A stretch of DNA of 59,103 nt from an uncultured Gammaproteobacteria bacterium (GTDB taxonomy: Bacteria > Patescibacteriota > Microgenomatia > UBA12405). The notes below the pieces were generated by a model. The model was given only the letters and a program-made list of their open reading frames with translations, searched no databases and was not told where the DNA came from. Below, piece after piece: positions 1-59,103 of this stretch. Numbering within the stretch: the stretch's first letter is position 1; every line of letters starts with the position of its first letter. The stretch covers positions 1-59,103 of the forward strand of contig CAZOQV010000003.1 of NCBI GenBank assembly GCA_964582365.1, in the 5' to 3' direction. The translations under genes were made by a program, and so were the position numbers.

Positions 1-173
1 AAAAGCTCACAGTCCAACTGTTGTTGTAAAATTTTTTTATCCAAACTTGCTAACACGTTCCCCTTTGAAACCATGTCTCCACTTTTTTTGGCTACATACG
101 ACACCAGTCCAGAGATGGCAAATCTAACTTCAATAACTTTTCCTTTTATCTCTCCTTGATAAATATCAGTCAT
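1..173 (-). CDS. N-terminal part of a gene cut by the window edge; resembles the biotin-lipoyl-like hairpin of HlyD/membrane-fusion adaptor proteins
   Basis: ATG at 173-171 (minus strand), open to position 1. Hand translation: MTDIYQGEIKGKVIEVRFAISGLVSYVAKKSGDMVSKGNVLASLDKKILQQQLDCEL. The G-x-V...GD-x-V-x-KG-x-x-LA-x-LD pattern fits this fold. Confidence 0.4.
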   Translation of the reverse strand, partial: MTDIYQGEIKGKVIEVRFAISGLVSYVAKKSGDMVSKGNVLASLDKKILQQQLDCEL

Positions 174-276
174 ATATAAAATTATAACAAATATTACAAT
201 CAAAAAATCAACCTTTTTTAAATTACTTTTTTAAAGCTTTTTAGTCTAAAATTAGAACATAAAAATATTATCTCAA

Positions 277-2379
277 ATGAAAAAATTATTTCCCAATCTT
301 TTAACATTTTTCATTTTTTCTCTTGCTTTTTTTGAAATCTATTTTTATTCCGGTTTTATTCAAAAGCATTTCTTTTTTAGTTTCATTTTTTATCTAATCT
401 TCTATTTTCTAATTTCTTTTTGTCTTTTTAAATTCAAAAAAATTTCTCTTTCATCCAAACTAATTAAATTAAATAATTTTTTATTTTTACCCCTTTTAGT
501 TTTTTATTTTATTTTAATTTTTCTTGAAGAACACACTTATCCAAATTTTATTTATGGCCATCTACATATTAATCAAGCCAATTTTATTTATTTACCTTTA
601 GTCAGCATTATTGTCTTTTCTATTTATAATAATAAAAAATTTCAAAAAATATTTTATTTTTTACTGCCACTTTTTGCCACTTACCTAAGCCAATTTGTCA
701 CCTTTGGCAAAAATTTTGATTTTCAAAAATTTTCCACCGTTAAATCTATTGTCGTCAATTATTTTTTATGGTCATGTTTACTATTAATATCTATTTTTCC
801 TTTTAAGAAAAAAAATAATTCTTTAATTTTATATTCATCATTATTTATTTTTATCAACATCATCAATCGATATAAAATTAAATATCTAAACACTTTCTTT
901 AGTCTTAATGATTTTAAAATTGTTAAAAATTTAAAAAGTTTTCTTTTACCAATAATTAGGGAAAACTTTCTTAATAAAGAATTAATTATTTTAATAATTT
1001 TATTTTTACTTTTGATAGTTCTAATCAAAAAAATATTCAACCAAAACAATCCACCTTTAAAAAAACGTTTTCTACCTTTTATTCTTTCCTTTTTAATAAT
1101 AATTACTCCAATTTATTTACCAGATCAATATAACGATTTTATAAACAAATCACCCATGAAGTTAGATCTTTCAAGTCCTTTAAATAATTGTAAAAATAGC
1201 GGTGTTTTATTCTGTTTTATTGATGATTTTAAAAATCTCAGATTTCCCATTCCCTCAGGTTACAATCAAACCAATATTAATAATATTTATTCTAACCTTG
1301 ATAAACTTGATAAACTTGATGAACTTTCAACTAAACCTAATATTATCGTTATTTTATCTGAAGCACTTTGGGATGTTACAAAATTACCACAAGTCAAATA
1401 TTCCCAAGATCCAATAAAAAACATCCGACCAGATATCAAATCAACTCTTATTTCTCCCGCTTATGGCGGCGCCACCGCCAATGTCGAGTTTGAAATATTA
1501 ACCGGATTTAGTAATTATTTTCTTAACAATAGATATCCCTATAATCAATTAATCAATCAGGATGTTCCTTCACTATTCAGTTTATTTAAAGAACAGGATT
1601 ATTTAACCACTGTCATTCATCCTTATAAAAAATCTATGTACAATCGGCCAATAGTTTATCGTCATTTTAATTTGGATAAATTTATTAGCATGGAAGACAT
1701 GTCTTCTTATGAAATTAAAGGCTCCTATATTTCCGATAAATCGTTTATCGAAGAAATTATTAAACAAATCGAATCAACCGATCAATCTCAATTTATTTTT
1801 TCTATTTCGATGCAAAATCATATGCCATATGAATCCGGCCGTTTTCTTGATAAAAAAATATCTCTAGAAAGTTCATTAACAGAAAAAGACCATTCAGCAC
1901 TTGAAACATATACTAATGGAATTTATTTAAGTGACCAGTCATATCAAAATCTTAAAACTTATCTTAAAAAATCAAAGAAACCAACCATTGTCATAATGTA
2001 TGGCGATCATTTACCCTATTTGAACAATGATTTTAGCGTTTATAAAAATCTCGAGTATGTTCCTCAAAATCAGCAAGAATGGACTAAGGATGATTATCAA
2101 AAAATGTATTCTACTCCCATTACTCTTTGGAATAATTTTAATATTAATCTCGACATTGCCTCATCACTAAGTCCCAACTTTATTTCTTTGGAAATTCTAA
2201 AATTTGCCAATATTACCCCAAAAAATCAATTTTCTTTTTTACAATCACTTTCAGCAAGCGGCACTGTTTTAAACAAATATCTAACTCCAAGTTTTTCTCA
2301 AAACCAACTAAAGGATTATGAACTTATTCAATATGATCTCGTTTCAGGCAAACAATACGCTAAAGAAATTAATAATTAA
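277..2379 (+). CDS. LTA synthase (LtaS)-family sulfatase / phosphoglycerol-transferase-like membrane protein
   Basis: 700 aa. The N-terminal ~270 aa is a Phe/Ile-rich multi-TM region. The C-terminal domain has alkaline-phosphatase-superfamily motifs (IVILSEALWD, GGATANVEFEILTGF, MQNHMPY, MYGDHLPY). Confidence 0.7.
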   Translation: MKKLFPNLLTFFIFSLAFFEIYFYSGFIQKHFFFSFIFYLIFYFLISFCLFKFKKISLSSKLIKLNNFLFLPLLVFYFILIFLEEHTYPNFIYGHLHINQANFIYLPLVSIIVFSIYNNKKFQKIFYFLLPLFATYLSQFVTFGKNFDFQKFSTVKSIVVNYFLWSCLLLISIFPFKKKNNSLILYSSLFIFINIINRYKIKYLNTFFSLNDFKIVKNLKSFLLPIIRENFLNKELIILIILFLLLIVLIKKIFNQNNPPLKKRFLPFILSFLIIITPIYLPDQYNDFINKSPMKLDLSSPLNNCKNSGVLFCFIDDFKNLRFPIPSGYNQTNINNIYSNLDKLDKLDELSTKPNIIVILSEALWDVTKLPQVKYSQDPIKNIRPDIKSTLISPAYGGATANVEFEILTGFSNYFLNNRYPYNQLINQDVPSLFSLFKEQDYLTTVIHPYKKSMYNRPIVYRHFNLDKFISMEDMSSYEIKGSYISDKSFIEEIIKQIESTDQSQFIFSISMQNHMPYESGRFLDKKISLESSLTEKDHSALETYTNGIYLSDQSYQNLKTYLKKSKKPTIVIMYGDHLPYLNNDFSVYKNLEYVPQNQQEWTKDDYQKMYSTPITLWNNFNINLDIASSLSPNFISLEILKFANITPKNQFSFLQSLSASGTVLNKYLTPSFSQNQLKDYELIQYDLVSGKQYAKEINN

Positions 2380-2382
2380 TTA

Positions 2383-3696
2383 ATGTTAAAATCAAAATAT
2401 ATGAACAAAATAACTGTCATCGGAGTTGGCTACGTTGGTCTTGTTACCGGAACTTGTTTTGCTGAACTTGGTAATCAAGTTATCGGAGTTGATATTGATC
2501 AAAAAAAAATCGATAATTTAAAAAATGGCATTATTCCAATCTATGAAGAAGGTCTAACTGATTTAGTTAAAAAAAATTATAAATCAAAAAATTTATCTTT
2601 TACTACTAAAGTTTCAGAGGCTGTAAAAAAGTCTGACATCATTTTTATTGCCGTCGGTACTCCACCCATGCCAGACGGTAGTGTTAATCTGGAATATGTC
2701 AAATCAGCCGCTGAATCTATCGGTAAAGCCATGAATGGTTATAAAGTAATTATTAATAAATCTACTGTCCCAATTGGCACTGGTGATCTTGTCAAAAGAA
2801 TTATTTCTCAAAACTACAAAGGTGATTTTGATATTGTTTCTAATCCAGAATTTTTAAGAGAGGGGACTGCCGTTTATGATTTTATGCACCCCGATCGAAT
2901 TGTTATCGGTAATGGTTCAAAAAAAGCCAAAAAAATAGTCAATGATCTTTATTCACCTCAAAATTCTATTATTATAAATACTGATATTAAGACCGCCGAA
3001 TTAATCAAATACGCTTCCAATGCCTTTTTGGCCACTGAAATCTCCTTCATAAATTCTATTGCCAATATTTGTGAAAAAATTGGCGCTGATGTTACTAAGG
3101 TTTCTCAAGGAATGAAACTTGATAATCGAATTGGACAAAAAGCTTTTTTAAAAGCCGGCATTGGTTATGGTGGCAGTTGTTTCCCAAAAGATGTTAAAGG
3201 TCTAATTCAAATTGCTCATGAAAATGGCGTTCGTTTTGGTATTCTCGACGCCGTTGAAGATGCTAATGCAGCTCAAAAACAATCTCTCCTTCCAAAAATT
3301 CAATCTCTTTTAGGTGATGATTTACACGGTAAAAACATCACTGTTTGGGGATTGGCTTTCAAACCAAACACTGATGATATGCGTGAAGCTCCCTCTTTAG
3401 TTATTATTAAACAACTTCTCGATCGCGACGTTAAAGTTACTGTTGTTGATCCAATCGCGGTTAACCCCGCCAAACTAATTCTAGGCGACACCGTTACTTA
3501 TGAGAAAGACCTTATTAAATCAGTTTTAAATACCGATTGTTTGGTTATTGCCACTGAATGGGCAGAATTCAAAAATGTTGACTTAAAACAAATTAAAAAA
3601 TCAATGAAGAAAAACAACATCGTTGACGGCCGCAATATTTTTAACAAAAAAGAAATGAAAGAACTTGGTTTTAATTACCTTTCAGTTGGAAGATAA
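2383..3696 (+). CDS. ugd: UDP-glucose 6-dehydrogenase
   Basis: Rossmann N-terminus ITVIGVGYVGLVTGTCFAELGN, catalytic region GGSCFPKD and the GLAFKPNTDDMREAP motif. The likely true start is ATG 2401 (MNKITVIG). Confidence 0.9.
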   Translation: MLKSKYMNKITVIGVGYVGLVTGTCFAELGNQVIGVDIDQKKIDNLKNGIIPIYEEGLTDLVKKNYKSKNLSFTTKVSEAVKKSDIIFIAVGTPPMPDGSVNLEYVKSAAESIGKAMNGYKVIINKSTVPIGTGDLVKRIISQNYKGDFDIVSNPEFLREGTAVYDFMHPDRIVIGNGSKKAKKIVNDLYSPQNSIIINTDIKTAELIKYASNAFLATEISFINSIANICEKIGADVTKVSQGMKLDNRIGQKAFLKAGIGYGGSCFPKDVKGLIQIAHENGVRFGILDAVEDANAAQKQSLLPKIQSLLGDDLHGKNITVWGLAFKPNTDDMREAPSLVIIKQLLDRDVKVTVVDPIAVNPAKLILGDTVTYEKDLIKSVLNTDCLVIATEWAEFKNVDLKQIKKSMKKNNIVDGRNIFNKKEMKELGFNYLSVGR

Positions 3697-3757
3697 AAGA
3701 TAAAGTCTCTGGTAATATAAAATTCTTAACTAACCTAATTAAACTTTTTTTCTAAAT

Positions 3758-5149
3758 TTATAAATAGTTTTTTAACGTCAAAAAACTAAATATTCCAAAA
3801 AATAGAATAACTAATATTAAAATCAATTTTCTCCACCAAGCCGGTCTTAATTCTTTTGCCAATGTCTTTTGGTTAAGCAATAAGATAGCAATCGAATAAA
3901 CAAACATTGTCATCGCATTTAAAAAAGCACTAATTATAACTAATTGCATTGGTTCTTTGAAACCTACTAATAATACTATTATTGCTAAAGCTATTTGAGT
4001 CCATAAAAAGATAAAATAAAATTTCGATAAGTTTTTAATTTTAAATTTATCTTGGTTTATAATAACCAAATTTTCCGAAGTAATTCTACTGGTGGCATCT
4101 AAAACAGATAATTGAGTCGAAAACAACATTGCCGCCACTAATATTAAAAATATATTACCTAAAATCGGCAAAGTGCGTGTTGCTATTGCTAAACCTTCTT
4201 TAAATAAAAAATTAATTCCAGCCAAATCACCAGTCTGTTTGTAAACAGTTGAAAAAGACAAAACGCTCAACAAAACAATAGTCAATCCTCCTGTTATCCA
4301 AAAAATCAAAGCATGTTCTAAATTTATTTTTCGCCACCATTCTTTAAAAAGAGACAAATTTTCTTTGTTAATTTCAAAAGTTTTTCCCTCTAAACTAAAA
4401 TGTTCTTCTCTTTTTTTAAGTAAACTAGTTATTTTACCCCCATATTTTCCCATCCCATATTCCTTTTCCCTAATATAAAATGACTGAGCTAAGTTTAAGT
4501 TTCCTCCAGCCCCAGAATAAGCAAAAGCTCCTAAGAAAGTTATTAATGACAATCCAGAAGGAATCAACCAAAAACCATCTCCTTTACCAACCAAACCTTG
4601 AGCCAAACTATTCCAATCGCTGCCTTTGGCTAAATATATAGTTAAAAGCAAAATAAAAGGAACTCCAAAATAAATCAAAATTTTTTGGATTCTTTCTTGA
4701 GTTTTATAAACGACTTCTCCTAAACTCAAAATTAATCCCACTGCAATTAACATAATTATTGCCACTAAATTAGCCTTTCCAAACCCCAACAGTAAAATTA
4801 CAATTGTAGCCGACGACAAAATGATTCCAGGCCACATCCAAGGAATAATTGTCGATAAAATAAACCAAACAGGGGATAACATTTTAAGTTTTCTGGCCAA
4901 GCCCACAAAAACACTTTCACCAGTTACCAAAGTATATCTTTCTATTTCCATGTTAATAATATATTGAAAGGTAATTCCCAGCATCGCCGCCCAGATTATT
5001 CCCAATCCATAATTTGCCGCTAAATACGGCCAAACAATCAACTCACCACTCCCCAAACCCATTCCTAATAAAACAAAACTTGGCCCAAGCATTTTTCTAA
5101 AAAGAGGTGCTTTTGGCAATTTACCGATACCTAAGTTGTTTATTCTCAT
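3758..5149 (-). CDS. Nramp-related multi-pass membrane transporter (putative divalent metal transporter)
   Basis: 463 aa with about 11 hydrophobic segments. The N-terminal GPSFVLLGMGLGSGELIVWPYLAANYGLGIIWAA resembles the Nramp signature region. Its ATG overlaps the upstream stop (TAATG). Confidence 0.5.
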   Translation of the reverse strand: MRINNLGIGKLPKAPLFRKMLGPSFVLLGMGLGSGELIVWPYLAANYGLGIIWAAMLGITFQYIINMEIERYTLVTGESVFVGLARKLKMLSPVWFILSTIIPWMWPGIILSSATIVILLLGFGKANLVAIIMLIAVGLILSLGEVVYKTQERIQKILIYFGVPFILLLTIYLAKGSDWNSLAQGLVGKGDGFWLIPSGLSLITFLGAFAYSGAGGNLNLAQSFYIREKEYGMGKYGGKITSLLKKREEHFSLEGKTFEINKENLSLFKEWWRKINLEHALIFWITGGLTIVLLSVLSFSTVYKQTGDLAGINFLFKEGLAIATRTLPILGNIFLILVAAMLFSTQLSVLDATSRITSENLVIINQDKFKIKNLSKFYFIFLWTQIALAIIVLLVGFKEPMQLVIISAFLNAMTMFVYSIAILLLNQKTLAKELRPAWWRKLILILVILFFGIFSFLTLKNYL

Positions 5150-5691
5150 TATCCTAAAATTTTAGTTAATAAATAAATACCTGTACTATTTAAAATAAAA
5201 GAAAGCAACACAAAATATCTTTTTTTGATATTAGCAATTCCAAGCAACATCACTCCAAACTCATTTGGAATAGGAGAACCCATAATAAAAAGGCCTAAAA
5301 CAGGTAATAACCATTTCAATTTTCTGCTATATATCGCTCTTCTTAAAGTTTGTTTTTTATCAATCATTTTATAAAGATCTTTTATCTCGTCTTTAAAAGT
5401 ATTTCTTGTTAATTTAAAAACTAAACTATCACCCAAAACCGCCCCAAAACCAGCGATAAAAACTAAAGGAAAAGCCGGCAAATTTCTTGACAAAAGAGTA
5501 AGAATCATAACTCCAAAACCAACCGTAAAACTATAAACATAAAACATTCCCCCAATTAATCCACCCAAATAACCCAAACCATGAAGACTAATTAGAAAAT
5601 TTTGAACCACAGAAATTCGAGACATTACAATTGCTAAAATTATCCCAGTCAAAAACAAACTTAAACTTTTATACCTTTTAATAAAAGACAT
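5149..5691 (-). CDS. small integral membrane protein, possibly VTT/DedA-like
   Basis: Four to five TM segments and the motif GFGAVLGDSLVFKLTR. Start moved to ATG 5691 (MSFIKRY) to avoid overlap with the upstream flippase stop. Confidence 0.35.
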   Translation of the reverse strand: MSFIKRYKSLSLFLTGIILAIVMSRISVVQNFLISLHGLGYLGGLIGGMFYVYSFTVGFGVMILTLLSRNLPAFPLVFIAGFGAVLGDSLVFKLTRNTFKDEIKDLYKMIDKKQTLRRAIYSRKLKWLLPVLGLFIMGSPIPNEFGVMLLGIANIKKRYFVLLSFILNSTGIYLLTKILG

Positions 5692-5698
5692 TGTAAGA

Positions 5699-6916
5699 TT
5701 ATAACCTATTGGCAATTATCATTACTATCAAAATAAGCAATTCACTAATTACCAAACTCCATCCACCTTGGACAAATCCAAACTTTGGAATCAAAAAATA
5801 GTTAATTGTCAAATTAATCAAAGTTCCTGCTAACACTGCCCAAAAAACCATATTTTGTTTCTTTTTTATGACTAATAAATTGCTTACAAACATTCTAAAA
5901 TAATTAATAACTCCAGACCAAACTAAAAGACTCATCACTCCAGCCGATAAAATAAAAGACTCTCCGTAAATTATTTTAATAATCAATTCTCTTTGCCAAG
6001 TTATTACCATAGCTAATGGTATTAATCCCAAAAGCGACATACCAATTACGAGTTTAATTAATTTATTAATCGTTTCTTTTTTTCCTTCATGAAACAAAAC
6101 TGTCAATCTTGGAAAAATAGCATAATTGATTACATTTATACTTTGAAAAGCAAATAATATCTTAAAAGCAGTTTGATAAAAACCAACCTGAGAATTGCCT
6201 AAATATCGACCAATTAATAAAGTGTCGTTATTAGCATAAATCACCATCGCTACTGTCATTCCAAAAAGTGGTAATGCTTCTTTTATTATTTCTTTCCAAA
6301 AACCAAAATCAAAAATCACCTTAATTTTAATTTTTAATAAATGTGATTGCCAAACTCCTAAAATAATCGCCAACAAAGTTGAAATCATATAACCAAAAAC
6401 TAAATTAATTGCACTTCCGTGAAAACTGATTACTAATAAGGCTGTGATTAAAACTCCAATATAAAAAACCATTCGATTAAAAAATACCATTTCCATTCTT
6501 TCCCAAGCCTGAAAAATTACAATAAATAATCCCTGAAAACCTTGAACCAAACTAAAAATTAAAGTTACCACCAATAATTGCATCGGCACTGGTTTGTTAA
6601 TAAACAAAAAAGAAACCGTAAATAATAATCCAATTATTGATGATAAAAATATTTTTAATCCTATTAGATTACCTAAATATTTTTCACTTAAATCCCTATT
6701 TTTAGCCACTTCACGAAGTGTAATTGTCGATAAACCAAAATCAGCCAAAACCATAAACAAAGCCACGTAAGCAAAGGATAAATTAAAAGCTCCAAATTCA
6801 CTTGCCCCCCAATATCTAACCAGACTAACCGTCACTACAAACATCAAAATCTTTGAACAGAATTCAATTGCACTTAACCAAAAAGTATTTTTAATTAAAA
6901 TTTGCTTATTAGACAT
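5699..6916 (-). CDS. polysaccharide/oligosaccharide flippase (MOP/Wzx family)
   Basis: About 12 TM segments. The N-terminus MSNKQILIKNTFWLSAIEFCSKILMFVVTVSLVRYWGASEFG is typical of Wzx-type exporters. ATG 6916 overlaps the galE stop by 8 nt. Confidence 0.7.
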   Translation of the reverse strand: MSNKQILIKNTFWLSAIEFCSKILMFVVTVSLVRYWGASEFGAFNLSFAYVALFMVLADFGLSTITLREVAKNRDLSEKYLGNLIGLKIFLSSIIGLLFTVSFLFINKPVPMQLLVVTLIFSLVQGFQGLFIVIFQAWERMEMVFFNRMVFYIGVLITALLVISFHGSAINLVFGYMISTLLAIILGVWQSHLLKIKIKVIFDFGFWKEIIKEALPLFGMTVAMVIYANNDTLLIGRYLGNSQVGFYQTAFKILFAFQSINVINYAIFPRLTVLFHEGKKETINKLIKLVIGMSLLGLIPLAMVITWQRELIIKIIYGESFILSAGVMSLLVWSGVINYFRMFVSNLLVIKKKQNMVFWAVLAGTLINLTINYFLIPKFGFVQGGWSLVISELLILIVMIIANRL

Positions 6917-7886
6917 TTTTCTTAAACTGTTTATGCCAATTCCAAGCACTTGAAACAATAGTTTCTAAATCAAAGTATTTTGGCTCCCATTTTAAAATTT
7001 CTCTAGCTTTTTTTGAATCAGCAATTAATTCTGGTGGATCACCAGCTCTTCTTTCATTTTCTGTTACTTTAAAATCAATTCCAGTTATTTTTTTTGCCAT
7101 ATCAACCACTTCTTTAACCGAAAAACCCTTTCCGTTACCCAAATTAAATATATTACTTTCTCCATCATTTATTAAATACTTTAAAGCTAGTACATGAGCA
7201 TCGGCCAAATCCGTCACATGAATATAATCACGAATACATGTTCCATCTGGAGTTGGATAATCAGTTCCAAAAATTTTTATATCTTCTCTGGCTCCAATCG
7301 CTGCATCTAAAACTAATGGAATTAAATTTGAACTACTTCCTTGCCATTCACCAGTTTCACCTTCCAAATCAGCTCCACAAGCATTGAAATATCTTAACGC
7401 CACATATTTAAAACCATAGGCTTCACTATAATCTCTCATTACATGTTCCACCATTAATTTAGTTTCACCATAAGGATTTATTGGATTTGTAGGATGTTTT
7501 TCATCAATTGGTATGTACTGAGGATTACCATAAGTAGCGGCTGAACTAGAAAAAATAAATTTATTAACCTTATTTTCTCTCATCACCTTAAATAAATTAA
7601 GAGTATTGGCTACATTATTTAAATAGTATTTTTGAGGATCTGTTACCGATTCTCCAACCGCTTTAAAAGCCGCAAAATGTAAAACTGCTTCAATTGGATA
7701 TTTTTTAAATACATTTCTAATATCTTCGATATTGCCTAAATCTCCTTGAAAAAATTCACCCCACTTAATCAATTCCTCTTTGCCAGATGATAAATTATCA
7801 AAAATGACTGTTTTATAACCTTGATTAGTCAATTCTTTATTAATATGAGATCCGATATATCCCGCTCCACCAACAATTAAAATCAT
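6909..7886 (-). CDS. galE: UDP-glucose 4-epimerase
   Basis: GGAGYIGSH NAD-binding motif, catalytic YGETK, and full-length similarity pattern to GalE (SSSAATYG, LRYFNACGA). Confidence 0.9.
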   Translation of the reverse strand: MILIVGGAGYIGSHINKELTNQGYKTVIFDNLSSGKEELIKWGEFFQGDLGNIEDIRNVFKKYPIEAVLHFAAFKAVGESVTDPQKYYLNNVANTLNLFKVMRENKVNKFIFSSSAATYGNPQYIPIDEKHPTNPINPYGETKLMVEHVMRDYSEAYGFKYVALRYFNACGADLEGETGEWQGSSSNLIPLVLDAAIGAREDIKIFGTDYPTPDGTCIRDYIHVTDLADAHVLALKYLINDGESNIFNLGNGKGFSVKEVVDMAKKITGIDFKVTENERRAGDPPELIADSKKAREILKWEPKYFDLETIVSSAWNWHKQFKKNV

Positions 7887-7923
7887 ATTTAGTTATTTAG
7901 TAAATTAGTAATTAGTAAATAGT
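7887..7923. repeat. TTAGTAA-type heptamer array filling the whole galE / four-helix-bundle spacer; left arm of an inverted pair
   Basis: Sequence atttagttatttagtaaattagtaattagtaaatagt. Positions 7906-7923 (TAGTAATTAGTAAATAGT) are complementary in 17 of 18 positions to 8298-8315. Confidence 0.85.
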
Positions 7924-8280
7924 TTAAGAAGAACTTTTAATCTTAGATAACAAAGAGTTTAACATTTTTGCCACTTCTGTTGACAAGTTAACAAGATCAT
8001 TAAACTCATTTTCAGTAATATACTCCAAGTCCTTAGACAATTCCAAAAAATATTGAGTTTCTACTAATGAACCTCTGGCTTGAACCAAAAATTGACAAAA
8101 CTCTTTATTTGTTTTTCTCGCACTACCTTCAACAATATTCGCCGGAACAGAACTAGAAGCTCTTCTCAATTGAGAGATAATTCCAAATATCTCTTCTTTT
8201 GGGAATTTTTTTGTAACTTTATATACCTCTAGAGTATATTGATGGGCTTTTCTCCAAACTAACATATTGTGATACAGCAT
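7924..8280 (-). CDS. four-helix-bundle protein (23S rRNA intervening-sequence protein family)
   Basis: 118 aa. The segments VWRKAHQYTLEVYKVTKKFPKEE...QLRRASSSVPANIVEG...F..FL..ARGSL.E are the hallmark of the IVS / S23p-type four-helix-bundle family. Confidence 0.85.
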   Translation of the reverse strand: MLYHNMLVWRKAHQYTLEVYKVTKKFPKEEIFGIISQLRRASSSVPANIVEGSARKTNKEFCQFLVQARGSLVETQYFLELSKDLEYITENEFNDLVNLSTEVAKMLNSLLSKIKSSS

Positions 8281-8287
8281 AAATAAT

Positions 8288-8335
8288 TTTACTACCTACT
8301 ACTTACTAATTACTACTAACTAATCAACTACTTCA
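8288..8335. repeat. TTACTAC/TTACTAA heptamer array (reverse complement of the TTAGTAA family); right arm of the inverted pair
   Basis: Sequence tttactacctactacttactaattactactaactaatcaactacttcac. It overlaps the metK stop codon (8328-8330). Confidence 0.85.
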
Positions 8336-9434
8336 CTATTTTTTCCCACGGATATTCCTCATATCCAAAATGCCCATATCTGGCTGTATTTTTATAAATT
8401 GGTCTTTTTAAATCAAATTTTTCAATAATGCCTTTAACAGATAAATTCAATAAATTCCAAGCAAAATCTTCAATTTCTTTTATATCTTTTTTAGCCGTTC
8501 CAAAAGTTTCAATTGATTTACCAATTGGATCTCTTTGCCCAATCACATAAGCCAATTGAATTTCACACCTATCAGCCAAACCAGCCGCCACAATATTTTT
8601 AGCAATGTATCTGGCTGCATAGGCACCGCTTCTATCCACTTTTGTTGGATCTTTACCCGAAAAACAACCTCCGCCAAGCCTTCCCATTCCTCCATAAGTA
8701 TCTACCACTATTTTTCTACCAGTCACTCCAGTATCACTCGCCGGACCACCAATTTCCCAAGCTCCTGTTCCATTTACAATAATTTCTTCTTCTTTTAATA
8801 TGTTTAATTTATATTTTTCTAAAATAGGTGATACTGCCAAATTATATAAATCTGTCTTTAATTTTTGTTTATCAACAGCCGGATCAAAAGGTTTAGCTAA
8901 AACTATTTTTTCTACTTTTATTACTTTGCCATTTTTATAACTTACACTAACCTCAGCTTTACCATCTGGTCTTAAATAATTTAATTCACCAAACTGCAAT
9001 TCATCCATTTTTCGGCATAATTCATGAGACAAAACTATTGGTAATGGCATTAATTGTGGAGTTTCATTACAAGCATAGCCAAACATCATTCCTTGATCAC
9101 CAGCTCCATCATTATCGGCTCCAACTGCAATATCTTTTGATTGTTGATGAACTAGAACTTCGATATCAGCCTTTTCATCAAAGTTTAAAATTGGATTTGT
9201 ATAACCAATTTCTCTGATAACTTTTTTAGCAATCTCAACATAATTTAATTTCTGGCTACAAGTTACTTCGCCTGCCATCACAATTTTATTAATAGTCACC
9301 AAAGTTTCCAAAGCCACTCTGGAATTTTTATCAATACCTAACGCCGTATCTAACACGGTATCAGAAATTTGGTCACAAATTTTATCGGGATGACCAGCAC
9401 ACACTGACTCGGAAACAAAAAGGGGATAGTTCAT
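8328..9434 (-). CDS. metK: S-adenosylmethionine synthetase
   Basis: Bacterial MetK motifs present: ESVCAGHPDKICDQISD, GAGDQGMMFGYA, GGGCFSGKDPTKVDRSGAY. Confidence 0.92.
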   Translation of the reverse strand: MNYPLFVSESVCAGHPDKICDQISDTVLDTALGIDKNSRVALETLVTINKIVMAGEVTCSQKLNYVEIAKKVIREIGYTNPILNFDEKADIEVLVHQQSKDIAVGADNDGAGDQGMMFGYACNETPQLMPLPIVLSHELCRKMDELQFGELNYLRPDGKAEVSVSYKNGKVIKVEKIVLAKPFDPAVDKQKLKTDLYNLAVSPILEKYKLNILKEEEIIVNGTGAWEIGGPASDTGVTGRKIVVDTYGGMGRLGGGCFSGKDPTKVDRSGAYAARYIAKNIVAAGLADRCEIQLAYVIGQRDPIGKSIETFGTAKKDIKEIEDFAWNLLNLSVKGIIEKFDLKRPIYKNTARYGHFGYEEYPWEKIVK

Positions 9435-9458
9435 ATTTTTCCTTTAATAATTAATAAA

Positions 9459-9558
9459 GGCTTGTCTTCCGAAATTTCGGAAATTGCACCGTGGAACTCC
9501 AAATCAATGGAAGAACTCGGTTGCTAGCCCCGCAACTGCGGGGTCCTCTTGACAAAGC
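9459..9558 (-). promoter_or_regulatory. SAM riboswitch of the SAM-I clan (SAM-I / SAM-IV / SAM-I-IV type) in the metK leader
   Basis: Minus-strand RNA: GCUUUGUCAAGAG-GACCCCGCAGUUGCGGGGCUA-GCAACC-...-GGUGCAAUUUCC-GAAAUUUCGG-AAGACAAGCC. Conserved core strings AAGAG, GCAACC and GGUGCnAAUUCC are present. P1 is UUGUC/GACAA. It lies 25 nt upstream of the metK ATG. Confidence 0.7.
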
Positions 9559-9572
9559 AAATTAATATTAAT

Positions 9573-10529
9573 CTATTTTTTGTGGGTTTTCAACTTTTCT
9601 TTTGTCTTTTTATCAAAAAACAATAAAACTCCACCAAACAAAGAATTCATTATTCCTAATATTCCTAAAAAGGTTGACATTAATAAAATACTTTCAGTTG
9701 TCCCTCCAACTTGTAAAAAGAAAAATAAATATAACTGTTCTCTGGCTCCAAAACCACCAATCGAAATTGGCAACAATAAAATTGTTGAAATAATTGGAAT
9801 AAAAATAAACACTGACAACATCCCAATATTAGTTCCAAGTTGTCTTCCTATAAACCATATTTGCAAAATCCAAAATACTTCACTTAGAATTGATATCAAT
9901 AAACATTTTGTTATCTGTTTTTTATTCTCACCTTTTAATAAATTAAAAATGTCGTTAAATTTATTTAAAAATTTTATTTTTAATAAAAGTTTTGATACAT
10001 CAAAAAAATAAACTATTATATAAAATAAAAAACAAATTAATGACAAAACTATCAACAAATAAAAAACATAATCTGGGATAAGTAATCCTATTTTTCCTCC
10101 TATAATTGCTGCTATTAATCCTAAAAATATAAAAACAGAAAATCCAATAAATCTATCTAAAAAAACTGACCCAAACACTTTTGTTTTTGAAACCTCCGGA
10201 TATTTTTGATCAATTACTATCCATTTTGAAATTTCTCCAGCAATCATTGTTGGGAAAAATAAAGAAGAAAAAGCAGCCAAAAAACTAGCTCTAGTAAAAG
10301 TTAAAAGAGTTTTAATCTTTATTTTTTTAAACACCAGCAGACTCCACCTAAAGGAAATTAATGTCACCAAAAAGAAACTCCAAACAATATTTAACAAAAC
10401 AAACCAAAGTGGAATATTTTTAATTTCACCAAAAAGTTTTAAAACATCAACTTTTTTAAAAGCAAAATAAATTAAAACAGCTGAAAATATAAATTTAAAC
10501 AACTTCGACCCAAAAATTTTCTTTAACAT
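9573..10529 (-). CDS. UPF0104 / lysylphosphatidylglycerol-synthase-TM-region-like (flippase-like) membrane protein
   Basis: 318 aa, about 8 TM segments. The N-terminus KLFKFIFSAVLIYFAFKKVDVLKLF and the overall architecture are typical of this family, which is often found in glycan clusters. Confidence 0.55.
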   Translation of the reverse strand: MLKKIFGSKLFKFIFSAVLIYFAFKKVDVLKLFGEIKNIPLWFVLLNIVWSFFLVTLISFRWSLLVFKKIKIKTLLTFTRASFLAAFSSLFFPTMIAGEISKWIVIDQKYPEVSKTKVFGSVFLDRFIGFSVFIFLGLIAAIIGGKIGLLIPDYVFYLLIVLSLICFLFYIIVYFFDVSKLLLKIKFLNKFNDIFNLLKGENKKQITKCLLISILSEVFWILQIWFIGRQLGTNIGMLSVFIFIPIISTILLLPISIGGFGAREQLYLFFFLQVGGTTESILLMSTFLGILGIMNSLFGGVLLFFDKKTKEKLKTHKK

Positions 10530-10573
10530 AAACTAATTATTAGCATAACACGAAGTATAATTAGACTAAATCA

Positions 10574-11812
10574 ATGAAAATTTTACTTTTAAGTCACATT
10601 TTTCCTCCAGCCATTGACGGTGGCTCAAAAGTCATTTACAAGCTCGGTCAGTATTTAAAATCCCAAAATCATCAAACTCTTTATGTTTCCTCCAATTGTT
10701 CCAGCACCGACGATTTCGTCAAATCAAAATATAAAAAAATATCTGCAATCAACGATCTATCATCTACGATCTATTTACCCGTTTATCACCATCTTCGTCG
10801 TCCTCTGAAACTATTTCAAATTATTTGTACTAATTTTTTATTCATAAATCCTAATTCTTATTTCATAAATCTAATTAAAATATTTCAGAAAGGTCCAATC
10901 TTTAAAATTATTCCATTTTTAAAAGCCATTCACCAAATTTTAAAATTCAAACCAGATTTAATTATCGCCGGCCCACTTCCAACTACCATCATTTTGTATG
11001 CTGAATTAATAAAAAAAATATCTAGGATCTATAATCTACGACCTAAGGTCTTACTTAATGCTTCCTTTCATCCCACTGATCAAGACTTTCAACAAAAACC
11101 ATTAATTAACACCTTAAAAAAGGCAGATTATTTATGGGCTCTTACCCAATCAGAAACCGATTATTTTATTAAAAACTTTAATATCGATCCTCAAAAAATT
11201 ATTCTTGCTGGTAATGGAGTTGATGAAAATTTTCTCACCACCAAAAAAATATCTACGACCTACAATCTACGATCTAACATCTTATTTATCGGTTCTCTTG
11301 CTTCCCATAAACGTGTTGATCTTTTAATCAAATCATTTTCTACGATCTACAATCTACGATCTAACGCCTCACTTACTATTGCTGGTCAAAAAACTCTTTA
11401 CTATCCTCAAATTGAAAAACTAATCAAATCTCTCGACCCAAAAACAAAAGCTAAAATTAAATTCATTTTTGATTTTAAATCAAAAGATTTAGCCAAAATT
11501 ATCGACAATTGCTCAGTTTTAATTTTACCTTCAGTTCAAGAAAGTTTCGGTCTCGTTATTATCGAAGCTTGGGCTCGCCAAAAACCTGTCATCTGTGCCG
11601 ATATTCCAGCTTTAAAAGAATTAGTTAAGAAATCAAATGGAGGTTTATTGTTTAAAGCTGACGATCAAAACGATTTGACCAAGCAAATTCAATTTATTTT
11701 AGACAATCCGCAAAAAGCACAACAACTGGGACAAAATGGTTACGATTATGTTAAAAATAACTATACTTGGAAAAAAGTTGGTCATAAAATATGTCAAGAA
11801 ATATCATTCTAA
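10574..11812 (+). CDS. glycosyltransferase family 4 (GT-B fold) carrying four ATCTACG-type arrays
   Basis: N-terminus KILLLSHIFPPAIDGGSKV. C-terminal domain ILPSVQESFGLVIIEAWARQKPVICADIPALKELV (E-x7-E region). Confidence 0.8.
   Translation: MKILLLSHIFPPAIDGGSKVIYKLGQYLKSQNHQTLYVSSNCSSTDDFVKSKYKKISAINDLSSTIYLPVYHHLRRPLKLFQIICTNFLFINPNSYFINLIKIFQKGPIFKIIPFLKAIHQILKFKPDLIIAGPLPTTIILYAELIKKISRIYNLRPKVLLNASFHPTDQDFQQKPLINTLKKADYLWALTQSETDYFIKNFNIDPQKIILAGNGVDENFLTTKKISTTYNLRSNILFIGSLASHKRVDLLIKSFSTIYNLRSNASLTIAGQKTLYYPQIEKLIKSLDPKTKAKIKFIFDFKSKDLAKIIDNCSVLILPSVQESFGLVIIEAWARQKPVICADIPALKELVKKSNGGLLFKADDQNDLTKQIQFILDNPQKAQQLGQNGYDYVKNNYTWKKVGHKICQEISF
10741..10775 (+). repeat. ATCTACG-family heptamer array (degenerate, 5 units), in-frame in GT4
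   Basis: Units ATCTGCA ATCAACG ATCTATC ATCTACG ATCTATT, read as ISAINDLSSTIY. Confidence 0.7.
11040..11067 (+). repeat. ATCTACG-family heptamer array (4 units), in-frame in GT4
   Basis: Units ATCTAGG ATCTATA ATCTACG ACCTAAG, read as ISRIYNLRPK. Confidence 0.75.
11252..11279 (+). repeat. ATCTACG-family heptamer array (4 units), in-frame in GT4
   Basis: Units ATCTACG ACCTACA ATCTACG ATCTAAC, read as STTYNLRSN. It matches the array at 11339-11366 at 26 of 28 positions, including a 20-nt identical run. Confidence 0.85.
11339..11366 (+). repeat. ATCTACG-family heptamer array (4 units), in-frame in GT4
   Basis: Units TTCTACG ATCTACA ATCTACG ATCTAAC, read as STIYNLRSN. Confidence 0.85.
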
Positions 11813-12246
11813 TTATTAGTCCTATTTTAATAGTAATAGCCGGAATTCTAATTTGGCGATTATTTTTTTATCTTCCACCATCAAATTCTGTCAAAATTAA
11901 AATTAAAAATATTGATTACAAAATCGAATTAGCCAAAACTACAACTCAAAAATCAAAAGGGTTGTCTGGAAGAGAAACTCTTTGTAAAAATTGCGGCATG
12001 CTTTTTATTTTTGGCTTTGAAACCAATCTCCCTTTTTGGATGAAAAATACCCTTATTCCTCTTGATATAATTTGGCTTGATAAAAATGGAAAAATTGTCG
12101 ACATTCAAACTATTACTGAAATTAATTCCACCAAAATTCATCAAAATCAAACTCCAGCCAAATATGTACTCGAACTAAACGCTAATGATTCACAAAAAAT
12201 AAACCTTAACATCGGCGATGTTATTCAGTTACCCAATACTTTATAA
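11791..12246 (+). CDS. DUF192 domain protein
   Basis: N-terminal TM segment, then ELAKTTTQKSKGLSGRETL..CGMLFIF......FWMKNTLIPLDIIWLDKNGKIV, the DUF192 signature. Overlaps the upstream GT4 by 22 nt. Confidence 0.75.
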   Translation: MSRNIILIISPILIVIAGILIWRLFFYLPPSNSVKIKIKNIDYKIELAKTTTQKSKGLSGRETLCKNCGMLFIFGFETNLPFWMKNTLIPLDIIWLDKNGKIVDIQTITEINSTKIHQNQTPAKYVLELNANDSQKINLNIGDVIQLPNTL

Positions 12247-12276
12247 CTTTATAAACTTTATAACTTGACAAACTTC
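12238..12276 (+). repeat. CTTTATAAC/CTTGAYAAAC 8-9-nt tandem array spanning the DUF192 stop and the TTG start of the next GT2
   Basis: Sequence actttataactttataaactttataacttgacaaacttc. It shares AACTTTATAACTTGA with 15596-15647. Confidence 0.75.
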
Positions 12277-13248
12277 TCTATAATTATTCCAAACTACAAC
12301 GGTGCCAATTTTTTAACCGATTGTCTTAACTCACTTAAAAAAGCTATCGATAATTGTCCTAGTTCCGAATTCGAAATAATTTTGGTTGATAATAATTCCC
12401 ATGACAATAGTCTTGAAGTTTTTGAAAATATTATTCCTAAAAATTTTAATTATCGGATTTTATTAAATTCCCAAAATAATGGTTTCGCTAAAGCTGTAAA
12501 TCAAGGTATCGAAAAAGCTAAATATAAATGGGTAGTCTTGCTAAATAATGATCTGACCATGGAAGCAAATTGGTTTCAATTAATTTCTGAAAATATTAAA
12601 AAAAATAAAGATCCTAAAATAGCCACTTTTTTTGGTACTGTTTTAAATAAAGATGGCACCAAATTTGAATCCCAAGGTTTAAACTTTTTTTATTCTGGCA
12701 AATGCCAAAATATTTCTAATGGCAAAAAATTTCATAAATCAAAAATCTTAAATCTTAAATCTTCTCTTGTTTGGGGAAGTTCCGCTGCTTTTGTTGTTTA
12801 CAATAAAGAAATATTAACTAAATCTGGTTCTTTTGATGAAGATTTTTTTGCTTATGAAGAAGATGTTGATGTTGCTTTGCGACTTCACAATTTAGGCTAT
12901 AAAACTTTATACATTCCTCAAGCTATTTCTTATCACCTTGGAGGTGGCACTAGTAATAAAATGGGGATATTTAGATATAAAATGGATGCTAAAAATTGGC
13001 ACTATATTATTATTAAAAACTTTTCGACACCAGAAATTATAAAAAAATTTTTCAAAATTACAGAAGAACGCCTCAGAAACTTATCAGGATTAACTAAGCA
13101 AACCATCCATGCCTATAAAATAAAAGCATTTTTTTATTTACCTTTCATTATAATTTCTACCTACGGTCAAGTTTTGATAAATATTCCCAAAATGTTAAAA
13201 AAACGCAAACAAATCCAAAAATTGTTAAAATTAGAAATTAGACATTAG
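12265..13248 (+). CDS. glycosyltransferase family 2
   Basis: FSIIIPNYNG, ILVDNNSHDNS, NNGFAKAVNQG and FFAYEEDVD (DxD/ED region). TTG start; there is no in-frame ATG before the conserved SIIIP strand. Confidence 0.85.
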   Translation: MTNFSIIIPNYNGANFLTDCLNSLKKAIDNCPSSEFEIILVDNNSHDNSLEVFENIIPKNFNYRILLNSQNNGFAKAVNQGIEKAKYKWVVLLNNDLTMEANWFQLISENIKKNKDPKIATFFGTVLNKDGTKFESQGLNFFYSGKCQNISNGKKFHKSKILNLKSSLVWGSSAAFVVYNKEILTKSGSFDEDFFAYEEDVDVALRLHNLGYKTLYIPQAISYHLGGGTSNKMGIFRYKMDAKNWHYIIIKNFSTPEIIKKFFKITEERLRNLSGLTKQTIHAYKIKAFFYLPFIIISTYGQVLINIPKMLKKRKQIQKLLKLEIRH

Positions 13249-13258
13249 AAATTTTGAT
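13224..13258 (+). repeat. TTRGAAA heptamer array containing the stop codon of the GT2 gene
   Basis: Units GTTAAAA TTAGAAA TTAGACA TTAGAAA TTTTGAT. The reading frame gives LKLEIRH, then TAG at 13246-13248. Confidence 0.85.
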
Positions 13259-13265
13259 TTAATTT

Positions 13266-14402
13266 ATGATCATCGGCATAGATATCTCCACTATTCCCTA
13301 CAAAACCGGCGTTAGTAATTACACTTTAAACCTCGTTAGAAATTTAGTTAAAATTGACAAAATTAATACCTACAAACTTTTTTATTCATCTCTTCGTCTT
13401 CCTTTTCCATCAGAAATAATGGAGATCAAAAAAAATCATCCTAACATCAAACTTTATCACTATAAATTACCTCCAACTTTTCTCCAAATTTTATGGAACA
13501 AATTAAAACTTTTTCCAATTGAATTTTTTATTGGTTGTTGCGATGTTTTTCACACCTCAGACTGGACCCAACCCCCAACCATAAAAGCCAAAACTATTAC
13601 TACTGTTCATGATCTTACTCCTTTTTTACATCCAGAATGGCATCATCCTAAAGTAATCGTTGCTCATAAAAATAAAATGTTCTTAGCTTCTAAAAAATGT
13701 TCTAAATTTATTTGCGTTTCTCAAAGTACTAAAAATGATTTATTAAAAATATTTTCCAAAATTAATCCCCAAAAGATTGAAGTTGTTTACGAATCAGCTG
13801 AAGAAAAATATGGAAAATTTTTAAAACTTTCTCCAGAAGAACAACAAAAGAAAAAGGGGACTATCGAAAAACAATATGGTTTAGAAAAATTTATTTTAGC
13901 CCAAGGTACGAGAGAACCTCGAAAAAATCTCAAAAGATTAATTGATGCTTTTATTATTTTTAAGAAAAAAAATCCAAAGTGTAAAGTTGATTTAGCTATT
14001 ACTGGAAAATACGGGTGGGGAGAAGATGTTGACGGCATCAAAGATCCTTCAGTAAAAATTCTTGGGTTTATTCCTGAAAAAGACATGGTCGCTCTCCACG
14101 CCAGCGCTCTTTGTTTAATTTATCCTTCTTTATATGAAGGTTTTGGTTTACCCCTAGTTAAATCTTTAAAAGTTGGCACTCCTATTATTACTAGTAATGT
14201 TTCATCTATGCCAGAAGTTGCCGGCAACGCTGCTCTTTATGTCAATCCTAATTCAATCGAAGATTTGGCCAAAACCATTACTAAAATGATTAAAGTTTCT
14301 GCCGTCAGAAAAAAATTAATAGCCAATGGCTTAATTCAAGCCAAAAAATTTGATTGGATGAAAACCGCCCAACAAACCTTATCGGTTTATCAAAATTTAT
14401 GA
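13266..14402 (+). CDS. glycosyltransferase family 4
   Basis: IIGIDIS N-terminus. C-terminal IYPSLYEGFGLPLVKSLKVGTPIITSNVSSMPEVAG. Confidence 0.85.
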   Translation: MIIGIDISTIPYKTGVSNYTLNLVRNLVKIDKINTYKLFYSSLRLPFPSEIMEIKKNHPNIKLYHYKLPPTFLQILWNKLKLFPIEFFIGCCDVFHTSDWTQPPTIKAKTITTVHDLTPFLHPEWHHPKVIVAHKNKMFLASKKCSKFICVSQSTKNDLLKIFSKINPQKIEVVYESAEEKYGKFLKLSPEEQQKKKGTIEKQYGLEKFILAQGTREPRKNLKRLIDAFIIFKKKNPKCKVDLAITGKYGWGEDVDGIKDPSVKILGFIPEKDMVALHASALCLIYPSLYEGFGLPLVKSLKVGTPIITSNVSSMPEVAGNAALYVNPNSIEDLAKTITKMIKVSAVRKKLIANGLIQAKKFDWMKTAQQTLSVYQNL

Positions 14403-15517
14403 TAATTGGAATTGATGGAAATGAAGCCAATATTAAAAATCGTGTCGGCGTTGGCCAATATGCTTTTAATCTCTTAAAAAATATCTATTCACTCGATCAA
14501 AAAAACCAATATATTATTTATTTGAAAGATCAGCCTTTATCAGATTTACCAAAAGTTAGACATAATTGGACATATAAAATCTTTGGACCTCAAAAACTTT
14601 GGACAAAAATTGCTCTTCCTTTTCATCTTTTTACTCAAAAGGAAAAATTAGATATTTTTTATTCTCCCAGCCATTATTCTCCTCAATTTGCTCCTTGCCC
14701 TACCATTCCTACTATTCATGATTTAGGCTATCTCCAATTTAAAAGTCAATTCACCAAAAAAGATTTTTATCAATTAACTAATTGGACCAAACAATCAATT
14801 AAAAAATCCGCCCATATTGTCACTGTCTCTAATTTTTCTAAAACTGAAATAGAAAAAATTTATCACATTAATCCTGAAAAAATCACTATCGCTTACAATG
14901 GGGTCGATAACTTTCCAAAAATCGATGATAAAAAACAAAAGGAAATCCTTTCCATCTACGATCTACAATCTAAAAACTATTACCTATACCTCGGTACTCT
15001 TAAACCAAACAAAAATATACCTTTTTTAATTAGATCTTTTGCAAAATATCTACGATCTACGATCTACGATCTAAAACCTAAGCTTGTAATAGCTGGTAAA
15101 AAAGGTTGGTTGTTTGACGAAATTTTTTCCACTGTTAAACAAGAGGGTATTGAATCCAGTATTATTTTCACCGATTTCATTGACGATAATCAAAAAACTA
15201 TTCTTTATCAAAATGCCAAAGCCTTAATTATGCCCAGCATTTATGAAGGATTTGGCATCCCTGTTATCGAAGCCATGAAATTAAATACTCCAGTAATTTC
15301 CAGTGATATTCCACCATTAAAAGAAGTAATTGAAAATAATGGCTTTTATTTTGACCCTGGCAATCAAGAAGAATTAGTTCATCAATTAATCAATTTTGAA
15401 AGACTTGATTCTAAAGAAATAAAAAAAATGACAGATCTTGCCAAAATCAGAGCCGATTTTTTCACTTGGACCAACACTGCCAAATCTGTTTTACAAGTTT
15501 TTGAACAATTCGTTTAA
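14399..15517 (+). CDS. glycosyltransferase family 4 with two ATCTACG arrays
   Basis: Start set to ATG 14399 (MIIGIDGNEAN), which forms ATGA with the upstream stop. C-terminal IMPSIYEGFGIPVIEAMKLNTPVISSDIPPLKEV. Confidence 0.85.
   Translation: MIIGIDGNEANIKNRVGVGQYAFNLLKNIYSLDQKNQYIIYLKDQPLSDLPKVRHNWTYKIFGPQKLWTKIALPFHLFTQKEKLDIFYSPSHYSPQFAPCPTIPTIHDLGYLQFKSQFTKKDFYQLTNWTKQSIKKSAHIVTVSNFSKTEIEKIYHINPEKITIAYNGVDNFPKIDDKKQKEILSIYDLQSKNYYLYLGTLKPNKNIPFLIRSFAKYLRSTIYDLKPKLVIAGKKGWLFDEIFSTVKQEGIESSIIFTDFIDDNQKTILYQNAKALIMPSIYEGFGIPVIEAMKLNTPVISSDIPPLKEVIENNGFYFDPGNQEELVHQLINFERLDSKEIKKMTDLAKIRADFFTWTNTAKSVLQVFEQFV
14954..14974 (+). repeat. ATCTACG-family heptamer array (3 units), in-frame
   Basis: Units ATCTACG ATCTACA ATCTAAA, read as SIYDLQSK. 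It lies directly before the first strand (YYLYLGTL) of the C-terminal Rossmann domain. Confidence 0.8.
15048..15075 (+). repeat. ATCTACG heptamer array (3 perfect units + 1), in-frame
   Basis: ATCTACG x3, then ATCTAAA, read as YLRSTIYDLK. Same core as 20508-20535. Confidence 0.9.
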
Positions 15518-15564
15518 ATAGGTCTAAATTTGGAATAAAATGACAAATTTTGCCTATTTATACG

Positions 15565-15582
15565 ATCCCGATTTATCGGGAT
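15565..15582. other. perfect 8+8 palindrome ATCCCGAT-TT-ATCGGGAT in the 136-nt spacer after the GT4 gene
   Basis: Read directly from the sequence. It is relatively GC-rich within an AT-rich spacer. No U-tract follows on either strand, so terminator and operator cannot be distinguished. Confidence 0.3.
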
Positions 15583-15595
15583 AAACAGTTCCTCT

Positions 15596-15647
15596 ATATT
15601 TACAACTTTATAACTTGATGAACTTTACAACTTGATAAACTATAATC
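15596..15647 (+). repeat. CTTTAYAAC/CTTGATRAAC 8-9-nt tandem array ending in TATAAT, 7 nt before the acetyltransferase ATG
   Basis: Sequence atatttacaactttataacttgatgaactttacaacttgataaactataatc. Confidence 0.75.
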
Positions 15648-15653
15648 ATATAT

Positions 15654-16247
15654 ATGAAAGATCGAACTGGTAAGAATCTAAACACCCAAGAAATTACTCA
15701 AAAGATTATCAATCGTTTTAAAACCATTTGTCTTGAATTTTGGCTTATGATTTTACGTTTTGTTGGTTTTATTCCTCTTCATTTCGTTAGAAAAATCTTT
15801 TATATGGCTTCAGGAATTAATATGCCTTGGAATTCCACTATTCATATTGGCGCTAATTTTTTTAATCCCTCAAACATCAAAATCGGTCACGACACTATCA
15901 TCGGCGATCATTGTTTTCTTGACGGTCGCACTAAATTAATTATCGGTAATCATGTTGGCATTGCCAGTCAAGTTTTGATTTACAACGACGAACATAATAT
16001 TCATTCCAGCAATTACGAAAATTCTTTTGGCCCAGTTGAAATTGGTGATTATGTTTTTATAGGACCTCGAGCTATAATTTTACCTAATATAAAAATTGGA
16101 AAAGGGGCTGTGGTTGCCGCTGGAGCAGTCGTCACTAAAGATATTCCTGATTTTGAAATTTGGGGTGGAATACCTGCTAAAAAAATAGGTGATCGAGAAA
16201 ATAAAAACCCAAATTACAAACTCGGTCGAGCCATGTTATTTCAATAA
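15654..16247 (+). CDS. hexapeptide-repeat (left-handed beta-helix) sugar O-acetyltransferase
   Basis: Repeated [LIV]-G-x4 hexapeptides (IGHDTIIGDHCFLDG, IGNHVGIASQVLI, IGDYVFIGPRAIILPNIKIGKGAVVAAGAVV) and a C-terminal GIPAKKIG. Confidence 0.8.
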   Translation: MKDRTGKNLNTQEITQKIINRFKTICLEFWLMILRFVGFIPLHFVRKIFYMASGINMPWNSTIHIGANFFNPSNIKIGHDTIIGDHCFLDGRTKLIIGNHVGIASQVLIYNDEHNIHSSNYENSFGPVEIGDYVFIGPRAIILPNIKIGKGAVVAAGAVVTKDIPDFEIWGGIPAKKIGDRENKNPNYKLGRAMLFQ

Positions 16248-16248
16248 T

Positions 16249-16794
16249 ATGATAAAAAAAACACTAATCATTTTATTTTGTCTTTTTAACGTATTTACCA
16301 TTGTTTATTTAATTACTCCAACTCCAATTCTTCCTGATCTGGTTAATAGTGTTAAATCTGACGAACCAGGTGATACTACTCAATTAGCCAATGTTTCCGC
16401 CTATTACACTAACATGACTCGCACTGAAGTCATGAATTTTTATAAAGCTTATTACAGTGGTTCATTCAGAATTATTCTTAATCATCCACCCGAAAAATCT
16501 AAAGAAATAATTAAAGACACTATTCAAAGTTACTATTTTGAAGAATTTGTTTTACCTTTTAAAGAATCACTTTTTATCAATGGTTTTGAATGGGAAAATG
16601 ATGTTTTTACTAAAGTCGAAGGCAGAGTTAAAAATAAACTGATTTTTAAAGACAAAGAATATAAGGCTAAAATTACCATTAAAACCATTCCTACTTCCAA
16701 ATCAAAACGTATCGCTGCTTTTCTGTTCACCGAAGCCGCCATTATTTTCGCTATTTACGCTTATGTTTCTTTTTTAAGGAAAAAACATGACTAA
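16249..16794 (+). CDS. hypothetical protein with N- and C-terminal TM anchors
   Basis: Start set to ATG 16249 (MIKKTLIILFCLF). No recognisable family motif. Confidence 0.4.
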   Translation: MIKKTLIILFCLFNVFTIVYLITPTPILPDLVNSVKSDEPGDTTQLANVSAYYTNMTRTEVMNFYKAYYSGSFRIILNHPPEKSKEIIKDTIQSYYFEEFVLPFKESLFINGFEWENDVFTKVEGRVKNKLIFKDKEYKAKITIKTIPTSKSKRIAAFLFTEAAIIFAIYAYVSFLRKKHD

Positions 16795-17737
16795 TCCTCT
16801 CCTTTCAATTATTATTATTTCTTACAATACCAGTCAAATTACCGTTAATTGTCTTAAGTCTATTTTTCAAGACAAAGGCTTAAAAGAAATACCTTACGAA
16901 ATTATTATCATCGATAACGATTCAAAAGACGATTCTGTTGCTCAAATTAAAAAATTAAAAAAATCATTAGATATTAGAAATTTGAAATTAGAAATTATTG
17001 AAAACAAATTTAATGCTGGTTTTGGAAAAGCCAATAATCAAGGATTAAAAATTGCTAAAGGTAATTATATTTTATTACTAAACTCAGATACTCTAATTTT
17101 ACATTCAGCCATCAGCCAATCATTAAATTGGCTTTGTTCACATCCTGAAGTTTCTGTTTGTACTGCTCAATTATTAAATAAAGATAAAACAATTCAAGCT
17201 TCTGGTGGTTTTTTCCCCAATCTTTCCAATGTTTTAACTTGGTGCTTAAATCTCGATGATCTTCCCTTTATTAATAAAATAATCAAACCATTTCATCCTC
17301 ACACTCCCGCTTTTTATACTCATGACAATTTTTATTTAAAAGATCACCAACAAGATTGGGTAACTGGTGCTTTTATGTTGATCCGTTCATCTCACTTAAA
17401 ATCAACTGGTGGTTTTGATGAAAATTATTTTATGTATGGTGAAGAAGTTGAACTTTCTTATCGTATTAAAAAAAATAATCCTCAATTTCAAACTTGGTAT
17501 TTAATTGGCCCTCAAATTATTCACCTTGGTGGTGCATCAGCTCAAAATAGAATCGATCCACTTTTAAACGAATATCGAGGAATTTTATCTTTTTTTAAAA
17601 AACACAAAAATAATTTTGAATTCAAAATATGTGAATATCTAATTAAATTTAATGCCTTTAGCCGTGGTGTTATATACTCAATAAGAGGTCATAAAAACAC
17701 CGCCTCTCTCTACTTCCAAATATGTTCAAAAATCTAA
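16787..17737 (+). CDS. glycosyltransferase family 2 with an internal TTRGAAA array
   Basis: LSIIIISYNT, IIIDNDSKDDS, NAGFGKANNQG, YFMYGEEVEL. Confidence 0.85.
   Translation: MTNPLLSIIIISYNTSQITVNCLKSIFQDKGLKEIPYEIIIIDNDSKDDSVAQIKKLKKSLDIRNLKLEIIENKFNAGFGKANNQGLKIAKGNYILLLNSDTLILHSAISQSLNWLCSHPEVSVCTAQLLNKDKTIQASGGFFPNLSNVLTWCLNLDDLPFINKIIKPFHPHTPAFYTHDNFYLKDHQQDWVTGAFMLIRSSHLKSTGGFDENYFMYGEEVELSYRIKKNNPQFQTWYLIGPQIIHLGGASAQNRIDPLLNEYRGILSFFKKHKNNFEFKICEYLIKFNAFSRGVIYSIRGHKNTASLYFQICSKI
16967..16994 (+). repeat. TTRGAAA heptamer array (4 units), in-frame in GT2
   Basis: Units TTAGATA TTAGAAA TTTGAAA TTAGAAA, read as LDIRNLKLEI. It lies immediately upstream of the conserved N-x-GF-x-x-A-NQG motif. 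Confidence 0.85.
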
Positions 17738-19137
17738 AATTAAATATTTTTCGACCAATAATTGCCATTCTTATTTTGTTTATTCCTCTTTATCCTAAAT
17801 TTCCTTTAGCCAGTGTCAAGGGAACTTATGTCGCTATTCGCCTTGATGATATTGTTATCGCTTTGGCCATTTTAATTTGGTGTATTTATCAAATAATTCA
17901 CAAATTTCCAGTTTTTAAAGTTAAAATTACCAAATTATTTTTAGTCTATTTTACGGCTATTGTTGCCAGTTTTGTGACTGCTTTTTTAATCTACCAAACC
18001 GAACCTGCTAACATACTTATTCTTCATTTAATTAGACGTTTTCAGTATATGTCTTTGTTTTTTATTGCTATCCAAAGTGTCAAATCAAAACAAGATTTAA
18101 ATTTTAGCTATATTTTCCTTTTAATAACTACTTTTTTTGTCAGTCTTTATGGATATGGCCAAAAATATATCGGTTTTCCGGTAATTTCAACCATGAACTC
18201 TGAATTTTCCAAAGGCCAATTACTTCAAATGAGTACTTGGACTCGTATCAGTTCTACTTTTGCCGGACACTACGATTTAGCTGCCTTCTTAAGCGTCGCT
18301 TTAATAATTATTGGCATTGTTTTTATCATAAGTAAAAATAAATTAATCAAAATATCAAGTTTAATTATTTGGATTGCTGCTTATCCAATTTTAACTTTTA
18401 CTGCCTCTCGAGTTTCCATTTTCGCTTTTATCGGTGGCATTTGTTTTACTCTTTTTGTTCTAAAAAAATATTTTTGGACTATTCCTTTCATTTTTCTTTT
18501 TTTCTTTAGTATTATTAACTCAGCTGAATTAAGTCAAAGATTATTGGCTACCATTCCTGCTTTTAAGACTCAATTAACTAAAAAAACCACTATTACTCCA
18601 ACTATTGTTCCAACCGTCATTCCAACTTCTGTTCCAGTTGTCGCTGTTATTTCTCAAACTCCAAATTCTATTAAAATATCACCAACTCCAACTATGGTTC
18701 GTCACGTTTCCACTGAAATTTTTCCTACTGCCGACATTGACGCTGGTGTTGCTCGATCTGGCGAAATTCGTTTTAATGTTGAATGGCCACGAGCTTTACG
18801 GGCTTTTAGTAAAAATCCCATTACTGGTAGTGGTCTCGGGTCTATCACCTTAGCTACCGACAATGATTATCTCCGATCTTTAGGAGAAAGTGGGTTATTA
18901 GGTTTTGCCACTTTTGCAATTATTAATCTATATTTCATAATAAAAACAATCCCTAAAATATTTAAAAGAAAATCTACCGTCTGCGATCAATTATCTATTA
19001 TTTTTTTAGGTTGTTTATTAACAACTTTAGCTAACGCTATTTTTATCGATGTTTTTGAAGCTTCAAAAACTGCTTATCTTTTTTGGATAATGATGGGCTC
19101 TTATTACCAATTACTCAATTTTAAAGATGAAAAATAA
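17722..19137 (+). CDS. O-antigen ligase / Wzy-like polymerase family membrane protein
   Basis: About 10 TM segments. Wzy_C-like FTASRVSIFAFIGG. A large loop has a Pro/Thr/Val-rich linker (TPTIVPTVIPTSVPVV...SPTPT). C-terminal TM pair. Confidence 0.65.
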   Translation: MFKNLKLNIFRPIIAILILFIPLYPKFPLASVKGTYVAIRLDDIVIALAILIWCIYQIIHKFPVFKVKITKLFLVYFTAIVASFVTAFLIYQTEPANILILHLIRRFQYMSLFFIAIQSVKSKQDLNFSYIFLLITTFFVSLYGYGQKYIGFPVISTMNSEFSKGQLLQMSTWTRISSTFAGHYDLAAFLSVALIIIGIVFIISKNKLIKISSLIIWIAAYPILTFTASRVSIFAFIGGICFTLFVLKKYFWTIPFIFLFFFSIINSAELSQRLLATIPAFKTQLTKKTTITPTIVPTVIPTSVPVVAVISQTPNSIKISPTPTMVRHVSTEIFPTADIDAGVARSGEIRFNVEWPRALRAFSKNPITGSGLGSITLATDNDYLRSLGESGLLGFATFAIINLYFIIKTIPKIFKRKSTVCDQLSIIFLGCLLTTLANAIFIDVFEASKTAYLFWIMMGSYYQLLNFKDEK

Positions 19138-20338
19138 AAGAAAGATTTTAATGATTACTCCATATATTCCACGTCTTTCTCAGTCTGGTGGTCAAAACAG
19201 CTCTTTTTATTCTATAAAATATTTATCACCCGACAACGACATAACTTTAATTTGTCTTAGCGCTGACGAAGAAGGTTTAGATGACGTCAAGCCATATTGT
19301 TTAAAAGTTGTCGTCGTTAAACGAGGTAAAACTTGGGATCCTAAAAAAGTTTTATTAACTGGTCTCAGCCCTTATCCTTTTTTAGTGATGAAACATATCA
19401 ACAAAAACTTTCGTCAAGCAATTCAAAATGAACTAGATTCCAACTCTTTTGACCTCATCCACTGTGACTGTTTTTATCCAATGCCCAACATTCCCGATAC
19501 TAAAATCCCTATCGTCTTAGTCGATCTTACAATTGAATATAATGTTTATAAACATTACGTCGAGACTGTCACTGGCTGGAAAAAAATAATTAAGCCACTT
19601 CTTTGGATTGATGTTCTTAAGTTAAAATACTGGGAAACTCATTATTGGAAGCATACTCACACTGTTGTTGCCTTTGCCGAAGAAGACCAAAAACTAATTT
19701 CCAAAATTACTGGCCGTACCGATATTAAACTTTTTAAAAACGGAGTGGACAATAAATTTTTTGATTCAAAACCAAAAACTGACAAAAGCAAACATCCTTC
19801 CATTCTCTTTGGTGTTTCTAATATGAAGTGGATGCAAAATCGCGAATCAGTCGAAATGATTATTAAAGATTCTTGGCCTGAAATTAAAAAGGAAATACCC
19901 GAATGTAAACTTTACATTATTGGTCGTCACGCTCCTGATTATTACGGTCATTATCAATCCGATGATGTAATTGTTGAAGAAGCTGATTTTGATGGTCAAC
20001 CAAAAGATCCCATCTATTATTATCAACATTGTTGGACCTTAATTGCTCCAATGGGCAGTGGGGGAGGAACTCGTAATAAATTTCTTGAAGCCATGGCCTG
20101 TAAACTTCCAATTGTTACCACTCCAGAAGGTATGGGCGGCATTAAAATTGAAAACTTTAAACAATCTATAGTTTGTGACTATAAAGATATAGCCAAATAT
20201 ACCATTAATCTTTTAAAAGATGATAAAAAAAGAACTATTATGGGGAATGAAGCCAATAAACTCATCAGCAGTAAATATTCATATCAAAGTAGTGTTAATG
20301 GCTTAAACCAAATTTATAAAGAAATTACCAAAATATAA
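19127..20338 (+). CDS. glycosyltransferase family 4
   Basis: KILMITPYIPRLSQSGGQ N-terminus. C-terminal IAPMGSGGGTRNKFLEAMACKLPIVTTPEG. Confidence 0.8.
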   Translation: MKNKRKILMITPYIPRLSQSGGQNSSFYSIKYLSPDNDITLICLSADEEGLDDVKPYCLKVVVVKRGKTWDPKKVLLTGLSPYPFLVMKHINKNFRQAIQNELDSNSFDLIHCDCFYPMPNIPDTKIPIVLVDLTIEYNVYKHYVETVTGWKKIIKPLLWIDVLKLKYWETHYWKHTHTVVAFAEEDQKLISKITGRTDIKLFKNGVDNKFFDSKPKTDKSKHPSILFGVSNMKWMQNRESVEMIIKDSWPEIKKEIPECKLYIIGRHAPDYYGHYQSDDVIVEEADFDGQPKDPIYYYQHCWTLIAPMGSGGGTRNKFLEAMACKLPIVTTPEGMGGIKIENFKQSIVCDYKDIAKYTINLLKDDKKRTIMGNEANKLISSKYSYQSSVNGLNQIYKEITKI

Positions 20339-21259
20339 ATGGATTTATCAATCATAATTTTAAACTATAATTCCGCTGATTATTTGAAAAAATGTCTGGA
20401 AAGTATCAGTAAATCAGATCTTGGTAATTATAAATATGAGGTAATTGTTGTTGATAATTCTTCTACTGATAACAGTATTGATCTCGCCAAAAATTTTACT
20501 AATAATTATCTACGATCTACGATCTACGATCTGCTTAAAACTAATTTGGGCTTTGCTCATGGCAACAATCAAGGTCTTAAAGAGATAGACTCTAAGACTA
20601 GATTTGTTTTATTTTTAAATCCAGACACTCTTGTCGAGAAAGATACTTTAAAAAATATGATTAGTTTTTTTGATCAAAATAAGAATGTCGATGCCGCTAC
20701 TTGTCAAATAAATCTTGCTCTTACAAACCAAATGCAACCAGAATGCCATCGTGGTTTTCCTACTCCTTGGAATTCTTTATGTTACTTTACTGGTTTATCA
20801 AAGTTATTTCCTCATTCTAAAATATTTTCTGGCTATTTTATGGGTGATTTAGATATTTCTGTTCCACACAAAATTGATGCCTGTGTCGGTGCTTTTTTAA
20901 TGGTTAAAAAAGAAGTTGGCGATAAAATTAAATGGTGGAATGAAAAATATTTTTTCTACGGCGAAGATCTTGATTTCTGTTATCAATTAAAGAAAAATAA
21001 TTTTAATTTATATTTCAATCCAAATTGTAAAATTACCCATTTTCAGGGAGTTTCTTCTGGTCTAATAACTAAAAGCAAACATCTTTCCAAGGCATCTCGA
21101 GAAACCAAAATTAAAGTAGCCAAAGCCAGTACTCAAGCCATGAAAATTTTTTATCAAGAAAATCTTTTATCCCATTATTCAGCTCCAACTAAATTTTTTG
21201 TCATGAGTGGTATTAAAATACTAGAACTTAAAAGAATTCTCAAAGCCAAATATCTATAA
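20339..21259 (+). CDS. glycosyltransferase family 2 with an internal ATCTACG array
   Basis: LSIIILNYNS, VVDNSSTDNS, NLGFAHGNNQG, FFYGEDLDF. Confidence 0.85.
   Translation: MDLSIIILNYNSADYLKKCLESISKSDLGNYKYEVIVVDNSSTDNSIDLAKNFTNNYLRSTIYDLLKTNLGFAHGNNQGLKEIDSKTRFVLFLNPDTLVEKDTLKNMISFFDQNKNVDAATCQINLALTNQMQPECHRGFPTPWNSLCYFTGLSKLFPHSKIFSGYFMGDLDISVPHKIDACVGAFLMVKKEVGDKIKWWNEKYFFYGEDLDFCYQLKKNNFNLYFNPNCKITHFQGVSSGLITKSKHLSKASRETKIKVAKASTQAMKIFYQENLLSHYSAPTKFFVMSGIKILELKRILKAKYL
20508..20535 (+). repeat. ATCTACG heptamer array (3 perfect units + 1), in-frame in GT2
   Basis: ATCTACG x3, then ATCTGCT, read as YLRSTIYDLL. It lies immediately upstream of NLGFAHGNNQG. Confidence 0.9.
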
Positions 21260-21310
21260 GACAGTCTAGTATCTTCCAATATCTTCTAATATATTCTAAA
21301 ATAATCTAAT
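21251..21310 (+). repeat. 10-nt-period direct repeats (consensus ATNTTCTAAT) filling the spacer up to the fic ATG
   Basis: Units tatctataag acagtctagt ATCTTCCAAT ATCTTCTAAT ATATTCTAAA ATAATCTAAT. The last unit contains the A and T of the start codon (21309-21311). Confidence 0.7.
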
Positions 21311-22205
21311 GAAAGATTATAATGATCTTGTTATTCAAATTGAAGCTTTAAAACTTTTTTTTAAAAAACTTGAAACCCATCAAGCTATTAAAAAAAATAT
21401 TCTTCGAAATTCTTTATTAAAAAGTGCCAGATTTTCAAGTAAAATAGAAGGTGCAGATTCAAAACTAGAAATTGATAATCTTTTCAAGGCCTATCAATAC
21501 ATAACTTTAAAAAAATCGCCAAAAGAGATATCTTTAAATTTTATAAAGGAACTCCATAAAATTGTTTTAAATAATATTTCTTCAGACTCTGGGCAATTTC
21601 GTACCGAACCTTGTGCTATTTACAACACTGCTGGTGTCGCTATTTATCTGGCTCCTCCAGCTCAAAAAATTCATGAATTACTAAATAATTTAATTGAAGA
21701 GATTAATAACAGTCAAGAACATTGTTTAATCAAAGCTGCTATTTTTCAATTTAAATTTGAAAAAATACATCCATTTTTGGACGGTAACGGTCGTATCGGC
21801 CGTCTTATTTCTTATCTAATTTTATATAAAAATGGTTTTTCCTTTAATGGCTATTTATCTCCAGAAGAATATATAAGTAAATATCGTGAAATTTATTATG
21901 ATTGTTTAGACTCAGACAAAGATTATCAACCTTTCGTTAAGTTTTTTTTAGAATCTATTCTAAATCAGATTAAAACAACTTTTAATGATTTAAAAAATCC
22001 AAATAATCTTAACCATCTTTTACCTCGCCGTCGTGAAATTTATGAAATAATAAAAGATCACCCCAATTGTTCCTTTGATTTTATAAATCGTCGTTTTACT
22101 AAAATTAATCCAAAAACACTTCACTACGATTTATCTAGATTACAAAAAGAAAATTTAATTATTAAAGCTGGTGTCTCTCGTGGAGTCACTTATGTTATAA
22201 AATAA
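21309..22205 (+). CDS. Fic family protein (class II, N-terminal inhibitory motif) with a C-terminal winged-helix-like tail
   Basis: Canonical Fic motif HPFLDGNGRIGRL. N-terminal SSKIEG matches the (S/T)xxxE(G/N) inhibitory helix. The C-terminal ~70 aa is HTH-like (TLHYDLSRLQKENLIIKAGVSRGVTY). Confidence 0.9.
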   Translation: MKDYNDLVIQIEALKLFFKKLETHQAIKKNILRNSLLKSARFSSKIEGADSKLEIDNLFKAYQYITLKKSPKEISLNFIKELHKIVLNNISSDSGQFRTEPCAIYNTAGVAIYLAPPAQKIHELLNNLIEEINNSQEHCLIKAAIFQFKFEKIHPFLDGNGRIGRLISYLILYKNGFSFNGYLSPEEYISKYREIYYDCLDSDKDYQPFVKFFLESILNQIKTTFNDLKNPNNLNHLLPRRREIYEIIKDHPNCSFDFINRRFTKINPKTLHYDLSRLQKENLIIKAGVSRGVTYVIK

Positions 22206-22218
22206 AATAAAACAAAAC

Positions 22219-23364
22219 ATGAAACATATTGTTATTGACGCTCGTCTCTATGGCCCAAAACACACCGGTATTGGTCGCTACACCAAAAATCTTCTCAAAG
22301 CCTTAGTTAAACTCTCTGATTTTAAAAATTATAAATTTACTTTAATAATTTATAAAGAATTAGAAAAAGATGTTAAAAAAGATTTAGGTGATAATTTTAA
22401 TTATGTTACCACCAACATTAAACATTATTCCCTAAAAGAACAACTTTTTTTACCTTTTATTCTTTATAAATTGCACCCAGATTTAGTCCATTTCACTCAT
22501 TTTAATAAACCAATTCTTTATTTTAAAAAATCAGTCGTCACTATTCATGACTTAATTAAACATTTCTCTAAAGGCAAAGAAACCACCACTAAAAGTCAAC
22601 TTTTGTACAAAATAAAATATCTTGGTTATTTAATTTTAATTCGCACCATTGTTACTCGAAATCAAATTATTGTTCCTAGTAATTTTTGGCGCGATTTTTT
22701 AATCAAAAAATATCACTTAAAAGATTCCCACGTTGTCACCACTTATGAAGCCGTCGACCCTACTTTTTTACCAAACACCAATAAAGAAGAAGTTGAAAAT
22801 TTGAAATTAGAAATTGGAAATTGGAAATTGGAAATTGGAAATTATATTATTTATACGGGTAATCTTTATCCCCATAAAAATATTATTGTTGTTTTAAAAG
22901 CTCTTAAAAAATTATCCAACATAAAACTAAAAATTATTTGTGCTCGTGATTTTTTTAGTGAAAAATTATCAAAACAGATTAACCATCTTAAAATTAAAGA
23001 CCAAGTTGAATTTCTTGGTTATCTCGACGATCAACAATTTAAAGAAGTTTATCAACAGGCTTTAGCCCTTGTTCATCCATCTTTAATGGAAGGTTTCAGT
23101 TTAACTGGTCTTGAAGCTATGGCTTTAAATTGTCCGGTTGTATCGTCAAATTCAAGTTGTCTTCCAGAAATTTACGGTGATTCAGTTCTCTATTTTGACC
23201 CTCAAAATCCAGACGATTTAGTTGAAAAAATTAACCAACTAAAAAACAATTTAGGCCTACGCCAAAAATTAATTGATCTCGGACATCAACAACTCAAAAA
23301 ATATTCCTGGAATAAAACTGCCGAACAAAGCATGACTGTTTACAAGAAAATATTAGAAATTTGA
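22219..23364 (+). CDS. glycosyltransferase family 4 with internal and terminal TTRGAAA arrays
   Basis: HIVIDARLYGPKHTGIGRY N-terminus. C-terminal VHPSLMEGFSLTGLEAMALNCPVVSSNSSCLPEIYG. Confidence 0.85.
   Translation: MKHIVIDARLYGPKHTGIGRYTKNLLKALVKLSDFKNYKFTLIIYKELEKDVKKDLGDNFNYVTTNIKHYSLKEQLFLPFILYKLHPDLVHFTHFNKPILYFKKSVVTIHDLIKHFSKGKETTTKSQLLYKIKYLGYLILIRTIVTRNQIIVPSNFWRDFLIKKYHLKDSHVVTTYEAVDPTFLPNTNKEEVENLKLEIGNWKLEIGNYIIYTGNLYPHKNIIVVLKALKKLSNIKLKIICARDFFSEKLSKQINHLKIKDQVEFLGYLDDQQFKEVYQQALALVHPSLMEGFSLTGLEAMALNCPVVSSNSSCLPEIYGDSVLYFDPQNPDDLVEKINQLKNNLGLRQKLIDLGHQQLKKYSWNKTAEQSMTVYKKILEI
22793..22841 (+). repeat. TTRGAAA heptamer array (7 units, four perfect TTGGAAA), in-frame in GT4
   Basis: Units TTGAAAA TTTGAAA TTAGAAA, then TTGGAAA x4, read as ENLKLEIGNWKLEIGN. 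It lies directly before the first strand (YIIYTGNL) of the C-terminal domain. Confidence 0.92.
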
Positions 23365-23387
23365 AATTAAAAATTTGAAATTAAAAA
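23353..23387 (+). repeat. TTRGAAA-family array containing both the TGA stop of one GT4 and the TTG start of the next
   Basis: Units TTAGAAA TTTGAAA TTAAAAA TTTGAAA TTAAAAA. Stop at 23362-23364 and start at 23375-23377 sit in successive copies of the 14-nt unit TTTGAAATTAAAAA. Confidence 0.85.
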
Positions 23388-24460
23388 TCGCATTATTTTA
23401 TGATTGGTTAAATCAGTGGGGCGGAGCTGAAAAGGTTTTACTTGATCTAATTAAAATTTATCCTGAAGCACCAATCTATACTTTAATTTACGACCCTAAA
23501 AAAACCAAATGGCTTCCCAAAAAAATTAAAATTATTCCCTCTGTTTTAGACAAATTATCTCTTTCAAAAAAAAATTCTATTCTTCAAACTCCATTTTATG
23601 CCCTATCTTTAAAACAATTTGATTTTTCTCAATATGACATTGTTATCTCTACTACTCAAGTAATTGGTCATAGTCTCTCTATTCCAAAAAACACTCTTTA
23701 CGTCTGTTATTTTCACAATATTAATCGTTATATTTATCAAACTCCACCTGGTTTCAAACTTTTAAAACCACTTCTAAATCTATATCAAAAAATTGATTTT
23801 AGTTATGGCCAAAAACCAGATTATTTATTTTGTAATTCCAATACTGTTAAAAAAAGAATTGCCGATGCTTATAAAAGAGAAGCTAAGACAATTTATCCTG
23901 GCATTGACACTTCATTTTTTGTTCCCTCAAAAAACAATTCTAATGAAAAATATTTTTTAATAGTATCTCGTCTTGTTTCTCACAAAAAAATTGATCTTGC
24001 TATTCAAGCCTGTCATCAATTAAATCAAAAATTATATATTGTCGGCGCTGGTCGTGACAAAAATAAATTAAATAATTTAATTAAATCTCTCAAAGATCCC
24101 AATATTAAACTATTAGGCCAAGTCGACAATAATAAATTATTAAATCTTTATCAAGAATGTTTGGCTTTAATCTGCCCTCAGCTAGAAGATTTCGGATTAA
24201 CTCCGATTGAAGCTCAATCATGTGGCAAACCAGTTATTGCCTACGATAAAGGGGGATTAACCGAAACAGTTATTAACGATAAAACCGGAATTTTATTCAA
24301 TCATCAAACTGTCGAAAGTTTAACTTCTGCTCTTAAAAAATTTAATCCAAATAATTTTTCCAAAGAGACTTGTCAAAAAAATGCAAAAAAATTTTCTAAT
24401 CAAAACTTTATGCTAAACTTTAAAAAAGAAATAGATCTCCTATGGAAAAACCATCAATAA
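23375..24460 (+). CDS. glycosyltransferase family 4
   Basis: KIALFYDWLNQWGGAEKVL N-terminus. C-terminal ICPQLEDFGLTPIEAQSCGKPVIAYDKGGLTETV. TTG start. Confidence 0.8.
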   Translation: MKLKIALFYDWLNQWGGAEKVLLDLIKIYPEAPIYTLIYDPKKTKWLPKKIKIIPSVLDKLSLSKKNSILQTPFYALSLKQFDFSQYDIVISTTQVIGHSLSIPKNTLYVCYFHNINRYIYQTPPGFKLLKPLLNLYQKIDFSYGQKPDYLFCNSNTVKKRIADAYKREAKTIYPGIDTSFFVPSKNNSNEKYFLIVSRLVSHKKIDLAIQACHQLNQKLYIVGAGRDKNKLNNLIKSLKDPNIKLLGQVDNNKLLNLYQECLALICPQLEDFGLTPIEAQSCGKPVIAYDKGGLTETVINDKTGILFNHQTVESLTSALKKFNPNNFSKETCQKNAKKFSNQNFMLNFKKEIDLLWKNHQ

Positions 24461-25530
24461 ATTACTATCATCTTATCCTCTGTGGTGGAACCGGGCCCCG
24501 ACTTTGGCCTCTCTCTCGAAAAAGTAAACCAAAACAATTTCTTTCCTTATTAGACAAACAATCTCTTTTGGTACAAACCATCAAAAGATCACAACGAGTA
24601 GTTGATAGTAAAAATATTTACATAGTTTCCAACAAAAATTATATTGATCAAATAATTAAAATTGCTCAAGAATTTAAGATAACCAAAAATATAATCATTG
24701 AGCCAGAAAAGAAAAATACCGCCTTGGCCATTCTTTACGCCACTATTAAAATTAAACAAATAGATCCAAATGCTGTTATCAGTACTTTTCCTTCAGATCA
24801 CTACATCAGAAATGTTGCTCGTTTTAAAACAACTCTTAACCAGGCCAAAACAATTGCTCATTTAACTGATGATATTGTTACCATTGGAATTAAGCCAACC
24901 AAACCAGAAACTTCTTATGGTTATATTTGTCCCGACGAAAAAATCGAAAATTATTATCATGTTTCTAAATTTATTGAAAAACCAGATCTTCAAAACGCTC
25001 AAAAATTAATTGATAAAAATGCTTTTTGGAATTCTGGTATTTATACTTTTTCTATTTCTGCTTTACTTTCTGAATTTAAAAAATTACAGCCAGAATATTT
25101 TAAGATTGCCATGGATTTGGAAAAAAACTTAGATTATCCCCAAAAAATAGCTCAAATTTATCAAGACTCACCAGATCTTTCAATTGATCATGCTATTTCT
25201 GAAAAAACATCAAAAATGTCCATGGTTCCGGCTAGTTTTGATTGGACTGATATTGGAGAATGGGAAACTATTTTTGCCAGTTCACCTAAAAAGAAGGATA
25301 GTCACGCCATTATTGATCATAAAACTCAATATTTAAGTGTAAATTCACAAGGCTGTTTAATTTCTGGATCAGATAAAAAAATTATTGGTTTAGTCGGAGT
25401 TAATAACTTAGCCGTCATCGACACTCCAGATGGATTATTAATTTGTAATTTGGACTCTAGTTATAACGTCAGAGATTTAGTAAGCTTGATGGTGAAAAAC
25501 AAAAAATACAAAAAATATTTTTTAAACTAA
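24442..25530 (+). CDS. manC: mannose-1-phosphate guanylyltransferase (NDP-sugar pyrophosphorylase)
   Basis: ILCGGTGPRLWPLSR nucleotide-binding loop, PEKKNTA, FPSDHYI, YGYI and the WNSGIY motif. Confidence 0.8.
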   Translation: MEKPSINYYHLILCGGTGPRLWPLSRKSKPKQFLSLLDKQSLLVQTIKRSQRVVDSKNIYIVSNKNYIDQIIKIAQEFKITKNIIIEPEKKNTALAILYATIKIKQIDPNAVISTFPSDHYIRNVARFKTTLNQAKTIAHLTDDIVTIGIKPTKPETSYGYICPDEKIENYYHVSKFIEKPDLQNAQKLIDKNAFWNSGIYTFSISALLSEFKKLQPEYFKIAMDLEKNLDYPQKIAQIYQDSPDLSIDHAISEKTSKMSMVPASFDWTDIGEWETIFASSPKKKDSHAIIDHKTQYLSVNSQGCLISGSDKKIIGLVGVNNLAVIDTPDGLLICNLDSSYNVRDLVSLMVKNKKYKKYFLN

Positions 25531-26169
25531 ATGAAAAAAAAATTATTCAAAATCTTTAAAAGAACTATTGATATTATAGGGTCATTAACTCTTCTTATTC
25601 TGTTTTTTCCAATCATGTTGATCACCATGATTCTAATAAAAATAAGTTCACCTGGTCCTATTTTTTTCAAACAAAAAAGAGTTGGTAAAGATAATCAACC
25701 ATTTTGGATGTATAAATTTCGCTCTATGTACACTGGTGATAATGATAAAAGATTAAAAGAAAATTATCCCGAACTTTGGAAAAAATATAAAGATTGTGGT
25801 TGGAAATTAGAAATGTCTGAAGATCCTCGTATTACTCCAATTGGTAAAAAAATTAGATCACTAACCATCGACGAATTCCCTCAATTAATCAATGTTTTAA
25901 AAGGGGACATGAGTCTAGTTGGTCCTAGAGCTTACCGAGAAGAAGAACTTCAAGAACAAGAAAAAAAATATCCCAAAACCGAAAAATATATCAAAATCAT
26001 TCGATCAGCCAAACCTGGCATCACTGGTGTTTGGCAAACTTCAGGTCGAAATGATATTTCTTTTGAACAACGAGCTAAAATGGACGCCAATTATATTCAA
26101 AAGCAATCTTTTACCGAAGAAATCCTAATTATACTTAGGACACCAACATCCATGTTGTCACGTTGGTAA
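25531..26169 (+). CDS. undecaprenyl-phosphate sugar phosphotransferase (bacterial sugar transferase family, short form)
   Basis: IFFKQKRVGKDNQPFWMYKFRSM, DPRITPIGKKIRSLTIDEFPQLINVLKGDMSLVGPR, PGITGVWQTSGRND. Confidence 0.9.
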   Translation: MKKKLFKIFKRTIDIIGSLTLLILFFPIMLITMILIKISSPGPIFFKQKRVGKDNQPFWMYKFRSMYTGDNDKRLKENYPELWKKYKDCGWKLEMSEDPRITPIGKKIRSLTIDEFPQLINVLKGDMSLVGPRAYREEELQEQEKKYPKTEKYIKIIRSAKPGITGVWQTSGRNDISFEQRAKMDANYIQKQSFTEEILIILRTPTSMLSRW

Positions 26170-26188
26170 ATTTTAGCTAAACTATTAC

Positions 26189-28135
26189 ATGGTGAAAACT
26201 GCTCCAACATTAATAGTAGATCAAACTCCTGTTAAAAAGATAGTCTCTAAAAAGAAAAAAATATTAAGAATTATTCTTAATATTTTGTCTGTTATTTTGA
26301 TTTTAGCTTCTATAATTGCCGTTCTTGGTTTTTTCTTAGTTTTTATTCCCGGAAGAAAATTATATGCCCAAGTTTTAAAACTAAAAGAATCTGTTCCTGT
26401 AATTCAACAAGCCATTAGTGATAAAGATCTAGATAAAATTAAAGAAACACTAACTATTGTCAAAAATCAAACTGCTTCTATAAGTGTCAGTTATCAAAAG
26501 TTTTCTTGGTCTAAAATTTTACCAATAGTTGGGGATTATTATAAAGATGGTCAACAAATTTTAATTGTTGCCAAAGAAGGAATTGAAACTGGCGAAATCT
26601 TAATTAATGCTGTTGAGCCATATGCTGATTTTCTTGGTGTCAAAGGCGGATCAGTCAGCAGTGAACAAACCACTGAAGACCGAATTACTTTTTTAACTGA
26701 ATCAATTGAAAGTTTAATCCCATATTTAGATCAAATTGAAACAAAAATTACTGCCATTAAAGAATCAATTAATCAAATTAATGCTTCTCGTTATCCAGAA
26801 GAATTTAAAGGCTATCAAATAAAATCCAATATTACAAAAATTCAAGGAACAATCGACGATGTTCATAAATTTGTTAAAGATGGTAAACCTGTCATCGGAA
26901 AAATTTCTTGGCTTTTAGGTAAAGACAATCCTAGAAAATATTTAATAATCTTCCAAAATGATGGCGAACTCAGACCCAGCGGTGGTTTCTGGACTGCTTA
27001 CAGCACTTTAACCGTTAAAGACGGCAAAGTCACTCCTGGTATAGCCAGTAATATTTATGATCTTGACGATAAAATAAACAGTAAAGTTCCGGCACCCAGA
27101 TTAATCAAGTCATATCATATAAATGTCCCTTATCTTAATCTTCGTGATAGTAATCTTTCTCCAGATTTTCCTACTGATGCCAAAATATTTTTAGAAAAAT
27201 ACACTAAAGCCATGGGTAGCAGAGATAAATTTGATGCTGTAATCGCTATTGATACCAAACTTTTGGTCGATATGGTTAAAATTTTAGGAAGATTAGATAC
27301 TAGAGTCGGAACCTTCACTACCGATCCTGATAAAAGATGTGACGGCTGTCCTTCAATAATTTATGAATTACAATGGATCTCCGGTCGACCTAGAAATTAT
27401 ATTGAAAAAAATCGAAAAGATTTCTTAAATCCTCTAATGTCTTCTTTATTAGCCAATTTAATGGGAGCAGAAAAATCAAAAATGGGCTCAATAATTGAGA
27501 CTGGTTTAAAAAATATCAATGAAAAACATGTTTTGTTCTACTTTCCAGACGAAGAAATGCAAAATATTGGAAATTTAGCCAATGTTACCGGAAAAATAAT
27601 TGACGTTGATAAAACTGTCGACTACATCCATTTAAACGATGCTAATTTTGCCAGTGCTAAAAGCAATATCTTTATTACTCAAAAAATTAAACACGATATT
27701 ACCATTAAAGATAGTGTTGCTGAACATAAAATTTCAGTAACCTATACCAATCCATCTCCTGCCTCAAATTGTAATTTAGAAAAAGGAGATCTATGTCTAA
27801 ATGCCGCTCAATACCGTAATTTATTTAGGTTCTATGTTCCAATTGGCTCTAAACTTATTAAAATGACCGGCTCAGAAGTTCAAGTTGAACCTTATGAAGA
27901 ATTAAATAAATTAGTTTTTGAAGGCTTTTATGGTAATAAATATCCTCTTTATGCTAAATCAAATATCAAAACTTCTGTTCAATACACCTCCGGAGCCACT
28001 GTCGGGTCAGACTACACTCTAATGCTTCAAAAACAACCAGGAACAAAAGCCGTTGAATATGAATTAACCATAAATGGTGAAGAACAACCAATTTTTCAAT
28101 GGGTCGCCGATAAAACCATCAAATTTTCTTTGTAA
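26189..28135 (+). CDS. DUF4012-like membrane-anchored extracytoplasmic protein
   Basis: 648 aa, single N-terminal TM segment and a large secreted domain. NDGELRPSGGFWTAYSTL resembles the DUF4012 core motif. Sits at the end of the glycan cluster. Confidence 0.5.
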   Translation: MVKTAPTLIVDQTPVKKIVSKKKKILRIILNILSVILILASIIAVLGFFLVFIPGRKLYAQVLKLKESVPVIQQAISDKDLDKIKETLTIVKNQTASISVSYQKFSWSKILPIVGDYYKDGQQILIVAKEGIETGEILINAVEPYADFLGVKGGSVSSEQTTEDRITFLTESIESLIPYLDQIETKITAIKESINQINASRYPEEFKGYQIKSNITKIQGTIDDVHKFVKDGKPVIGKISWLLGKDNPRKYLIIFQNDGELRPSGGFWTAYSTLTVKDGKVTPGIASNIYDLDDKINSKVPAPRLIKSYHINVPYLNLRDSNLSPDFPTDAKIFLEKYTKAMGSRDKFDAVIAIDTKLLVDMVKILGRLDTRVGTFTTDPDKRCDGCPSIIYELQWISGRPRNYIEKNRKDFLNPLMSSLLANLMGAEKSKMGSIIETGLKNINEKHVLFYFPDEEMQNIGNLANVTGKIIDVDKTVDYIHLNDANFASAKSNIFITQKIKHDITIKDSVAEHKISVTYTNPSPASNCNLEKGDLCLNAAQYRNLFRFYVPIGSKLIKMTGSEVQVEPYEELNKLVFEGFYGNKYPLYAKSNIKTSVQYTSGATVGSDYTLMLQKQPGTKAVEYELTINGEEQPIFQWVADKTIKFSL

Positions 28136-28695
28136 TGGATAAATATCAAAACACAATAGGAATTGTTATTAATAAAAAAACAATCAAAGAAACTGATTTA
28201 TTAATAACACTTTTAACCCCAAGACAAGGAAAAATTGTTGCTTTAGCTAAAGGTGCTAAAAACATTAAAAGTAGTCGTCTAAGTTCTCTCCAACTCGGCA
28301 ATATTATTAAAGCTCAACTTTATCAAAAGAATGATTATCTTTGGTTATCTGAGGCTCAAACCATCAATCCTTTTTTACAAAGCGAAAAAAATCTTACTCA
28401 ATTAAATTTATTATTTTATTTTTTGGAAATTTTAAATCGTCTTATTGCTGAAAATCAGCAAATCGAAAATATCTATCAGATTTCTCAAGAAATTATTGAC
28501 TCTATCAACAAAAATCAATTAAATCGTTATATTAAAAACGAAATTCTTTTTATTGAAACTCTTGGTTATGGTCTTCCGAATGAAATTAATCAATATTTTG
28601 CCAAAAAAGATTATAAGACTACTCAACAATTAATCAAAGGTTTCTTTGAATCTATTATTGAAAAGCCATTAGAGAGTAATAAGCTTTTTAAGTAA
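28135..28695 (+). CDS. recO: DNA repair protein RecO (short form)
   Basis: N-terminal OB-fold pattern GIVINKKTIKETDLLITLLTPRQGKIVALAKGAKNIKSSRLSSLQLGN. The ATG overlaps the upstream stop. Confidence 0.65.
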   Translation: MDKYQNTIGIVINKKTIKETDLLITLLTPRQGKIVALAKGAKNIKSSRLSSLQLGNIIKAQLYQKNDYLWLSEAQTINPFLQSEKNLTQLNLLFYFLEILNRLIAENQQIENIYQISQEIIDSINKNQLNRYIKNEILFIETLGYGLPNEINQYFAKKDYKTTQQLIKGFFESIIEKPLESNKLFK

Positions 28696-28714
28696 TCTCA
28701 GGTTATAATATTCC

Positions 28715-30037
28715 ATGGCAGAAAAAAATCAAAACGAAACAGTCAGTAAGATCGTCAGTCTTTGTAAAAGACGCGGTATTATTTTTCAAAACTCAGAAAT
28801 ATATGGCGGTGTTCAAGGTTTTTACGATTACGGTCCCATTGGTTCTTTAATGAAAATGAATTGGAAAAATATCTGGTTGAAACATAATGTTACTAGTCGT
28901 CGTGATGTTGTTTATATCGATGGTTCCATTATCACTCATCCAAAAGTTTGGGAAGCATCAGGTCATGTCAAAAATTTTGCCGATATTATGGTTGAATGTA
29001 AATCATGCCATAAAAGATTTCGTCCTGATCTGCTCGATGATCCTTCAAAATGTCCAGAATGTGGAGGTCAATTTACAGAAGGTAAAAAATATAATATTCT
29101 CTTTGAAACTGAAATTGGTGTTATCGAAGGTGAAAAACAACATGCTTATTTAAGAGGAGAAGCTTGCCAAACTATTTATCTTGATTTTAAAAACATCGTC
29201 GACTCTTGTCGTGTCAAAATTCCCTTTGGTATTGCTCAAATTGGGAAAGCTTTTAGAAATGAAATAACTCCCAAAAACTTTTTATATCGTACTCGCGAAT
29301 TTGAACAATGGGATGTTCAATATTTTGTTCATCCTAACGATATGGAAAAATGGTTTGAGTATTGGAAAGAAAATCACATGAATTGGTATCAAAAATTATT
29401 CAATAATCCAGAAAACTTAAGATTTCGTCAGCACGAACCAGATGAATTATCTTTTTATGCCAAAAAAGCTTTTGATATTGAATATAAAACCCCGTGGGGT
29501 TGGGCTGAAATGGAAGGAGTTCATTGGCGTTCAGATTACGACTTAACTCAACATTCTAAATTCAGTGGTCAAGATCTCTCTTATCTTGATCCAGTCACTC
29601 ATGAAAAATATCTCCCTCACATCACTGAATGTTCTGGTGGTGTCGACCGTAGTTTCTTTTTTATGTTACTTGATGCTTATTGCGAAGAAAAAACCGAATC
29701 TGGCGAAATCCGAACAGTTTTAAAAGTTAAACCTCAAATTTCTGCCTATAAAATGGCTATTATTCCACTTGCCTCCAATAAGCCAGAATTAATTGCCAAA
29801 GCTGAATCAATTTTTCAAAAACTAAATGAAAAATATTCAGTCGATTGGGATGATAGTAGCAATATAGGTAAAAAATATCGTCGCCAAGACGAAATTGGCA
29901 CTCCTTGGTGTTTGGTCGTTGACTATCAAACCCTCGAAGACAATACTGTTAGTATTCGTGACCGAGACACCATGGAACAAGTCAGAATTAAAGCTGATGA
30001 AGTTGACAATTGGTTAGAAAAACAGTTAAATAAATAA
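28715..30037 (+). CDS. glyQS: glycine--tRNA ligase (alpha2 dimeric type)
   Basis: KRRGIIFQNSEIYGG, class II motifs (LRGEACQ, GKAFRNEITP, FEQWDVQYF), a CxxC...CxxC insertion, GGVDRSFF and an anticodon-binding C-terminus. Confidence 0.9.
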   Translation: MAEKNQNETVSKIVSLCKRRGIIFQNSEIYGGVQGFYDYGPIGSLMKMNWKNIWLKHNVTSRRDVVYIDGSIITHPKVWEASGHVKNFADIMVECKSCHKRFRPDLLDDPSKCPECGGQFTEGKKYNILFETEIGVIEGEKQHAYLRGEACQTIYLDFKNIVDSCRVKIPFGIAQIGKAFRNEITPKNFLYRTREFEQWDVQYFVHPNDMEKWFEYWKENHMNWYQKLFNNPENLRFRQHEPDELSFYAKKAFDIEYKTPWGWAEMEGVHWRSDYDLTQHSKFSGQDLSYLDPVTHEKYLPHITECSGGVDRSFFFMLLDAYCEEKTESGEIRTVLKVKPQISAYKMAIIPLASNKPELIAKAESIFQKLNEKYSVDWDDSSNIGKKYRRQDEIGTPWCLVVDYQTLEDNTVSIRDRDTMEQVRIKADEVDNWLEKQLNK

Positions 30038-30039
30038 TC

Positions 30040-30753
30040 ATGAAAAAAATAATAAAACTATTTGCTTTTACCGCTCTCATTATTTCATCATCTTTTTTAT
30101 TATCTGCTTGCAGTAAAAAACCTGTAGCAGACACTCCTGATTCAGCCAAAAATACCGCCAAAACTGCTAAAAAAATCGAACTGTCTGCCGATGAAAAACC
30201 ATATATCAGCCTAGTTCCAACTGTAGATGGTCACACTTTATCTCTTAAAATTTCTCAAGTTCCGCCTAAATTCACCAGCATTGATTATGAATTAATCTAC
30301 ACTGCCATAGATGGAGATATTGAAATTGAAAAAGGGGTCAGTGGTACTATAAAAAGTTCCGAATATTCATCGGCTAAAGATCTTTTATTGGGCACTGCCA
30401 GTTGTACCAACGGTTGCAAATACAAATACGATGAAGGTGTCACTGGCGGAACACTCACCTTAATATTGAATACCGACAATAAAGAATATTTTAATCATGA
30501 AACTTCTTTTGTTTTTTCTAGCGGTACCGATATCAATAAAGCCAAAAAATTTAGTTTAATCCAGGATAATTTTATTATCAATGGAACCGTCACCGCTAAA
30601 AGTGAATATTTCATTGCTTTTAAAAATTTTAAATCAATTTATTCTGTTTTCTCTAGTGGTACCGGCAAAGGCAAAATCGTTTCCATCGAACCTACCACTA
30701 TCACCAAAACCGATACTAACACTATCACTGGTGACTACACCATCGCCCAATAA
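30040..30753 (+). CDS. lipoprotein of unknown function
   Basis: Signal peptide with lipobox LLSAC, then a Ser/Thr-rich beta-type sequence. No family motif recognised. Confidence 0.5.
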   Translation: MKKIIKLFAFTALIISSSFLLSACSKKPVADTPDSAKNTAKTAKKIELSADEKPYISLVPTVDGHTLSLKISQVPPKFTSIDYELIYTAIDGDIEIEKGVSGTIKSSEYSSAKDLLLGTASCTNGCKYKYDEGVTGGTLTLILNTDNKEYFNHETSFVFSSGTDINKAKKFSLIQDNFIINGTVTAKSEYFIAFKNFKSIYSVFSSGTGKGKIVSIEPTTITKTDTNTITGDYTIAQ

Positions 30754-31637
30754 TGGATTTTCATATTCCTGTTTTACTAGCTGAAACAATTAGACTTCTT
30801 AACGTCCAAAAAAATAAAATTTATATTGACGGTACTCTTGGTCATGGTGGTCATACCTTGGAAATATTAAAACAAGGAGGCATTGTTTACGGCATTGATC
30901 AAGATCCTAAAAATTTAGAAATCGCCACTAACCGAGTCAAAGAAGCTGGATTTGAAAAACAATTTTTTCCAGTTCATAATAATTTCAACCAATTAGAAAA
31001 TTTTATTAATCAAAACATTAAGCAAAAAATTAATGGTTTAATTATTGATCTTGGTCTCAGCCAAAGTCAACAAACCGGTAAAGATAGGGGATTTTCATTT
31101 AACGATGAAATTTCTCTCGACATGAGGCTAGATCCAGAAAATCAGGAATTAACCGCTGAAGAAATTATTAATACTTATGACTACAACGAACTTTTCGAAA
31201 TTTTTAGTAAATACGCCCAAGAAGTTTATAGTAAACCATTAGCTTTAAAAATAATTCACGAACGTCAAAAATCACCAATAAAAAATTCCGTAAGATTGGC
31301 TAATATTATTCGAGATTTTTATAAAGACCATCATTTCAGATCTAAAATAGATCCTAGTACTAAAATTTTTATGAGTCTTCGCATCGTTGTTAATAATGAA
31401 TTTGATAATTTAAAAGATATTCTTAGTCAAAGCTTAAACACAGTCGCTAAAGACGGCAATGTTTGCATTATTTCTTTTCATTCCGGAGAAGATAGAATTG
31501 TCAAACAATTTATTAAAAATTATTCGGATCAAAAAATAATTATTGAAAATAAAAAACCTGCCAAAGCTTCTTTTGAAGAAATCAAAAAGAATCCTTTATC
31601 TCGCTCAGCCACCCTAAGATCGTATAGAATAGTATAA
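30753..31637 (+). CDS. rsmH: 16S rRNA (cytosine1402-N4)-methyltransferase
   Basis: HIPVLLAE, DGTLGHGGH, GIDQD, DLGLSQSQ and SFHSGEDRIVK motifs. It takes the first position of the dcw cluster. Confidence 0.9.
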   Translation: MDFHIPVLLAETIRLLNVQKNKIYIDGTLGHGGHTLEILKQGGIVYGIDQDPKNLEIATNRVKEAGFEKQFFPVHNNFNQLENFINQNIKQKINGLIIDLGLSQSQQTGKDRGFSFNDEISLDMRLDPENQELTAEEIINTYDYNELFEIFSKYAQEVYSKPLALKIIHERQKSPIKNSVRLANIIRDFYKDHHFRSKIDPSTKIFMSLRIVVNNEFDNLKDILSQSLNTVAKDGNVCIISFHSGEDRIVKQFIKNYSDQKIIIENKKPAKASFEEIKKNPLSRSATLRSYRIV

Positions 31638-31638
31638 G

Positions 31639-31896
31639 ATGTTAAACAAATCATTTTTTCTAGTCATCTTTTTTATAATCATATTTCAAATTATATTTTC
31701 GTTCTATTATTCCAGTGAAATTATTAATCAAAATAATCTAATTAATCAAAATCAAATCATATTTCAAACTCTTAAATTTAAAAATCAAAATTTAGAAAAA
31801 AAATTAGCCATCTTATCTTCTTTAACTACCATTGAAGCCACTACCAGTCAAAAAAACTATATAAATTTACAAGAAACTTTAACTCTTCAAAACTAA
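31639..31896 (+). CDS. FtsL-like small bitopic division protein
   Basis: 85 aa with one TM segment followed by a coiled-coil-like segment. It sits between rsmH and ftsI, as ftsL does. No sequence motif supports the call. Confidence 0.4.
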   Translation: MLNKSFFLVIFFIIIFQIIFSFYYSSEIINQNNLINQNQIIFQTLKFKNQNLEKKLAILSSLTTIEATTSQKNYINLQETLTLQN

Positions 31897-31897
31897 A

Positions 31898-33550
31898 GTG
31901 CAAAATTCAAGATCAAAAATACTATCTATTGCTCTTACCTTTTGTTTTATGGTTATTTCCTGGCGTTTTTTTTATTGGCAGGTTGTTAAAGCTCCAGAAT
32001 TTAAAGAAAAAGCTAAAAATCAAACATACAAACTGGCAACTATTCATCCTGAACGAGGAAAAATCTATTCTTCTGACAAATTTCCCCTTGTTTTAAACCA
32101 AACTGTTTATCAACTTTCATTGTATAAGCCAAATTTTAAGGAAGACTTAGACCAAATAATAAATCAGATAGAACAAGTCTATCCTGATTTTAAAACTAAA
32201 AATAACGAAACTATTATTAAATTTAAAAATAATTCCAATCAAAAATGGATTACCTTCAATCCAGAATTTAGCGAAGAACAAAAAAACCTATTAAACATCT
32301 CTGGTATCGAATTTAAAAAAATAGAAAAAAGATTTTATCCAGAAAATTCTTTAGCTTCAGATATTCTTGGAATTATTGGCAAAGATTCAAGTGGAAGCAA
32401 AATTGGATATGGTGGTCTTGAAGCCTTTTATCAAAAACAATTACAAGGAAAAACCGGATTTGTTTGGGGACCACAAGATGCCACTGGAAAAACCATTTTA
32501 AATAAAAAAAGTTGGAGTTCAAATGCCGTCAATGGTCGAAATATTTTTACCAACATTAACAGAAGTGCTCAATTTTATGTTGAAAAACTTTTACGTGAAG
32601 GTATTGATAAATACACCGCCGATTCAGGTTCCATTACTATTATTGAATCAAAAACCGGTGCTATTTTAGCTATGTCCACTCTCACGGCCACCAGCTCTGC
32701 CACTGCTAGTGGAATTAGAAACCCCGCCATTTCAGATCTTTTTGAACCAGGTTCTATTTTTAAGCCATTAATTGTCTCCATGGCTTTAGACACTAATTCA
32801 ATCGACACTGATTATGTTTGCACTAAATGTAATCAAGCCCGTGTTATCGGCAAATACAACATTAGTAATTGGAATAATGAATTTCACGCCAACTCCACTC
32901 TTCAAGACATTATTAAAAATTCCGACAATGTTGGTATGAGTTATATTATTGCCCAACTTGGTAAAGATAATTTTTTAGATTATTATCAAAAACTTGGACT
33001 CACTCAAAAAACCGGCATTGATCTTCAAGGTGAAGCTAAACCAACCATTAAAAACCAGTGGCCAGAAATTGATTTAGCCACTGCTTCTTTTGGACAAGGA
33101 ATTGTAGTCACTCAAATTGGTATGCTTCAAGCCTTTAATGTCATTGCTAACGATGGTGTTTTGGTTAGACCAAAAGTTGTCGATTATTTTATCGAAGAAG
33201 ACAAAATAATTAAAAATAAAAATAATAAAGAAACTCAAGTTTTCAGTTTAGATACCATAAAGAAAATAAAATCGATTTTAAAATATTCTGTTGAAAGTGG
33301 TGTTGTTTCCAGACTTAAACCAAATAATCTTGAAGTTTGCGCCAAAAGTGGTACCGCTCAAGTCGCCATTCAGGGTAGCTATAAAAATAATTCTTCAACC
33401 ATCGCTTCATATATTGGTTTTTCTCCTTGTGATAATCCTAAATTTACTATGATTGTCACTATTAATAATCCCAGAACTTCACCCTGGGGATCAAGTACTG
33501 CTGCTCCGATCTGGTATGAACTAGCGTCAAAGTTAAACTATTTGTTATAA
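31898..33550 (+). CDS. ftsI: penicillin-binding protein (class B transpeptidase, FtsI/PBP2 type)
   Basis: N-terminal TM segment, SxxK (GSIFKP), SxN (SDN) and KSG (KSGTA) active-site motifs. GTG start. Confidence 0.88.
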   Translation: MQNSRSKILSIALTFCFMVISWRFFYWQVVKAPEFKEKAKNQTYKLATIHPERGKIYSSDKFPLVLNQTVYQLSLYKPNFKEDLDQIINQIEQVYPDFKTKNNETIIKFKNNSNQKWITFNPEFSEEQKNLLNISGIEFKKIEKRFYPENSLASDILGIIGKDSSGSKIGYGGLEAFYQKQLQGKTGFVWGPQDATGKTILNKKSWSSNAVNGRNIFTNINRSAQFYVEKLLREGIDKYTADSGSITIIESKTGAILAMSTLTATSSATASGIRNPAISDLFEPGSIFKPLIVSMALDTNSIDTDYVCTKCNQARVIGKYNISNWNNEFHANSTLQDIIKNSDNVGMSYIIAQLGKDNFLDYYQKLGLTQKTGIDLQGEAKPTIKNQWPEIDLATASFGQGIVVTQIGMLQAFNVIANDGVLVRPKVVDYFIEEDKIIKNKNNKETQVFSLDTIKKIKSILKYSVESGVVSRLKPNNLEVCAKSGTAQVAIQGSYKNNSSTIASYIGFSPCDNPKFTMIVTINNPRTSPWGSSTAAPIWYELASKLNYLL

Positions 33551-33563
33551 TTGAATACTTCTA

Positions 33564-34865
33564 ATGGTTCAAAAATTAAAAAACATCTTCATTCATTTAC
33601 CAAAAAGTTTTTTTTGCAACTTAAAATATGGTTTCCCTAGCCGAAAATTAACTCTAATTGGCGTTACTGGAACAGACGGTAAAACTACAACTTGTACTTT
33701 AGTCAACGAAATATTAAAAAAATCTGGTTTAAAAACCGGATTAATTACCACCATTGGCGCTAAAATTGGTGACAAAGAAATTGAAACCGGTTTTCATACC
33801 ACCACTCCAGATCCATCTGTTCTTCAAAAAATTTTGGCCGATATGGTCAAGAGTGGAATAACCCATGTTGTGTGCGAAGTCACTTCTCATGCTCTCGATC
33901 AACATCGTTTTTGGGGTTGTAACTTTAAGGTCGCCGGTATCACCAACACTTCTCATGAACATCTTGATTATCACAAAAAAATAGAAACATATATTAAGAC
34001 TAAAGCTAAACTTTTTAATCAATCCGAAACCGCTATTTTGAATAAAGATGACCAGTCTTTCGAAATTATAAAAAAACAAATAAAAATTCCCTATAAAACA
34101 TTTAGTATTAACAAAACTTCCGATTACCAAGCTCAAAAAATAAAACTTGGAACTGATAATCTCAGTTTTTGCGTTAATGATCAGAAATTTATCACTGATA
34201 GTAATTATGAATACCAAGTCTATAATATTCTTTTAGCCACCGCTATTTGCTATAAATTGGGAATTAAATCCGAAACAATTCAACAAGTAATAGAACATTT
34301 TCCAGAGACCAAGGGTCGTCGCGAAGAATTATCAAATGATTTTAAGTTTAGAACTATTATCGATTTTGCCCATACTCCTAATGCTCTTAATGCTTCACTT
34401 TCTTCTCTTAAAAAAACTAATCAAGGGAAAATTATTATTATTTTTGGAGCCACCGGTGGTCGAGACCACAGTAAACGACCGATAATGGGTAATATTGTTT
34501 CAAAATTAGCTGATATTGCCATAATTACTGCTGACGACACTAGAAATGAAAAAATTAAAGATATTAACAAACAAATCATTAGTGGTATTGATCCTGAAAA
34601 ATCAGAATTAATTGATTACCAAGAAACAAAAACTAAAAAACAAATTCAAAATATTTCAGAATTATCTAAGAAAAAATTTATTTATTTTGATATTCCAAAT
34701 CGTCAAGACGCCTTTAATTTAGCCATCAAATTAGCAAAACCAAACGATGTTGTTATTGCTTGCGGCAAAGGTCATGAAAATACTATTCTTCACGGACGCA
34801 CCGAATATCCTTGGTCCGAAGCCGAAGCTTTTAGAACCGCTTTTCGATTTCGAAAAATAAAATAA
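33564..34865 (+). CDS. murE: Mur ligase, MurE-like (UDP-MurNAc-dipeptide: diamino acid ligase), short N-terminus
   Basis: GVTGTDGKTTT P-loop, EVTSHALDQHR, NTSHEHLDYH, DFAHTPNAL, ADDTRNE. Position after ftsI. Confidence 0.75.
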   Translation: MVQKLKNIFIHLPKSFFCNLKYGFPSRKLTLIGVTGTDGKTTTCTLVNEILKKSGLKTGLITTIGAKIGDKEIETGFHTTTPDPSVLQKILADMVKSGITHVVCEVTSHALDQHRFWGCNFKVAGITNTSHEHLDYHKKIETYIKTKAKLFNQSETAILNKDDQSFEIIKKQIKIPYKTFSINKTSDYQAQKIKLGTDNLSFCVNDQKFITDSNYEYQVYNILLATAICYKLGIKSETIQQVIEHFPETKGRREELSNDFKFRTIIDFAHTPNALNASLSSLKKTNQGKIIIIFGATGGRDHSKRPIMGNIVSKLADIAIITADDTRNEKIKDINKQIISGIDPEKSELIDYQETKTKKQIQNISELSKKKFIYFDIPNRQDAFNLAIKLAKPNDVVIACGKGHENTILHGRTEYPWSEAEAFRTAFRFRKIK

Positions 34866-34866
34866 T

Positions 34867-35457
34867 ATGACTCAGTTTAATCTAAAGAATACTGACAATA
34901 TTGATCAAAATTATCAAAATGGTCTTCTTCCTCAACGAAATGATAAAAATTTGTTTTATTCTCAAACTAGTTGTCGTTCCAATTTAACTGATTTTAAATT
35001 AAGTTCTGAAAATCGCCGAATTTTAAGAAAAACTGAAGAATTCACCTTTGAAAAAATTGCTCTTAAAGATTTCAATTATGATTTAAAAACTCAAAAAGAA
35101 ATTTTTAATTGGATAAAAAAACTTGGATGGGATTATCCTACCAGTTCGGTTAAAAATGTTTTTACAAATCATATTTTTAATTATCTATATGTATGGAAAG
35201 ATAAGCAAAATAATATCATTGCTTATTCTGTTTGTTATTTTTCAGACCATATTAGTCATATCGCCTATGTTTTTTATAATCCAGAATTAGCCCATGGAAA
35301 TTTACCCATTCGTTTAGTTTTACAAACCATTATTGATAGCCACGAATCAGGTTTAACTTATTGTTATTTAGGTCGTTTTTCTAATGATAATGGTTTTTAT
35401 AAAAGAAACATGCCCGGCTTTGAATACTTTAACAATAATCAATGGCAAACTTTATAA
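34867..35457 (+). CDS. arginyltransferase (ATE_C) / Bpt-like aminoacyl-tRNA--protein transferase homologue
   Basis: F-x-x-S-x-x-x-RR-x-L-RK segment (FKLSSENRRILRK), SHIAYVFYNPEL and YCYLGRFSNDNGFYKRNMPGFEYFNNNQW mirror the ATE/Bpt C-terminal motifs (SavY.FYDP, YLGY....M.YK..F.P.E). Confidence 0.6.
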   Translation: MTQFNLKNTDNIDQNYQNGLLPQRNDKNLFYSQTSCRSNLTDFKLSSENRRILRKTEEFTFEKIALKDFNYDLKTQKEIFNWIKKLGWDYPTSSVKNVFTNHIFNYLYVWKDKQNNIIAYSVCYFSDHISHIAYVFYNPELAHGNLPIRLVLQTIIDSHESGLTYCYLGRFSNDNGFYKRNMPGFEYFNNNQWQTL

Positions 35458-35466
35458 AATTATTTT

Positions 35467-35501
35467 TTAGAAATTGGAAATTAGATATTAGAAATTAAAT
35501 A
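35467..35501 (+). repeat. TTRGAAA heptamer array (5 units) ending 1 nt before the murC/mpl ATG
   Basis: Units TTAGAAA TTGGAAA TTAGATA TTAGAAA TTAAATA. Confidence 0.88.
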
Positions 35502-35502
35502 T

Positions 35503-36879
35503 ATGCATATTCACATTTTAGGAATCGCTGGCACCATGACCGCCTCACTAGCTGTCGCTTTAAAAAAACAAGGGAATTTAGTCTCTGGTTCCGATCAAGA
35601 CAAAATTTATCCACCTATCAGTACCATTTTAGAAGAAGCCGATATAAAAATAAATTCTACTCCAATTAATTCTTCAATTGATTTGGCTATCATCGGATCA
35701 TCCTTTTCTAGTTTTCAAAGAACTAAAGATGAATTTGAGCAAATTAAAAAATTAAAGATCAAATATATTTCTGCCAGCGAATACATTGCCAAAAACTTAA
35801 TTAAAGAAAATTCAATTTTAATTGCTGGAACTTATGGTAAAACAACCATTACTTCCATTGTTTCTTGGATTTTTAATCAAGCCAAATTAAATCCCAATTA
35901 TATGTTTGGAGGTAAAGCTTTAAATCGTTTTCCATCAGTCAATATTTCACCTACAAATTGGTCTATCATCGAAGCCGACGAATCAATTCATGGTCTCGAT
36001 AACCAAGCTAAATTTCTTTATTATCCAGTTAATTTTTTATTATTGACCAGCGCCGATTGGGAACATAAAGATTCTTATCCTACTGAAATTGCCAATTTTA
36101 ATGCTTTCAAAGCATTAATTTTAAATGTTTCTAAAGATGGAATTTTATTTATAAATTCTCAAGGCTATCAGACCAAAGAATTAAGTCTTTACTCAAAATC
36201 AAAAATAGTTACCTACAATTCAATTGAATCTAATTATTTTATAAAAAATACAAAAATCAAGAAAAATTATTCTATCTTGACTATAAAAACTCCTCGAAAT
36301 ATCTTAAAAATCAAAACTAAATTAATCGGTCAATTTAACTTTGAAAACATTTTAGCAGCCATTGCTATTACCGATAGTCTAAATATTCCTCAAACTAAAA
36401 TTAAACAAGCCATTTCTAAATTCAATGGAATAAATCGTCGTCTTGAAAAAATTTATGATCATAAAAAAATTATTATATTTGATGATTTTGCCCAATCTTC
36501 CAATAGAATTAAATCAACGATTGAAGCCATAAAACAACATTTTCCAAAAAATAATATAAAAGTTTTATATCAACCTCATGCCTCTTTTATCCAACACAAA
36601 GAAAGTATTAAAAATTTTAATCATGTTTTCGATTCAGCCTCTGAAGTTGTTTTAACTCAATTAACTTTTAACAAAAACATTGACAAAAATGAACGCGTCA
36701 CCGCCAAAGATTTTAAAGAGGTGGTTGGAGACAAATTAATTTATTTTCCCATCGATGAAGATGTTTTAAATCATTTTCAAAAAACTCTTACAAAAGGAGA
36801 TATACTCATAAACATGAGTTCTGGTGGTTTTACTGGAAATAAAATAATGAGAAAATTAATATTAGAAATTAGAAATTAG
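35503..36879 (+). CDS. Mur ligase of the MurC/Mpl family
   Basis: The N-terminus MHIHILGIAGTMTASLAVALKKQGNLVSGSDQDKIYPPISTILEE closely follows the Mpl/MurC N-domain pattern. GTYGKTTITS P-loop. The C-terminus ends in an array-encoded LILEIRN. Confidence 0.8.
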   Translation: MHIHILGIAGTMTASLAVALKKQGNLVSGSDQDKIYPPISTILEEADIKINSTPINSSIDLAIIGSSFSSFQRTKDEFEQIKKLKIKYISASEYIAKNLIKENSILIAGTYGKTTITSIVSWIFNQAKLNPNYMFGGKALNRFPSVNISPTNWSIIEADESIHGLDNQAKFLYYPVNFLLLTSADWEHKDSYPTEIANFNAFKALILNVSKDGILFINSQGYQTKELSLYSKSKIVTYNSIESNYFIKNTKIKKNYSILTIKTPRNILKIKTKLIGQFNFENILAAIAITDSLNIPQTKIKQAISKFNGINRRLEKIYDHKKIIIFDDFAQSSNRIKSTIEAIKQHFPKNNIKVLYQPHASFIQHKESIKNFNHVFDSASEVVLTQLTFNKNIDKNERVTAKDFKEVVGDKLIYFPIDEDVLNHFQKTLTKGDILINMSSGGFTGNKIMRKLILEIRN

Positions 36880-36913
36880 AATTGTATTTATATTAAAAAT
36901 TAGAAATTATATT
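36862..36913 (+). repeat. TTRGAAA arrays (3 + 2 units) with a duplicated AT-rich tail, spanning the murC/mpl stop and the spacer to murA
   Basis: TTAGAAA TTAGAAA TTAGAAT (TAG stop at 36877-36879), then tgtatttata, then TTAAAAA TTAGAAA TTATATT. Confidence 0.88.
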
Positions 36914-36921
36914 TATATTAT

Positions 36922-38250
36922 ATGTCTAGATATATTATCGACGGAGGAAAACCACTAAAAGGAGAAGTTTCCATCAGAGGTGCTAAAAATGCCAGTTTTA
37001 AACAAATAATTGCTTCTTTATTAACTGATCAGACAGTTTATTTAAACAACGTTCCTCAAATTTCAGATGTTAAAATAACCACAAGTATCGCCAAAAGTCT
37101 TGGTTGTCAAGCAATTCAAACTGCCGAACATTGTCTTGAATTAACCACTCCAAAAATAACTAAAACCATTGTCCCTAACGGAACTGGTGAAAAATCAAGA
37201 TCTTCTTTTATGTTTGCCGCTCCACTATTATCCAGAGTTGGCACCGCCATTGTTCCAATTCCAGGTGGCGATAAATTAGGCAGTCGACCATTAGATCGTC
37301 TTTTCGACTGTTATTCTAAAATGAACATCAATGTTTCTGAAACTGACCACGATATTACTTTTAATACAGATAAAATTATCGGTACCCATTTTACTTTTAC
37401 AAAACCATCACACACCGTTACTGAAGCAATTTTAATGACCGCTGTTCTAGCTAATGGTGAAACTATTATTGATAATGCCGCTCTTGAACCGGAAATTGAT
37501 GATTTAATTTTAATGTTAAACCAAATGGGTGCCAAAGTTCAAAGAGACTCTAACGATATTAAAAGAATAATAATTCAAGGTGTTTCCAAATTAAACGGAA
37601 CCACCCACGAAGTTATTTGTGACCGAAATGAAATTGTCACTTTTGCTTGTGCGGCTTTATCCACTAAAGGATCTGTTTCTATTTTAAAAGTCAAACCAGA
37701 CACTGTCAAAACCTTTTTGGACATCATTATTAAAATGGGTGCTGATGTAAAAATTGGTAACGATGAAATTTATGTTGGTTGGACAAAACCTTTGTCTGGT
37801 ATTGACATTGAAACCAATCCAGAACCGGGTTTTATGACTGACTGGCAAGCCATTTTTTCTGTTCTTTTAACTCAAACTGTCGGTTGTAGTTCTGTTATCG
37901 AAAGAGTTTATCCTAGCCGTTTTCAACATATCGAAAATCTCAAAAAAATGGGAGCTAAAACAACTTTTTTTAATCCTGAAATCGATAATCCAGATGAATA
38001 TTATCAATTTAACAAAGAAAGTGACAAACCTGAATATTTTCATGGAGTTAAAATTTATGGTCCAGCCAAATTAACTCCGGCTAATTTCACCATTAATGAT
38101 CTTCGAGCTGGAGCTTCGGCCACTATTGCCGCTCTCACTGCTTCTGGGAAATCCACCATTGAAGGAATTGACTACATTGAAAGGGGATACGAAAAATTAG
38201 CCGAACGTCTTTGGTCTTTAGGTGCTAACATAGAATATATAAAAATTTAA
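36922..38250 (+). CDS. murA: UDP-N-acetylglucosamine 1-carboxyvinyltransferase
   Basis: IRGAKNA, PGGDKLGSRPLDRL active-site loop (Asp where E. coli has Cys115), and LRAGASATIAAL. Confidence 0.9.
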   Translation: MSRYIIDGGKPLKGEVSIRGAKNASFKQIIASLLTDQTVYLNNVPQISDVKITTSIAKSLGCQAIQTAEHCLELTTPKITKTIVPNGTGEKSRSSFMFAAPLLSRVGTAIVPIPGGDKLGSRPLDRLFDCYSKMNINVSETDHDITFNTDKIIGTHFTFTKPSHTVTEAILMTAVLANGETIIDNAALEPEIDDLILMLNQMGAKVQRDSNDIKRIIIQGVSKLNGTTHEVICDRNEIVTFACAALSTKGSVSILKVKPDTVKTFLDIIIKMGADVKIGNDEIYVGWTKPLSGIDIETNPEPGFMTDWQAIFSVLLTQTVGCSSVIERVYPSRFQHIENLKKMGAKTTFFNPEIDNPDEYYQFNKESDKPEYFHGVKIYGPAKLTPANFTINDLRAGASATIAALTASGKSTIEGIDYIERGYEKLAERLWSLGANIEYIKI

Positions 38251-38254
38251 TTTT

Positions 38255-39289
38255 ATGCCTCACTTATATTTAGGTCTACTTCTTTTTTCTTTTTTAATTA
38301 CCAGCATTCTGGTTGTTCCTTTTATCAATCTTCTCTATAAACTAAAGTTCCAACGACAAATCCAAAAAACCACTGATTTTCAAAATAAAAGAACCGCTAT
38401 TTTTGATAAATTTCACAACACCAAAAGTGGAACACCAATAGGCGGGGGAATATTAATCATCTCCGTCGTTCTTATTCTTTTTATAATTCTTTCTCCAATC
38501 ATTAAATTTTCTCGAATTTTTGTTTCTTCTAATTACCAAATAAACAAAGAAATCTTTATTCTTTTCTTCACTTTTATAAGTTTCGGATTATTAGGACTTT
38601 ACGATGATGTTTTAAAATTCTTTGGCTTCAAAAAAACCGGTTTCTTTGGTTTAAGAATGTCACATAAATTTATCTTGCAAATAATAATTTCTTTAATTAT
38701 TTCTTTAATGATTTATTTTCAATTAGGAATCAATTTTATTTATATTCCTTTCTTTGGTGCTATCAAATTAGGCTTATTTTACATCCCCATTTCTACCCTT
38801 ATTATCGCTGGTTTTGCAAATTTCTTTAATATTTCCGATGGTCTCGATGGTTTATCTTGTGGGCTTTTAATGATTTCTCTATTTGCTTTTTGGATTTTAG
38901 CTAGCACTTCCATGGATACTATTATTTCCTCTTTTCTAGCCCTTTGGATCGGAGCCTTAATTGCCTTTCTTTATTTCAATGTTTATCCAGCCAGAATCTG
39001 GCTTGGCGATGTCGGTTCACTTTCATTTGGAGCTACTTTTGCTGTTATCGCCTTACTCTTAGGGAAAATAGTTCCTTTAATCATTGTGGGGTTTCCTTTT
39101 ATTGTCGAAGGCATGTCTAGTGCTATTCAATTAGTTAGTAAAAAATATTTCAAGAAAAAAGTTTTTCCTGCTGCTCCTCTTCATTTAACTCTACAAAGTA
39201 TTGGTTGGGAAGAACCAAAAATTGTCTTCCGTGCCTGGCTAGCTGGAATTATATTAGCTATTTTTGGACTATGGTTGGGAATAAATTAG
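38255..39289 (+). CDS. mraY: phospho-N-acetylmuramoyl-pentapeptide transferase
   Basis: 10-TM protein with GTPIGGG, YDDVLKF, NFFNISDGLDGL, YPARIWLGDVGS and APLHLTLQ motifs. Confidence 0.9.
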   Translation: MPHLYLGLLLFSFLITSILVVPFINLLYKLKFQRQIQKTTDFQNKRTAIFDKFHNTKSGTPIGGGILIISVVLILFIILSPIIKFSRIFVSSNYQINKEIFILFFTFISFGLLGLYDDVLKFFGFKKTGFFGLRMSHKFILQIIISLIISLMIYFQLGINFIYIPFFGAIKLGLFYIPISTLIIAGFANFFNISDGLDGLSCGLLMISLFAFWILASTSMDTIISSFLALWIGALIAFLYFNVYPARIWLGDVGSLSFGATFAVIALLLGKIVPLIIVGFPFIVEGMSSAIQLVSKKYFKKKVFPAAPLHLTLQSIGWEEPKIVFRAWLAGIILAIFGLWLGIN

Positions 39290-39822
39290 ATTTATTAAAA
39301 TTAGAGATAAGTTATTATCTCGATTTACCTTACAGTAAAAATATCCTTAAAGACGGAAAAATAATTAAGGAAAAATTTTTAGGCGGAAAAGGCAATTGTC
39401 GTCAGATTGCCACTGAAACCATTCGTCTGGCTCAAAAACAAAATTTAGATTTAACTAAATTAACCAATCCAGAATTTTACAATTTCCAAAAAAAGAACCA
39501 TCTTGGTATTGATTGTTCTGGCCTTGCCGTTCAATTATTAAATTTTTATTTCGAAACTAAATTAAATCCTCGTAAAATTTCGGCCAACATGCTCACTTCA
39601 GTTCCACTTTCAAAAGAAATAAAACCAAATGAAATTAAAACAGGGGATTTAATTCGTCAAAAAGATGGCCACCATGTTCTGTTTATTGTCGAAAAACAAG
39701 GCAATATCATCACTTATGTTGATAGCTCTCGTGAAGGCAGGGGAGTTAAATATGGAACCACCGACATCACTGATAAAAATTTCCACCACAACGGATTTTT
39801 TAGAATTAACAAAAACATGTAG
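39271..39822 (+). CDS. NlpC/P60-like cysteine peptidase (putative cell-wall hydrolase)
   Basis: Start set to ATG 39271 (19-nt overlap with mraY). GIDCSGLAVQLL (catalytic Cys context) and GDLIRQKDGHHVLFIV (His context). Confidence 0.6.
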   Translation: MVGNKLDLLKLEISYYLDLPYSKNILKDGKIIKEKFLGGKGNCRQIATETIRLAQKQNLDLTKLTNPEFYNFQKKNHLGIDCSGLAVQLLNFYFETKLNPRKISANMLTSVPLSKEIKPNEIKTGDLIRQKDGHHVLFIVEKQGNIITYVDSSREGRGVKYGTTDITDKNFHHNGFFRINKNM

Positions 39823-39846
39823 AGACGCCACACATGACGTCTCTAC
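39819..39846. terminator. 9-bp stem / 10-nt loop hairpin between convergent genes (candidate bidirectional terminator)
   Basis: GTAGAGACG-ccacacatga-CGTCTCTAC. On the minus strand it is followed by AUGUUUUUG. The stem includes the TAG stop of the NlpC/P60 gene. Confidence 0.45.
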
Positions 39847-39853
39847 TGCGAAA

Positions 39854-40012
39854 CTATTTTTCTTCAATCAATTCTCGATATTTTAGTGGATTTAAAGACA
39901 AAATTTCCACTTCAGTCCCACATTCAGGACATTCAATGATATCTCCCACTGCAGTGGCCTCTATTAATTCAATTTCTATTTTGCAATCTGGACAAATAAC
40001 TTTTTCGTTCAT
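39854..40012 (-). CDS. LysW-like zinc-ribbon protein (amino-group carrier protein family-like), 52 aa; absent from the supplied ORF track
   Basis: Hand translation: MNEKVICPDCKIEIELIEATAVGDIIECPECGTEVEILSLNPLKYRELIEEK. CPxC-x17-CPxCG spacing, G-[DE]-h-h-x-C and E-h-E-h-x-x-L-x-P-L follow the LysW/ArgW pattern. The tail is acidic but lacks EDWGE. Confidence 0.55.
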   Translation of the reverse strand: MNEKVICPDCKIEIELIEATAVGDIIECPECGTEVEILSLNPLKYRELIEEK

Positions 40013-40052
40013 GTTTTATTAAAATTAATAACTAGTATAATTAACCTATTAT

Positions 40053-40823
40053 ATGACAAGCACACCTTTAATTAAATTAGAAAATGTTTATCTCAAAAGG
40101 GAAGACTTGAACGAAACTGGTTCCGCCAAAGATCGAGCCATGATTTCTCAAATCGAAAATCTAATAAAACAAGGTTTTAAGACTGCTGTCATTTCTAGCA
40201 CTGGCAATGCTGCTATTTCTGCCGCCCATTTTTGTAAACTCAGCCAAATCGATTTAACTATTTTTGTTTCTCCCAAAATCGATCAAAATAAGCTCAACTT
40301 ACTTAAAAAAAATGGTTGCCAAATTTTTATTTCTGATCAACCCATCAGTGAATCTATAAAATTTTCTAAAAAAAATCAGGCCTATCTTCTCCGTCAATCT
40401 ACTGACCCCAGTGCTTTAATTGGTTATCAAAAAATTGGTCCAGAATTAATAAATCAATTGCCTCAAACTACCAGTATTTTTGTTCCAGTTGGCAGTGGCA
40501 CCACTCTTTTGGGAATTTCTCAATCTTTACCAACAATAAAAATTTTTGCCGTTAAACCAGCAGATACAACTTTAACCGATGCTTTAACTGTTAAATACCA
40601 ACCTCTAAAAAATAAAATTATTTCTGCCGTCAAAAATTCTAAAGGTTCAGAACTAATTATTCAAAACGATGAAATTTTAGAAGCTCATAAAATATTAGAA
40701 CTAAACAAGGTTAAAACTTCTCTTGAAAGTGCCTTAGCCTTTGCTGGATTTAAAAAAGCTCTTAAAAACAACCTAAATATAGGTAATTATCCCGTCGTCA
40801 TTTTAACCGGATGTCAAAGATAA
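40053..40823 (+). CDS. fold-type II PLP-dependent enzyme (threonine synthase / cysteine synthase / serine racemase superfamily), short form
   Basis: LKREDLNETGSAKDR (PLP-lysine motif), SSTGNAA, and PVGSGTT (phosphate-binding loop). 256 aa. Confidence 0.7.
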   Translation: MTSTPLIKLENVYLKREDLNETGSAKDRAMISQIENLIKQGFKTAVISSTGNAAISAAHFCKLSQIDLTIFVSPKIDQNKLNLLKKNGCQIFISDQPISESIKFSKKNQAYLLRQSTDPSALIGYQKIGPELINQLPQTTSIFVPVGSGTTLLGISQSLPTIKIFAVKPADTTLTDALTVKYQPLKNKIISAVKNSKGSELIIQNDEILEAHKILELNKVKTSLESALAFAGFKKALKNNLNIGNYPVVILTGCQR

Positions 40824-41917
40824 ATTTAACCACCATTATTAATCAATCGTCTTATATTTTCTTTTTTTTGGTGGTCGATAAATTTTTAGATATTGATCTT
40901 CCTGAACTTAAAAATTTTGAAAAAATTTATCTTTCCGATTATCCATCTATCGCAGAAAAAAATAGTGGAAAATTACTTTCCCACCCAAAAGTTATAGACT
41001 ATATTTGTCAAAAATCTAAAAAAAATAATCTTACTCCTGTCATTATTCCTTTTAAACCATCTGCCAAAGTCGATTTTTTGTGTCAAAAAAATAATTGGAT
41101 AAATGCTAGCAATTCTGCTCCAATTAACCGTTTTTTGGAAGATAAAATTAAATTTACTAAACTTAGTCAGAAATACAAATTACCAATTATTCCTTCTTCG
41201 ATAGATACTTTTTCTCAAAAAAATTTTTTAAAATATCAAAAAAAATATACTTCCAAATTAGTTCTTCAAACTCATTTTGGTTGGGCAGGAAATAGTACCT
41301 TTTCTGCCGAACATTGGGACGAAATAAAAGATAAAATTACTCAAGGCGTCATTGTCAAATACACTCCTTTTATTAGTTCTTCCTACTCCCTTTTAAACAA
41401 TTGCTGTCTTACCAAATACGGCTTAATTCAAAGTCCACCAGCTCTTCAATATACTGGTATTTCACCCTATACTCAAAATCCTTTTACTACCGTCGGTCGT
41501 CAATGGCCTTCAATGGCTCCTCAAAAAATAATCAACGACATTAATAAAATAACTGAAAAATTTGGCAAAATTTTACCAGAAATTGGATACAAGGGGTTTT
41601 TTGGTCTTGATTTTTTAATTAATAAAAACAAAGTCTATTTACTAGAATGCAACCCTCGACTTACTGCTTCTTTTAGTTTTTACACTCAGATAGAGTTAAC
41701 CCAAAACATTACTCCTCTTTTTTATTTTCATTTAGCCGAATTTTTAAAACTTGATTATAAAATTAATTTAAAACAAGAAAAATCAAGATTTAACAATAAA
41801 AAAATTATTGGTTCCGAGTTGACTCCCAAAAATAAAGACAATTATACTTGTCAAAAATTAAATTTTGACTATCCTTTGTCAAAAAACACCAATCCTATTT
41901 CTATCAAAATTAAATGA
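40811..41917 (+). CDS. ATP-grasp family ligase
   Basis: C-terminal GFFGLDFLINKNKVYLLECNPRLTAS is the ATP-grasp Mg/ATP motif. It overlaps the PLP gene by 13 nt and forms ATGA with ftsW. Confidence 0.7.
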   Translation: MSKINLTTIINQSSYIFFFLVVDKFLDIDLPELKNFEKIYLSDYPSIAEKNSGKLLSHPKVIDYICQKSKKNNLTPVIIPFKPSAKVDFLCQKNNWINASNSAPINRFLEDKIKFTKLSQKYKLPIIPSSIDTFSQKNFLKYQKKYTSKLVLQTHFGWAGNSTFSAEHWDEIKDKITQGVIVKYTPFISSSYSLLNNCCLTKYGLIQSPPALQYTGISPYTQNPFTTVGRQWPSMAPQKIINDINKITEKFGKILPEIGYKGFFGLDFLINKNKVYLLECNPRLTASFSFYTQIELTQNITPLFYFHLAEFLKLDYKINLKQEKSRFNNKKIIGSELTPKNKDNYTCQKLNFDYPLSKNTNPISIKIK

Positions 41918-43083
41918 AAGAAAATAAATCCCCCTTATTATTCTTAGTTTTCAGCTTGGTTTTTGTCGGTTTAATTTTTATTTCCATTTCTTCATTAAGC
42001 GAAGCCAATTCTTTAATTGGCGATAAATTTTTTTATATTAAAAAACAAGTATTTTGGATTATTTTGGGATTAATTTGTTTATACATCACTTCAAAAATAA
42101 ACATTAAAACCATCAAAAAGTTTTCTTTTATTTTCTACGCTATTTCCATTTTGGGTTTAATTTTAGTTTTAATTCCAAGCCTGGGCAATGAAGCTCTTGG
42201 TGCTAGACGTTGGTTAAATTTAGGTTTTACTAGTATTCAGCCTTCTGAAATTTTAAAATTAAGTTCCATTATTTATTTTTCTTTTCTTTTTTCTAAACCA
42301 GAAAATCACAACATTAAAAATCTAATTTTTTACCTTGGAATCCCATTTGTCTTAATTATCATTCAACCAAATTTAAGCACTGCCATTTTAATTTCGGCCA
42401 TTGTTAGTTCAATTTATTATATTTCTGGTGGTGACATTATGCCTCTTTTTGGTATTATTTGTGTTTTTTTAGTAGTCAGTGTTCCCTTAGTCTTTTTTTC
42501 ACCCTATCGTTCCGCCAGATTAAAAACTTTTTTAGAACCACAACAAAACCAAGAAACTTCGTCATATCACAGTAATCAAATAATTTTATCCCTTTCTTCT
42601 GGTGGTTTTTTTGGAAAAGGATTTGCCAACTCCGATCAAAAATACAAATTCCTTCCTAAAATTTCTACAGACTCTATTCTTGCGGTCATTGGTGAAGAAA
42701 TTGGATTTATTGGAATTTTTGCAGTCTTATTAATTTATCTTTCTTTAATAAATTATCTTTTGAAATTTTCTCAAACAATCGAAGATCCTTTTCAAAGTCT
42801 TTTAGTTTCTGGTAGCGCCTGTCTAATTGCTTATCAAAGCTTGATTAATATTTCTGCTATTGCTGCTCTCATTCCTTTAACCGGTGTTCCTTTACCGTTT
42901 ATTTCCTATGGTGGTTCTTCACTAGTCACTCTTTTTATTGTTATTGGGCTGGTCAGAAATGTCGAAAAAAATCAAAAACTGTTATACTTAAAGAGTGATC
43001 TCAATCAAACCAAAAAAGACGGTAATCATCACCGGAACTCACTTGACTCCGGCCACCGAACTCATTCGTCAATTGAAAAATGA
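41914..43083 (+). CDS. ftsW: SEDS-family peptidoglycan polymerase FtsW
   Basis: 10-TM protein. RRWLNLGFTSIQPSEILK, FLEPQQN..TSSYHSNQIILSLSSGGFFGKG, TDSILAVIGEEIGFIG and PLPFISYGGSS. Confidence 0.85.
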   Translation: MKENKSPLLFLVFSLVFVGLIFISISSLSEANSLIGDKFFYIKKQVFWIILGLICLYITSKINIKTIKKFSFIFYAISILGLILVLIPSLGNEALGARRWLNLGFTSIQPSEILKLSSIIYFSFLFSKPENHNIKNLIFYLGIPFVLIIIQPNLSTAILISAIVSSIYYISGGDIMPLFGIICVFLVVSVPLVFFSPYRSARLKTFLEPQQNQETSSYHSNQIILSLSSGGFFGKGFANSDQKYKFLPKISTDSILAVIGEEIGFIGIFAVLLIYLSLINYLLKFSQTIEDPFQSLLVSGSACLIAYQSLINISAIAALIPLTGVPLPFISYGGSSLVTLFIVIGLVRNVEKNQKLLYLKSDLNQTKKDGNHHRNSLDSGHRTHSSIEK

Positions 43084-44077
43084 TCCAAAAGTTCATTGGC
43101 AAATAAATTATATTGGTCGAGAAAAAAACTCTAGTGTCGACAATTCACCTTCGATTGAATCAAAAATAATTCCAAAGATGGGCATAAACTTTTATTCAAT
43201 TAATTGTGGAAAACTAGACCGTCGTTGGCTTCCAAACACCATTAAGGGACTTCCTCAAACCGCCAAGTCTTTATTTGAAGCCTCAAAATTAATTAAAAAA
43301 ATAAAACCTGATGTTGTTGTTTCTTTTGGCGGCTACGTTTCTGTCCCAATAATTATAAGCAGTTTTCTTAGAAAAATTCCTTCAATTACCCACGAACAAA
43401 CTCTTACCAACAGTTTAACCACCAAAATTAATAGTCATTTTGTCACCAAAGTTGCTCTTTCTTTTGATAATCAAAAACAAAAATTAGATCTTCCTAAAAA
43501 TAAAATAGTTATTACCGGTAATCTTTTACGACAAGAACTTTTCCATCCTCAAAAAAGCAAAATAGGGGACGATATCGACATTTTTATCACTGCTGGCAAT
43601 CAAGGTTCACATACCATAAATTTGCTGATAAAAAAAATTCTTCCCAAATTAAAAAATTATTCTATAATTCACCAGACTGGTAAAAATGATTTTGCTAATT
43701 TTAAAAAACTAACCAAAATTTATCCTAAATATAAAGTTTTTGATTATTTAGAATCAAACGACATGGCTCATGTTCTTAATACAACAAAAACGATTATCAG
43801 TCGTTCCGGTGCCAACACTAGTCAAGAAATTATCGCTCTTAATAAAAAATCAATTTTAATTCCTCTCCGAGTTAGTCAGCAAAATGAACAATTAATAAAT
43901 GCCTTTTGGGTTAAAGAAAAAAATCCTAAAAATACCGAAATAATCGAAGAAAAAGATTTGTCTGAAATAAATATTTTAAATAAAATAGACAAATTGCTCA
44001 CCGATAAAACCGAAAGAATAAACGTTAAAAACACTGATAACTTAAAACTTTTGGATTTAATTCATGAAATTATTTAG
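42995..44077 (+). CDS. murG: UDP-GlcNAc:lipid I N-acetylglucosaminyltransferase MurG (divergent N-terminal G-loop)
   Basis: VVSFGGYVSVP, ITAGNQGS, IISRSGANTSQEIIALNKKSILIPL. GTG start at 42995; 89-nt overlap with ftsW. Confidence 0.75.
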   Translation: MISIKPKKTVIITGTHLTPATELIRQLKNDPKVHWQINYIGREKNSSVDNSPSIESKIIPKMGINFYSINCGKLDRRWLPNTIKGLPQTAKSLFEASKLIKKIKPDVVVSFGGYVSVPIIISSFLRKIPSITHEQTLTNSLTTKINSHFVTKVALSFDNQKQKLDLPKNKIVITGNLLRQELFHPQKSKIGDDIDIFITAGNQGSHTINLLIKKILPKLKNYSIIHQTGKNDFANFKKLTKIYPKYKVFDYLESNDMAHVLNTTKTIISRSGANTSQEIIALNKKSILIPLRVSQQNEQLINAFWVKEKNPKNTEIIEEKDLSEINILNKIDKLLTDKTERINVKNTDNLKLLDLIHEII

Positions 44078-44450
44078 AATTTTTTTATTCGTTATTTTTT
44101 TTACCAGTCTTTCTTTTTCTATTTTTTCATACAGAAGTAATTCATCAGAAACCAAAATCAACCCTATCTCTGATAAAAATAAACTTTATCTTCAGCTAGA
44201 ACACGGTCTAAAAACTGCTCAGATTGAAACTGTTCAAAACACCATTAAAGATTATGAAAATCAGTTAGAATTCTATATAATAAATAAAGATAACAATTCA
44301 ACCAAAGTGATTTTGTCCACTCAAAAAAATCCCTATTGGCAAATCGCCTCTTTACAAGAAATTCTAAAAAAAGCTATTATTAATAATAAACAACTGCAAT
44401 TAGTTGATCTTAGTATCAACCATCCATATGCAACATTCAAAAATAATTAA
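44064..44450 (+). CDS. small bitopic membrane protein in the ftsQ position
   Basis: 128 aa, an N-terminal TM segment and a short periplasmic domain. Only its position between murG and ftsA suggests an FtsQ/DivIB-like role. Confidence 0.35.
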   Translation: MKLFRIFLFVIFFTSLSFSIFSYRSNSSETKINPISDKNKLYLQLEHGLKTAQIETVQNTIKDYENQLEFYIINKDNNSTKVILSTQKNPYWQIASLQEILKKAIINNKQLQLVDLSINHPYATFKNN

Positions 44451-45675
44451 TGTAATTGATATCGGAACTTCAAAAATTACTACCTTAGTTGGTCAATACA
44501 TTGATGATGAAGATAAATTTAACATCGTTGCTGTTTCTTCAATCCCCTCATTAGGTTTTCGAAAAGGTCAAATAATTAATCTGGAACAAGCTTCAAAAAC
44601 AATTACTCAAAGTATTGAATCTGCCGAAAGAATGGCTGGTTTTCAAATAAACAATGCTCATATTTCTATCTCTGCTCCTCATATCGAATCTATTAATTCT
44701 CATGGTGTAGTCGCCATCAGTAACTCTAATGGCGAAATTGATATCAATGATATCAGTCGTGTTACCGAAGCCGCCAAGGCCATTTCTTTACCAACTGGCA
44801 AAGAAATTATTCATATTATTCAAAGAAAATTCACTGTTGACGGTCAAGAGGGGGTAATTGATCCAATTGGAATGAATGGTATCCGACTTGAAGTTGAAGC
44901 TCACCTAATTTTAGCTTCTAGCCCAGCTCTCAAAAATCTTAAAAAATGTTTTGATGATATTGGTATTAAAGTTGAAAGTTTAACTTATACTGGTCTCAGC
45001 ACTGCTACCGCTGCTTTAACTGACACCGAAAAAGAACTCGGTGTGGCTCTTGTTGATATCGGAGGCAGCATTACCAATATCACTATTTTTAATGAGGGCT
45101 CTCCTGTTTTTTCTTCAGTTATTCCTATTGGTGCCAATAATGTCACTAATGATATTGCCATTGGCCTCAGGCTTTCTATCGAAGATGCCGAAAAAATAAA
45201 ATTAAGATTAATTAAAATTACTGAAACCAAAAAATTTGAAGATGAAATTGATTTATCTCATTTTGATATTCATACCGATGATAAGAAAAAAATCTCTCTC
45301 CAAACCACTATTAATGGCATAATTAAACCCCGACTTGAAGAGATTTTTGAATTAATTTATTCTCAAATTGAAGATAGCGGCTTTCATCAGTCAATTCCTG
45401 CTGGAATTGTTTTAACTGGTGGCGGCGCTATGACTATCAATGCCAAAGAAATTTGTAATCAAATTATCCCCTTACCATTAAGAATAGCTACTCCACCGAA
45501 AGTCGGAGGTGTAGTTGACGATATCATGAATCCAGCTTACACTAGCACCATTGGTCTTTTGTTTCATAATAAAAATGCTAAAAAAAGTAGTGGATCAAAA
45601 AACAAGACTCAAAAAATATCTATGGGTGGTTTTTTTGGTAAAATCAAAAAAATACTAGAACCACTTCTACCCTAA
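44428..45675 (+). CDS. ftsA: cell division protein FtsA
   Basis: Start set to ATG 44428 ([22 protein letters not shown]). Actin-fold phosphate loops [16 protein letters not shown] and LTGGGAM. Confidence 0.88.
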
Positions 45676-45677
45676 TT

Positions 45678-46853
45678 ATGGGATTAATCAAAACTCTAAC
45701 AGGACAATTTGCCAAAATAAAAGTCATCGGTATCGGTGGCGGTGGTAATAATGCAATCAATTCCATGATTAATGAAGATGCTATTAAAGGTGTCGACTTT
45801 ATCGCTGTTAATACCGATTCACAAGCATTACTAAATTCTCTCGCTTCCGTTAAAATTCAAATTGGCGAAAAATTAACTAAAGGTTTAGGAGCCGGCGGAA
45901 ATCCTCAAATGGGTCAAAAAGCCGCCGAAGAGTCTCGTGAAAGAATAAAAGAAGTACTTCAAGGCACTGACATGGTATTTATCACCGGTGGTATGGGTGG
46001 TGGCACTTGTACTGGCGCGGCTCCGCTTATTGCTCAAATTGCTAAAAAAGAATTAGGGATTTTAACTATCGGTGTTGTCACTAAACCATTTTTATTTGAA
46101 GGCACTCGTCGCATGACTAATGCTGAAGAGGGTGTCTCCCAATTACGAGAAAATGTTGACACTTTAATTGTCATTCCTAATCAAAAAGTTATGGAAGTTG
46201 TCAATAATAAAGCTACTCTCTTAGAAGCTTTTAAAATTGCCGATTCTGTTTTAAGCAAAGGGACCAAAGCCATTGCTGATTTAATTACTGTTCCTGGTTT
46301 AATTAATTTAGATTTTGCCGATATTAAGACAGTTATGAGCAATGCTGGTTCTGCTCTTATGGGAGTTGGTGAAGCTGAAGGCGATAATAAAATTCAAAAA
46401 GCTGTTAAAGACGCTGTCGAATCGCCATTAATTGAAGTTAATATTGAAGGTGCTAGGGGAGTTTTAATTAATGTCACCGGTGGACCCGACATTACTATGG
46501 CTGAAATTGAAGAAGCCGCTAGAAGCATTACCGAACGAACCGCACCCGACGCTAACATTATTTTTGGAGCCACTATTGACAAAGATCTTAAAGGAAAAGT
46601 TAAAATTTCTGTCATTGCTACCGGTTTTGACACTAGCCGTGCCAACCTTTATCAACACATCAAAAAACCACAACCAACCTTAATAAATTTACCGACCCAA
46701 CCAAAGACAGAACCAGAAATTAAAAAAACACAAGAACCATCAAATCTAAGTGACAATCAAATAAAAGAATTTTTAGATACTAAAGAAGTTCCTGTCGGTA
46801 TCGATATTATCGACGAGTACGACATTCCTGCTTTTTTAAGAAAAAATAAATAA
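45678..46853 (+). CDS. ftsZ: cell division GTPase FtsZ
   Basis: [12 protein letters not shown], tubulin signature [24 protein letters not shown], and a C-terminal IPAFLRK peptide. Confidence 0.95.
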
Positions 46854-46896
46854 AAGACGAAATTTGCCGATTTTTATAATATAATTGACTGTATCT

Positions 46897-49752
46897 ATGT
46901 CTAAATTTAAAAATATTCCAAATAATATCAATTTTCCCACATTGGAAGAAGAAATAATTTCTTTTTGGAAGAATAATAAAATTTTTGAAAAATCAGTTGA
47001 TCAACGTCCTGACGATCATGTTTATACTTTCTATGACGGTCCTCCGTTTATTACTGGAATGCCACATCATGGTCATTTATTGTCTAGTATTGCCAAAGAT
47101 ATTATTCCTCGATATCAAACCATGAAGGGTAAAAAAGTTAAGCGAGTTTGGGGTTGGGACTGTCATGGTCTTCCAGCTGAAAATAAAGTCGAAGAAAAAC
47201 TTGGATTAAAATCTAAAAAAGATATCGAACAAATCGGTGTTAAAAAATATATTGAAGAATGTTATTCCTATGTTCAAAACGTTTCTCAAGAATGGCCTTG
47301 GTACATCGATCATATTGGTCGTTGGGTAGATTACGAACACGCCTACAAAACCATGGATTTGAACTACATGGAAAGTGTCATGTGGGTATTTTCTGAATTA
47401 TATAAAAAAGGTTTAATCTACAAAGGTTGCCGAACTTCACTTTTTTGTCCTCGCTGTTCCACTCCACTTTCCAATTTTGAAATTGCCATGGATAATTCCT
47501 ACAAAGATGTTGAAGATCCAGCCATTTCTATTAAATTTAAATTAAAAGATCGCGATACTTATATTTTGGCTTGGACCACTACTCCTTGGACTCTTCCAGG
47601 AAATTTAGCTTTAGCTGTCAATAAAGATGAAATTTATACCGAAATTAAGGTTAATAACGAAAATATTATTTTAGCCAAAGCCAGATTAGAAGCTGTTTTA
47701 GAGAATCAAAAATACGAAATAGTCAAAGAATTTAAAGGCCAAGAATTAATTGGTTTATCCTACGAACCTCTTTACAATTTTTTTGAAGTTACCGAAAAAG
47801 ACTATAAAATTTATCATGCTGATTTTGTCTCTATGACCGACGGCACTGGCATTGTTCATATTGCCCCAGGTTTTGGTGAAGATGATTCTGTTTTAGGCAA
47901 AGAAAATAATCTATCTATTATTAATCATGTTGATGATGAAGGAAAAATAATTGAACAAGTCACTCCTTTCGCCAAACTTTTTGTTAAAAAAGCTGATCCT
48001 TTGGTCATTGAAGATTTAAAATCTAAAAATTTAATTTTCAAAGAAGAAAAAATCACTCACAGCTATCCTTTTTGTTATCGCTGCAACACTCCTTTAATTT
48101 ATAAATCTCAAACTGCTTGGTATTTGAATGTCCAATCGATTAAACCCAAGATGGAAGAAACTAATCAAAAAATTAATTGGATTCCAGACCATATTAAAAA
48201 TGGCCGTTTTGGACAGGGGATTAAAACTGCCCCAGATTGGTGTCTCTCTCGATCTCGATATTGGGCCTCTCCAATTCCAGTTTGGGAATGTGATTGTGGT
48301 GAAAAATATGTTCCTAGTTCAATTGCTGAATTAGAGGCCAAATCAGGTCAAAAAATAACCAATCTTCACAAACCAGACATCGATGAAGTCACCATCCAAT
48401 GTGATAAATGCGGAAAAGAAGTTAACCGAGTTTCAGAAGTTTTAGATTGTTGGTTTGAATCTGGATCCATGCCTTACGCCGAACGTCACTATCCATTCGA
48501 AAACAAAAATCAATTCGAAAAAGAATTCCCAGCTAATTATATTATCGAATATATTGGACAAACTCGTGGTTGGTTCTACACTCTCCATGTCCTATCCAAT
48601 GCTTTATTTCAATCAGAATCATTTAAAAATTGCGTTGTTACTGGCACCATCATGGGTAATGATGGCCGTAAAATGAGTAAACTTTTCAAAAATTATCCTG
48701 ATCCAAAAATGATTCTTCAAAAATACGGTGGAGAAGCCATGCGTCTCTATTTAATGAGCGGTGTCATTATGATTGGGGAAAATATGAATATGAGCGAAAA
48801 AGAAATCGAAGATAAAGTTAAATTTGTTCTTCTTCCTCTTTGGAATTGTTTAAAATATCTCACCACTTATGCTCAAATGCACGATTGGTCACCCGAGTTA
48901 GAAATTAGAAATTGGAAATTAGAAATTGGAAATTTAAATGTATTAGATCAATGGATCATTACTAGAACCAATCAATTAACCCAAGAATTTGCTCAAGAAT
49001 TAGACAAATATATTATTCCTAATGCAGTTAAATTAATAACTCCTTATATTGAAGATCTCTCTCGTTGGTATATTCGTCAATCACGCGATCGCTTTGTCAA
49101 CGGTGATCAAGAAGCTCTTCAAACTTTATGGCAAGTTTTGGTTCAATTTACCAAAACCGCCGCTCCATTAATTCCTTTTGTTACTGAATATTTTTGGCAA
49201 AATCTAATTTTACCTTTCGATTCAAATGCCAAAGAATCAGTTCATTTGGAACTTTATCCAGAAACAAAACCAATTGATCAAGAACTATTAGACAACATGG
49301 TTTATGTCCGAGAAATTTGTGAGCAGGGGAATATGATTCGTAAAACTAATAATATCAGCACCCGCCAACCTCTTTTCAAAGCAACCATCAACAGCTCTAG
49401 GAAAATAGAATTAAGTGAAGATTTATTATCCATCATAAAAAATGAATTAAATGTTAAAACAGTAGAGACGATCAATCTGGGCGTCTCAAATAAAGATATT
49501 GGCGTCTCAAATTCAAATTTATCTGTCGTTCTCGACACCAATATCACCCCAGAATTAAAAGACGAAGGAGATTCAAGAGATTTAATTCGCCAAATTCAAA
49601 GTCTTCGTAAAGAAAACCAACTTGATCTTAAAGACAAAATAAAGATTTTTGCTCCAGATTGGCCAACCACTTTTGAAAAAGAAATTTTATTAAAAACTCT
49701 TGGTCAAAATATTGAAAAATCAGATATTCTTCGAATTGAAAAAATAAGTTAA
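46897..49752 (+). CDS. ileS: isoleucine--tRNA ligase with an in-frame TTRGAAA array
   Basis: HIGH-type PHHGHLL, WDCHGLP, a CP1 editing region, KMSK (GRKMSKLF) and Zn-type CxxC pairs. Start set to ATG 46897. Confidence 0.9.
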   Translation: MSKFKNIPNNINFPTLEEEIISFWKNNKIFEKSVDQRPDDHVYTFYDGPPFITGMPHHGHLLSSIAKDIIPRYQTMKGKKVKRVWGWDCHGLPAENKVEEKLGLKSKKDIEQIGVKKYIEECYSYVQNVSQEWPWYIDHIGRWVDYEHAYKTMDLNYMESVMWVFSELYKKGLIYKGCRTSLFCPRCSTPLSNFEIAMDNSYKDVEDPAISIKFKLKDRDTYILAWTTTPWTLPGNLALAVNKDEIYTEIKVNNENIILAKARLEAVLENQKYEIVKEFKGQELIGLSYEPLYNFFEVTEKDYKIYHADFVSMTDGTGIVHIAPGFGEDDSVLGKENNLSIINHVDDEGKIIEQVTPFAKLFVKKADPLVIEDLKSKNLIFKEEKITHSYPFCYRCNTPLIYKSQTAWYLNVQSIKPKMEETNQKINWIPDHIKNGRFGQGIKTAPDWCLSRSRYWASPIPVWECDCGEKYVPSSIAELEAKSGQKITNLHKPDIDEVTIQCDKCGKEVNRVSEVLDCWFESGSMPYAERHYPFENKNQFEKEFPANYIIEYIGQTRGWFYTLHVLSNALFQSESFKNCVVTGTIMGNDGRKMSKLFKNYPDPKMILQKYGGEAMRLYLMSGVIMIGENMNMSEKEIEDKVKFVLLPLWNCLKYLTTYAQMHDWSPELEIRNWKLEIGNLNVLDQWIITRTNQLTQEFAQELDKYIIPNAVKLITPYIEDLSRWYIRQSRDRFVNGDQEALQTLWQVLVQFTKTAAPLIPFVTEYFWQNLILPFDSNAKESVHLELYPETKPIDQELLDNMVYVREICEQGNMIRKTNNISTRQPLFKATINSSRKIELSEDLLSIIKNELNVKTVETINLGVSNKDIGVSNSNLSVVLDTNITPELKDEGDSRDLIRQIQSLRKENQLDLKDKIKIFAPDWPTTFEKEILLKTLGQNIEKSDILRIEKIS
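48898..48939 (+). repeat. TTRGAAA heptamer array (6 units = 42 nt), in-frame in ileS
   Basis: Units TTAGAAA TTAGAAA TTGGAAA TTAGAAA TTGGAAA TTTAAAT, read as LEIRNWKLEIGNLN. It lies between the KMSK region and the LDQWII helix of the anticodon-binding domain. Confidence 0.92.
49480..49512 (+). repeat. 12-nt direct repeat GGCGTCTCAAAT x2 (21-nt period) inside ileS, preceded by GTAGAGACG
   Basis: Read as GVSNKDIGVSN. GTAGAGACG at 49462-49470 is complementary to the CGTCTC in each repeat and identical to the left arm of the 39819 hairpin. Confidence 0.7.
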
Positions 49753-49761
49753 ACTTACCTA

Positions 49762-50757
49762 ATGCCAAAATCATCATGGTTACCAACCCTAATTAGCTTG
49801 GTAGTCCTTTTCTGTATTAACATTTTGATGGTTAGTTCTGTTGCTCCTGGTTTAGTTGGAAAACAATTAATAGCCTGGGGTTTAGGATTAATCTTGTTTT
49901 TTATTGGTAAACAAATAAATCTAAAACAACTAAATTCCTACAAATGGCCAATTTTTATAATTTGTTGTATTGCTCTTCTTTTGCCAATTGTTTTAAATTT
50001 TTCCACTCGGGGTTCTCATCGTTGGATTTATATCGCCGGGAGAACCATTCAACCATCAGAATTTGTTAAACCTATGCTTATGTCTTTTTTGGCTAACACT
50101 AATTTTCCTTTTTTAATATTTATTCCCATTTTCATTATTATGGCTCAACCAGATTTAGGCAGTGCCATTTCTGTTTTTTTTCTAATTATTCCTGTAATTT
50201 TTTATAATAAAAAGTTACTCAAATTTTTTATAATTGCCGGATTGTGCTTAATTTTAGCTTCTCCATTAATCTATAAATATGTTCTTCATGATTATCAACA
50301 AAAGAGAATTACCACTTTTTTAAACCCTAAAGACAACCCTTTAAACGAAGGTTACAACGTAATTCAATCTCAAATTGCCATCGGCTCTGGTGGCTTTTTT
50401 GGTAAAGGTTATAAAAAAGGGACTCAGGGTCAATTATTATTTTTACCCGAAAAACACACCGATTTTATGTTTGCCACCACTGCTGAAGAATTGGGTTTTA
50501 TTGGGATATTTATTGTTTTATTTGCTTATTTTTTATTACTCAACGCTCTTTTTAACAAAGCCTTTTCTACTAAAAATCGTCCTCTTTTTATTTTTACCCT
50601 TGGCATAGCTATTCAAATTTGGATGCAAACTTTTGTTAATATTGGAATGAACATCGGGATTTTCCCTGTTACTGGAATTCCTCTTCCTTTTATTTCTGTT
50701 GGAGGTTCATCTTTAATGGCTTCGCTTTTCTCTCTTGGCATTGTTTATTCTTCATAA
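49762..50757 (+). CDS. rodA: SEDS-family protein RodA/FtsW paralogue
   Basis: RTIQPSEFVKP, QPDLGSA, NVIQSQIAIGSGGFFGKG, TDFMFATTAEELGFIG and PLPFISVGGSS. Confidence 0.8.
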   Translation: MPKSSWLPTLISLVVLFCINILMVSSVAPGLVGKQLIAWGLGLILFFIGKQINLKQLNSYKWPIFIICCIALLLPIVLNFSTRGSHRWIYIAGRTIQPSEFVKPMLMSFLANTNFPFLIFIPIFIIMAQPDLGSAISVFFLIIPVIFYNKKLLKFFIIAGLCLILASPLIYKYVLHDYQQKRITTFLNPKDNPLNEGYNVIQSQIAIGSGGFFGKGYKKGTQGQLLFLPEKHTDFMFATTAEELGFIGIFIVLFAYFLLLNALFNKAFSTKNRPLFIFTLGIAIQIWMQTFVNIGMNIGIFPVTGIPLPFISVGGSSLMASLFSLGIVYSS

Positions 50758-50767
50758 TTTTTTATTC

Positions 50768-50795
50768 TTGCTGAATTTTTTTCCTATGTTATAAT
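50768..50795 (+). promoter_or_regulatory. candidate sigma70-type promoter with an extended -10 for rplU-rpmA
   Basis: TTGCTG, 16 nt spacer, then TGT-TATAAT. The -10 box ends only 9 nt before the rplU ATG and no SD is present, so the transcript would be (near) leaderless. Confidence 0.35.
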
Positions 50796-50804
50796 CGAAA
50801 CAGT

Positions 50805-51119
50805 ATGAAATACGCCGTCATTGCCATTTCTGGCAGCCAACACCAAGTTGAAGAAAACAAAAAAATTATTGTCGATAATCTCAATCTTAAAGATGGAGAA
50901 AAATCTTCAACTGATCAAGTTCTATTAACCGTCAATGAAGACAAGGTCATTGTTGGAACTCCAACTATAAAAGATGCCTCTGTTGAATTTACTGTTTCTA
51001 AAAATTTCAAAGGTGAAAAAATAAAAGTTTTTAAATTTAAATCAAAATCTCGTTATCGTAAAACCACTGGTTCTCGACCACAATTAACCGAGATTCAGAT
51101 TACTAAGATTAATTTTTAA
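50805..51119 (+). CDS. rplU: 50S ribosomal protein L21
   Basis: MKYAVIAISGSQHQVEE N-terminus and a FKFKSKSRYRKTTGSRPQLTEI C-terminal pattern. Confidence 0.9.
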   Translation: MKYAVIAISGSQHQVEENKKIIVDNLNLKDGEKSSTDQVLLTVNEDKVIVGTPTIKDASVEFTVSKNFKGEKIKVFKFKSKSRYRKTTGSRPQLTEIQITKINF

Positions 51120-51157
51120 CTAAAAAACTAAAGCTCCAAAGCTCTAATTAACTAATC

Positions 51158-51409
51158 ATGGCACATACAAAATCACAAGGTAAAACTAATCAAAAATCAA
51201 ATCGACCTGGGCAAAGACGAGGTGTCAAGAAATTTGGTAGTCAAAAAATTAATGTTGGCGAAATCATCGTTCGACAAGTCGGTTCTAGTTTTCACACCGG
51301 AAAAGGTGTTAAGGCTGGTAAAGATTTTACTATCTATGCCATCAGACCAGGTATTGTCAAATTCTTCAAAAAATTCGGTAAAAACGTCGTTTCTGTCATC
51401 AAAGGATAA
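51158..51409 (+). CDS. rpmA: 50S ribosomal protein L27
   Basis: MAHTKSQGKT...GQRRGVKKFGSQ.V..G.IIVRQ.GS.FH.G..V..G.D.T.YA. Confidence 0.92.
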   Translation: MAHTKSQGKTNQKSNRPGQRRGVKKFGSQKINVGEIIVRQVGSSFHTGKGVKAGKDFTIYAIRPGIVKFFKKFGKNVVSVIKG

Positions 51410-51475
51410 TATTGATCTAGTTTAAATCATTTTTGGATACTTTTTTCACAACCTTTTTCATAGTAACCTTTTACT

Positions 51476-52315
51476 ATGATGAAACAGGTCACCCAAATCC
51501 CTACCAATCAACTAGAACCTAACCCTCTACAACCCCGAGGAATTATTAATCAAGAATCGATTTCTGAATTAGTTGAGTCTATTAGAGAGCATGGAATCCT
51601 TGAACCTCTAATTGTGGCTAAAACTCCAGCCGGATATCAAATAATCGCTGGAGAGAGGCGCTGGCGATCTGCAAGAATCCTCAAATTGGAGTATGTTCCT
51701 GCCATTATCAAAGAAACAACTCCTCAACAAATGTTGGAGATGGCTATTGTTGAAAATGTTCAAAGAAAAGATTTAAATCCAATGGAAAGGGCTAAGGCTT
51801 TTTTGCGACTCAAAGATGAATTCAATTTTGACAACAATCAAATCGCCAAAAAAGTCAGTAAAAGTGTTCCTTACGTCATCAATTGTATTAAATTACTGAC
51901 TCTTCCTGATGCTATTAAAGATGGACTCTTGTCCGATATTATTAGCGAAGGTCATGCCCGTGCCTTATCTGGCATTGGAGATACCCGTTTAATGATTGAA
52001 GCCTACAAAATTATTCTTAGCGAAAAAGCTTCTGTTCGTCGAGCTGAAGACATCGCCAGAAGAATGAGAAAAAAAATAGAAGAAGGGGATGTCCCTATCA
52101 CAAAAGAAAATTTACCTCAGTTTTTAAAATCGAAAATCGATAATATTAGCCAAGACCTTCAATCAGTTTTTAATAAAAAAACTACCTCCGTTAAAATTGT
52201 TCAAACCAACGTTTTAACTAAAGTAACTTTTCAATTTAAAGGACCAATTGACGAAAGATTTGAAGAATTAAGCAGCCTATATAAACAAATTTGTAAAAAA
52301 GATTTACAAAATTAA
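51476..52315 (+). CDS. parB: chromosome partitioning protein ParB
   Basis: LEPNPLQPRG box, GILEPLIV, IIAGERRWRSA, ENVQRKDLNPMERA and an HTH segment. Confidence 0.9.
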   Translation: MMKQVTQIPTNQLEPNPLQPRGIINQESISELVESIREHGILEPLIVAKTPAGYQIIAGERRWRSARILKLEYVPAIIKETTPQQMLEMAIVENVQRKDLNPMERAKAFLRLKDEFNFDNNQIAKKVSKSVPYVINCIKLLTLPDAIKDGLLSDIISEGHARALSGIGDTRLMIEAYKIILSEKASVRRAEDIARRMRKKIEEGDVPITKENLPQFLKSKIDNISQDLQSVFNKKTTSVKIVQTNVLTKVTFQFKGPIDERFEELSSLYKQICKKDLQN

Positions 52316-52902
52316 AAACTAATTTTTGGAATCAACCCAACTGAAGATACTGGCCAATATTTAAAAAATGCCTTTCCTACAATTAAATCTTTACTTATTG
52401 GACCAAACTCACGACTATCTCGTGAATGTCCTCTATTATCACCAAAACATAAATAATAACCTTCTGGCACTGTCATCTCAACACCTTCCTTGGAATATTG
52501 ACCTCCATCTGTGATTAAATCATCTGGTAAAAAATCTTGTTCTAGTAATTTTCCATTTAAATAAACTTTTCCTTCTTTTACCATAACCTTATCTCCAGAA
52601 ATGCCAATTACCCTTTTGATATATTCACACTCTTCCGCCGCACACGGTTCAGTTGATGGTGCTTTAAAAATAACTACATCACCTCGTTGTGGATCACCAA
52701 AATAATAAGAAATTTTCTCTGTCAATAAAAATTCTTTATCTGTAAAATTAGGAACCATTGAATTTCCTTTAACTTCGTTTGGTTGCGCTACAAAAAGATA
52801 TAAAATAACAAAAACGGCTAAGGCCAAAACTATTGATTGGATAAAATCCAAAATAAAACTACCAATTGACCCTCTTTGACTTTTATAATTTTTCAATTCC
52901 AT
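52312..52902 (-). CDS. lepB: signal peptidase I
   Basis: N-terminal TM segment, GNSMVPNF (catalytic Ser), YIKRVIG (Lys box) and GDNRGHSRDSR. Its stop overlaps the parB stop within a shared TTAA (convergent 4-nt overlap). Confidence 0.9.
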   Translation of the reverse strand: MELKNYKSQRGSIGSFILDFIQSIVLALAVFVILYLFVAQPNEVKGNSMVPNFTDKEFLLTEKISYYFGDPQRGDVVIFKAPSTEPCAAEECEYIKRVIGISGDKVMVKEGKVYLNGKLLEQDFLPDDLITDGGQYSKEGVEMTVPEGYYLCFGDNRGHSRDSREFGPISKDLIVGKAFFKYWPVSSVGLIPKISF

Positions 52903-52967
52903 AATTAACCATTATAGTGTAATTTACCTCATCTTGGTATAATCTAATTTACCAAGAATTGTTTAAT

Positions 52968-53040
52968 GGTCACTTAGCTCAGTTGGTAGAGCACCGCATT
53001 CACATTGCGGTTGTCACAGGTCCGAATCCTGTAGTGACCA
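52968..53040 (+). tRNA. tRNA-Val (anticodon CAC)
   Basis: Hand-folded cloverleaf: acceptor GGTCACT/AGTGACC plus A; D arm GCTC-AGTTGGTA-GAGC; anticodon arm CCGCA-TTCACAT-TGCGG; T arm ACAGG-TCCGAAT-CCTGT. No encoded CCA. Confidence 0.85.
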
Positions 53041-53047
53041 CTCAAAT

Positions 53048-55540
53048 TTAAAAATCTCTTAACAACCACATCTTAAAATCATTCTTATTGTAGGCTTTAA
53101 TCAAAACTTCATTTCCATAATTAAGTGCCGCAAAGTTATTGGCACAAACATTTGAATAATCTTTTTGACCTATCTTTTCTTTATTATTTTCTATCAGCAA
53201 ATCCATTTTTTGATAACTTATAGCCGCTTCTTCATTGATTTTTAGATTCTTTTTATTTTTAAAATAAATTAAGTTTTTAATTAAATTCTGATAATTATCA
53301 ACCATTCTAACTCCCATAACTGCCTCATTTTTAGAACACTTATTTATTAACGACAACCAAATTGTCGAATTATCAATAATTTTTTCACTTATCAATCTTT
53401 CATCTTTTTTATCTCTAAAAGAAAAAATATTTATCATCAAACTTTTAGGCTGATTTTTTTCTAAATTTTTTAATGCTTCTTTTAGATACTTATTATTTTT
53501 ATTTGAAGACAATAAAGAATTTATATCTGTTTTAATTATTGATTTCAAAAACGAAATATTATTTTTATCATTAATAATTTGTCCATCAGATGGATTAATT
53601 TTAATTTTATTACTTTCACTATTTACCACCTTTTTCTCCCAATAAGACCAGTCATTATCACTAGTATTTCCAGCCACTATATGAGCAATTCCATTTCCAG
53701 TTCCCACCAAATTAATAATACAAGATTTATAATTTTTATTTTTTATCACCACAAATCCATCAATACCATCAACAGGGGATTCATTATCACATTTAACCGA
53801 ATAATTCATTGATGATCCAACAAAAACTACTAAACTATCATTCAAATCTTGAGTTTCACTAACTACATCAACTTGGCTTAATCCAATTTCCAACATCACT
53901 TTATTAACTGTTTTATCAACTATTTCACTATGGTTACTTTCAACATTAACAAAATCACTTTTTGCATAATTTGCACTTTTAACTAAAACAGTACCATCTC
54001 CACTTGTTGAATATAAAAATTTATTTATTCTTCCGTCTGGCCAAATTCCTAAAACTTTATCAAAAATATTATTATCTTTCAATTCAACAGAATCTTCTGT
54101 TTTAAAACCATTTCCGCTAAATAATTTTAAAAACATAGTAGATCCAACACTTTCGTTATTTTTATTTTCCAAAAAAGTATTCTTTGTCTCCAATTTATCA
54201 TTGGTCAGATTAATTCCATTTTTTTTAACGAAATTAAAAGTTGGCAATAAATCTTTAACTAAAGGAGTATATTTTCTCACCGCTTCCATATCTGTTTTAG
54301 TAGTCAATCCTTGAATCTTTAATAAAACTTTAAAAGCAATTGAACTAATTTTAGACAAATCAGAAATTTGCCCACCATTCCAAATTTCATAAGTCTCCAC
54401 TGATCCAAGATGTGGGCTACCTAAAGTAATAACTTTTCCTAATCTTGAGTCATTTTTATTATTCTCAGCCCAAATTCTAGCCGTCAACCCACCAAGGCTA
54501 TGACCCACCAAAATAACTTTTTCATTTTGGTCAACATTTTGATTAATAAAACCATTTAAATCATTAATAATTTCAACTAAAGGTTTTCTCCAGTCATAAT
54601 TCCAAACATAAAAATCTTCTTTTTCAACTAAACCGTTTTGTTTTAAAGCGTTTATTAAACTATTATAATTTTTAACAAAAGGCGTCATTTTCCACTGATC
54701 ATTACCAATAACTATTCCAGAAACAATCGCTTCCGAGTTCCAGCTCGCCCCAAGACCAGGAAGAATAATTATTTTCACCTTCGGTGCCGGAATTGGTGTT
54801 GGGGTAGAAGTAGGTATTGGAGTTGAAGTCGGTACTGGAGTAGACGTTGGAACAGTATAGTCAAAATCACCAACAATTAAATTATCAAATAAATTAATAG
54901 TCGGACGTTTATTATAATTACCACCCCAATTATAAAAACCAAAACTTCCAGTTAGTAAAGGATTATCATTGTCATCAAAATTAATTATCAAAATTGAATC
55001 AAAATATATCTTTATATTAAAATCGCTGACTTCAATTTTAATATTATGAATTTCATCTTGTGTTAAATTAATCTGACTTAAATCATTAAAACTAGTTAAG
55101 TATTTATAATTTCCACAATTAAGACTATTGCATCTCCACAGAACAATTTCACCTTGATTATCTTGTGGCCAATCTGGATCTCTAAATCTTATGTTTAACA
55201 TATAATAACTATTCATATCTTCAGAGATCCTAAATATAATATCCTGATCAACACCTCCTTTATTTTGAGTATCAACTCTGAGAGAATAGTTCGACAAATT
55301 TGAAAAGTTTTTCGCAAGTAATAAAGAATATTCACCATTAACAACCTCACCTTTAAGTTCTTCATCAACAACTTCCCAACTTTTTTGGGTTGAGTTATCT
55401 ACATTAACAAAAGTCCAATTGTCTAAATTACCTTGAGTAAAATCATCAGAAAAATAAATAACTCCATAAACATCTTTTGTATTAAATACAAATGATAAAA
55501 TTAAGAAGAAAAATATAAATATTTTTGTTTTAATATACAC
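53048..55540 (-). CDS. secreted multidomain protein: LamG/concanavalin-like domain, Pro/Thr linker, LCAT/PGAP1-like alpha/beta-hydrolase (lipase) domain, and a long C-terminal region
   Basis: Signal peptide; linker TVPTSTPVPTSTPIPTSTPTPIPAP; IIILPGLGASWN, the YDWR motif and the nucleophile elbow GHSLGG. GTG start. Confidence 0.65.
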   Translation of the reverse strand: MYIKTKIFIFFFLILSFVFNTKDVYGVIYFSDDFTQGNLDNWTFVNVDNSTQKSWEVVDEELKGEVVNGEYSLLLAKNFSNLSNYSLRVDTQNKGGVDQDIIFRISEDMNSYYMLNIRFRDPDWPQDNQGEIVLWRCNSLNCGNYKYLTSFNDLSQINLTQDEIHNIKIEVSDFNIKIYFDSILIINFDDNDNPLLTGSFGFYNWGGNYNKRPTINLFDNLIVGDFDYTVPTSTPVPTSTPIPTSTPTPIPAPKVKIIILPGLGASWNSEAIVSGIVIGNDQWKMTPFVKNYNSLINALKQNGLVEKEDFYVWNYDWRKPLVEIINDLNGFINQNVDQNEKVILVGHSLGGLTARIWAENNKNDSRLGKVITLGSPHLGSVETYEIWNGGQISDLSKISSIAFKVLLKIQGLTTKTDMEAVRKYTPLVKDLLPTFNFVKKNGINLTNDKLETKNTFLENKNNESVGSTMFLKLFSGNGFKTEDSVELKDNNIFDKVLGIWPDGRINKFLYSTSGDGTVLVKSANYAKSDFVNVESNHSEIVDKTVNKVMLEIGLSQVDVVSETQDLNDSLVVFVGSSMNYSVKCDNESPVDGIDGFVVIKNKNYKSCIINLVGTGNGIAHIVAGNTSDNDWSYWEKKVVNSESNKIKINPSDGQIINDKNNISFLKSIIKTDINSLLSSNKNNKYLKEALKNLEKNQPKSLMINIFSFRDKKDERLISEKIIDNSTIWLSLINKCSKNEAVMGVRMVDNYQNLIKNLIYFKNKKNLKINEEAAISYQKMDLLIENNKEKIGQKDYSNVCANNFAALNYGNEVLIKAYNKNDFKMWLLRDF

Positions 55541-55567
55541 AATATAAATGTAAATTAATCAATATAA

Positions 55568-56428
55568 ATGTCAATAGTTAAAAAAATATCATTAATAATA
55601 GTCAACTATAATTCTTCTAAAAATACTAATGATTTATTATTGTCGGTTAAAAAATATATTTATAAAAAAATCGACGAAGTCATAATTATCGATAATAATT
55701 CTAAAGATGTTAAAGATTTGATTGTTAACGATCCAAAAATAAAATTAATTAAAAATAATAAAAACTATGGATTTGCCAAAGCTGTTAATCAAGGAATAGA
55801 CAAATCAAAAAACGATTTTATTTTTTTACTAAACCCAGATACTATTATCATTAATAATTCAATTTTAAAAACTATTGAATTAGTAATAAATGATAAAAAT
55901 ATTGGTGTAATAGGCGGAAAAATAAAATACGAATATAAAAAAATATTTACAGCAAACAACACACCAACATTCTTAACCGGTCTTTTTGAATTCACTAACC
56001 TAAAAAAAATGTTACCAAATAATAAATACACTCTAGATTTTTGGCCAGAAAAAAATCAAAAAATAACACAATCACTTGAAGTTTCGGGGATTTGTGGTGC
56101 CTATATGATTTTTAGAAAATACGATAAAATAGGCAATAAAAATTACTTTGATGAAAATTATTTCTTATATTTAGAAGATTTAGATTTTTGTTTAAGTATA
56201 AAATCCAAAGGTTTTAAGGTTATCTTTGATCCAAGATCAGAAATATTTCATATAGGCGGAGCTAGTAGTGATAATAAATATCATATGTCTCTAAATTATT
56301 GGTATAAATCCAGAAAAATATTTTTTAAAAAACATTTAAATAAGGTTGAAGGTATAATATTAAATATAATATTTACAACAGAAGAACTATTTCTAAAAGC
56401 ACGACTTTTAATTAAAAATCATGATTAA
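55568..56428 (+). CDS. glycosyltransferase family 2
   Basis: ISLIIVNYNS, IIIDNNSKD, NYGFAKAVNQG, FLYLEDLDF. Confidence 0.85.
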   Translation: MSIVKKISLIIVNYNSSKNTNDLLLSVKKYIYKKIDEVIIIDNNSKDVKDLIVNDPKIKLIKNNKNYGFAKAVNQGIDKSKNDFIFLLNPDTIIINNSILKTIELVINDKNIGVIGGKIKYEYKKIFTANNTPTFLTGLFEFTNLKKMLPNNKYTLDFWPEKNQKITQSLEVSGICGAYMIFRKYDKIGNKNYFDENYFLYLEDLDFCLSIKSKGFKVIFDPRSEIFHIGGASSDNKYHMSLNYWYKSRKIFFKKHLNKVEGIILNIIFTTEELFLKARLLIKNHD

Positions 56429-57194
56429 ACACCGACACATCTCCATTCTCCTTCTCACCCACAACGAAGAATTAAACCTTCAAAAAAACTGGAACTGGCT
56501 TGACAAAGCCAAAAGAATTAATGAAATTATTGTTATTGACGATAACTCTGACGATGAAACCATTGAAATATTAAAGAAACTCGAAACAAAAAGAATTAAG
56601 GTCAAAATTTTTGAAAGGGGATTATTCAATAATTTTGCCGAACAACGCAATTTTGGTATTACCAAAACCACCAATAATTGGATTCTTTGGCTGGACGCCG
56701 ACGAAAAACCAAGCAACAATTTAATCCGATTTTTAAATCATATCGATAATCTTGAATATAAAAATTATGCCTTTAAAAGAAAAGATGTTTTCATTAATCA
56801 TGAATTAAATCACGGCGAAAACGCCAATCAATACTTTTTAAGATTTTTTAATAAAAGACACGGTTGCTTTACTGGTGCTGTTCATGAAATCTGGCAAACT
56901 TCAAAAGAAGTTAAATCCAAAAAAATTCACATTCACCATTATTCTCACCAATCATTAAAATCTTTTATCAAAAAAATAAATTTTTATTCAGATATTCGGG
57001 CTCAAGAATTGTACGATCAAAATCAAAAAAGCAGTTTATTTCAAATAATTTTTTATCCACTAGGCAAATTTATTCAAGATTATTTCTTTAAACTTGGATT
57101 TTTAGATGGAACTCCGGGAATTATTATGGCTTTAGGTATGAGTTTTCATTCATTTTTAGTTCGAGCTAAATTATGGCAATTGTCACACCAATAA
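56421..57194 (+). CDS. glycosyltransferase family 2 (WaaE/KdtX-like short form)
   Basis: ISILLLTHNEE, IVIDDNSDDET, NFAEQRNFG, ILWLDADE. Confidence 0.8.
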   Translation: MIKHRHISILLLTHNEELNLQKNWNWLDKAKRINEIIVIDDNSDDETIEILKKLETKRIKVKIFERGLFNNFAEQRNFGITKTTNNWILWLDADEKPSNNLIRFLNHIDNLEYKNYAFKRKDVFINHELNHGENANQYFLRFFNKRHGCFTGAVHEIWQTSKEVKSKKIHIHHYSHQSLKSFIKKINFYSDIRAQELYDQNQKSSLFQIIFYPLGKFIQDYFFKLGFLDGTPGIIMALGMSFHSFLVRAKLWQLSHQ

Positions 57195-58249
57195 TTTATT
57201 TATCAACCATAATTGTCTTCTTTTTTGGTCAATTATTAAGAATTGAACTAAAAGGTTTCTCTTTTCCTTTAATCGATATCTTTATTTTCGCCATTTTTTG
57301 CTTAAATATTTTTCAAAAAATAAAAACCAAAAATTTTAATATTAAAAATAAATATTTATTATATTTTTTAATCTTCGCTTGGCTTAATCTTATTTTTAAT
57401 TTTTTTAGATATGATTTTGATCTAATCAAACCCCTTTTGTATCTATTCAGGCTAACATTCTTACTCTCATTTTTTATTTTTCCACCAAAAATAGATGAAA
57501 AATTCAAAAAGTTTTTTTATTTAATTATTTTCAGTAATATCATTTTCGGACTAATTCAATACTTTTTTTGGCCTGATTTCACTAGTTTTAAATCTTTAAA
57601 TTGGGACCCACATTTATATCGACTAGTTAGTACTTTTTTTGATCCAACTTTCACCGCCTTAATTTATTTATTTTTAATTATTATTGTTTTTTTAGATGAA
57701 AAAATTCCTTTTAGGAAAACTATTTTATTTATCTCTTATTTAGCTATGGCTTTAACTTACAGCCGTTCCAGTTACATTTCTTTTTTAGCCGCCTTTACTT
57801 TTATTTCCTATTCAAAAAAGAATCTAAAAATTTTCATAATTAGTTTTGTTTTAATTTTATCAACCATCTTTTTCTTACCTCGTTTTGAAGGTGAGGGGAC
57901 TAAACTAGAAAGAACTTCCTCTATTTCGGCCAAAAGAGAAAATTATAAAGAAGGATTTAATTTATTTTTAAAAGCTCCCATCATTGGCCACGGCTACAAT
58001 AATCTTTTTCATGTTCGCCAAATTAATAATTCAGACTCTCATGCCAATTCGGGCTTTGATGGCTCGCTAATGACTATTCTGACGACCACAGGAGTTATTG
58101 GTTTAATTCTTTTCATTCTAGGTCTTAAAAACATATTCATTCAAGGTGATTTGATAACCAAAACAGTTCTTATTTCTACTTTAATTCATTCTCTCTTTGC
58201 TAATTCTCTTTTATATCCTTGGATATTACTTTTTTTTATTTTTCTTTAG
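57173..58249 (+). CDS. O-antigen ligase-like membrane protein
   Basis: About 10 TM segments. Wzy_C-like LTYSRSSYISFLAAF. The stop codon lies in a TTRGAAA array. Confidence 0.6.
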   Translation: MAIVTPIIYLSTIIVFFFGQLLRIELKGFSFPLIDIFIFAIFCLNIFQKIKTKNFNIKNKYLLYFLIFAWLNLIFNFFRYDFDLIKPLLYLFRLTFLLSFFIFPPKIDEKFKKFFYLIIFSNIIFGLIQYFFWPDFTSFKSLNWDPHLYRLVSTFFDPTFTALIYLFLIIIVFLDEKIPFRKTILFISYLAMALTYSRSSYISFLAAFTFISYSKKNLKIFIISFVLILSTIFFLPRFEGEGTKLERTSSISAKRENYKEGFNLFLKAPIIGHGYNNLFHVRQINNSDSHANSGFDGSLMTILTTTGVIGLILFILGLKNIFIQGDLITKTVLISTLIHSLFANSLLYPWILLFFIFL

Positions 58250-58273
58250 AAATTGAAAATTAGAAATTTGGAT
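58246..58273 (+). repeat. TTRGAAA heptamer array (4 units) containing the stop codon of the O-antigen-ligase-like gene
   Basis: Units TTAGAAA TTGAAAA TTAGAAA TTTGGAT. TAG at 58247-58249. Confidence 0.85.
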
Positions 58274-58279
58274 TTATTC

Positions 58280-58996
58280 TTAAATATCGTAAGTAATTGA
58301 GATTGTCTTTTTTGTTTCATTTAAAGCCTCATCTTTTACAATCACTTCAATATTATTCTTACCAGGACTTAACTGTATTTTTAATTTAAAATTACCCTCA
58401 CTATCAACTACCGCCACTTTGCCATTAATTGTCACACTAACTCCTTTTTCGCTTTTCCCGATAATATCAAAATCAGCCGATTCAACTGTTAATGCCTCCT
58501 CACTTGGATTAGACATTGTCAATTCTGGAGAAACAGTATCGTAAATGACCAAAGCTATTTTGGAAACATCACTAGTTCCACTATTTTCTTTAGTGGCTAT
58601 AGCCGAAAAATTGTTTTCACCATCATTCAATTCAATGTTTGTAAATGAAAAATTTCCATCTACTGTCACTTCAGTTTTACCAATTGATTGTTCGTTTTTA
58701 AGTAATTCCACTTCTGCCCCAGACTCAGCAAAACCGTCAATTTTGATTTTACTACTGCTAGTAGCTTCGAACGGCACTATTAATCTTGGGGCTAAAGGAG
58801 GAACTATGTTTTCATTCGTAGTATCTTTTTTACTTTTACTATTACCCAACATAATAGAAAACTTAATTAAAAGAGGCAAACCAAAAACAACAATCAATAC
58901 AAAAACAAGAACAGTTAAAAAACCCATCAAAACGGTCTTTTTAGTTATTTGTTCATCTTTTTTTCTTTCTAACCTTGATCTTTTAAATTCTGGCAT
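58280..58996 (-). CDS. membrane-anchored protein with Ig-like beta-sandwich repeats
   Basis: A charged N-terminus and one TM segment, then two similar about 70-aa segments (I.G.A..GA.VEL..N.....T.V...G.F; I.GK.EKGVSVTINGK.A.VDSEGNF). Confidence 0.4.
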   Translation of the reverse strand: MPEFKRSRLERKKDEQITKKTVLMGFLTVLVFVLIVVFGLPLLIKFSIMLGNSKSKKDTTNENIVPPLAPRLIVPFEATSSSKIKIDGFAESGAEVELLKNEQSIGKTEVTVDGNFSFTNIELNDGENNFSAIATKENSGTSDVSKIALVIYDTVSPELTMSNPSEEALTVESADFDIIGKSEKGVSVTINGKVAVVDSEGNFKLKIQLSPGKNNIEVIVKDEALNETKKTISITYDI

Positions 58997-59018
58997 ACAT
59001 TCCTGTATTATACATTAA

Positions 59019-59046
59019 TTTCTAAATCAAAATTCCTAATCTCTAA
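59019..59046 (-). repeat. TTRGAAA heptamer array in inverted orientation, between tRNA-Thr and the minus-strand gene
   Basis: The plus strand reads TTTCTAA ATCAAAA TTCCTAA TCTCTAA. The reverse complement reads TTAGAGA TTAGGAA TTTTGAT TTAGAAA, so it is co-oriented with the minus-strand genes around it. Confidence 0.8.
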
Positions 59047-59051
59047 CTAAG

Positions 59052-59103
59052 AGCCGAAGGGGAGAGTCGAACTCCCGACCCCAGCTTTACGAAAGCTATG
59101 CTC
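59052..59103 (-). tRNA. tRNA-Thr (anticodon CGU), 3' two-thirds; the 5' end lies beyond the window
   Basis: Reverse complement: ...TAGCT-TTCGTAA-AGCTG GGGTC GGGAG-TTCGACT-CTCCC CTTCGGC-T. Canonical T loop, anticodon loop U33-CGU-A37. No encoded CCA. Confidence 0.75.

Follow-up and report, generated by a model that had tools for sequence, protein, structure and literature searches.

ATCTACG heptanucleotide arrays in glycosyltransferase genes of a Candidatus Shapirobacteria glycan cluster

An excess of heptanucleotide SSR has been documented in bacteria, and the copies that fall within open reading frames are restricted to the stop-free orientation and to variable regions (PMC4692102, PMC4679880). 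A role in translational regulation has been proposed for TAACTGA repeats (PMC4679880), and in Neisseria meningitidis phase variation of the glycosyltransferase (GT) gene pglE is governed by a heptanucleotide repeat (PMC7157529). Here we describe arrays of the heptamer ATCTACG within the coding sequences of a glycan cluster. The sequence analysed, called the window throughout, is a 59 kb stretch of the genome of a member of Candidatus Shapirobacteria (CPR/Patescibacteria).

Seven ATCTACG arrays and their neighbours

The window carries seven ATCTACG arrays, which are hosted by two GT4 genes and one GT2 gene (Table 1). When up to two mismatches were allowed there were 17 overlapping matches to (ATCTACG)2 versus 0.13 expected, all on the plus strand, and the exact heptamer occurred 12 times versus 2.25 expected, each time inside one of the seven plus strand arrays. 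Perfect runs of period 7 numbered five in the window (plus two of period 14), versus zero or one for the other periods from 4 to 15 and about none in shuffled sequences. In 323 kb of Shapirobacteria loci we found 41 period-7 arrays versus 0–12 for periods 5–11. Enrichment in this lineage is specific to period 7, and the preferred heptamer units differ genome by genome.

Table 1 Host genes and heptamer arrays in the window
Feature	Position	Strand	Description
GT4A	10574..11812	+	GT4 / Glycos_transf_1 (Pfam); four arrays
Array 1	10741..10775	+	ATCTGCA ATCAACG ATCTATC ATCTACG ATCTATT; five degenerate units; encodes ISAINDLSSTIY
Array 2	11020..11047	+	ATCTAGG ATCTATA ATCTACG ACCTAAG; encodes SRIYNLRPK; in GT4A
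Array 3	11251..11282	+	ATCTACG ACCTACA ATCTACG ATCTAAC ATCT; encodes STTYNLRSNI; GT4A site 1
Array 4	11338..11365	+	TTCTACG ATCTACA ATCTACG ATCTAAC; encodes STIYNLRSN; GT4A site 2
TAAATCT x4 array	12732..12763	+	inside GT2 gene 12265-13248
GAAATTR/AAATTAG array	13225..13249	+	C-terminus (LKLEIRH) and stop codon of GT2 12265-13248
GT4B	14399..15517	+	GT4 (Pfam); two arrays; true start probably the ATG at 14399 (listed ORF begins at TTG 14354)
Array 5	14954..14975	+	ATCTACG ATCTACA ATCTAAA A; encodes IYDLQSK; GT4B site 1
Array 6	15048..15075	+	three perfect units + ATCTAAA; encodes (Y)LRSTIYDLK; GT4B site 2
GAAATTR-family array	16966..16997	+	inside GT2 gene 16787-17737; encodes LDIRNLKLEI
GT2c	20339..21259	+	glycosyltransferase family 2 (Pfam); one array
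Array 7	20508..20535	+	three perfect units + ATCTGCT; encodes (Y)LRSTIYDLL; in GT2c
GAAATTG x7.9 array	22789..22843	+	site 1 of GT4 gene 22219-23364; encodes VENLKLEIGNWKLEIGN
GAAATTR-family array	23348..23388	+	spans stop of GT4 22219-23364 and junction with GT4 23375-24460
Further listed part	35467..35497	+	
GAAATTR-family arrays	36859..36920	+	C-terminus and stop of Mur ligase gene, then spacer
GAAATTR-family array	48896..48934	+	inside isoleucyl-tRNA synthetase (IleRS) 46885-49752; encodes ELEIRNWKLEIGN
GAAATTR-family array	58246..58268	+	at and after stop codon of Wzy-like gene 57173-58249

Within the arrays the unit decays toward the 3' end into ATCTAAA or ATCTAAC. As 7 and 3 are coprime, an array of at least three units encodes the identical cyclic peptide in any frame, and the peptides are pieces of the cycle I-Y-D-L-R-S-T, as an earlier note on this DNA had read them at coordinates that proved correct to a few bases. 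All three sense-strand frames of the arrays are open and all three reverse-complement frames are closed, the asymmetry which that note had described. The opposite strand has TAG in every frame and thus the sense orientation is forced. Hence, the statements that the arrays are in-frame and in sense orientation are both true, the first automatically and the second of necessity. The sequence said to be shared between a GT4 gene and an unrelated GT2 gene was also found: arrays 6 and 7 have 26 identical bases in common, TATCTACGATCTACGATCTACGATCT, and both encode YLRSTIYDL. Since independent assemblies (L043, L140 and Logan/NCBI strain variants) contain them as well, the arrays are real and not the assembly artefact that had been named as a possible refutation.

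The window also holds arrays of other heptamer units, including a sister family, GAAATTR. Copies of this family in coding sequences have the in-frame stop patched, TAG becoming TTG or TGG in the window and TGA becoming TGT in the relative L046. The TTG version is that at 16966, the position of which is homologous to array 7, and the TGG version is that of IleRS, where the array replaces a variable linker ahead of the anticodon-binding domain. The GAAATTG array at 22789, the longest in the window, is absent from the relative L045 and shorter by exactly 21 nt (three units) in L046, and at the junction between the GT4 genes 22219-23364 and 23375-24460 L046 and L051 have AATTGAA arrays. The site of the TAAATCT array carries an ATCTACC/ATCTACG array in the relative L050, and the array at 13225 is replaced by a GC-rich hairpin in strain L140, which is 95% identical. 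The spacer that ends at 36920 precedes an EPSP-synthase-family gene at 36922.

The claim that ATCTACG arrays are confined to glycosyltransferases does not hold in general, as related genomes have them in NAD-dependent DNA ligase (LigA), a formyltransferase (Fmt) and DUF4012 proteins, and the GAAATTR hosts in the window are GT genes, IleRS, the Mur ligase C-terminus and intergenic spacers. All three ATCTACG hosts in the window are GTs, which make up 9 of its 55 genes (nominal P ~0.003), and some GT-linked bias is conceivable. A GT-rich neighbourhood, permissive GT-A/GT-B linkers and local copying could together produce the association in the window, which would then reflect no GT-specific function.

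The ATCTACG repeat is a DNA-level entity

The arrays are written in rare synonymous codons: elsewhere in the window CTA, ACG, ATC, CGA and TAC account for 8, 2, 16, 18 and 20% of the codons for their amino acids. Their summed log10 likelihood was -44.2 versus -27.5 +/- 2.2 under window codon usage, a departure of 7.6 SD. Upon alignment with orthologues the array residues gave 19% identity and 26% gaps versus 58% and 1.7% for the rest of the proteins (P about 1e-34 for identity and 1e-69 for gaps).

Orthologue alignment had been proposed as a check on whether the arrays are insertions, and in the closest syntenic orthologue, L045 (70–85% identity), six of the seven ATCTACG sites are either gapped or taken up by an unrelated short stretch, as are the sites of the other-unit heptamer arrays in these genes. 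The sole exception is GT4B site 1 (14954), where L045 has a related CTACAAT array. Among the other relatives the equivalent sites are filled by GC-rich inserts or by heptamer arrays built from other units. At the array 1 site L045 is shorter by three codons and L046 and L047 have a GC-rich insert instead; the array 2 site is a six-codon gap in L045, L046, L047, L049 and L058; and at the array 7 site L045 lacks an array, L046 has ATCTACC ATCTACC ATCTACA and L051 has ATTCTAG x4.5. Array 6 is identical in L043 and reads ATCTACA ATCTACG ATCTATG in L140. The rare codons, the most variable, indel-rich columns, the absence from L045 and the other units elsewhere bear out the proposal that the nucleotide repeat is conserved, rather than the protein.

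Structure prediction also agreed with the expectation of surface loops. In an AlphaFold2 model of GT4B, array 5 forms the end of helix 177–186 and the next loop, and array 6 sits in a hypervariable linker between helix 206–218 and strand 228–232. The arrays occupy hypervariable, indel-prone surface linkers, and which heptamer unit or other short insert stands at an equivalent site varies with the lineage. Array 5 coincides in part with a conserved protein motif, S-x-Y-x-L-x-S-K, and given this overlap part of the array may be ordinary conserved coding sequence. As to the remaining positions, array 1 lies in the N-terminal domain of GT4A, array 3 directly precedes the first beta strand of the C-terminal Rossmann domain and array 7 is placed between the DxSxD region and the N-x-G-F motif of GT2c.

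Strain stability and alternative roles

We compared the window with strains L043 (99.2% identical) and L140 (95%) and with four GT4A strain variants (94–100%), all assemblies that represent majority alleles and could conceal rare OFF variants. Among these the ATCTACG arrays showed point substitutions only and no change in unit number, and all four GT4A variants encode 412 aa. No array indels were found between strains, the substitution rate was 6.9% in arrays versus 4.8% outside (P = 0.21), and no frameshifted orthologues of array-bearing genes were seen. Array unit number is therefore stable between strains. Ongoing slippage is not visible, because the arrays show an ordinary substitution rate and no indels.

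The suggestion that the arrays are contingency switches thus found no support, the unit counts being equal in the strains. On this reading slippage of one or two units would toggle individual GTs, as in Neisseria pglE, and so diversify the surface glycan. Such phase variation has a heptanucleotide precedent in pglE (PMC7157529), a unit length indivisible by 3 and a location in surface-glycan genes in its favor, together with the 7.9 units reached in GT4 22219-23364 and the L046 difference of exactly three units, as if only frame-preserving changes were fixed. We consider it unlikely given the constant unit number, the background-rate point substitutions, the lack of any frameshifted orthologue, the shortness of the tracts (only 2–4 units) and the presence of these families in essential genes (DNA ligase, formyltransferase, IleRS), where the OFF state would be lethal. 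It is also improbable that the arrays are DNA or mRNA binding sites for a heptamer-reading protein (OB-fold, cold-shock-type or ring-shaped RNA-binding), and we likewise doubt that within the long glycan operon such binding tunes transcription, translation, coupling or mRNA decay. Co-evolution with a trans factor would be expected to give units that are homogeneous across the loci of one genome and different between genomes, as observed. The intergenic sister-family copies either overlap a stop codon or end 5–16 nt ahead of a start codon, a placement resembling that of TAACTGA repeats (PMC4679880). Every array is on the transcribed strand, although in coding sequences stop codons already force this orientation. 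Moreover, arrays are lost in orthologues without visible compensation, promoter-like sites near intergenic arrays are not enriched (11 versus 10.5 expected), no Rfam family matched and no protein emerged as a candidate binder.

Arrays that share an orientation and sit at homologous structural positions in GT paralogues could instead be frame-tolerant crossover points, which is very unlikely, and the corollary that choice of register matches any of the three frames to allow deletion or domain shuffling in the glycan cluster is just as hard to credit. Segments 15046-15072 and 20506-20532 are joined by their 26-nt identity in equal reading phase, site 1 (the start of the C-terminal Rossmann domain) is occupied in three GT4 paralogues and an equivalent position in two GT2 paralogues, and a gene present or absent between strains is flanked by inverted heptamer arrays. 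However, across at least 10 relatives every GT gene keeps its synteny and full-length single-HSP orthology, and none of these relatives showed a chimeric or deleted arrangement; the identities are short (13–26 nt) and unrelated single-copy genes carry arrays too. Least probable of all is that the IYDLRS-like peptide is a functional enzyme motif maintained by protein conservation or convergence, with the nucleotide periodicity incidental. GT4B site 1 does retain S-x-Y-x-L-x-S-K in orthologues as distant as about 64% identity, its codons varying somewhat (TAC/TAT). Nevertheless, all copies use identical rare codons, and in each host protein conservation is lowest and gaps are most frequent in the array columns. 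Of the seven sites, six are without the motif in the closest orthologue; moreover, one and the same string turns up in proteins of unrelated fold (GT-A, GT-B, a LigA linker and Fmt), and sister-family arrays are found in intergenic DNA too. Refutation of a protein motif is close to complete.

A probable dispersed repeat family

The explanation we favor, and think reasonably likely, is a dispersed heptanucleotide tandem repeat, akin to those over-represented in many bacteria, of which the seven arrays are copies. The 7-nt units would arise through slipped-strand duplication, and copying or homogenization between loci could proceed via short-tract templated repair or gene conversion. Presumably the only survivors are copies in the stop-free (sense) orientation where 7–10 added or replaced residues are harmless, the limitation to this orientation and to permissive places following from a genome that is 95% coding. 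The encoded peptide, a stretch of cyclic I-Y-D-L-R-S-T, would be a passenger. In favor of copying between loci, GT4B sites 1 and 2 share strings of 12–16 nt more in one and the same genome than across genomes (permutation P = 0.0025), and at three orthologous sites the units are of TAG type in the window and of TGA type in L046. The block swap of array for hairpin in L140 points the same way. A search for a copying enzyme, template or mobile-element termini found none.

The dispersed repeat family may be likened to the cyanobacterial STRR heptamer repeats, the TAACTGA repeats of Beggiatoaceae and the GGGNATC heptamer repeats of Xanthomonas and Nostoc. The ATCTACG arrays would then be the coding-sequence version of the already known bacterial excess of 7-nt repeats.

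Arrays in the window and the DNA-level repeat

The window has a G+C content of about 30% and a coding share of 95%. When two consecutive ATCTACG units were sought with at most two mismatches, 17 overlapping matches were found on the + strand only (0.13 expected from shuffles), and all 12 exact ATCTACG heptamers (2.25 expected) lie inside arrays. These matches form seven arrays of 2.7-5 head-to-tail 7-nt units within three genes, which Pfam identified as two GT4 genes (GT4A and GT4B) and one GT2 gene (GT2c). The array coordinates (to within a few bases) and encoded peptides of the earlier note were correct, as was its pairing of the arrays at 15048 and 20508, which have 26 identical bases in common and both encode YLRSTIYDL. 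For GT4B the database match succeeded with the ATG start at 14399, whereas a version with a TTG start had no exact-protein match. As the GT4B homologues carry the names Candidatus Shapirobacteria or Woesebacteria, the host is a CPR/Patescibacteria genome. An assembly artefact was ruled out by the independent agreement of a Logan assembly (L043, 99.2% identity across 7.2 kb with zero indels and the same arrays), an NCBI metagenome contig (L140, 95% identity across about 10 kb) and four strain variants of GT4A, each of 412 aa.

Repeat arrays and inserts in the window and in related loci
Feature	Sequence	Position	Strand	Context
ATCTACG array	Window	10741-10775	+	GT4 gene 10574-11812 (GT4A)
ATCTACG array	Window	11020-11047	+	GT4 gene 10574-11812 (GT4A)
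ATCTACG array	Window	11251-11282	+	GT4 gene 10574-11812 (GT4A)
ATCTACG array	Window	11338-11365	+	GT4 gene 10574-11812 (GT4A)
ATCTACG array	Window	14954-14975	+	GT4 gene 14399-15517 (GT4B), site 1
ATCTACG array	Window	15048-15075	+	GT4 gene 14399-15517 (GT4B), site 2
ATCTACG array	Window	20508-20535	+	GT2 gene 20339-21259 (GT2c)
TAAATCT array	Window	12732	+	Inside GT2 gene 12265-13248
GAAATTR array	Window	13225-13249	+	C-terminus of GT2 gene 12265-13248
GAAATTR array	Window	16966-16997	+	Inside GT2b; position homologous to GT2c array
GAAATTR array	Window	22789-22843	+	7.9 units in GT4C
GAAATTR array	Window	23348-23388	+	GT4C/GT4D gene junction
GAAATTR array	Window	35467-35497	+	Intergenic
GAAATTR array	Window	36859-36920	+	Mur ligase C-terminus and following spacer
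GAAATTR array	Window	48896-48934	+	Inside isoleucyl-tRNA synthetase (IleRS)
GAAATTR array	Window	58246-58268	+	At stop of Wzy-like gene
Inverted array, TTAGTAA-type	Window	7887-7923		Beside PF05635 gene
Inverted array, TTACTAC/TTACTAA	Window	8289-8322		Beside PF05635 gene
ATCTACG array	L013			NAD-dependent DNA ligase, HhH-BRCT linker
ATCTACG array	L024			NAD-dependent DNA ligase, HhH-BRCT linker
ATCTACG array	L017			Formyltransferase
ATCTACG-type arrays	L008			DUF4012 protein; six arrays in 5.4 kb
GC-rich insert	L044	704-728
GC-rich insert	L046	2270-2294
GC-rich insert	L047	6345-6381
GC-rich insert	L024			LigA
GC-rich insert	L140			Aligned to window 13226-13270
GC-rich inserts	GT4B homologues			Many, e.g. 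P0024, P0028, P0088, P0117

In sense, the ATCTACG unit reads without a stop in any of its three frames, and in antisense every frame is closed, as the earlier note had pointed out, and hence the in-frame position and sense orientation of the arrays are forced and do not constitute independent evidence. The arrays rely on codons that elsewhere make up small shares of their amino acids: for Leu CTA (8%), for Thr ACG (2%), for Ile ATC (16%), for Arg CGA (18%) and for Tyr TAC (20%). Taken jointly, the array codons had a log10 likelihood of -44.2 versus -27.5 +/- 2.2 under window usage, a value that none of 2000 simulations approached.

A sister heptamer family, GAAATTR (AAATTAG/AAATTGG), has at least nine arrays in the window and equals ATCTACG in abundance. 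About half of these arrays touch stop codons or spacers and about half lie inside coding sequences, those in intergenic spacers ending 5-16 nt ahead of start codons. In the coding copies the in-frame TAG unit is altered to TTG or TGG, and in L046, a more distant relative with the unit ATTGAAA, the in-frame TGA is altered to TGT at two loci. These stop patches show that a DNA repeat, and not a peptide motif, was imposed on the reading frame.

Array sites turn over between lineages and are stable in length

A metagenome scan with the GT4B alignment gave 80 loci, about a dozen of which keep the whole gene order, and codon alignments were made for six array-bearing genes across orthologues. In the closest syntenic orthologue (L045, 70-85% identity), six of the seven ATCTACG array positions are either gapped or filled by a short stretch of unrelated sequence, as are those of the other-unit arrays in these genes; the exception is GT4B site 1, which holds a related CTACAAT array. 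Other relatives have other units at the same sites: ATTGAAA, ATCTACC and GCTAAAA in L046, ATTCTAG and AACTAAG in L051, and ATCTACC/ATCTACG in L050 at the TAAATCT site of the window. Over the alignments, identity to the orthologues is 19% for array residues versus 58% for all other residues of these proteins (Mann-Whitney P about 1e-34), and gaps make up 26% versus 1.7% (P about 1e-69). The orthologues do not carry the same amino acids in scrambled codons, with one partial exception: at GT4B site 1 an S-x-Y-x-L-x-S-K motif persists in orthologues with as little as about 64% identity. Rare codons, stop patches and variable, gapped columns thus bear out the proposal of the earlier note that the nucleotide repeat is the conserved entity, site 1 again excepted in part, and identity of the arrays lies at the DNA level. 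An IYDLRS-type protein motif, to which that site lends its only likeness, is barely credible as the explanation. Spacing of GATC (Dam) sites was also rejected as the conserved feature, since related ATCTACC/ATCTACA arrays lack GATC.

The surface-loop location expected by the earlier note agrees with an AlphaFold2 model of GT4B (mean pLDDT 90.3). The array at site 1 is predicted to form the end of helix 177-186 and the next loop, and that at site 2 the end of helix 206-218 and loop 219-227, before strand 228-232; the 10-residue block with most of the latter array has a mean pLDDT of 74, among the lowest of the model. The IleRS array of the window aligns to a variable linker that is of comparable length in solved IleRS structures. 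Going by the orthologues, IleRS and the GT4B model, this repeat family lies in-frame where conserved proteins have exposed positions that tolerate an insert.

Relatives carry short GC-rich hairpin-like inserts at these permissive sites, for example CCCTGTCAAGGGAAGGG, which are translated in different frames (CPVKGRVGEGF, SSLHQGRMSEGQV or PRLVKEGDGGRF) and which in L044, L046 and L047 stand in place of arrays; none was seen in the window itself. They make up a further class of passenger element lying in-frame, and recall the Rickettsia palindromic elements.

Between the window and L140 the unit number is unchanged in the six shared ATCTACG arrays, which have 12 substitutions in 173 nt (6.9%) versus 4.8% outside (P = 0.21). 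No unit-number change was seen in the ATCTACG arrays of consensus assemblies at 99.2%, 95% and 94-100% identity; the window and the more distant L046 have one 21-nt (3-unit) difference. The array at 15048 is a single A-to-G change away from the state common to L140 and L124, and ATCTNNN arrays occupy GT4B site 2 in orthologues down to 68% identity (L124, L126, L128 and L125), L045 not included. Given this constancy and occupancy, the arrays are old and length-stable, the opposite of a hypermutable tract. Change does come in block events, the AAATTAG array at 13226-13249 being swapped for a GC-rich hairpin in L140.

Distribution beyond glycosyltransferases and neighboring features

The earlier note had the arrays confined to glycosyltransferases, a claim that does not survive. 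GAAATTR in IleRS, a Mur ligase and spacers means that the heptamer arrays of the window are not so confined, and ATCTACG itself is found in the DNA ligase, formyltransferase and DUF4012 genes of relatives. A scan for (ATCTACG)3 with one genome per species gave 42 loci from many phyla. As these loci hold 62 more heptamer arrays of other units, the matches sample a general heptamer excess (PMC4692102, PMC4679880), and a special status of the ATCTACG unit across phyla was dropped. The four low-GC matches (L008, L013, L017 and L024) are all in real genes, and the MAG of L024 is also that of L125, which carries a Shapirobacteria glycosyltransferase cluster.

The 42 loci (L001-L042) come from Verrucomicrobiota, Acidobacteriota, Chloroflexia and other phyla and have clustered, adjacent arrays of differing units, such as GGTAGAC x5, GGTAGAT x5 and CGTAGAT x4 side by side in L028; several MAGs supply 2-4 contigs apiece. 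L024/L125 (assembly CAZWUG01), L008, L013 and L017 are labelled 'uncultured Gammaproteobacteria' or 'Pseudomonadales' and have 31-41% G+C. The CAZWUG01 contig has a Shapirobacteria-type glycosyltransferase cluster with 68% identity to GT4B of the window. Probably either the taxonomic labels are wrong or the bins are mixed.

A protein search with synthetic (STIYDLR)6 gave 11 small hypothetical ORFs among 1427 candidates. Viral contigs gave no match to (ATCTACG)3 and 11 to (GAAATTG)3, in contigs of 36-68% GC and mostly in short ORFs, and these matches do not establish a link to mobile elements or CPR phages.

Perfect periodic runs were counted at 12 or more matches for periods 4-15. The window has five runs of period 7, two of period 14 and 0-1 of each remaining period, with about none in shuffles. 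The period-7 excess recurs in 323 kb of syntenic Shapirobacteria loci (41 arrays versus 0-12 for periods 5-11) and in the 42 loci from other phyla (276 kb; 104 arrays versus at most 12 for other periods). Period 8 ranks second in the related loci, with 12 arrays versus the 41 of period 7. Among more distant relatives, L053 and L055 have period-8 arrays (CTAAAGCT / TCTAAAGC types) in these permissive places, namely GT4B site 2 and the GT4A site that matches window 11010-11050.

Inverted heptamer arrays also bracket a minus-strand gene (7924-8280) for a 23S-rRNA-intervening-sequence-protein (IVP)/bAvd-like protein (PF05635), their 18-nt arms being 94% complementary with 374 nt between them. L045 lacks this gene between its epimerase gene and metK, and a 72% homologue (L058 4426-4737) is likewise bracketed by inverted arrays, with a period of about 8 nt. 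The gene and its arrays look like an inserted cassette or, alternatively, an RNA stem of the kind found in rRNA intervening sequences. In L140, which is 95% identical on either flank, a 95-nt spacer (5719-5813) takes the place of window 7891-9574, a block of about 1.7 kb that holds the IVP-like gene and metK; in other relatives metK still lies between the epimerase gene and an LPG-synthase-like gene. A Fic/DOC-family gene (21309-22205) lies between GT2c and the next GT4 gene, preceded by a 10-nt tandem repeat (TCTAATATAT x4.6, 21265-21310). In L045 and L126 the two glycosyltransferase genes are adjacent, and the Fic/DOC-family gene probably entered the glycan cluster as an insertion specific to this lineage.

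Origin of the arrays and comparison with known systems

GT4B sites 1 and 2 are about 95 nt apart, and identical strings of 12-16 nt are shared by the two sites more within a genome than across genomes; the longest common substring averages 8.5 within versus 6.6 between (permutation P = 0.0025). The units at GT2b, GT4C site 1 and the GT4C/GT4D junction are TAG-type in the window and TGA-type (ATTGAAA) in L046, and such parallel change at dispersed loci needs either inter-locus sequence transfer or a trans-acting constraint. When 23 ATCTACG-type arrays were aligned along with their 21-nt flanks, no element termini, inverted repeats or target duplications were found; the 5' flank is not conserved, and on the 3' side the sole feature is that the last unit is degenerate, ATCTAA(A/C). 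The terminal inverted repeats and target-site duplications of a MITE or insertion sequence were therefore not found in this alignment.

We consider it fairly likely that the arrays are a dispersed heptanucleotide family of the STRR/TAACTGA kind, generated and homogenized at the DNA level and restricted by selection to stop-free, permissive linkers with a passenger peptide. The arrays would have arisen by slippage, been copied between loci by short-tract conversion, and may be without function. In a genome that is 95% coding, selection would leave the stop-free orientation at permissive linkers, there to be translated as a passenger peptide. A less probable alternative, to which we give some weight, is that an active, family-specific process (a master copy, enzyme or RNA template) writes genome-specific heptamers into many loci, coding or not, selection then removing all but those copies at permissive linkers that are free of stops or have had them patched. 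The concerted unit change at three sites, TAG-type GAAATTR in the window versus TGA-type ATTGAAA in L046, would be its footprint, and the repeated occupation of the same sites by differing units across lineages would fit it. If so, the graded series of CPR orthologues would give a route to the machinery behind the bacteria-wide 7-nt excess.

Phase variation through heptamer slippage, proposed in the earlier note as a contingency switch, has a real precedent in Neisseria pglE (PMC7157529), and the window does have a unit that is not a multiple of three inside the coding sequence of a surface-structure gene. However, neither tract-length polymorphism nor out-of-frame alleles were seen among the consensus assemblies of close strains and orthologues, unit number being constant in L043, L140 and the GT4A variants. 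Nor are the repeats concentrated in dispensable surface or restriction genes, since essential housekeeping genes are also hosts (DNA ligase and formyltransferase in relatives, IleRS in the window). The switch is thus unsupported, and we consider it unlikely. A cis-acting nucleic-acid signal seems no more likely; a promoter and terminator scan around the intergenic arrays gave no enrichment, and Rfam found two tRNAs only. A role as recombination adaptors is more doubtful still. Non-triplet repeats in glycan genes should not be read as phase-variation switches unless length-polymorphism data support this.

Heptanucleotide excess in bacterial genomes has been noted since 1990 (STRR) and 2007 (surveys), according to accounts in PMC4692102 and PMC4679880, and is without an accepted mechanism or function. 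Of the systems already described, the TAACTGA repeats of marine Beggiatoaceae, cyanobacteria and some Bacteroidetes come closest (MacGregor 2015, PMC4679880). These have one 7-nt unit in 2-6 repeats at many dispersed loci per genome, with related 7-mers interleaved; copies within ORFs are limited to variable regions, termini or surface loops and always run in the stop-free direction, and intergenic copies lie just upstream of starts or overlap the upstream ORF end, as GAAATTR does (PMC4679880). The differences are that TAACTGA is predominantly intergenic (144 of 169 sets fully so, and only 10 interior to ORFs; PMC4679880), a location near gene starts and ends being typical of dispersed heptanucleotide repeats at large, whereas here the coding sequences of well-conserved enzymes contain all seven ATCTACG arrays and about half of those of GAAATTR. 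The units are unrelated in sequence and ATCTACG is stop-free in sense, the host is a 95% coding CPR bacterium, and orthologous sites can be traced along a graded series of relatives. Copy number is stable here, whereas Cyanothece PCC 8801 and 8802 differ by 7-nt steps (PMC4679880), a change not seen among the close strains of the window. Cyanobacterial STRR and the GGGNATC repeats of Xanthomonas and Nostoc (Rehm 2015, PMC4692102) likewise have many dispersed copies, species-specific units and a period of 7 that is over-represented relative to neighboring periods. Their G-rich members are able to form quadruplexes (PMC4692102), whereas the arrays of the window are AT-rich, short (2-8 units), length-stable between strains and mostly coding. 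Neisseria meningitidis pglE also has a heptanucleotide tandem repeat in the coding sequence of a surface-glycan glycosyltransferase, but its tract differs in length among isolates and also within them, switching the gene on and off (PMC7157529), and no length variation was found in the arrays of the window.

A literature search for simple repeats (SSRs) in Patescibacteria found no relevant paper. With almost no intergenic room in a CPR genome, the repeats are recorded inside well-conserved enzyme genes, and the locus offers a comparative system in which gains, losses, unit changes and stop patches can be read directly in dense orthologue sets. It raises the questions of whether arrays are copied between loci, why the period is 7 and what they cost or benefit the host, and makes heptamer arrays a source of lineage-specific inserts of 7-10 residues in CPR proteins.

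The Rickettsia palindromic elements (RPE), which Ogata et al. in 2000 reportedly described as selfish DNA in-frame within protein-coding genes, are palindromes of about 100-150 bp. As in the window, the family repeats at the nucleotide level in a reduced genome, and its translation gives a passenger peptide at permissive surface positions of conserved proteins. The arrays of the window differ in being direct heptamer repeats of 22-55 nt that have no inverted repeats and form no palindrome. Closer to RPE in spirit are the GC-rich hairpin inserts at the same sites in L044, L046, L047, L024 and L140.

Follow-up and report, generated by a model that had tools for sequence, protein, structure and literature searches.

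Heptanucleotide arrays occupy equivalent positions in paralogous glycosyltransferase (GT) genes of the window (the whole 59,103-nt stretch of DNA analysed here), and they probably represent an STRR- or RPE-like dispersed micro-repeat that selection has filtered into permissive loops and linkers, not one that was aimed there. The host is a Shapirobacteria-like CPR bacterium whose relatives are named Candidatus Shapirobacteria or Woesebacteria, and the data comprise 59 kb of this genome together with relatives' loci of at most 21 kb each. Within coding DNA the arrays lie solely where orthologues vary freely in length and sequence. These permissive places comprise, in the GT-B fold, the linker between the domains and the alpha1-beta2 loop of the C-terminal domain, together with the alpha2-beta3 segment of the GT-A fold, two N-domain loops of GT4a, a linker of IleRS, and protein C-termini.

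Using TRF and period scans, 21 period-7 runs were detected in the window, against at most 6 for each of the periods 5, 6 and 8–11. The 59-kb window contains 21 matches to three consecutive TTRGAAA units, where shuffles gave 0.32 expected, and 16 matches to ATCTACGATCTACGATCTA with up to three mismatches, where 0.01 was expected; 100% of the ATCTACG-type and TTRGAAA matches found in the window scan are on the + strand. The units belong to the ATCTNNN superfamily (8 loci in 59 kb), the TTRGAAA family (8–9 loci) and at least one further family, TTAGTAA. They are joined head-to-tail in arrays of about 21–49 nt, typically of four units (2.7–4.6 per array, and 7.9 in GT4e), with unit identities of 73–100%, and the same TRF and period scans revealed direct tandem heptamers with no inverted symmetry or palindrome in the arrays. 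Of about 19 arrays, 11 are internal to coding sequence; others are intergenic or at gene ends. GT genes account for about 20% of the coding DNA but contain ten of the 11 internal arrays. Local spread or relaxed constraint could explain this excess, though GT-related selection may also contribute to some degree. The coordinates are listed in Table 1.

Table 1 Heptamer arrays in the window and the genes or sites that carry them
Feature	Position	Strand	Remarks
GT4a glycosyltransferase (GT-B, family 4)	10574..11812	+	Pfam Glycos_transf_1 / Glyco_transf_4; four ATCTACG-type arrays
GT4a N-domain hot spot, ATCTACG-type array	10748..10774	+	aa 59-67 (INDLSSTIY); other elements in orthologues
GT4a N-domain hot spot, ATCTACG-type array	11017..11044	+	aa 148-157 (KISRIYNLRP); 5-6 aa insertion relative to L043 and L045
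GT4a site 1, ATCTACG-type array	11251..11279	+	ISTTYNLRSN; adjoins beta1 of the C-terminal Rossmann domain
GT4a site 2, ATCTACG-type array	11338..11366	+	STIYNLRSN; alpha1-beta2 loop; almost the same as the site 1 copy
GT2a ATCTTAA/TAAATCT variant array	12735..12763	+	aa 157-167
TTRGAAA array across GT2a 3' end	13225..13251	+	array TAG is the stop codon
GT4c site 1, ATCTACG-type array	14954..14974	+	SIYDLQS; same-length replacement ahead of beta1
GT4c site 2, ATCTACG array	15048..15082	+	YLRSTIYDLKPK; alpha1-beta2 loop; 3.7 perfect and 2 degenerate units
GT2b TTRGAAA array	16966..16997	+	SLDIRNLKLEII; 8-codon insertion ahead of N-x-GF
GT2c ATCTACG array	20505..20535	+	YLRSTIYDLL; loop and beta3 strand; net +3 codons relative to most orthologues
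GT4e site 1, TTRGAAA array (about 7.9 units)	22789..22843	+	ENLKLEIGNWKLEIGN; 10-11 codon insertion ahead of beta1
TTRGAAA-type array, GT4e 3' end and GT4f start	23348..23388	+	GT4e stop TGA lies within the array
Intergenic TTRGAAA array	35467..35497	+	upstream of Mur ligase gene
TTRGAAA arrays, Mur ligase 3' end and next spacer	36859..36906	+	array TAG is the Mur ligase stop codon
TTRGAAA array within IleRS	48896..48934	+	aa 671-684 (ELEIRNWKLEIGNL); variable linker ahead of the anticodon-binding domain
TTRGAAA array, 3' end of Wzy-like gene	58246..58268	+	array TAG is the stop codon

The window encodes 11 GTs (six GT4 and five GT2), as the original prediction had counted, and the seven segments it read as heptamer arrays are arrays in those very places, far above chance by shuffle counts. 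Its list of GT arrays was incomplete, since two further arrays are present in the GT4a N-domain (10748–10774 and 11017–11044) and one in GT2a (12735–12763). In an alignment of the paralogues, the arrays of GT4a (gene start 10574), GT4c (14354/14399) and GT4e (22219) immediately precede the strand ILFIGSL, YYLYLGTL and YIIYTGNL, respectively, and the second arrays of GT4a and GT4c are both placed between the following helix and the L-x-I-A-G motif. The AlphaFold2 model of GT4c (pLDDT 86.5), which is similar to GT-B structures of family GT4 such as MshA and BshA, places array 1 at the end of helix H177-186 and in the loop ahead of strand E194-198, and array 2 at the end of helix H207-219 and in the loop ahead of E228-232. 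In the GT2 genes, the N-x-GF motif is preceded by an array in both GT2b and GT2c, and in the AlphaFold model of GT2c the array (aa 57-66) covers the loop after H46-51 and the entire beta3 strand E60-66. Thus the proposed equivalence of the sites across paralogues was borne out by the alignment and by both models. The proposal that the arrays encode loops fits the linker and loop sites of GT4, but the GT2 array encodes a strand as well. At GT4c site 1 the array is a same-length replacement, not an insertion.

The glycan cluster is syntenic in many relatives, and orthologue alignments of 118–120 sequences per gene were obtained (118 for GT4a, 120 for GT4c). In the GT4a alignment, the top four indel blocks are those at its four arrays. 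Site 2 of GT4c is the largest indel block of that gene (0–22 residues in 15 length classes) and its top entropy window, site 1 of GT4c is at the 93rd entropy percentile, and the sole internal indel blocks of GT2c are overlapped by its array. At these sites the relatives carry GC-rich hairpins of about 40 nt (CCCCTCCTTT..AAAGGAGGGG), ATCTGAA-type arrays or octamer-type peptides, and many orthologues have no element or an unrelated one; the arrays of GT2b, GT2c, GT4e and GT4a are missing from L045, L047 and L049. At the position orthologous to the internal GT2a array, L049 has ATCTACC x4 and L043 has an array of the ATCTACA type; L045 and L047 have GC-rich elements there. These hot spots, the unrelated elements in other lineages, the near-neutral array codons described below and the copies outside GT genes give good support to the first of two options offered by the original prediction, that the sites are the places where insertions are tolerated, although the case for permissiveness involves some circularity, since such elements are largely what defines the hot spots.

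The same comparisons bear on active targeting, in which insertion would be site- or structure-specific and guided by a DNA feature common to the paralogous sites. An A-rich tract and TATCTA precede several copies, TATCTA is already present in the empty GT2c site, the empty GT2b site of L045 is A-rich and weakly 7-periodic, and the same orthologous sites have been refilled in many lineages. However, very different elements (AT-rich heptamers, CG-containing heptamers and GC-rich hairpins) occupy the same sites, no flank is common across sites, net length changes vary, and arrays are found in unrelated contexts too, which makes targeting unlikely.

Copies outside GT interiors and the reading of their units point to the filtering of a dispersed repeat. 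Four genes with 3'-terminal TTRGAAA arrays take their stop codon, TAG or TGA, from the array. The reverse complement of ATCTACG contains TAG in every frame, and no reverse-orientation ATCTACG copy was found in the window scan. Wherever a unit of the three internal TTRGAAA arrays falls in the AAT-TAG phase, it reads TGG or TTG. Coding copies are therefore solely in the stop-free orientation and composed of stop-free unit variants.

Comparison of filled and empty sites gave net length changes of 0, +6, +9, +15-18, +24 and +30-33 nt, with the native sequence partly replaced, and neither terminal inverted repeats nor a target-site duplication was seen. The lack of both features speaks against a MITE or other transposon-derived element. 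Given that the net changes are multiples of 3 and not of 7 and lack such duplications and terminal repeats, we propose that new copies would come from short templated patches or gene conversion off other copies, not from classical transposition. Purifying selection would then purge every copy that landed in a structured core, so that paralogues of the same fold would keep copies at the same few places, whichever the repeat family.

Array length was followed in closely related strains, each of which spans just part of the cluster. No indels were found across the arrays at 13225, 14954, 15048 and 16966 in L058 (99.2% identical), across the 20505 array in L054 (96%), or in the seven internal arrays covered in L056 (94%), whose sole indels are at the 3'-terminal GT2a array (13226-13254), there swapped for GC-rich sequence. 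The orthologous genes are all intact in these three strains. Stable array length in strains 94–99% identical argues against phase variation, which has a precedent in the heptanucleotide VNTR of NeuO (PMC3046976): as contingency loci, arrays that gain or lose one heptamer by slippage would shift the frame and toggle surface-glycan GT genes. The length of the unit is not divisible by 3, the arrays are within cell-envelope GT genes, perfect arrays exist (15048 and 20508), and units are homogenised within each array, being TTAGAAA in the window and a perfect TTGGAAA x4 at the GT2b counterpart in L052. On the other hand, the arrays have 3–5 (at most 8) mostly imperfect units in mid-gene and no long near-perfect tract, the essential IleRS carries the same repeats, no copy-number difference or frameshifted allele was seen in strains of 99.2, 96, 94, 89 and 80% identity or among the 118–120 orthologues per gene, and the strains differ by point substitutions that occur at the background rate. 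We consider switching of this kind very unlikely.

Relative to L056, 5.8% of array codon positions 1 and 2 differ, against 1.9% elsewhere in the genes, while at position 3 the values are 5.8% and 8.3%. Array codons therefore evolve almost neutrally, with dN close to dS, an estimate based on 12 substitutions. This near-neutrality speaks against a functional peptide or mRNA motif, that is, a binding, modification or regulatory site co-evolving with a trans-acting partner, as do the many orthologues with no element or an unrelated one and the two hairpin copies of L043, since the frame used at site 1 is not that used at site 2. Variants common to the sites within a genome, and the placement of all copies on the transcribed strand, including the intergenic TTRGAAA arrays, would fit such a motif, which we nevertheless hold to be extremely improbable.

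Within a protein, arrays at different sites are more alike (identity 0.718) than arrays at the same site of different proteins (0.623; permutation P < 2e-4). One identical 32-nt array is present at two sites in L060, and a variant of its own recurs at 2–3 sites in each of L061, L047 and the window. Since variants are common to the sites within a genome and differ between genomes, the copies exchange sequence, and by this comparison of sequences the arrays of one gene show concerted evolution. The second option of the original prediction, targeting or recombination handles, is retained only in this narrower form. As handles, the arrays would let paralogous GTs or alleles of other strains swap domains or the beta1-alpha1 module, an idea suggested by same-orientation direct repeats at the GT-B interdomain linker and by the exchange between arrays. 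Chimeric GTs were looked for in the syntenic loci of the relatives and none was found; in every relative examined, the sequence flanking and separating the arrays is strictly orthologous, and the stretch from site 1 to site 2 is specific to the orthologue (ILFIGSLxSHKRVDLLIKSF in GT4a, YYLYLGTLKPNKNIPFLI in GT4c). Divergence-tract boundaries are slightly commoner near arrays (6 of 25 against 2.56 expected, P ~0.03; in L058, the end of one tract is 27 nt away from the 13225 array), a marginal result confounded by the arrays' own higher local divergence. Homology of 21–33 nt is also marginal for RecA-type exchange, and swapping through such handles has very little probability.

The filtered dispersed repeat has counterparts in known systems. 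Like the cyanobacterial STRR, the arrays have heptanucleotide units in short tandem arrays, with several unrelated families dispersed over one genome, and STRR copies can likewise lie at variable positions within functional genes, such as that for RNase P RNA in cyanobacteria. The hosts of STRR are heterocystous cyanobacteria, in which they are mainly intergenic, whereas in this CPR host 11 of about 19 arrays are within coding sequence, many of them in frame and translated; the unit sequences differ and the arrays here are shorter. Rickettsia palindromic elements (RPE) are selfish palindromic repeats of about 100–150 bp found in frame in protein-coding genes. The arrays resemble them in being dispersed in frame in conserved genes, at fold-compatible positions, with presence or absence differing between related genomes, but they are direct tandem heptamers of 21–49 nt without a palindrome. 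The GC-rich hairpin of the relatives is nearer in form to RPE or REP, although only about 40 nt long. A third counterpart comprises SSR contingency loci in glycosyltransferase genes and the poly-psi VNTR of NeuO, the capsule O-acetyltransferase of E. coli K1, in which three units encode one heptad peptide (PMC3046976). NeuO too has heptanucleotide repeats within the coding region of a surface-polysaccharide enzyme, where the frame is kept only at suitable lengths (PMC3046976). Unlike the mid-gene arrays described here, with 3–8 imperfect copies and stable length, the NeuO array is at the 5' end and has 2–93 copies that frequently change in length.

CPR genomes are tiny and thought to be under strong streamlining, and yet several micro-repeat families are tolerated here in envelope-building proteins. 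The data provide a natural saturation map of the GT-A and GT-B positions that accept foreign peptide, and indicate that repeats of 30 nt or less are able to undergo concerted evolution across the sites of one gene. They also carry a warning for annotation, because seemingly conserved motifs of these proteins, such as STIYDLRS, are repeat by-products. A bolder reading, which we put forward with considerable doubt, is that the heptamer blocks of roughly 28–33 nt and the GC-rich hairpins of sister lineages are undescribed self-propagating micro-elements of CPR bacteria, which would overwrite permissive loops by short templated conversion, stay homogeneous in each genome, and continually remodel, and perhaps diversify or switch, the surface loops of envelope GTs. 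If the copying is active, it would constitute a compact and so far undescribed route by which bacterial proteins gain and exchange loop sequence.

When the window (G+C about 30%) was scanned for tandem periodicity with a period scan and TRF, 21 period-7 runs were found, whereas periods 5, 6 and 8–11 had no more than 6 apiece. ATCTACG-type units gave 16 overlapping matches when ≤3 mismatches were allowed (dinucleotide-preserving shuffles predict 0.01), and TTRGAAA-type units gave 21 (0.32 predicted); every match of both types lies on the plus strand. Each segment listed in the original prediction was found to be a heptamer array of one of these two types, and further arrays were present in GT4a and GT2a. 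An Rfam scan of the window returned two tRNAs only. The exact trimer (ATCTACG)x3 was found at 42 loci in genome contigs from the unrelated phyla Acidobacteriota, Chloroflexota, Verrucomicrobiota and Gammaproteobacteria (about 0.3 expected for a random 21-mer), with none of the 42 from the window's lineage, and a scan of viral contigs gave no match. Among these loci (L001–L042), several often occur in one MAG, such as four each in Acidobacteria nzgw77 and Chloroflexia SMAG_U15799, and in the AT-rich gammaproteobacterial MAGs of L013 and L024 the trimer apparently occupies the same site of one orthologous protein.

Pfam assigned 11 glycosyltransferases (GTs) to the window, six GT4 and five GT2. 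They sit within a polysaccharide cluster that also has genes of the Wzy-like, hexapeptide transferase, NTP-transferase and Bac_transf types. Paralogue alignment bore out the positional equivalence that had been claimed: arrays of GT4a, GT4c and GT4e immediately precede ILFIGSL, YYLYLGTL and YIIYTGNL, respectively, and so lie just before the first β-strand of the C-terminal Rossmann domain (site 1), GT4a and GT4c each have a second array between the next helix and L-x-I-A-G (site 2), and those of GT2b and GT2c precede N-x-GF. GT4b indeed carries no array at site 1, where its linker is long and non-repetitive. In an AlphaFold2 model of GT4c (60 orthologues as input, mean pLDDT 86.5), whose structure matches are GT-B family-4 enzymes such as MshA, BshA, WaaG and PimA, array 1 covers the C-terminal end of H177–186 and the loop preceding E194–198, and array 2 the end of H207–219 and the loop preceding E228–232. 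In the GT2c model (pLDDT 80.9), the array spans the loop after H46–51 and the entire β3 strand E60–66, so the GT2 array is predicted to encode a strand and not a loop alone. Judged from these alignments and models, the array positions in the paralogous GTs are equivalent.

Positions of the genes, arrays and other elements (window unless a relative's locus is named)
Feature	Position	Remark
GT4a	10574	
GT4a array	10748-10774	ATCTACG-type, additional
GT4a array	11017-11044 (aa 148-157)	ATCTACG-type, additional; +5-6 codons vs orthologues
GT4a sites 1 + 2		common block TCTACGAyCTACAATCTACGATCTAAC
GT2a	12265	
GT2a array	12735-12763	ATCTTAA-variant, additional
SNP-dense tract	12942-13277	336 nt, GT2a 3' end
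GT4b	13266	
GT4c	14354/14399	
GT4c site 1 array		replacement, length unchanged
GT4c site 2 array		+2 codons vs short form
GT2b	16787	
GT2b array		insertion, 8 codons vs orthologues
GT4	19127	
GT2c	20339	
GT2c array	aa 57-66	+3 codons net vs orthologues, native sequence replaced
Fic/DOC gene	21309-22205	
GT4e	22219	
GT4e array		insertion, 10-11 codons vs orthologues
GT4f	23375	
GT2	55568	
GT2	56421	
IleRS	46885-49752	
IleRS array	aa 671-684	TTRGAAA
Intergenic arrays	35467, 36893	TTRGAAA
23S_rRNA_IVP / bAvd-like gene	7924-8280 (-)	
Third-family arrays	7887-7923, 8289-8322	inverted
metK	8328-9434 (-)	
Leader hairpin	9509-9554	CCCCGCAACTGCGGGG
Stretch missing from L056	7890-9575	
GC-rich hairpin copies, L043	6829-6870, 6953-6986	in frame in GT genes
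GC-rich hairpin copies, L045	7845-7893, 8354-8393	in frame in GT genes
GC-rich hairpin copies, L047	7689-7755, ~10670-10715	in frame in GT genes
L047 block		ATCTGACATCTGAAAAACTGAAATCTGA at sites 1 + 2
L060 block		32-nt ATCTAACATCCAGCATCTAACATCTAACATCT, identical at two sites; a third has a shorter copy
L061 block		ATCTAAGATCTATCATCTA at three sites

GT4c, GT2c and GT4a have many orthologues (54–96% identity), whose named hosts are Candidatus Shapirobacteria or Woesebacteria (CPR/Microgenomates). Among 120 GT4c orthologues, site 2 is both the largest indel block (0–22 residues, falling into 15 length classes) and the alignment segment of highest entropy, and site 1 ranks at the 93rd percentile for entropy. 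In 120 GT2c orthologues every internal indel block overlaps the array, and the four largest indel blocks of 118 GT4a orthologues coincide exactly with that gene's four arrays. In other lineages unrelated inserts occupy the array sites, including many ATCTNNN variants and ATCTGAA-type arrays (peptide LTSEKLKSE). Relatives carry a GC-rich hairpin element, about 40 nt long (CCCCTCCTTT..AAAGGAGGGG then GTTGGGGGTGG), whose copies occupy the hot spots where the window has its arrays, in frames that differ between copies, the product varying with frame (SPALSREGFRKGF, TPRLVKEGxxGRF, TPCPVKGRVGEGF or SSLHQGRMSEGQVG); a pattern scan of the window's 59 kb detected no member of this hairpin family. An insert family with an 8-residue period in GT4a orthologues (SNVLKFQRSN, LTKALTFQHSK, LLLKAKSYLLPAKL; proteins P0242, P0271, P0276, P0315, P0344 and others) suggests, from its peptides, octanucleotide tandem arrays. 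A rule that one family fills both site 1 and site 2 was rejected, as families are mixed in many GT4a orthologues. Given that dissimilar elements converge on the same positions, the property is one of site tolerance, not of targeting by a particular element, which favours the first option of the original prediction, that these places are the tolerant ones.

The entire glycan cluster is syntenic in the relatives' loci examined. The clusters of L045 and L047 (75–81% identity) are practically free of heptamer arrays, and that of L043 has a single one, in Wzy. Codon-level alignments of the window with orthologues showed net length changes at arrays in multiples of 3, not of 7, and the arrays showed no target duplications or terminal inverted repeats. 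The slot between GT2c and GT4e is variable, holding the Fic/DOC gene in the window and a cytidine-deaminase-like gene in L054 (96%), and being empty in L052, L049, L043 and L047.

The repeats are not GT-specific, and they are filtered by coding constraints. In IleRS, the TTRGAAA array takes the place, at unchanged length, of a variable segment that separates the catalytic domain from the anticodon-binding domain; two TTRGAAA arrays are intergenic and further ones span gene ends. Any of the three frames of (ATCTACG)n yields the cyclic heptapeptide IYDLRST; its reverse complement contains TAG in each frame, and no reverse-strand copy of the ATCTACG array was found in the window. (TTAGAAA)n has one TAG per 21 nt, and the unit in TAG phase reads TGG or TTG in each of the three internal TTRGAAA arrays. 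An array TAG serves as the stop codon of GT2a, the Mur ligase and the Wzy-like gene, and the GT4e stop TGA comes from a TTTGAAA unit. Rare-codon pausing at domain linkers was dropped as an explanation, since TTRGAAA arrays consist of the codons most frequent in this AT-rich genome. The window's IleRS matched eukaryotic cytoplasmic and related type-2 IleRS structures best (E ~1e-218 to 1e-204), and the bacterial type-1 enzymes 1ffy and 8c9e far more poorly (E ~1e-93 to 1e-86).

Recombination between paralogous GTs, offered as an example under the second option, found no support: no chimeric GT was seen in any relative examined, and the module between sites 1 and 2 was orthologue-specific in every one. 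When tracts were called from SNP density by a two-state HMM, using three close strains, 6 of 25 boundaries fell no more than 35 nt from an array, where 2.56 would be expected (P ~0.03); this excess is marginal and confounded, several of these tracts being simply the more variable arrays. Between the window and L058 (99.2%), 36 of 57 SNPs lie inside one tract that stops 27 nt past a TTRGAAA array; many of its positions differ from L056 too, and from these comparisons it looks like recombination or replacement in the window's lineage.

Compared with L056 (94%), codon positions 1 and 2 differ by 5.8% in arrays and 1.9% in the rest of the genes, and position 3 by 5.8% and 8.3%, which, on 12 substitutions only, argues for almost no protein-level constraint on arrays. 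No indels were found in arrays covered by L058 or L054 within stretches common with the window, nor in the seven internal arrays covered by L056, whose indels are confined to the GT2a 3'-terminal array, swapped there for GC-rich sequence. Orthologous genes of the compared strains are all intact. Slippage-driven phase variation, as described for NeuO of E. coli K1 (PMC3046976), was rejected, because array lengths are stable among the strains and the genes intact.

The arrays undergo concerted evolution. Unit variants shift together within an array (TTAGAAA in the window, TTGGAAA x4 in L052; ATCTTAA, ATCTACC x4 and ATCTACA at the GT2a site of three genomes), and blocks of 28–33 nt are common to several sites within one genome and different between genomes. 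Within a GT4a orthologue, array peptides of different sites resemble each other more (0.718) than do same-site peptides of different proteins (0.623; permutation P < 2e-4). Most simply, this would reflect copies converting one another over short tracts, or renewed seeding from a source particular to the lineage.

A third heptamer family lies near metK, where inverted arrays, (TTAGTAA)n and (TTACTAM)n, flank the 23S_rRNA_IVP/bAvd-like gene with arms of 18–21 nt that are 86–94% complementary. This gene is missing at the corresponding place in L043, L045 and L047, and L056 lacks the entire stretch containing it and metK. A search for proteins identical to MetK gave no match. The leader between metK and the upstream gene contains a GC-rich hairpin that matched no Rfam family.

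A limited literature search turned up no account of such elements from CPR bacteria. The micro-repeat resembles the cyanobacterial STRR in form and the Rickettsia RPE in its in-frame residence. Ten of the 11 internal copies are in the GT cluster, and this, together with the concerted blocks of ≤33 nt and the location of all copies on the transcribed strand, leaves room for a more active process. The same-position arrays are best explained by a dispersed micro-repeat that is confined by selection to the small number of segments in each fold that tolerate it.

Follow-up and report, generated by a model that had tools for sequence, protein, structure and literature searches.

What occupies the position between mraY and ftsW, where murD normally sits, and does it serve the same step of wall synthesis? 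In the window, the whole 59,103-nt stretch of DNA analyzed here, this interval consists of four genes that encode an NlpC/P60-like protein, a LysW-fold zinc ribbon, a PLP enzyme and an ATP-grasp protein (Table 1). The layout described in an earlier note was reproduced throughout: the NlpC/P60-like gene overlaps mraY by 19 nt, the PLP gene overlaps the ATP-grasp gene by 13 nt, and ftsW starts inside the end of the ATP-grasp gene at an ATGA junction. The zinc-ribbon protein (MNEKVICPDCKIEIELIEATAVGDIIECPECGTEVEILSLNPLKYRELIEEK) is encoded by the sole minus-strand gene, every other credible gene between 10574 and 52315 being on the plus strand, and a 40-nt spacer separates it from the divergent PLP gene. 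The ATP-grasp start at 40811 is backed by conservation of the N-terminus. A Pfam scan of 56 ORFs, which include all credible genes of the 59-kb window, revealed no murD, murF, ddl, murB, alr or murI, and no lysX, lysZ, lysY, lysJ or lysK. The MurE of this locus lacks the UDP-binding N-terminal domain.

Table 1. Features of the mraY-ftsW interval and its flanks.
Feature	Coordinates	Strand	Remarks
mraY	38255..39289	+	Upstream flank; orthologues with Glycos_transf_4; shares its last 19 nt with the P60-like gene
Divergent NlpC/P60-like cysteine peptidase/amidase, 183 aa	39271..39822	+	Pfam NLPC_P60 below cut-off
Hairpin of 12 bp, then T-rich run	39819..39846	-	Intrinsic-terminator-like, just 3' of the small gene
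Acidic LysW-fold zinc-ribbon carrier-like protein, 52 aa	39854..40012	-	Pfam PF21344; CPDC...CPEC, tail ...ELIEEK
Divergent spacer, 40 nt	40013..40052		TATAAT box on + strand, position conserved
Fold-type II PLP enzyme, short (256 aa)	40053..40823	+	PALP 137 bits
ATP-grasp carboxylate-amine ligase, 368 aa, uncharacterised family	40811..41917	+	ATP-grasp_3 35 bits
ftsW	41914..43083	+	Downstream flank; FTSW_RODA_SPOVE 303 bits; start overlaps ATP-grasp stop (ATGA)

The order, strands and overlaps of the four genes are identical throughout about 75 relatives at species level, which belong to Shapirobacteria and other Microgenomates, and the succession mraY-P60-carrier(-)-PLP-grasp-ftsW recurs unchanged in each GTDB species-representative locus spanning the region. 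The overlap with mraY is kept in 72 of 73 related loci, and in most relatives the ATP-grasp and ftsW genes overlap by 4-14 nt. All four genes are passed on together as a conserved unit within the dcw cluster, where the earlier note had placed them. All 76 readable relatives have an intact small ORF, the sole apparent exception (L082) being masked by Ns; its entropy at codon positions 1, 2 and 3 is 0.56, 0.23 and 1.33, respectively, and the pooled pN/pS is 0.17 (pS is saturated). Purifying selection acts on the small protein, and its intactness, codon-position entropy, pN/pS and EEK tails place the observation beyond chance.

A terminator scan found one site, with 0.7 expected, and this site lies between the convergent P60-like and carrier genes; in most relatives the two genes have a convergent overlap of ~18 nt instead of the hairpin gap. 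The divergent spacers listed for 75 relatives measure 14-69 nt (14-86 nt when taken from gene coordinates), and 66 of the 75 carry a TAnAAT-like box. In the window, CTATTAT directly 5' of the PLP ATG reads as TATAAT on the minus strand. A scan for the promoter consensus alone gave no excess over chance, and the TATAAT boxes are putative promoter elements.

Sequence and fold agree that the small protein is LysW-like, as had been claimed. It matches Zn_ribbon_LysW in Pfam (PF21344) with 43.2 bits against a gathering score of 27, whereas its TIGR01206 score of 38.2 bits falls short of the cut-off, 53.2. When its AlphaFold model is compared with the PDB, LysW structures fill the six best places (TM 0.69-0.75), and the first non-LysW match has an E-value of about 0.7. 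The protein is acidic, with 13 acidic against 5 basic residues. The EDWGE tail, which we verified in Thermus and Thermococcus LysW, is missing as reported, and an almost invariant -E-E-K takes its place: EEK ends 118 of 120 database homologues, [E/D]-E-K ends all seven deep-lineage versions, and the terminal Lys and the Glu at -2 are invariant in 76/76 species loci. Public databases annotate it as "lysine biosynthesis protein LysW", very probably in error.

The P60-like protein matches NLPC_P60 with 20.7-21.1 bits (E 3e-4), below the Pfam cut-off of 23; among 41 orthologues, 27 reach E<=0.01. When the family profile is aligned with E. coli Spr/MepS, the two catalytic residues, Cys (GIDCSG) and His (GxHV), line up; C82 and H135 are invariant. 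No signal peptide or TM segment is obvious by eye. The PLP enzyme, which matches PALP in Pfam, finds its best NCBIfam matches in archaeal-type ThrC families, far under the cut-offs. Profile comparison against the PDB (Thr dehydratase 1e-22, ThrC 4e-22, Ser racemase 1e-17, CysK 1e-16) indicates that it is about equally related to threonine synthase and to Thr/Ser dehydratases/racemases. Its invariant motifs are GS-x-K-DR with the PLP lysine, the carboxylate loop SS-T/S-GNA, and GSG.

The ligase matches ATP-grasp_3 with 35.1 bits (cut-off 23.2), and its best family is PRK06524 (113 bits, E 1e-32, against a cut-off of 684). Its AlphaFold model (pLDDT 94) has biotin carboxylase, PurK and PurT as fold neighbours, at TM of about 0.6 and 13% identity. 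The earlier comparison with LysX/ArgX (RimK-type) ligases did not hold, as no RimK/LysX match was obtained and the relation is at superfamily level only. The enzyme is not a Ddl either, scoring 16 bits against cut-offs of 245-310, and a canonical ddl stands in the module's cluster in one relative (L091). The family comprises 2053 cluster representatives at E<=1e-3, among which are fusions with PALP, NlpC/P60 and GNAT.

In other lineages the three module enzymes are fused pairwise, and three kinds of fusion link the parts of the module: PLP with ATP-grasp (P0297 and P0394), ATP-grasp with NlpC/P60, and NlpC/P60 with MurD (P0434, SH3_16+NlpC/P60+MurD). The second kind involves a canonical NlpC/P60 in P0296, P0317, P0348 and P0387, and in P0382 a C-terminal domain of the same divergent P60 subfamily as here (hhalign 99.6%, E 9e-25).

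The module is physically linked to murD or sits in its slot. It directly adjoins murD in three other lineages of ultrasmall (CPR) bacteria (L085, L086 and L093), where murD converges on the carrier gene, which is divergent from the following PLP and grasp(-P60) genes; the adjoining murD is bona fide (TIGR01087, 258 and 254 bits, cut-off 212). In L090, the order murF-mraY-module-ftsW puts the module at the canonical murD position. These loci lend comparative backing to the earlier claim that the module takes the murD slot. The accompanying claim that murD, murF, ddl and alr are absent is true of this window, but murF and ddl do occur in related clusters, the murF-like gene that accompanies the module scoring below the NCBIfam cut-off. 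murD itself is not in the cluster, in this window or in the dcw loci of close relatives. Because murD and the module stand side by side elsewhere, a role for the module as partner of the MurD step is likelier than one as a substitute for MurD.

That the module makes or ligates an amino acid of the stem peptide, as first suggested, is plausible, and it probably makes or delivers a wall-peptide amino acid, with D-glutamate as our best guess. We tentatively propose, as the best of the readings considered, that the four genes form a single carrier-protein pathway serving the MurD step, in which the second residue, D-glutamate, is added; we found no published description of such a route. The constant gene order, the fusions, the linkage to murD and the acidic LysW-fold carrier with its invariant terminal Lys speak for this reading. 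The ATP-grasp enzyme would perform the loading step, activating a carboxyl group and tying the amino acid to the carrier tail. The likeliest cargo would be L-glutamate, joined through its side-chain carboxyl, most probably to the ε-amino group of the invariant terminal lysine, so that the α-amino and α-carboxyl groups of the glutamate would stay free. The invariant carboxylate loop SS(T/S)GNA of the PLP enzyme suggests a substrate with a free α-carboxylate, such as side-chain-tethered Glu or Asp. The ThrC-like PLP enzyme would carry out the conversion, acting on the free α centre, most likely by L to D inversion. The NlpC/P60 amidase would then release only the converted product and regenerate the carrier, so that L-Glu and ATP would yield D-Glu for MurD. 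The presence of ligase and amidase in a single polypeptide would be understandable if the tethered group were altered between loading and release. The ATP-grasp ligases PylC and Aslfm acylate the ε-amine of Lys, γ-D-Glu-Lys/DAP is the classical bond of the NlpC/P60 family and is cleaved by YkfC-type SH3+NlpC/P60 enzymes, and MurD2/MurL provides an ATP-dependent L-to-D-Glu route in peptidoglycan synthesis.

Several points speak against this reading. The PLP lysine motif S-x-K-D-R is ThrC/CysK-like rather than of the Ser/Asp racemase group, and we know of no fold-II glutamate racemase. NlpC/P60 enzymes normally cut γ-D-Glu from the α-amine of Lys/DAP, not the ε-amine. The ATP-grasp protein is unrelated to LysX/ArgX beyond the superfamily, and murD is missing from the cluster here and in close relatives. 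Moreover, a reference title listed in PMC11974145 points to an ordinary glutamate racemase in at least some CPR (Saccharibacteria), so a special route would not be needed by CPR in general.

A rather unlikely alternative follows the classical logic of LysW, in which the ATP-grasp enzyme would join the α-amino group of a substrate to a tail carboxylate (the terminal α-COOH or the Glu at -2). The ThrC/CysK-like enzyme would perform β- or γ-replacement with the tethered side chain as nucleophile, and the peptidase would release a modified or diamino acid (lanthionine, cystathionine or DAP-like) for the stem peptide. The LysW fold, the acidic carrier and the invariant Glu at -2 fit this; the S-x-K-D-R motif and the ThrC/SbnA/CysK matches suit replacement chemistry, CysO-CysM-Mec+ and SbnA are precedents, NlpC/P60 enzymes of the MepS type can also act as LD-carboxypeptidases, and P0296 matches NF008096. 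However, the module is linked to murD and not murE, the need for a terminal Lys is left unexplained, the ligase is not LysX/RimK-like, and synthesis of O-phosphoserine or O-phosphohomoserine is not expected in CPR.

It is improbable that the module has replaced MurD in Microgenomates, the stronger reading of the earlier note, with the ATP-grasp enzyme and carrier adding the second residue to UDP-MurNAc-L-Ala after loss of murD. All related dcw loci lack murD, whereas each of murA, B, C, E, F and ddl may occur in the cluster; the module fills the exact slot, its P60-like gene takes the place that murD has in L085, L086 and L093, loss of the murD part of a fusion such as P0434 could yield the present layout, and the truncated MurE hints at an unorthodox pathway. 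Nevertheless, the orthologous enzymes that neighbour murD in three lineages cannot do MurD's job there, absence from a cluster differs from absence from a genome, and the PLP enzyme and peptidase are given no role.

We hold it equally improbable that the module directly decorates the precursor side chain or cross-bridge, as the Aslfm/Racfm pair of Enterococcus faecium does. The PLP enzyme would racemise free Asp, Ser or Ala, the ligase would attach the product to the ε-amine of the stem Lys or the α-carboxyl of D-Glu, the peptidase would edit, and the small protein, its Glu-Lys-COOH end resembling the stem tripeptide, would be a regulator, decoy or chaperone. Translational coupling of the ATP-grasp and PLP genes, their fusion elsewhere, the dcw location and the likeness of the tail to γ-D-Glu-L-Lys agree with it, but it explains neither the specific LysW fold, nor the carrier beside the enzymes in every lineage, nor the ligase-amidase fusions and murD adjacency.

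Slightly less probable again is a cycle that reversibly tags the C-terminus of a small regulatory protein, whose tail state would tune MurD, MraY or division, in the manner of tubulin tyrosine ligase/vasohibin, RimK-S6 or glutathionylspermidine synthetase/amidase. It would account for the ligase-amidase fusions, the invariant tail and the opposite-strand gene, whose promoter-like box and the one for the downstream operon overlap, which suggests a regulatory arrangement; yet it leaves no role for the PLP enzyme, ligase-fused in some lineages, and the LysW fold is known from metabolic carriers only. Ordinary LysW-dependent lysine/arginine biosynthesis, which the NCBI and JGI labels of homologues and the Pfam domain match would suggest, is effectively refuted by the sub-threshold TIGR01206 score, EEK in place of EDWGE, the absence of LysX, LysZ, LysY, LysJ and LysK from the window and every related locus, and a ligase that is not of RimK/LysX type.

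LysW-type carriers are known to carry α-aminoadipate or glutamate (PMC12998189). The tethering Glu of known LysW is invariant, and the terminal Lys of the present protein is likewise invariant. In every LysW carrier that has been characterised, a carboxylate serves as the tether, whereas the carrier-tethered D-glutamate route proposed here would have reverse polarity, because the tether would be a lysine amino group. In BtrJ/BtrI/BtrK, Glu is tethered by its γ-carboxyl for the action of a PLP enzyme, a precedent for the γ-tethered Glu and PLP enzyme of our proposal.

A four-gene module encoding an NlpC/P60-like peptidase, a LysW-fold zinc-ribbon protein (the carrier), a PLP enzyme and an ATP-grasp ligase sits between mraY and ftsW in the window, which is low-GC DNA (~30%) of a CPR/Patescibacteria member whose closest homologues carry the label Candidatus Shapirobacteria. 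The four genes are a unit under selection, physically linked to murD or its slot. The coordinates, gene overlaps and 40-nt divergent spacer claimed in the earlier note were all verified against the ORFs and the sequence of the window. A conservation scan with one genome per GTDB species covered 80 of 111 loci encoding a relative. All loci spanning the region agree in the order mraY, P60-like, carrier (minus strand), PLP, ATP-grasp, ftsW and in the strands, and the module thus proved to be conserved in related dcw clusters. In 72 of 73 loci mraY and the P60-like gene share 19 nt, the P60-like and carrier genes in most cases overlap tail to tail, by 18 nt, and the PLP/ATP-grasp and ATP-grasp/ftsW junctions are overlaps of a few bases. 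The divergent spacer between the carrier and PLP genes ranges from 14 to 86 nt in relatives, with 48 nt or less in all but two. Insertions between the P60-like and carrier genes were seen in some relatives: an LCP (LytR_cpsA_psr) protein together with a 92-aa ORF at 7657-9022 of L065, and a peptide deformylase on the same strand as the carrier gene at 8412-8999 of L036.

Features of the window, with the four-gene module and its surroundings (L numbers denote related genomic loci)
Feature	Coordinates	Strand	Description
23S-rRNA-intervening-sequence-type protein	7924-8280	-	
Polysaccharide/glycosyltransferase cluster	10574-26169 and 55568-58249		>12 GT genes, Wzy-like proteins, sugar transferase, nucleotidyl transferase
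Fic-domain gene	21309-22205		Embedded in polysaccharide cluster
dcw cluster	31.9-46.9 kb		ftsI, murE, ATE_C-like gene, murC, murA, mraY, four-gene module, ftsW, murG, ftsQ-like, ftsA, ftsZ
Truncated MurE homologue	33564-34865	+	433 aa; N-terminal UDP-binding domain absent
Arginyl/leucyl-tRNA-protein-transferase C-terminal domain protein	34867-35457	+	196 aa; ATE_C, 25.7 bits; between murE and murC
P60-like peptidase	39271-39822	+	Module
Hairpin with T-run	39819-39846		12 bp, GC-containing; after minus-strand carrier gene
Antisense ORF	39834-40022	+	62 aa; opposite carrier gene; open here and in relatives (e.g. L036); no family match
Carrier	39854-40012	-	Module; 52 aa
Divergent spacer	40013-40055		Positionally conserved TATAAT box, + strand
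PLP enzyme	40053-40823	+	Module
ATP-grasp ligase	40811-41917	+	Module
Second SEDS protein	49762-50757	+	RodA-like, 272 bits; directly after ileS; arrangement kept in L001-L004

Besides the plus-strand box in the divergent spacer, the heptamer CTATTAT, which reads TATAAT on the minus strand, directly precedes the ATG of the PLP gene in most of 75 relatives. In this AT-rich DNA, a promoter consensus scan did not exceed chance; read solely from positional conservation, the candidate promoters of the carrier gene and of PLP-ATP-grasp-ftsW may overlap and exclude each other. The hairpin beyond the 3′ end of the carrier gene interrupts the otherwise continuous plus-strand dcw operon, at a place where most relatives have the 18-nt tail-to-tail overlap, and may also stop read-through from mraY and the P60-like gene. 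Rfam and tRNA scans found nothing within the module.

A Pfam scan of 56 ORFs, which represent every credible gene in the 59-kb window, revealed none of murD, murF, ddl, murB, alr, murI and lysXZYJK, in agreement with the earlier statement that murD, murF, ddl and alr are missing from this cluster. The mraY-ftsW interval of the window and of ~80 related loci contains no Mur ligase scoring with TIGR01087, tblastn of CPR MurD against all loci gave only murC/murE cross-matches, and a MurD profile search returned no match assignable to a Shapirobacteria genome. The MurE homologue can be aligned to the E. coli enzyme from residue ~100 onwards only, and to the S. aureus enzyme from residue 89; there is no room for an N-terminal domain because ftsI ends 13 nt upstream. 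Its orthologues have 434-443 residues, and the MurF-like proteins of the related loci L090 and L091 show the same N-terminal truncation. The ATE_C-like gene keeps its position in the relatives L001, L003 and L090, and its product may be an aminoacyl-tRNA-dependent transferase of FemX type acting on the stem peptide. Despite most genes being on the plus strand, the GC skew is negative or zero in every 2-kb interval except that of 46-48 kb (+0.012) and sums to a cumulative -4.5; for a complete Microgenomates genome, an unusual disparity in strand composition is reported (PMC7143001).

The carrier matches the Pfam family Zn_ribbon_LysW (PF21344) with 43.2 bits, above the gathering score of 27, and its AlphaFold model (pLDDT 85.5) adopts the LysW fold, the six best PDB matches being LysW chains of Thermus, Thermococcus and Sulfolobus (TM 0.69-0.75) and all matches after them having E≥0.7. 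The LysW-like nature suggested in the earlier note is thereby supported, and the protein falls below the NCBIfam equivalog cut-offs (TIGR01206, 38.2 vs 53.2 bits; NF041070, 31.2 vs 75). Its cysteines C7, C10, C28 and C31, forming two CxxC pairs, are invariant, and it is acidic, with 13 acidic versus 5 basic residues (net -8), as are the carriers of deep-branching lineages (net -3 to -14). Compared to the -EDWGE tail of Thermus and Thermococcus LysW, which had rightly been described as missing, the carrier ends in -ELIEEK. The terminal Lys and the Glu at position -2 never vary; at position -1, 71 loci have Glu and five have Gln or Thr, and the deep-lineage carriers all end in [E/D]-E-K. This invariance of the terminal residue parallels the tethering Glu in LysW. 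The small ORF is indeed conserved: it is intact in 76 of 76 readable loci, the single apparent exception being masked by Ns, and codon position 3 is the most variable (entropy 1.33 vs 0.56 and 0.23), with a pN/pS of 0.17. The antisense ORF has a pN/pS of 0.25, nearly as low as the carrier frame because wobble positions are common to both; it is disfavoured by the LysW match, CxxC pairs and conserved start and stop of the minus-strand frame, and judged by these sequence features it is probably not a gene. Genuine lysine biosynthesis was rejected on the wrong tail and the missing partner genes, as lysX/argX (RimK-type), lysZ, lysY, lysJ and lysK are found neither in the window nor in related loci.

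The best family matches of the ATP-grasp protein are PRK06524 and ATP-grasp_3 (PF02655, 35.1 bits vs a cut-off of 23.2). It has the Mg/ATP motifs of the superfamily (E-x-N and a conserved Lys): residues K112, K183, D267, E279 and N281 are invariant, and an ECNPR motif is present. Structural similarity search with the AlphaFold model (pLDDT 94) yielded 597 PDB ATP-grasp matches with E≤0.001, and the likeness to biotin carboxylase, PurK and PurT is at the fold level only (TM ~0.6, 13% identity). The proposal of a LysX/ArgX-type ligase was not borne out: Pfam and NCBIfam gave no RimK (PF08443) or LysX match at E≤0.1, and the best 50 of the 597 Foldseek matches include no chain of LysX, ArgX, RimK or Ddl, so orthology to LysX/ArgX was rejected. 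Nor does the protein score as an ordinary Ddl (TIGR01205, 16.1 bits vs 245.65; NF002527, 15.4 vs 310). A substitute for Ddl or Alr was rejected on these scores and on the canonical ddl and murF-like genes in the L090/L091 clusters. An exhaustive profile search with the ligase retrieved 2053 cluster representatives at E≤1e-3. Paralogues of 458-462 aa from other CPR genomes (L088, 9001-10377; L092, 7001-8389) stand alone just upstream of an F-type ATP synthase operon, with no carrier, PLP or P60 genes nearby, and offered no functional clue.

The PLP protein is a short PALP-domain enzyme (PF00291, 137 bits) with three invariant motifs: GS-x-K26-DR around the PLP lysine (GS-A-K-DR in the window), the carboxylate loop S48-S49-T-G51-N52-A53, intact here as SSTGNA, and S148-G149. 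The family profile is about equidistant from threonine dehydratase (1e-22), threonine synthase (4e-22), serine racemase (1e-17) and cysteine synthase (1e-16), and profile-versus-PDB comparison did not separate a ThrC-like from a racemase/dehydratase-like enzyme. The ThrC cut-offs are not reached (best models 83-100 bits vs 266-421; TIGR00260, 38.9 vs 167), and the Arg of the ThrC stretch NSxNPxR aligns, as read by eye, to a non-basic residue. In the window and in the relative L009 the protein lacks ~16 residues (consensus SxCPIAxxFDxxFxxE) that are present in most orthologues (273 aa). The peptidase belongs to a divergent subfamily with an insert of ~50 residues ahead of the catalytic Cys, and scores under the Pfam NLPC_P60 gathering threshold (20.7-21.1 vs 23 bits); 27 of its 41 orthologues match the family at E≤0.01, the best at 2.6e-6. 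The catalytic C82 and H135, within the motifs DCSG and GHV, are invariant and align with the Cys and His of E. coli Spr/MepS, and the third catalytic residue varies in position.

The three enzymes are connected with one another, and the peptidase type with MurD, by pairwise fusions. Among the 2053 ATP-grasp representatives, PLP and ATP-grasp domains are naturally fused in P0297 and P0394, ATP-grasp is fused to canonical NlpC/P60 in P0296 (Peregrinibacteria), P0317, P0348 and P0387, and P0382 joins ATP-grasp to the divergent P60 subfamily of the window type (hhalign 99.6%). The 860-aa protein P0434, found by searching with deep-lineage MurD proteins, is a fusion of SH3_16, NlpC/P60 and MurD from a high-GC organism whose composition is not CPR-like. 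In three deep-branching lineages (L085, L086 and L093), murD converges on the carrier gene, which diverges from the PLP and ATP-grasp(-P60) genes. The murD genes of L085 and L086 score above the TIGR01087 cut-off, and that of L093 is 45% identical to L086's. In the dcw-type clusters of L089-L091 and L094 the module is again between mraY and ftsW. The L090 cluster contains murC, murB, murA and a murF-like gene of 256 bits, just below the cut-off of 288.6, and the L091 cluster has a canonical ddl beside the module and a weaker murF-like gene (180 bits). Because of the murD adjacency, the mraY-ftsW placement and the co-occurrence with murF-like genes and ddl, the module is tied specifically to murD or the murD position and does not substitute for Ddl or MurF.

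We propose that the ATP-grasp ligase would load the carrier, the PLP enzyme would transform the load, and the peptidase would release it. The load presumably changes between ligation and release, because ligase and amidase sit on one chain in the fusions. We favour a dicarboxylic amino acid tethered by its side-chain carboxyl to the ε-amine of the terminal Lys, since this residue is invariant, the α-carboxylate loop of the PLP enzyme is kept, and PLP chemistry requires a free α-amine. Glutamate undergoing L-to-D conversion would be the favoured load, because LysW carriers handle glutamate and aminoadipate, NlpC/P60 enzymes classically cut γ-D-Glu-Lys/DAP, and MurD is the neighbour. We put somewhat better than even odds on the module being a carrier-mediated route that contributes to synthesis of the stem peptide. 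The full chain of carrier loading, conversion of L- to D-Glu by the PLP enzyme and release by the peptidase is a tentative reading, on the doubtful side. We think it rather unlikely that the carrier is a “carboxyl-group carrier protein” of reverse polarity, related to LysW and with Glu on the ε-amine of its invariant C-terminal Lys, forming with the ATP-grasp ligase, the PLP enzyme and a D-specific NlpC/P60 amidase an ATP-driven L-to-D Glu converter that replaces glutamate racemase in much of CPR and maybe the murD position or function in Microgenomates. To our knowledge, this polarity is without precedent. Against the D-Glu model, the PLP motif S-x-K-D-R appears nearer to ThrC/CysK than to known fold-II racemases, and an ε-linked γ-Glu-Lys is not the classical NlpC/P60 bond.

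The ThrC/CysK-like motif fits one main rival, classical amino-group-carrier chemistry with a β-replacement step, which would have to accommodate the altered tail and a ligase outside the LysX family. A true replacement of MurD in Microgenomates, another main rival, is favoured by the mraY-ftsW intervals devoid of a TIGR01087-scoring ligase and opposed by the murD genes adjoining the module in deep-branching lineages. Direct decoration of the precursor in the manner of Aslfm, a further main rival, would also use an ATP-grasp ligase on a lysine ε-amine; NCBIfam comparison revealed no specific sequence similarity of the module to Aslfm or PylC. The invariant tail also fits the remaining main rival, a regulatory tail-tagging cycle.

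Full-text literature searches turned up no work that relates LysW-like proteins to CPR bacteria or to peptidoglycan, and none on PRK06524. So far as is known, LysW-type carriers serve only lysine/arginine synthesis and a small number of secondary-metabolite routes. What we rate as new is a LysW-family carrier system that has different partners, tail and context. The reverse-polarity D-Glu model, if true, would be categorically new. A LysW-type carrier fixed in the division/cell-wall operon of an entire CPR superphylum would extend carrier biochemistry to peptidoglycan precursors, and the module would open a testable entry to how ultrasmall bacteria of minimal metabolism get non-proteinogenic wall residues. 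In public records the ligase is entered as “ATP-grasp domain-containing protein” or “biotin carboxylase” and the carrier as “lysine biosynthesis protein LysW”; thousands of genes so labelled would need re-annotation. Moreover, the conserved absence of murD from the clusters and the N-terminally truncated MurE and MurF prompt the question whether these organisms carry out the cytoplasmic steps in the orthodox way.

Known LysW-type carriers hold glutamate or α-aminoadipate (PMC12998189). The LysW/ArgW system of Thermus, Sulfolobus and Thermococcus resembles the module in its acidic zinc-ribbon carrier of ~50 aa with a flexible C-terminal tail, which has an ATP-grasp ligase and a releasing peptidase as partners. 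However, the module tail (-E-E-K) is ~4 residues shorter than that ending in -EDWGE, its ligase is outside the LysX/RimK family, and it has no kinase, reductase or aminotransferase. In addition, its modifier is a fold-II PLP enzyme, an NlpC/P60 enzyme takes the place of the releasing M20 peptidase, and its context is dcw/murD rather than lys/arg genes. The CysO-CysM-Mec+-MoeZ system of Mycobacterium tuberculosis, comprising a small carrier that acts by its C-terminus, an enzyme for activation, a fold-II PLP enzyme reacting with the carrier end and a product-freeing peptidase, has the same four roles as the module; it differs in the ubiquitin-like carrier with a Gly-Gly thiocarboxylate, adenylation instead of ATP-grasp, a JAMM metalloprotease, a cysteine product and no murD link.

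The working logic of the D-Glu model is the same as that of the butirosin pathway, in which the ATP-grasp enzyme BtrJ reportedly tethers the γ-carboxyl of Glu to the carrier BtrI, the PLP enzyme BtrK acts at the free α centre, and a γ-glutamyl-specific enzyme (BtrG) is said to trim the group at the end. The two differ: BtrI is a phosphopantetheinyl ACP with a thioester in place of a LysW fold, BtrK has another fold and is a decarboxylase, and the pathway belongs to secondary metabolism, not to the cell wall. Aslfm of Enterococcus faecium and PylC are ATP-grasp ligases that acylate a lysine ε-amino group with an amino-acid carboxyl; the gene of Aslfm, which functions in making peptidoglycan precursors, is beside that of an aspartate racemase. 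Their substrates, however, are UDP-MurNAc-pentapeptide or free lysine, no carrier protein or peptidase takes part, and the Aslfm-linked racemase is PLP-independent. MurD2/MurL of Xanthomonas, encoded next to murD, is a non-MurI, ATP-dependent route of D-Glu into the stem peptide, but epimerises UDP-MurNAc-L-Ala-L-Glu with no carrier protein, PLP enzyme or ATP-grasp. The SH3+NlpC/P60 endopeptidases of the YkfC type are cytoplasmic papain-like amidases that cut γ-D-Glu-Lys/DAP bonds; compared to them, the window peptidase is divergent in its pre-Cys insert and sub-threshold Pfam score, whereas P0434 shares the SH3_16+NlpC/P60 architecture, there joined to MurD. Similarly, glutathionylspermidine synthetase/amidase carries a ligase and a CHAP-type amidase on one chain, as do the ATP-grasp-P60 fusions.
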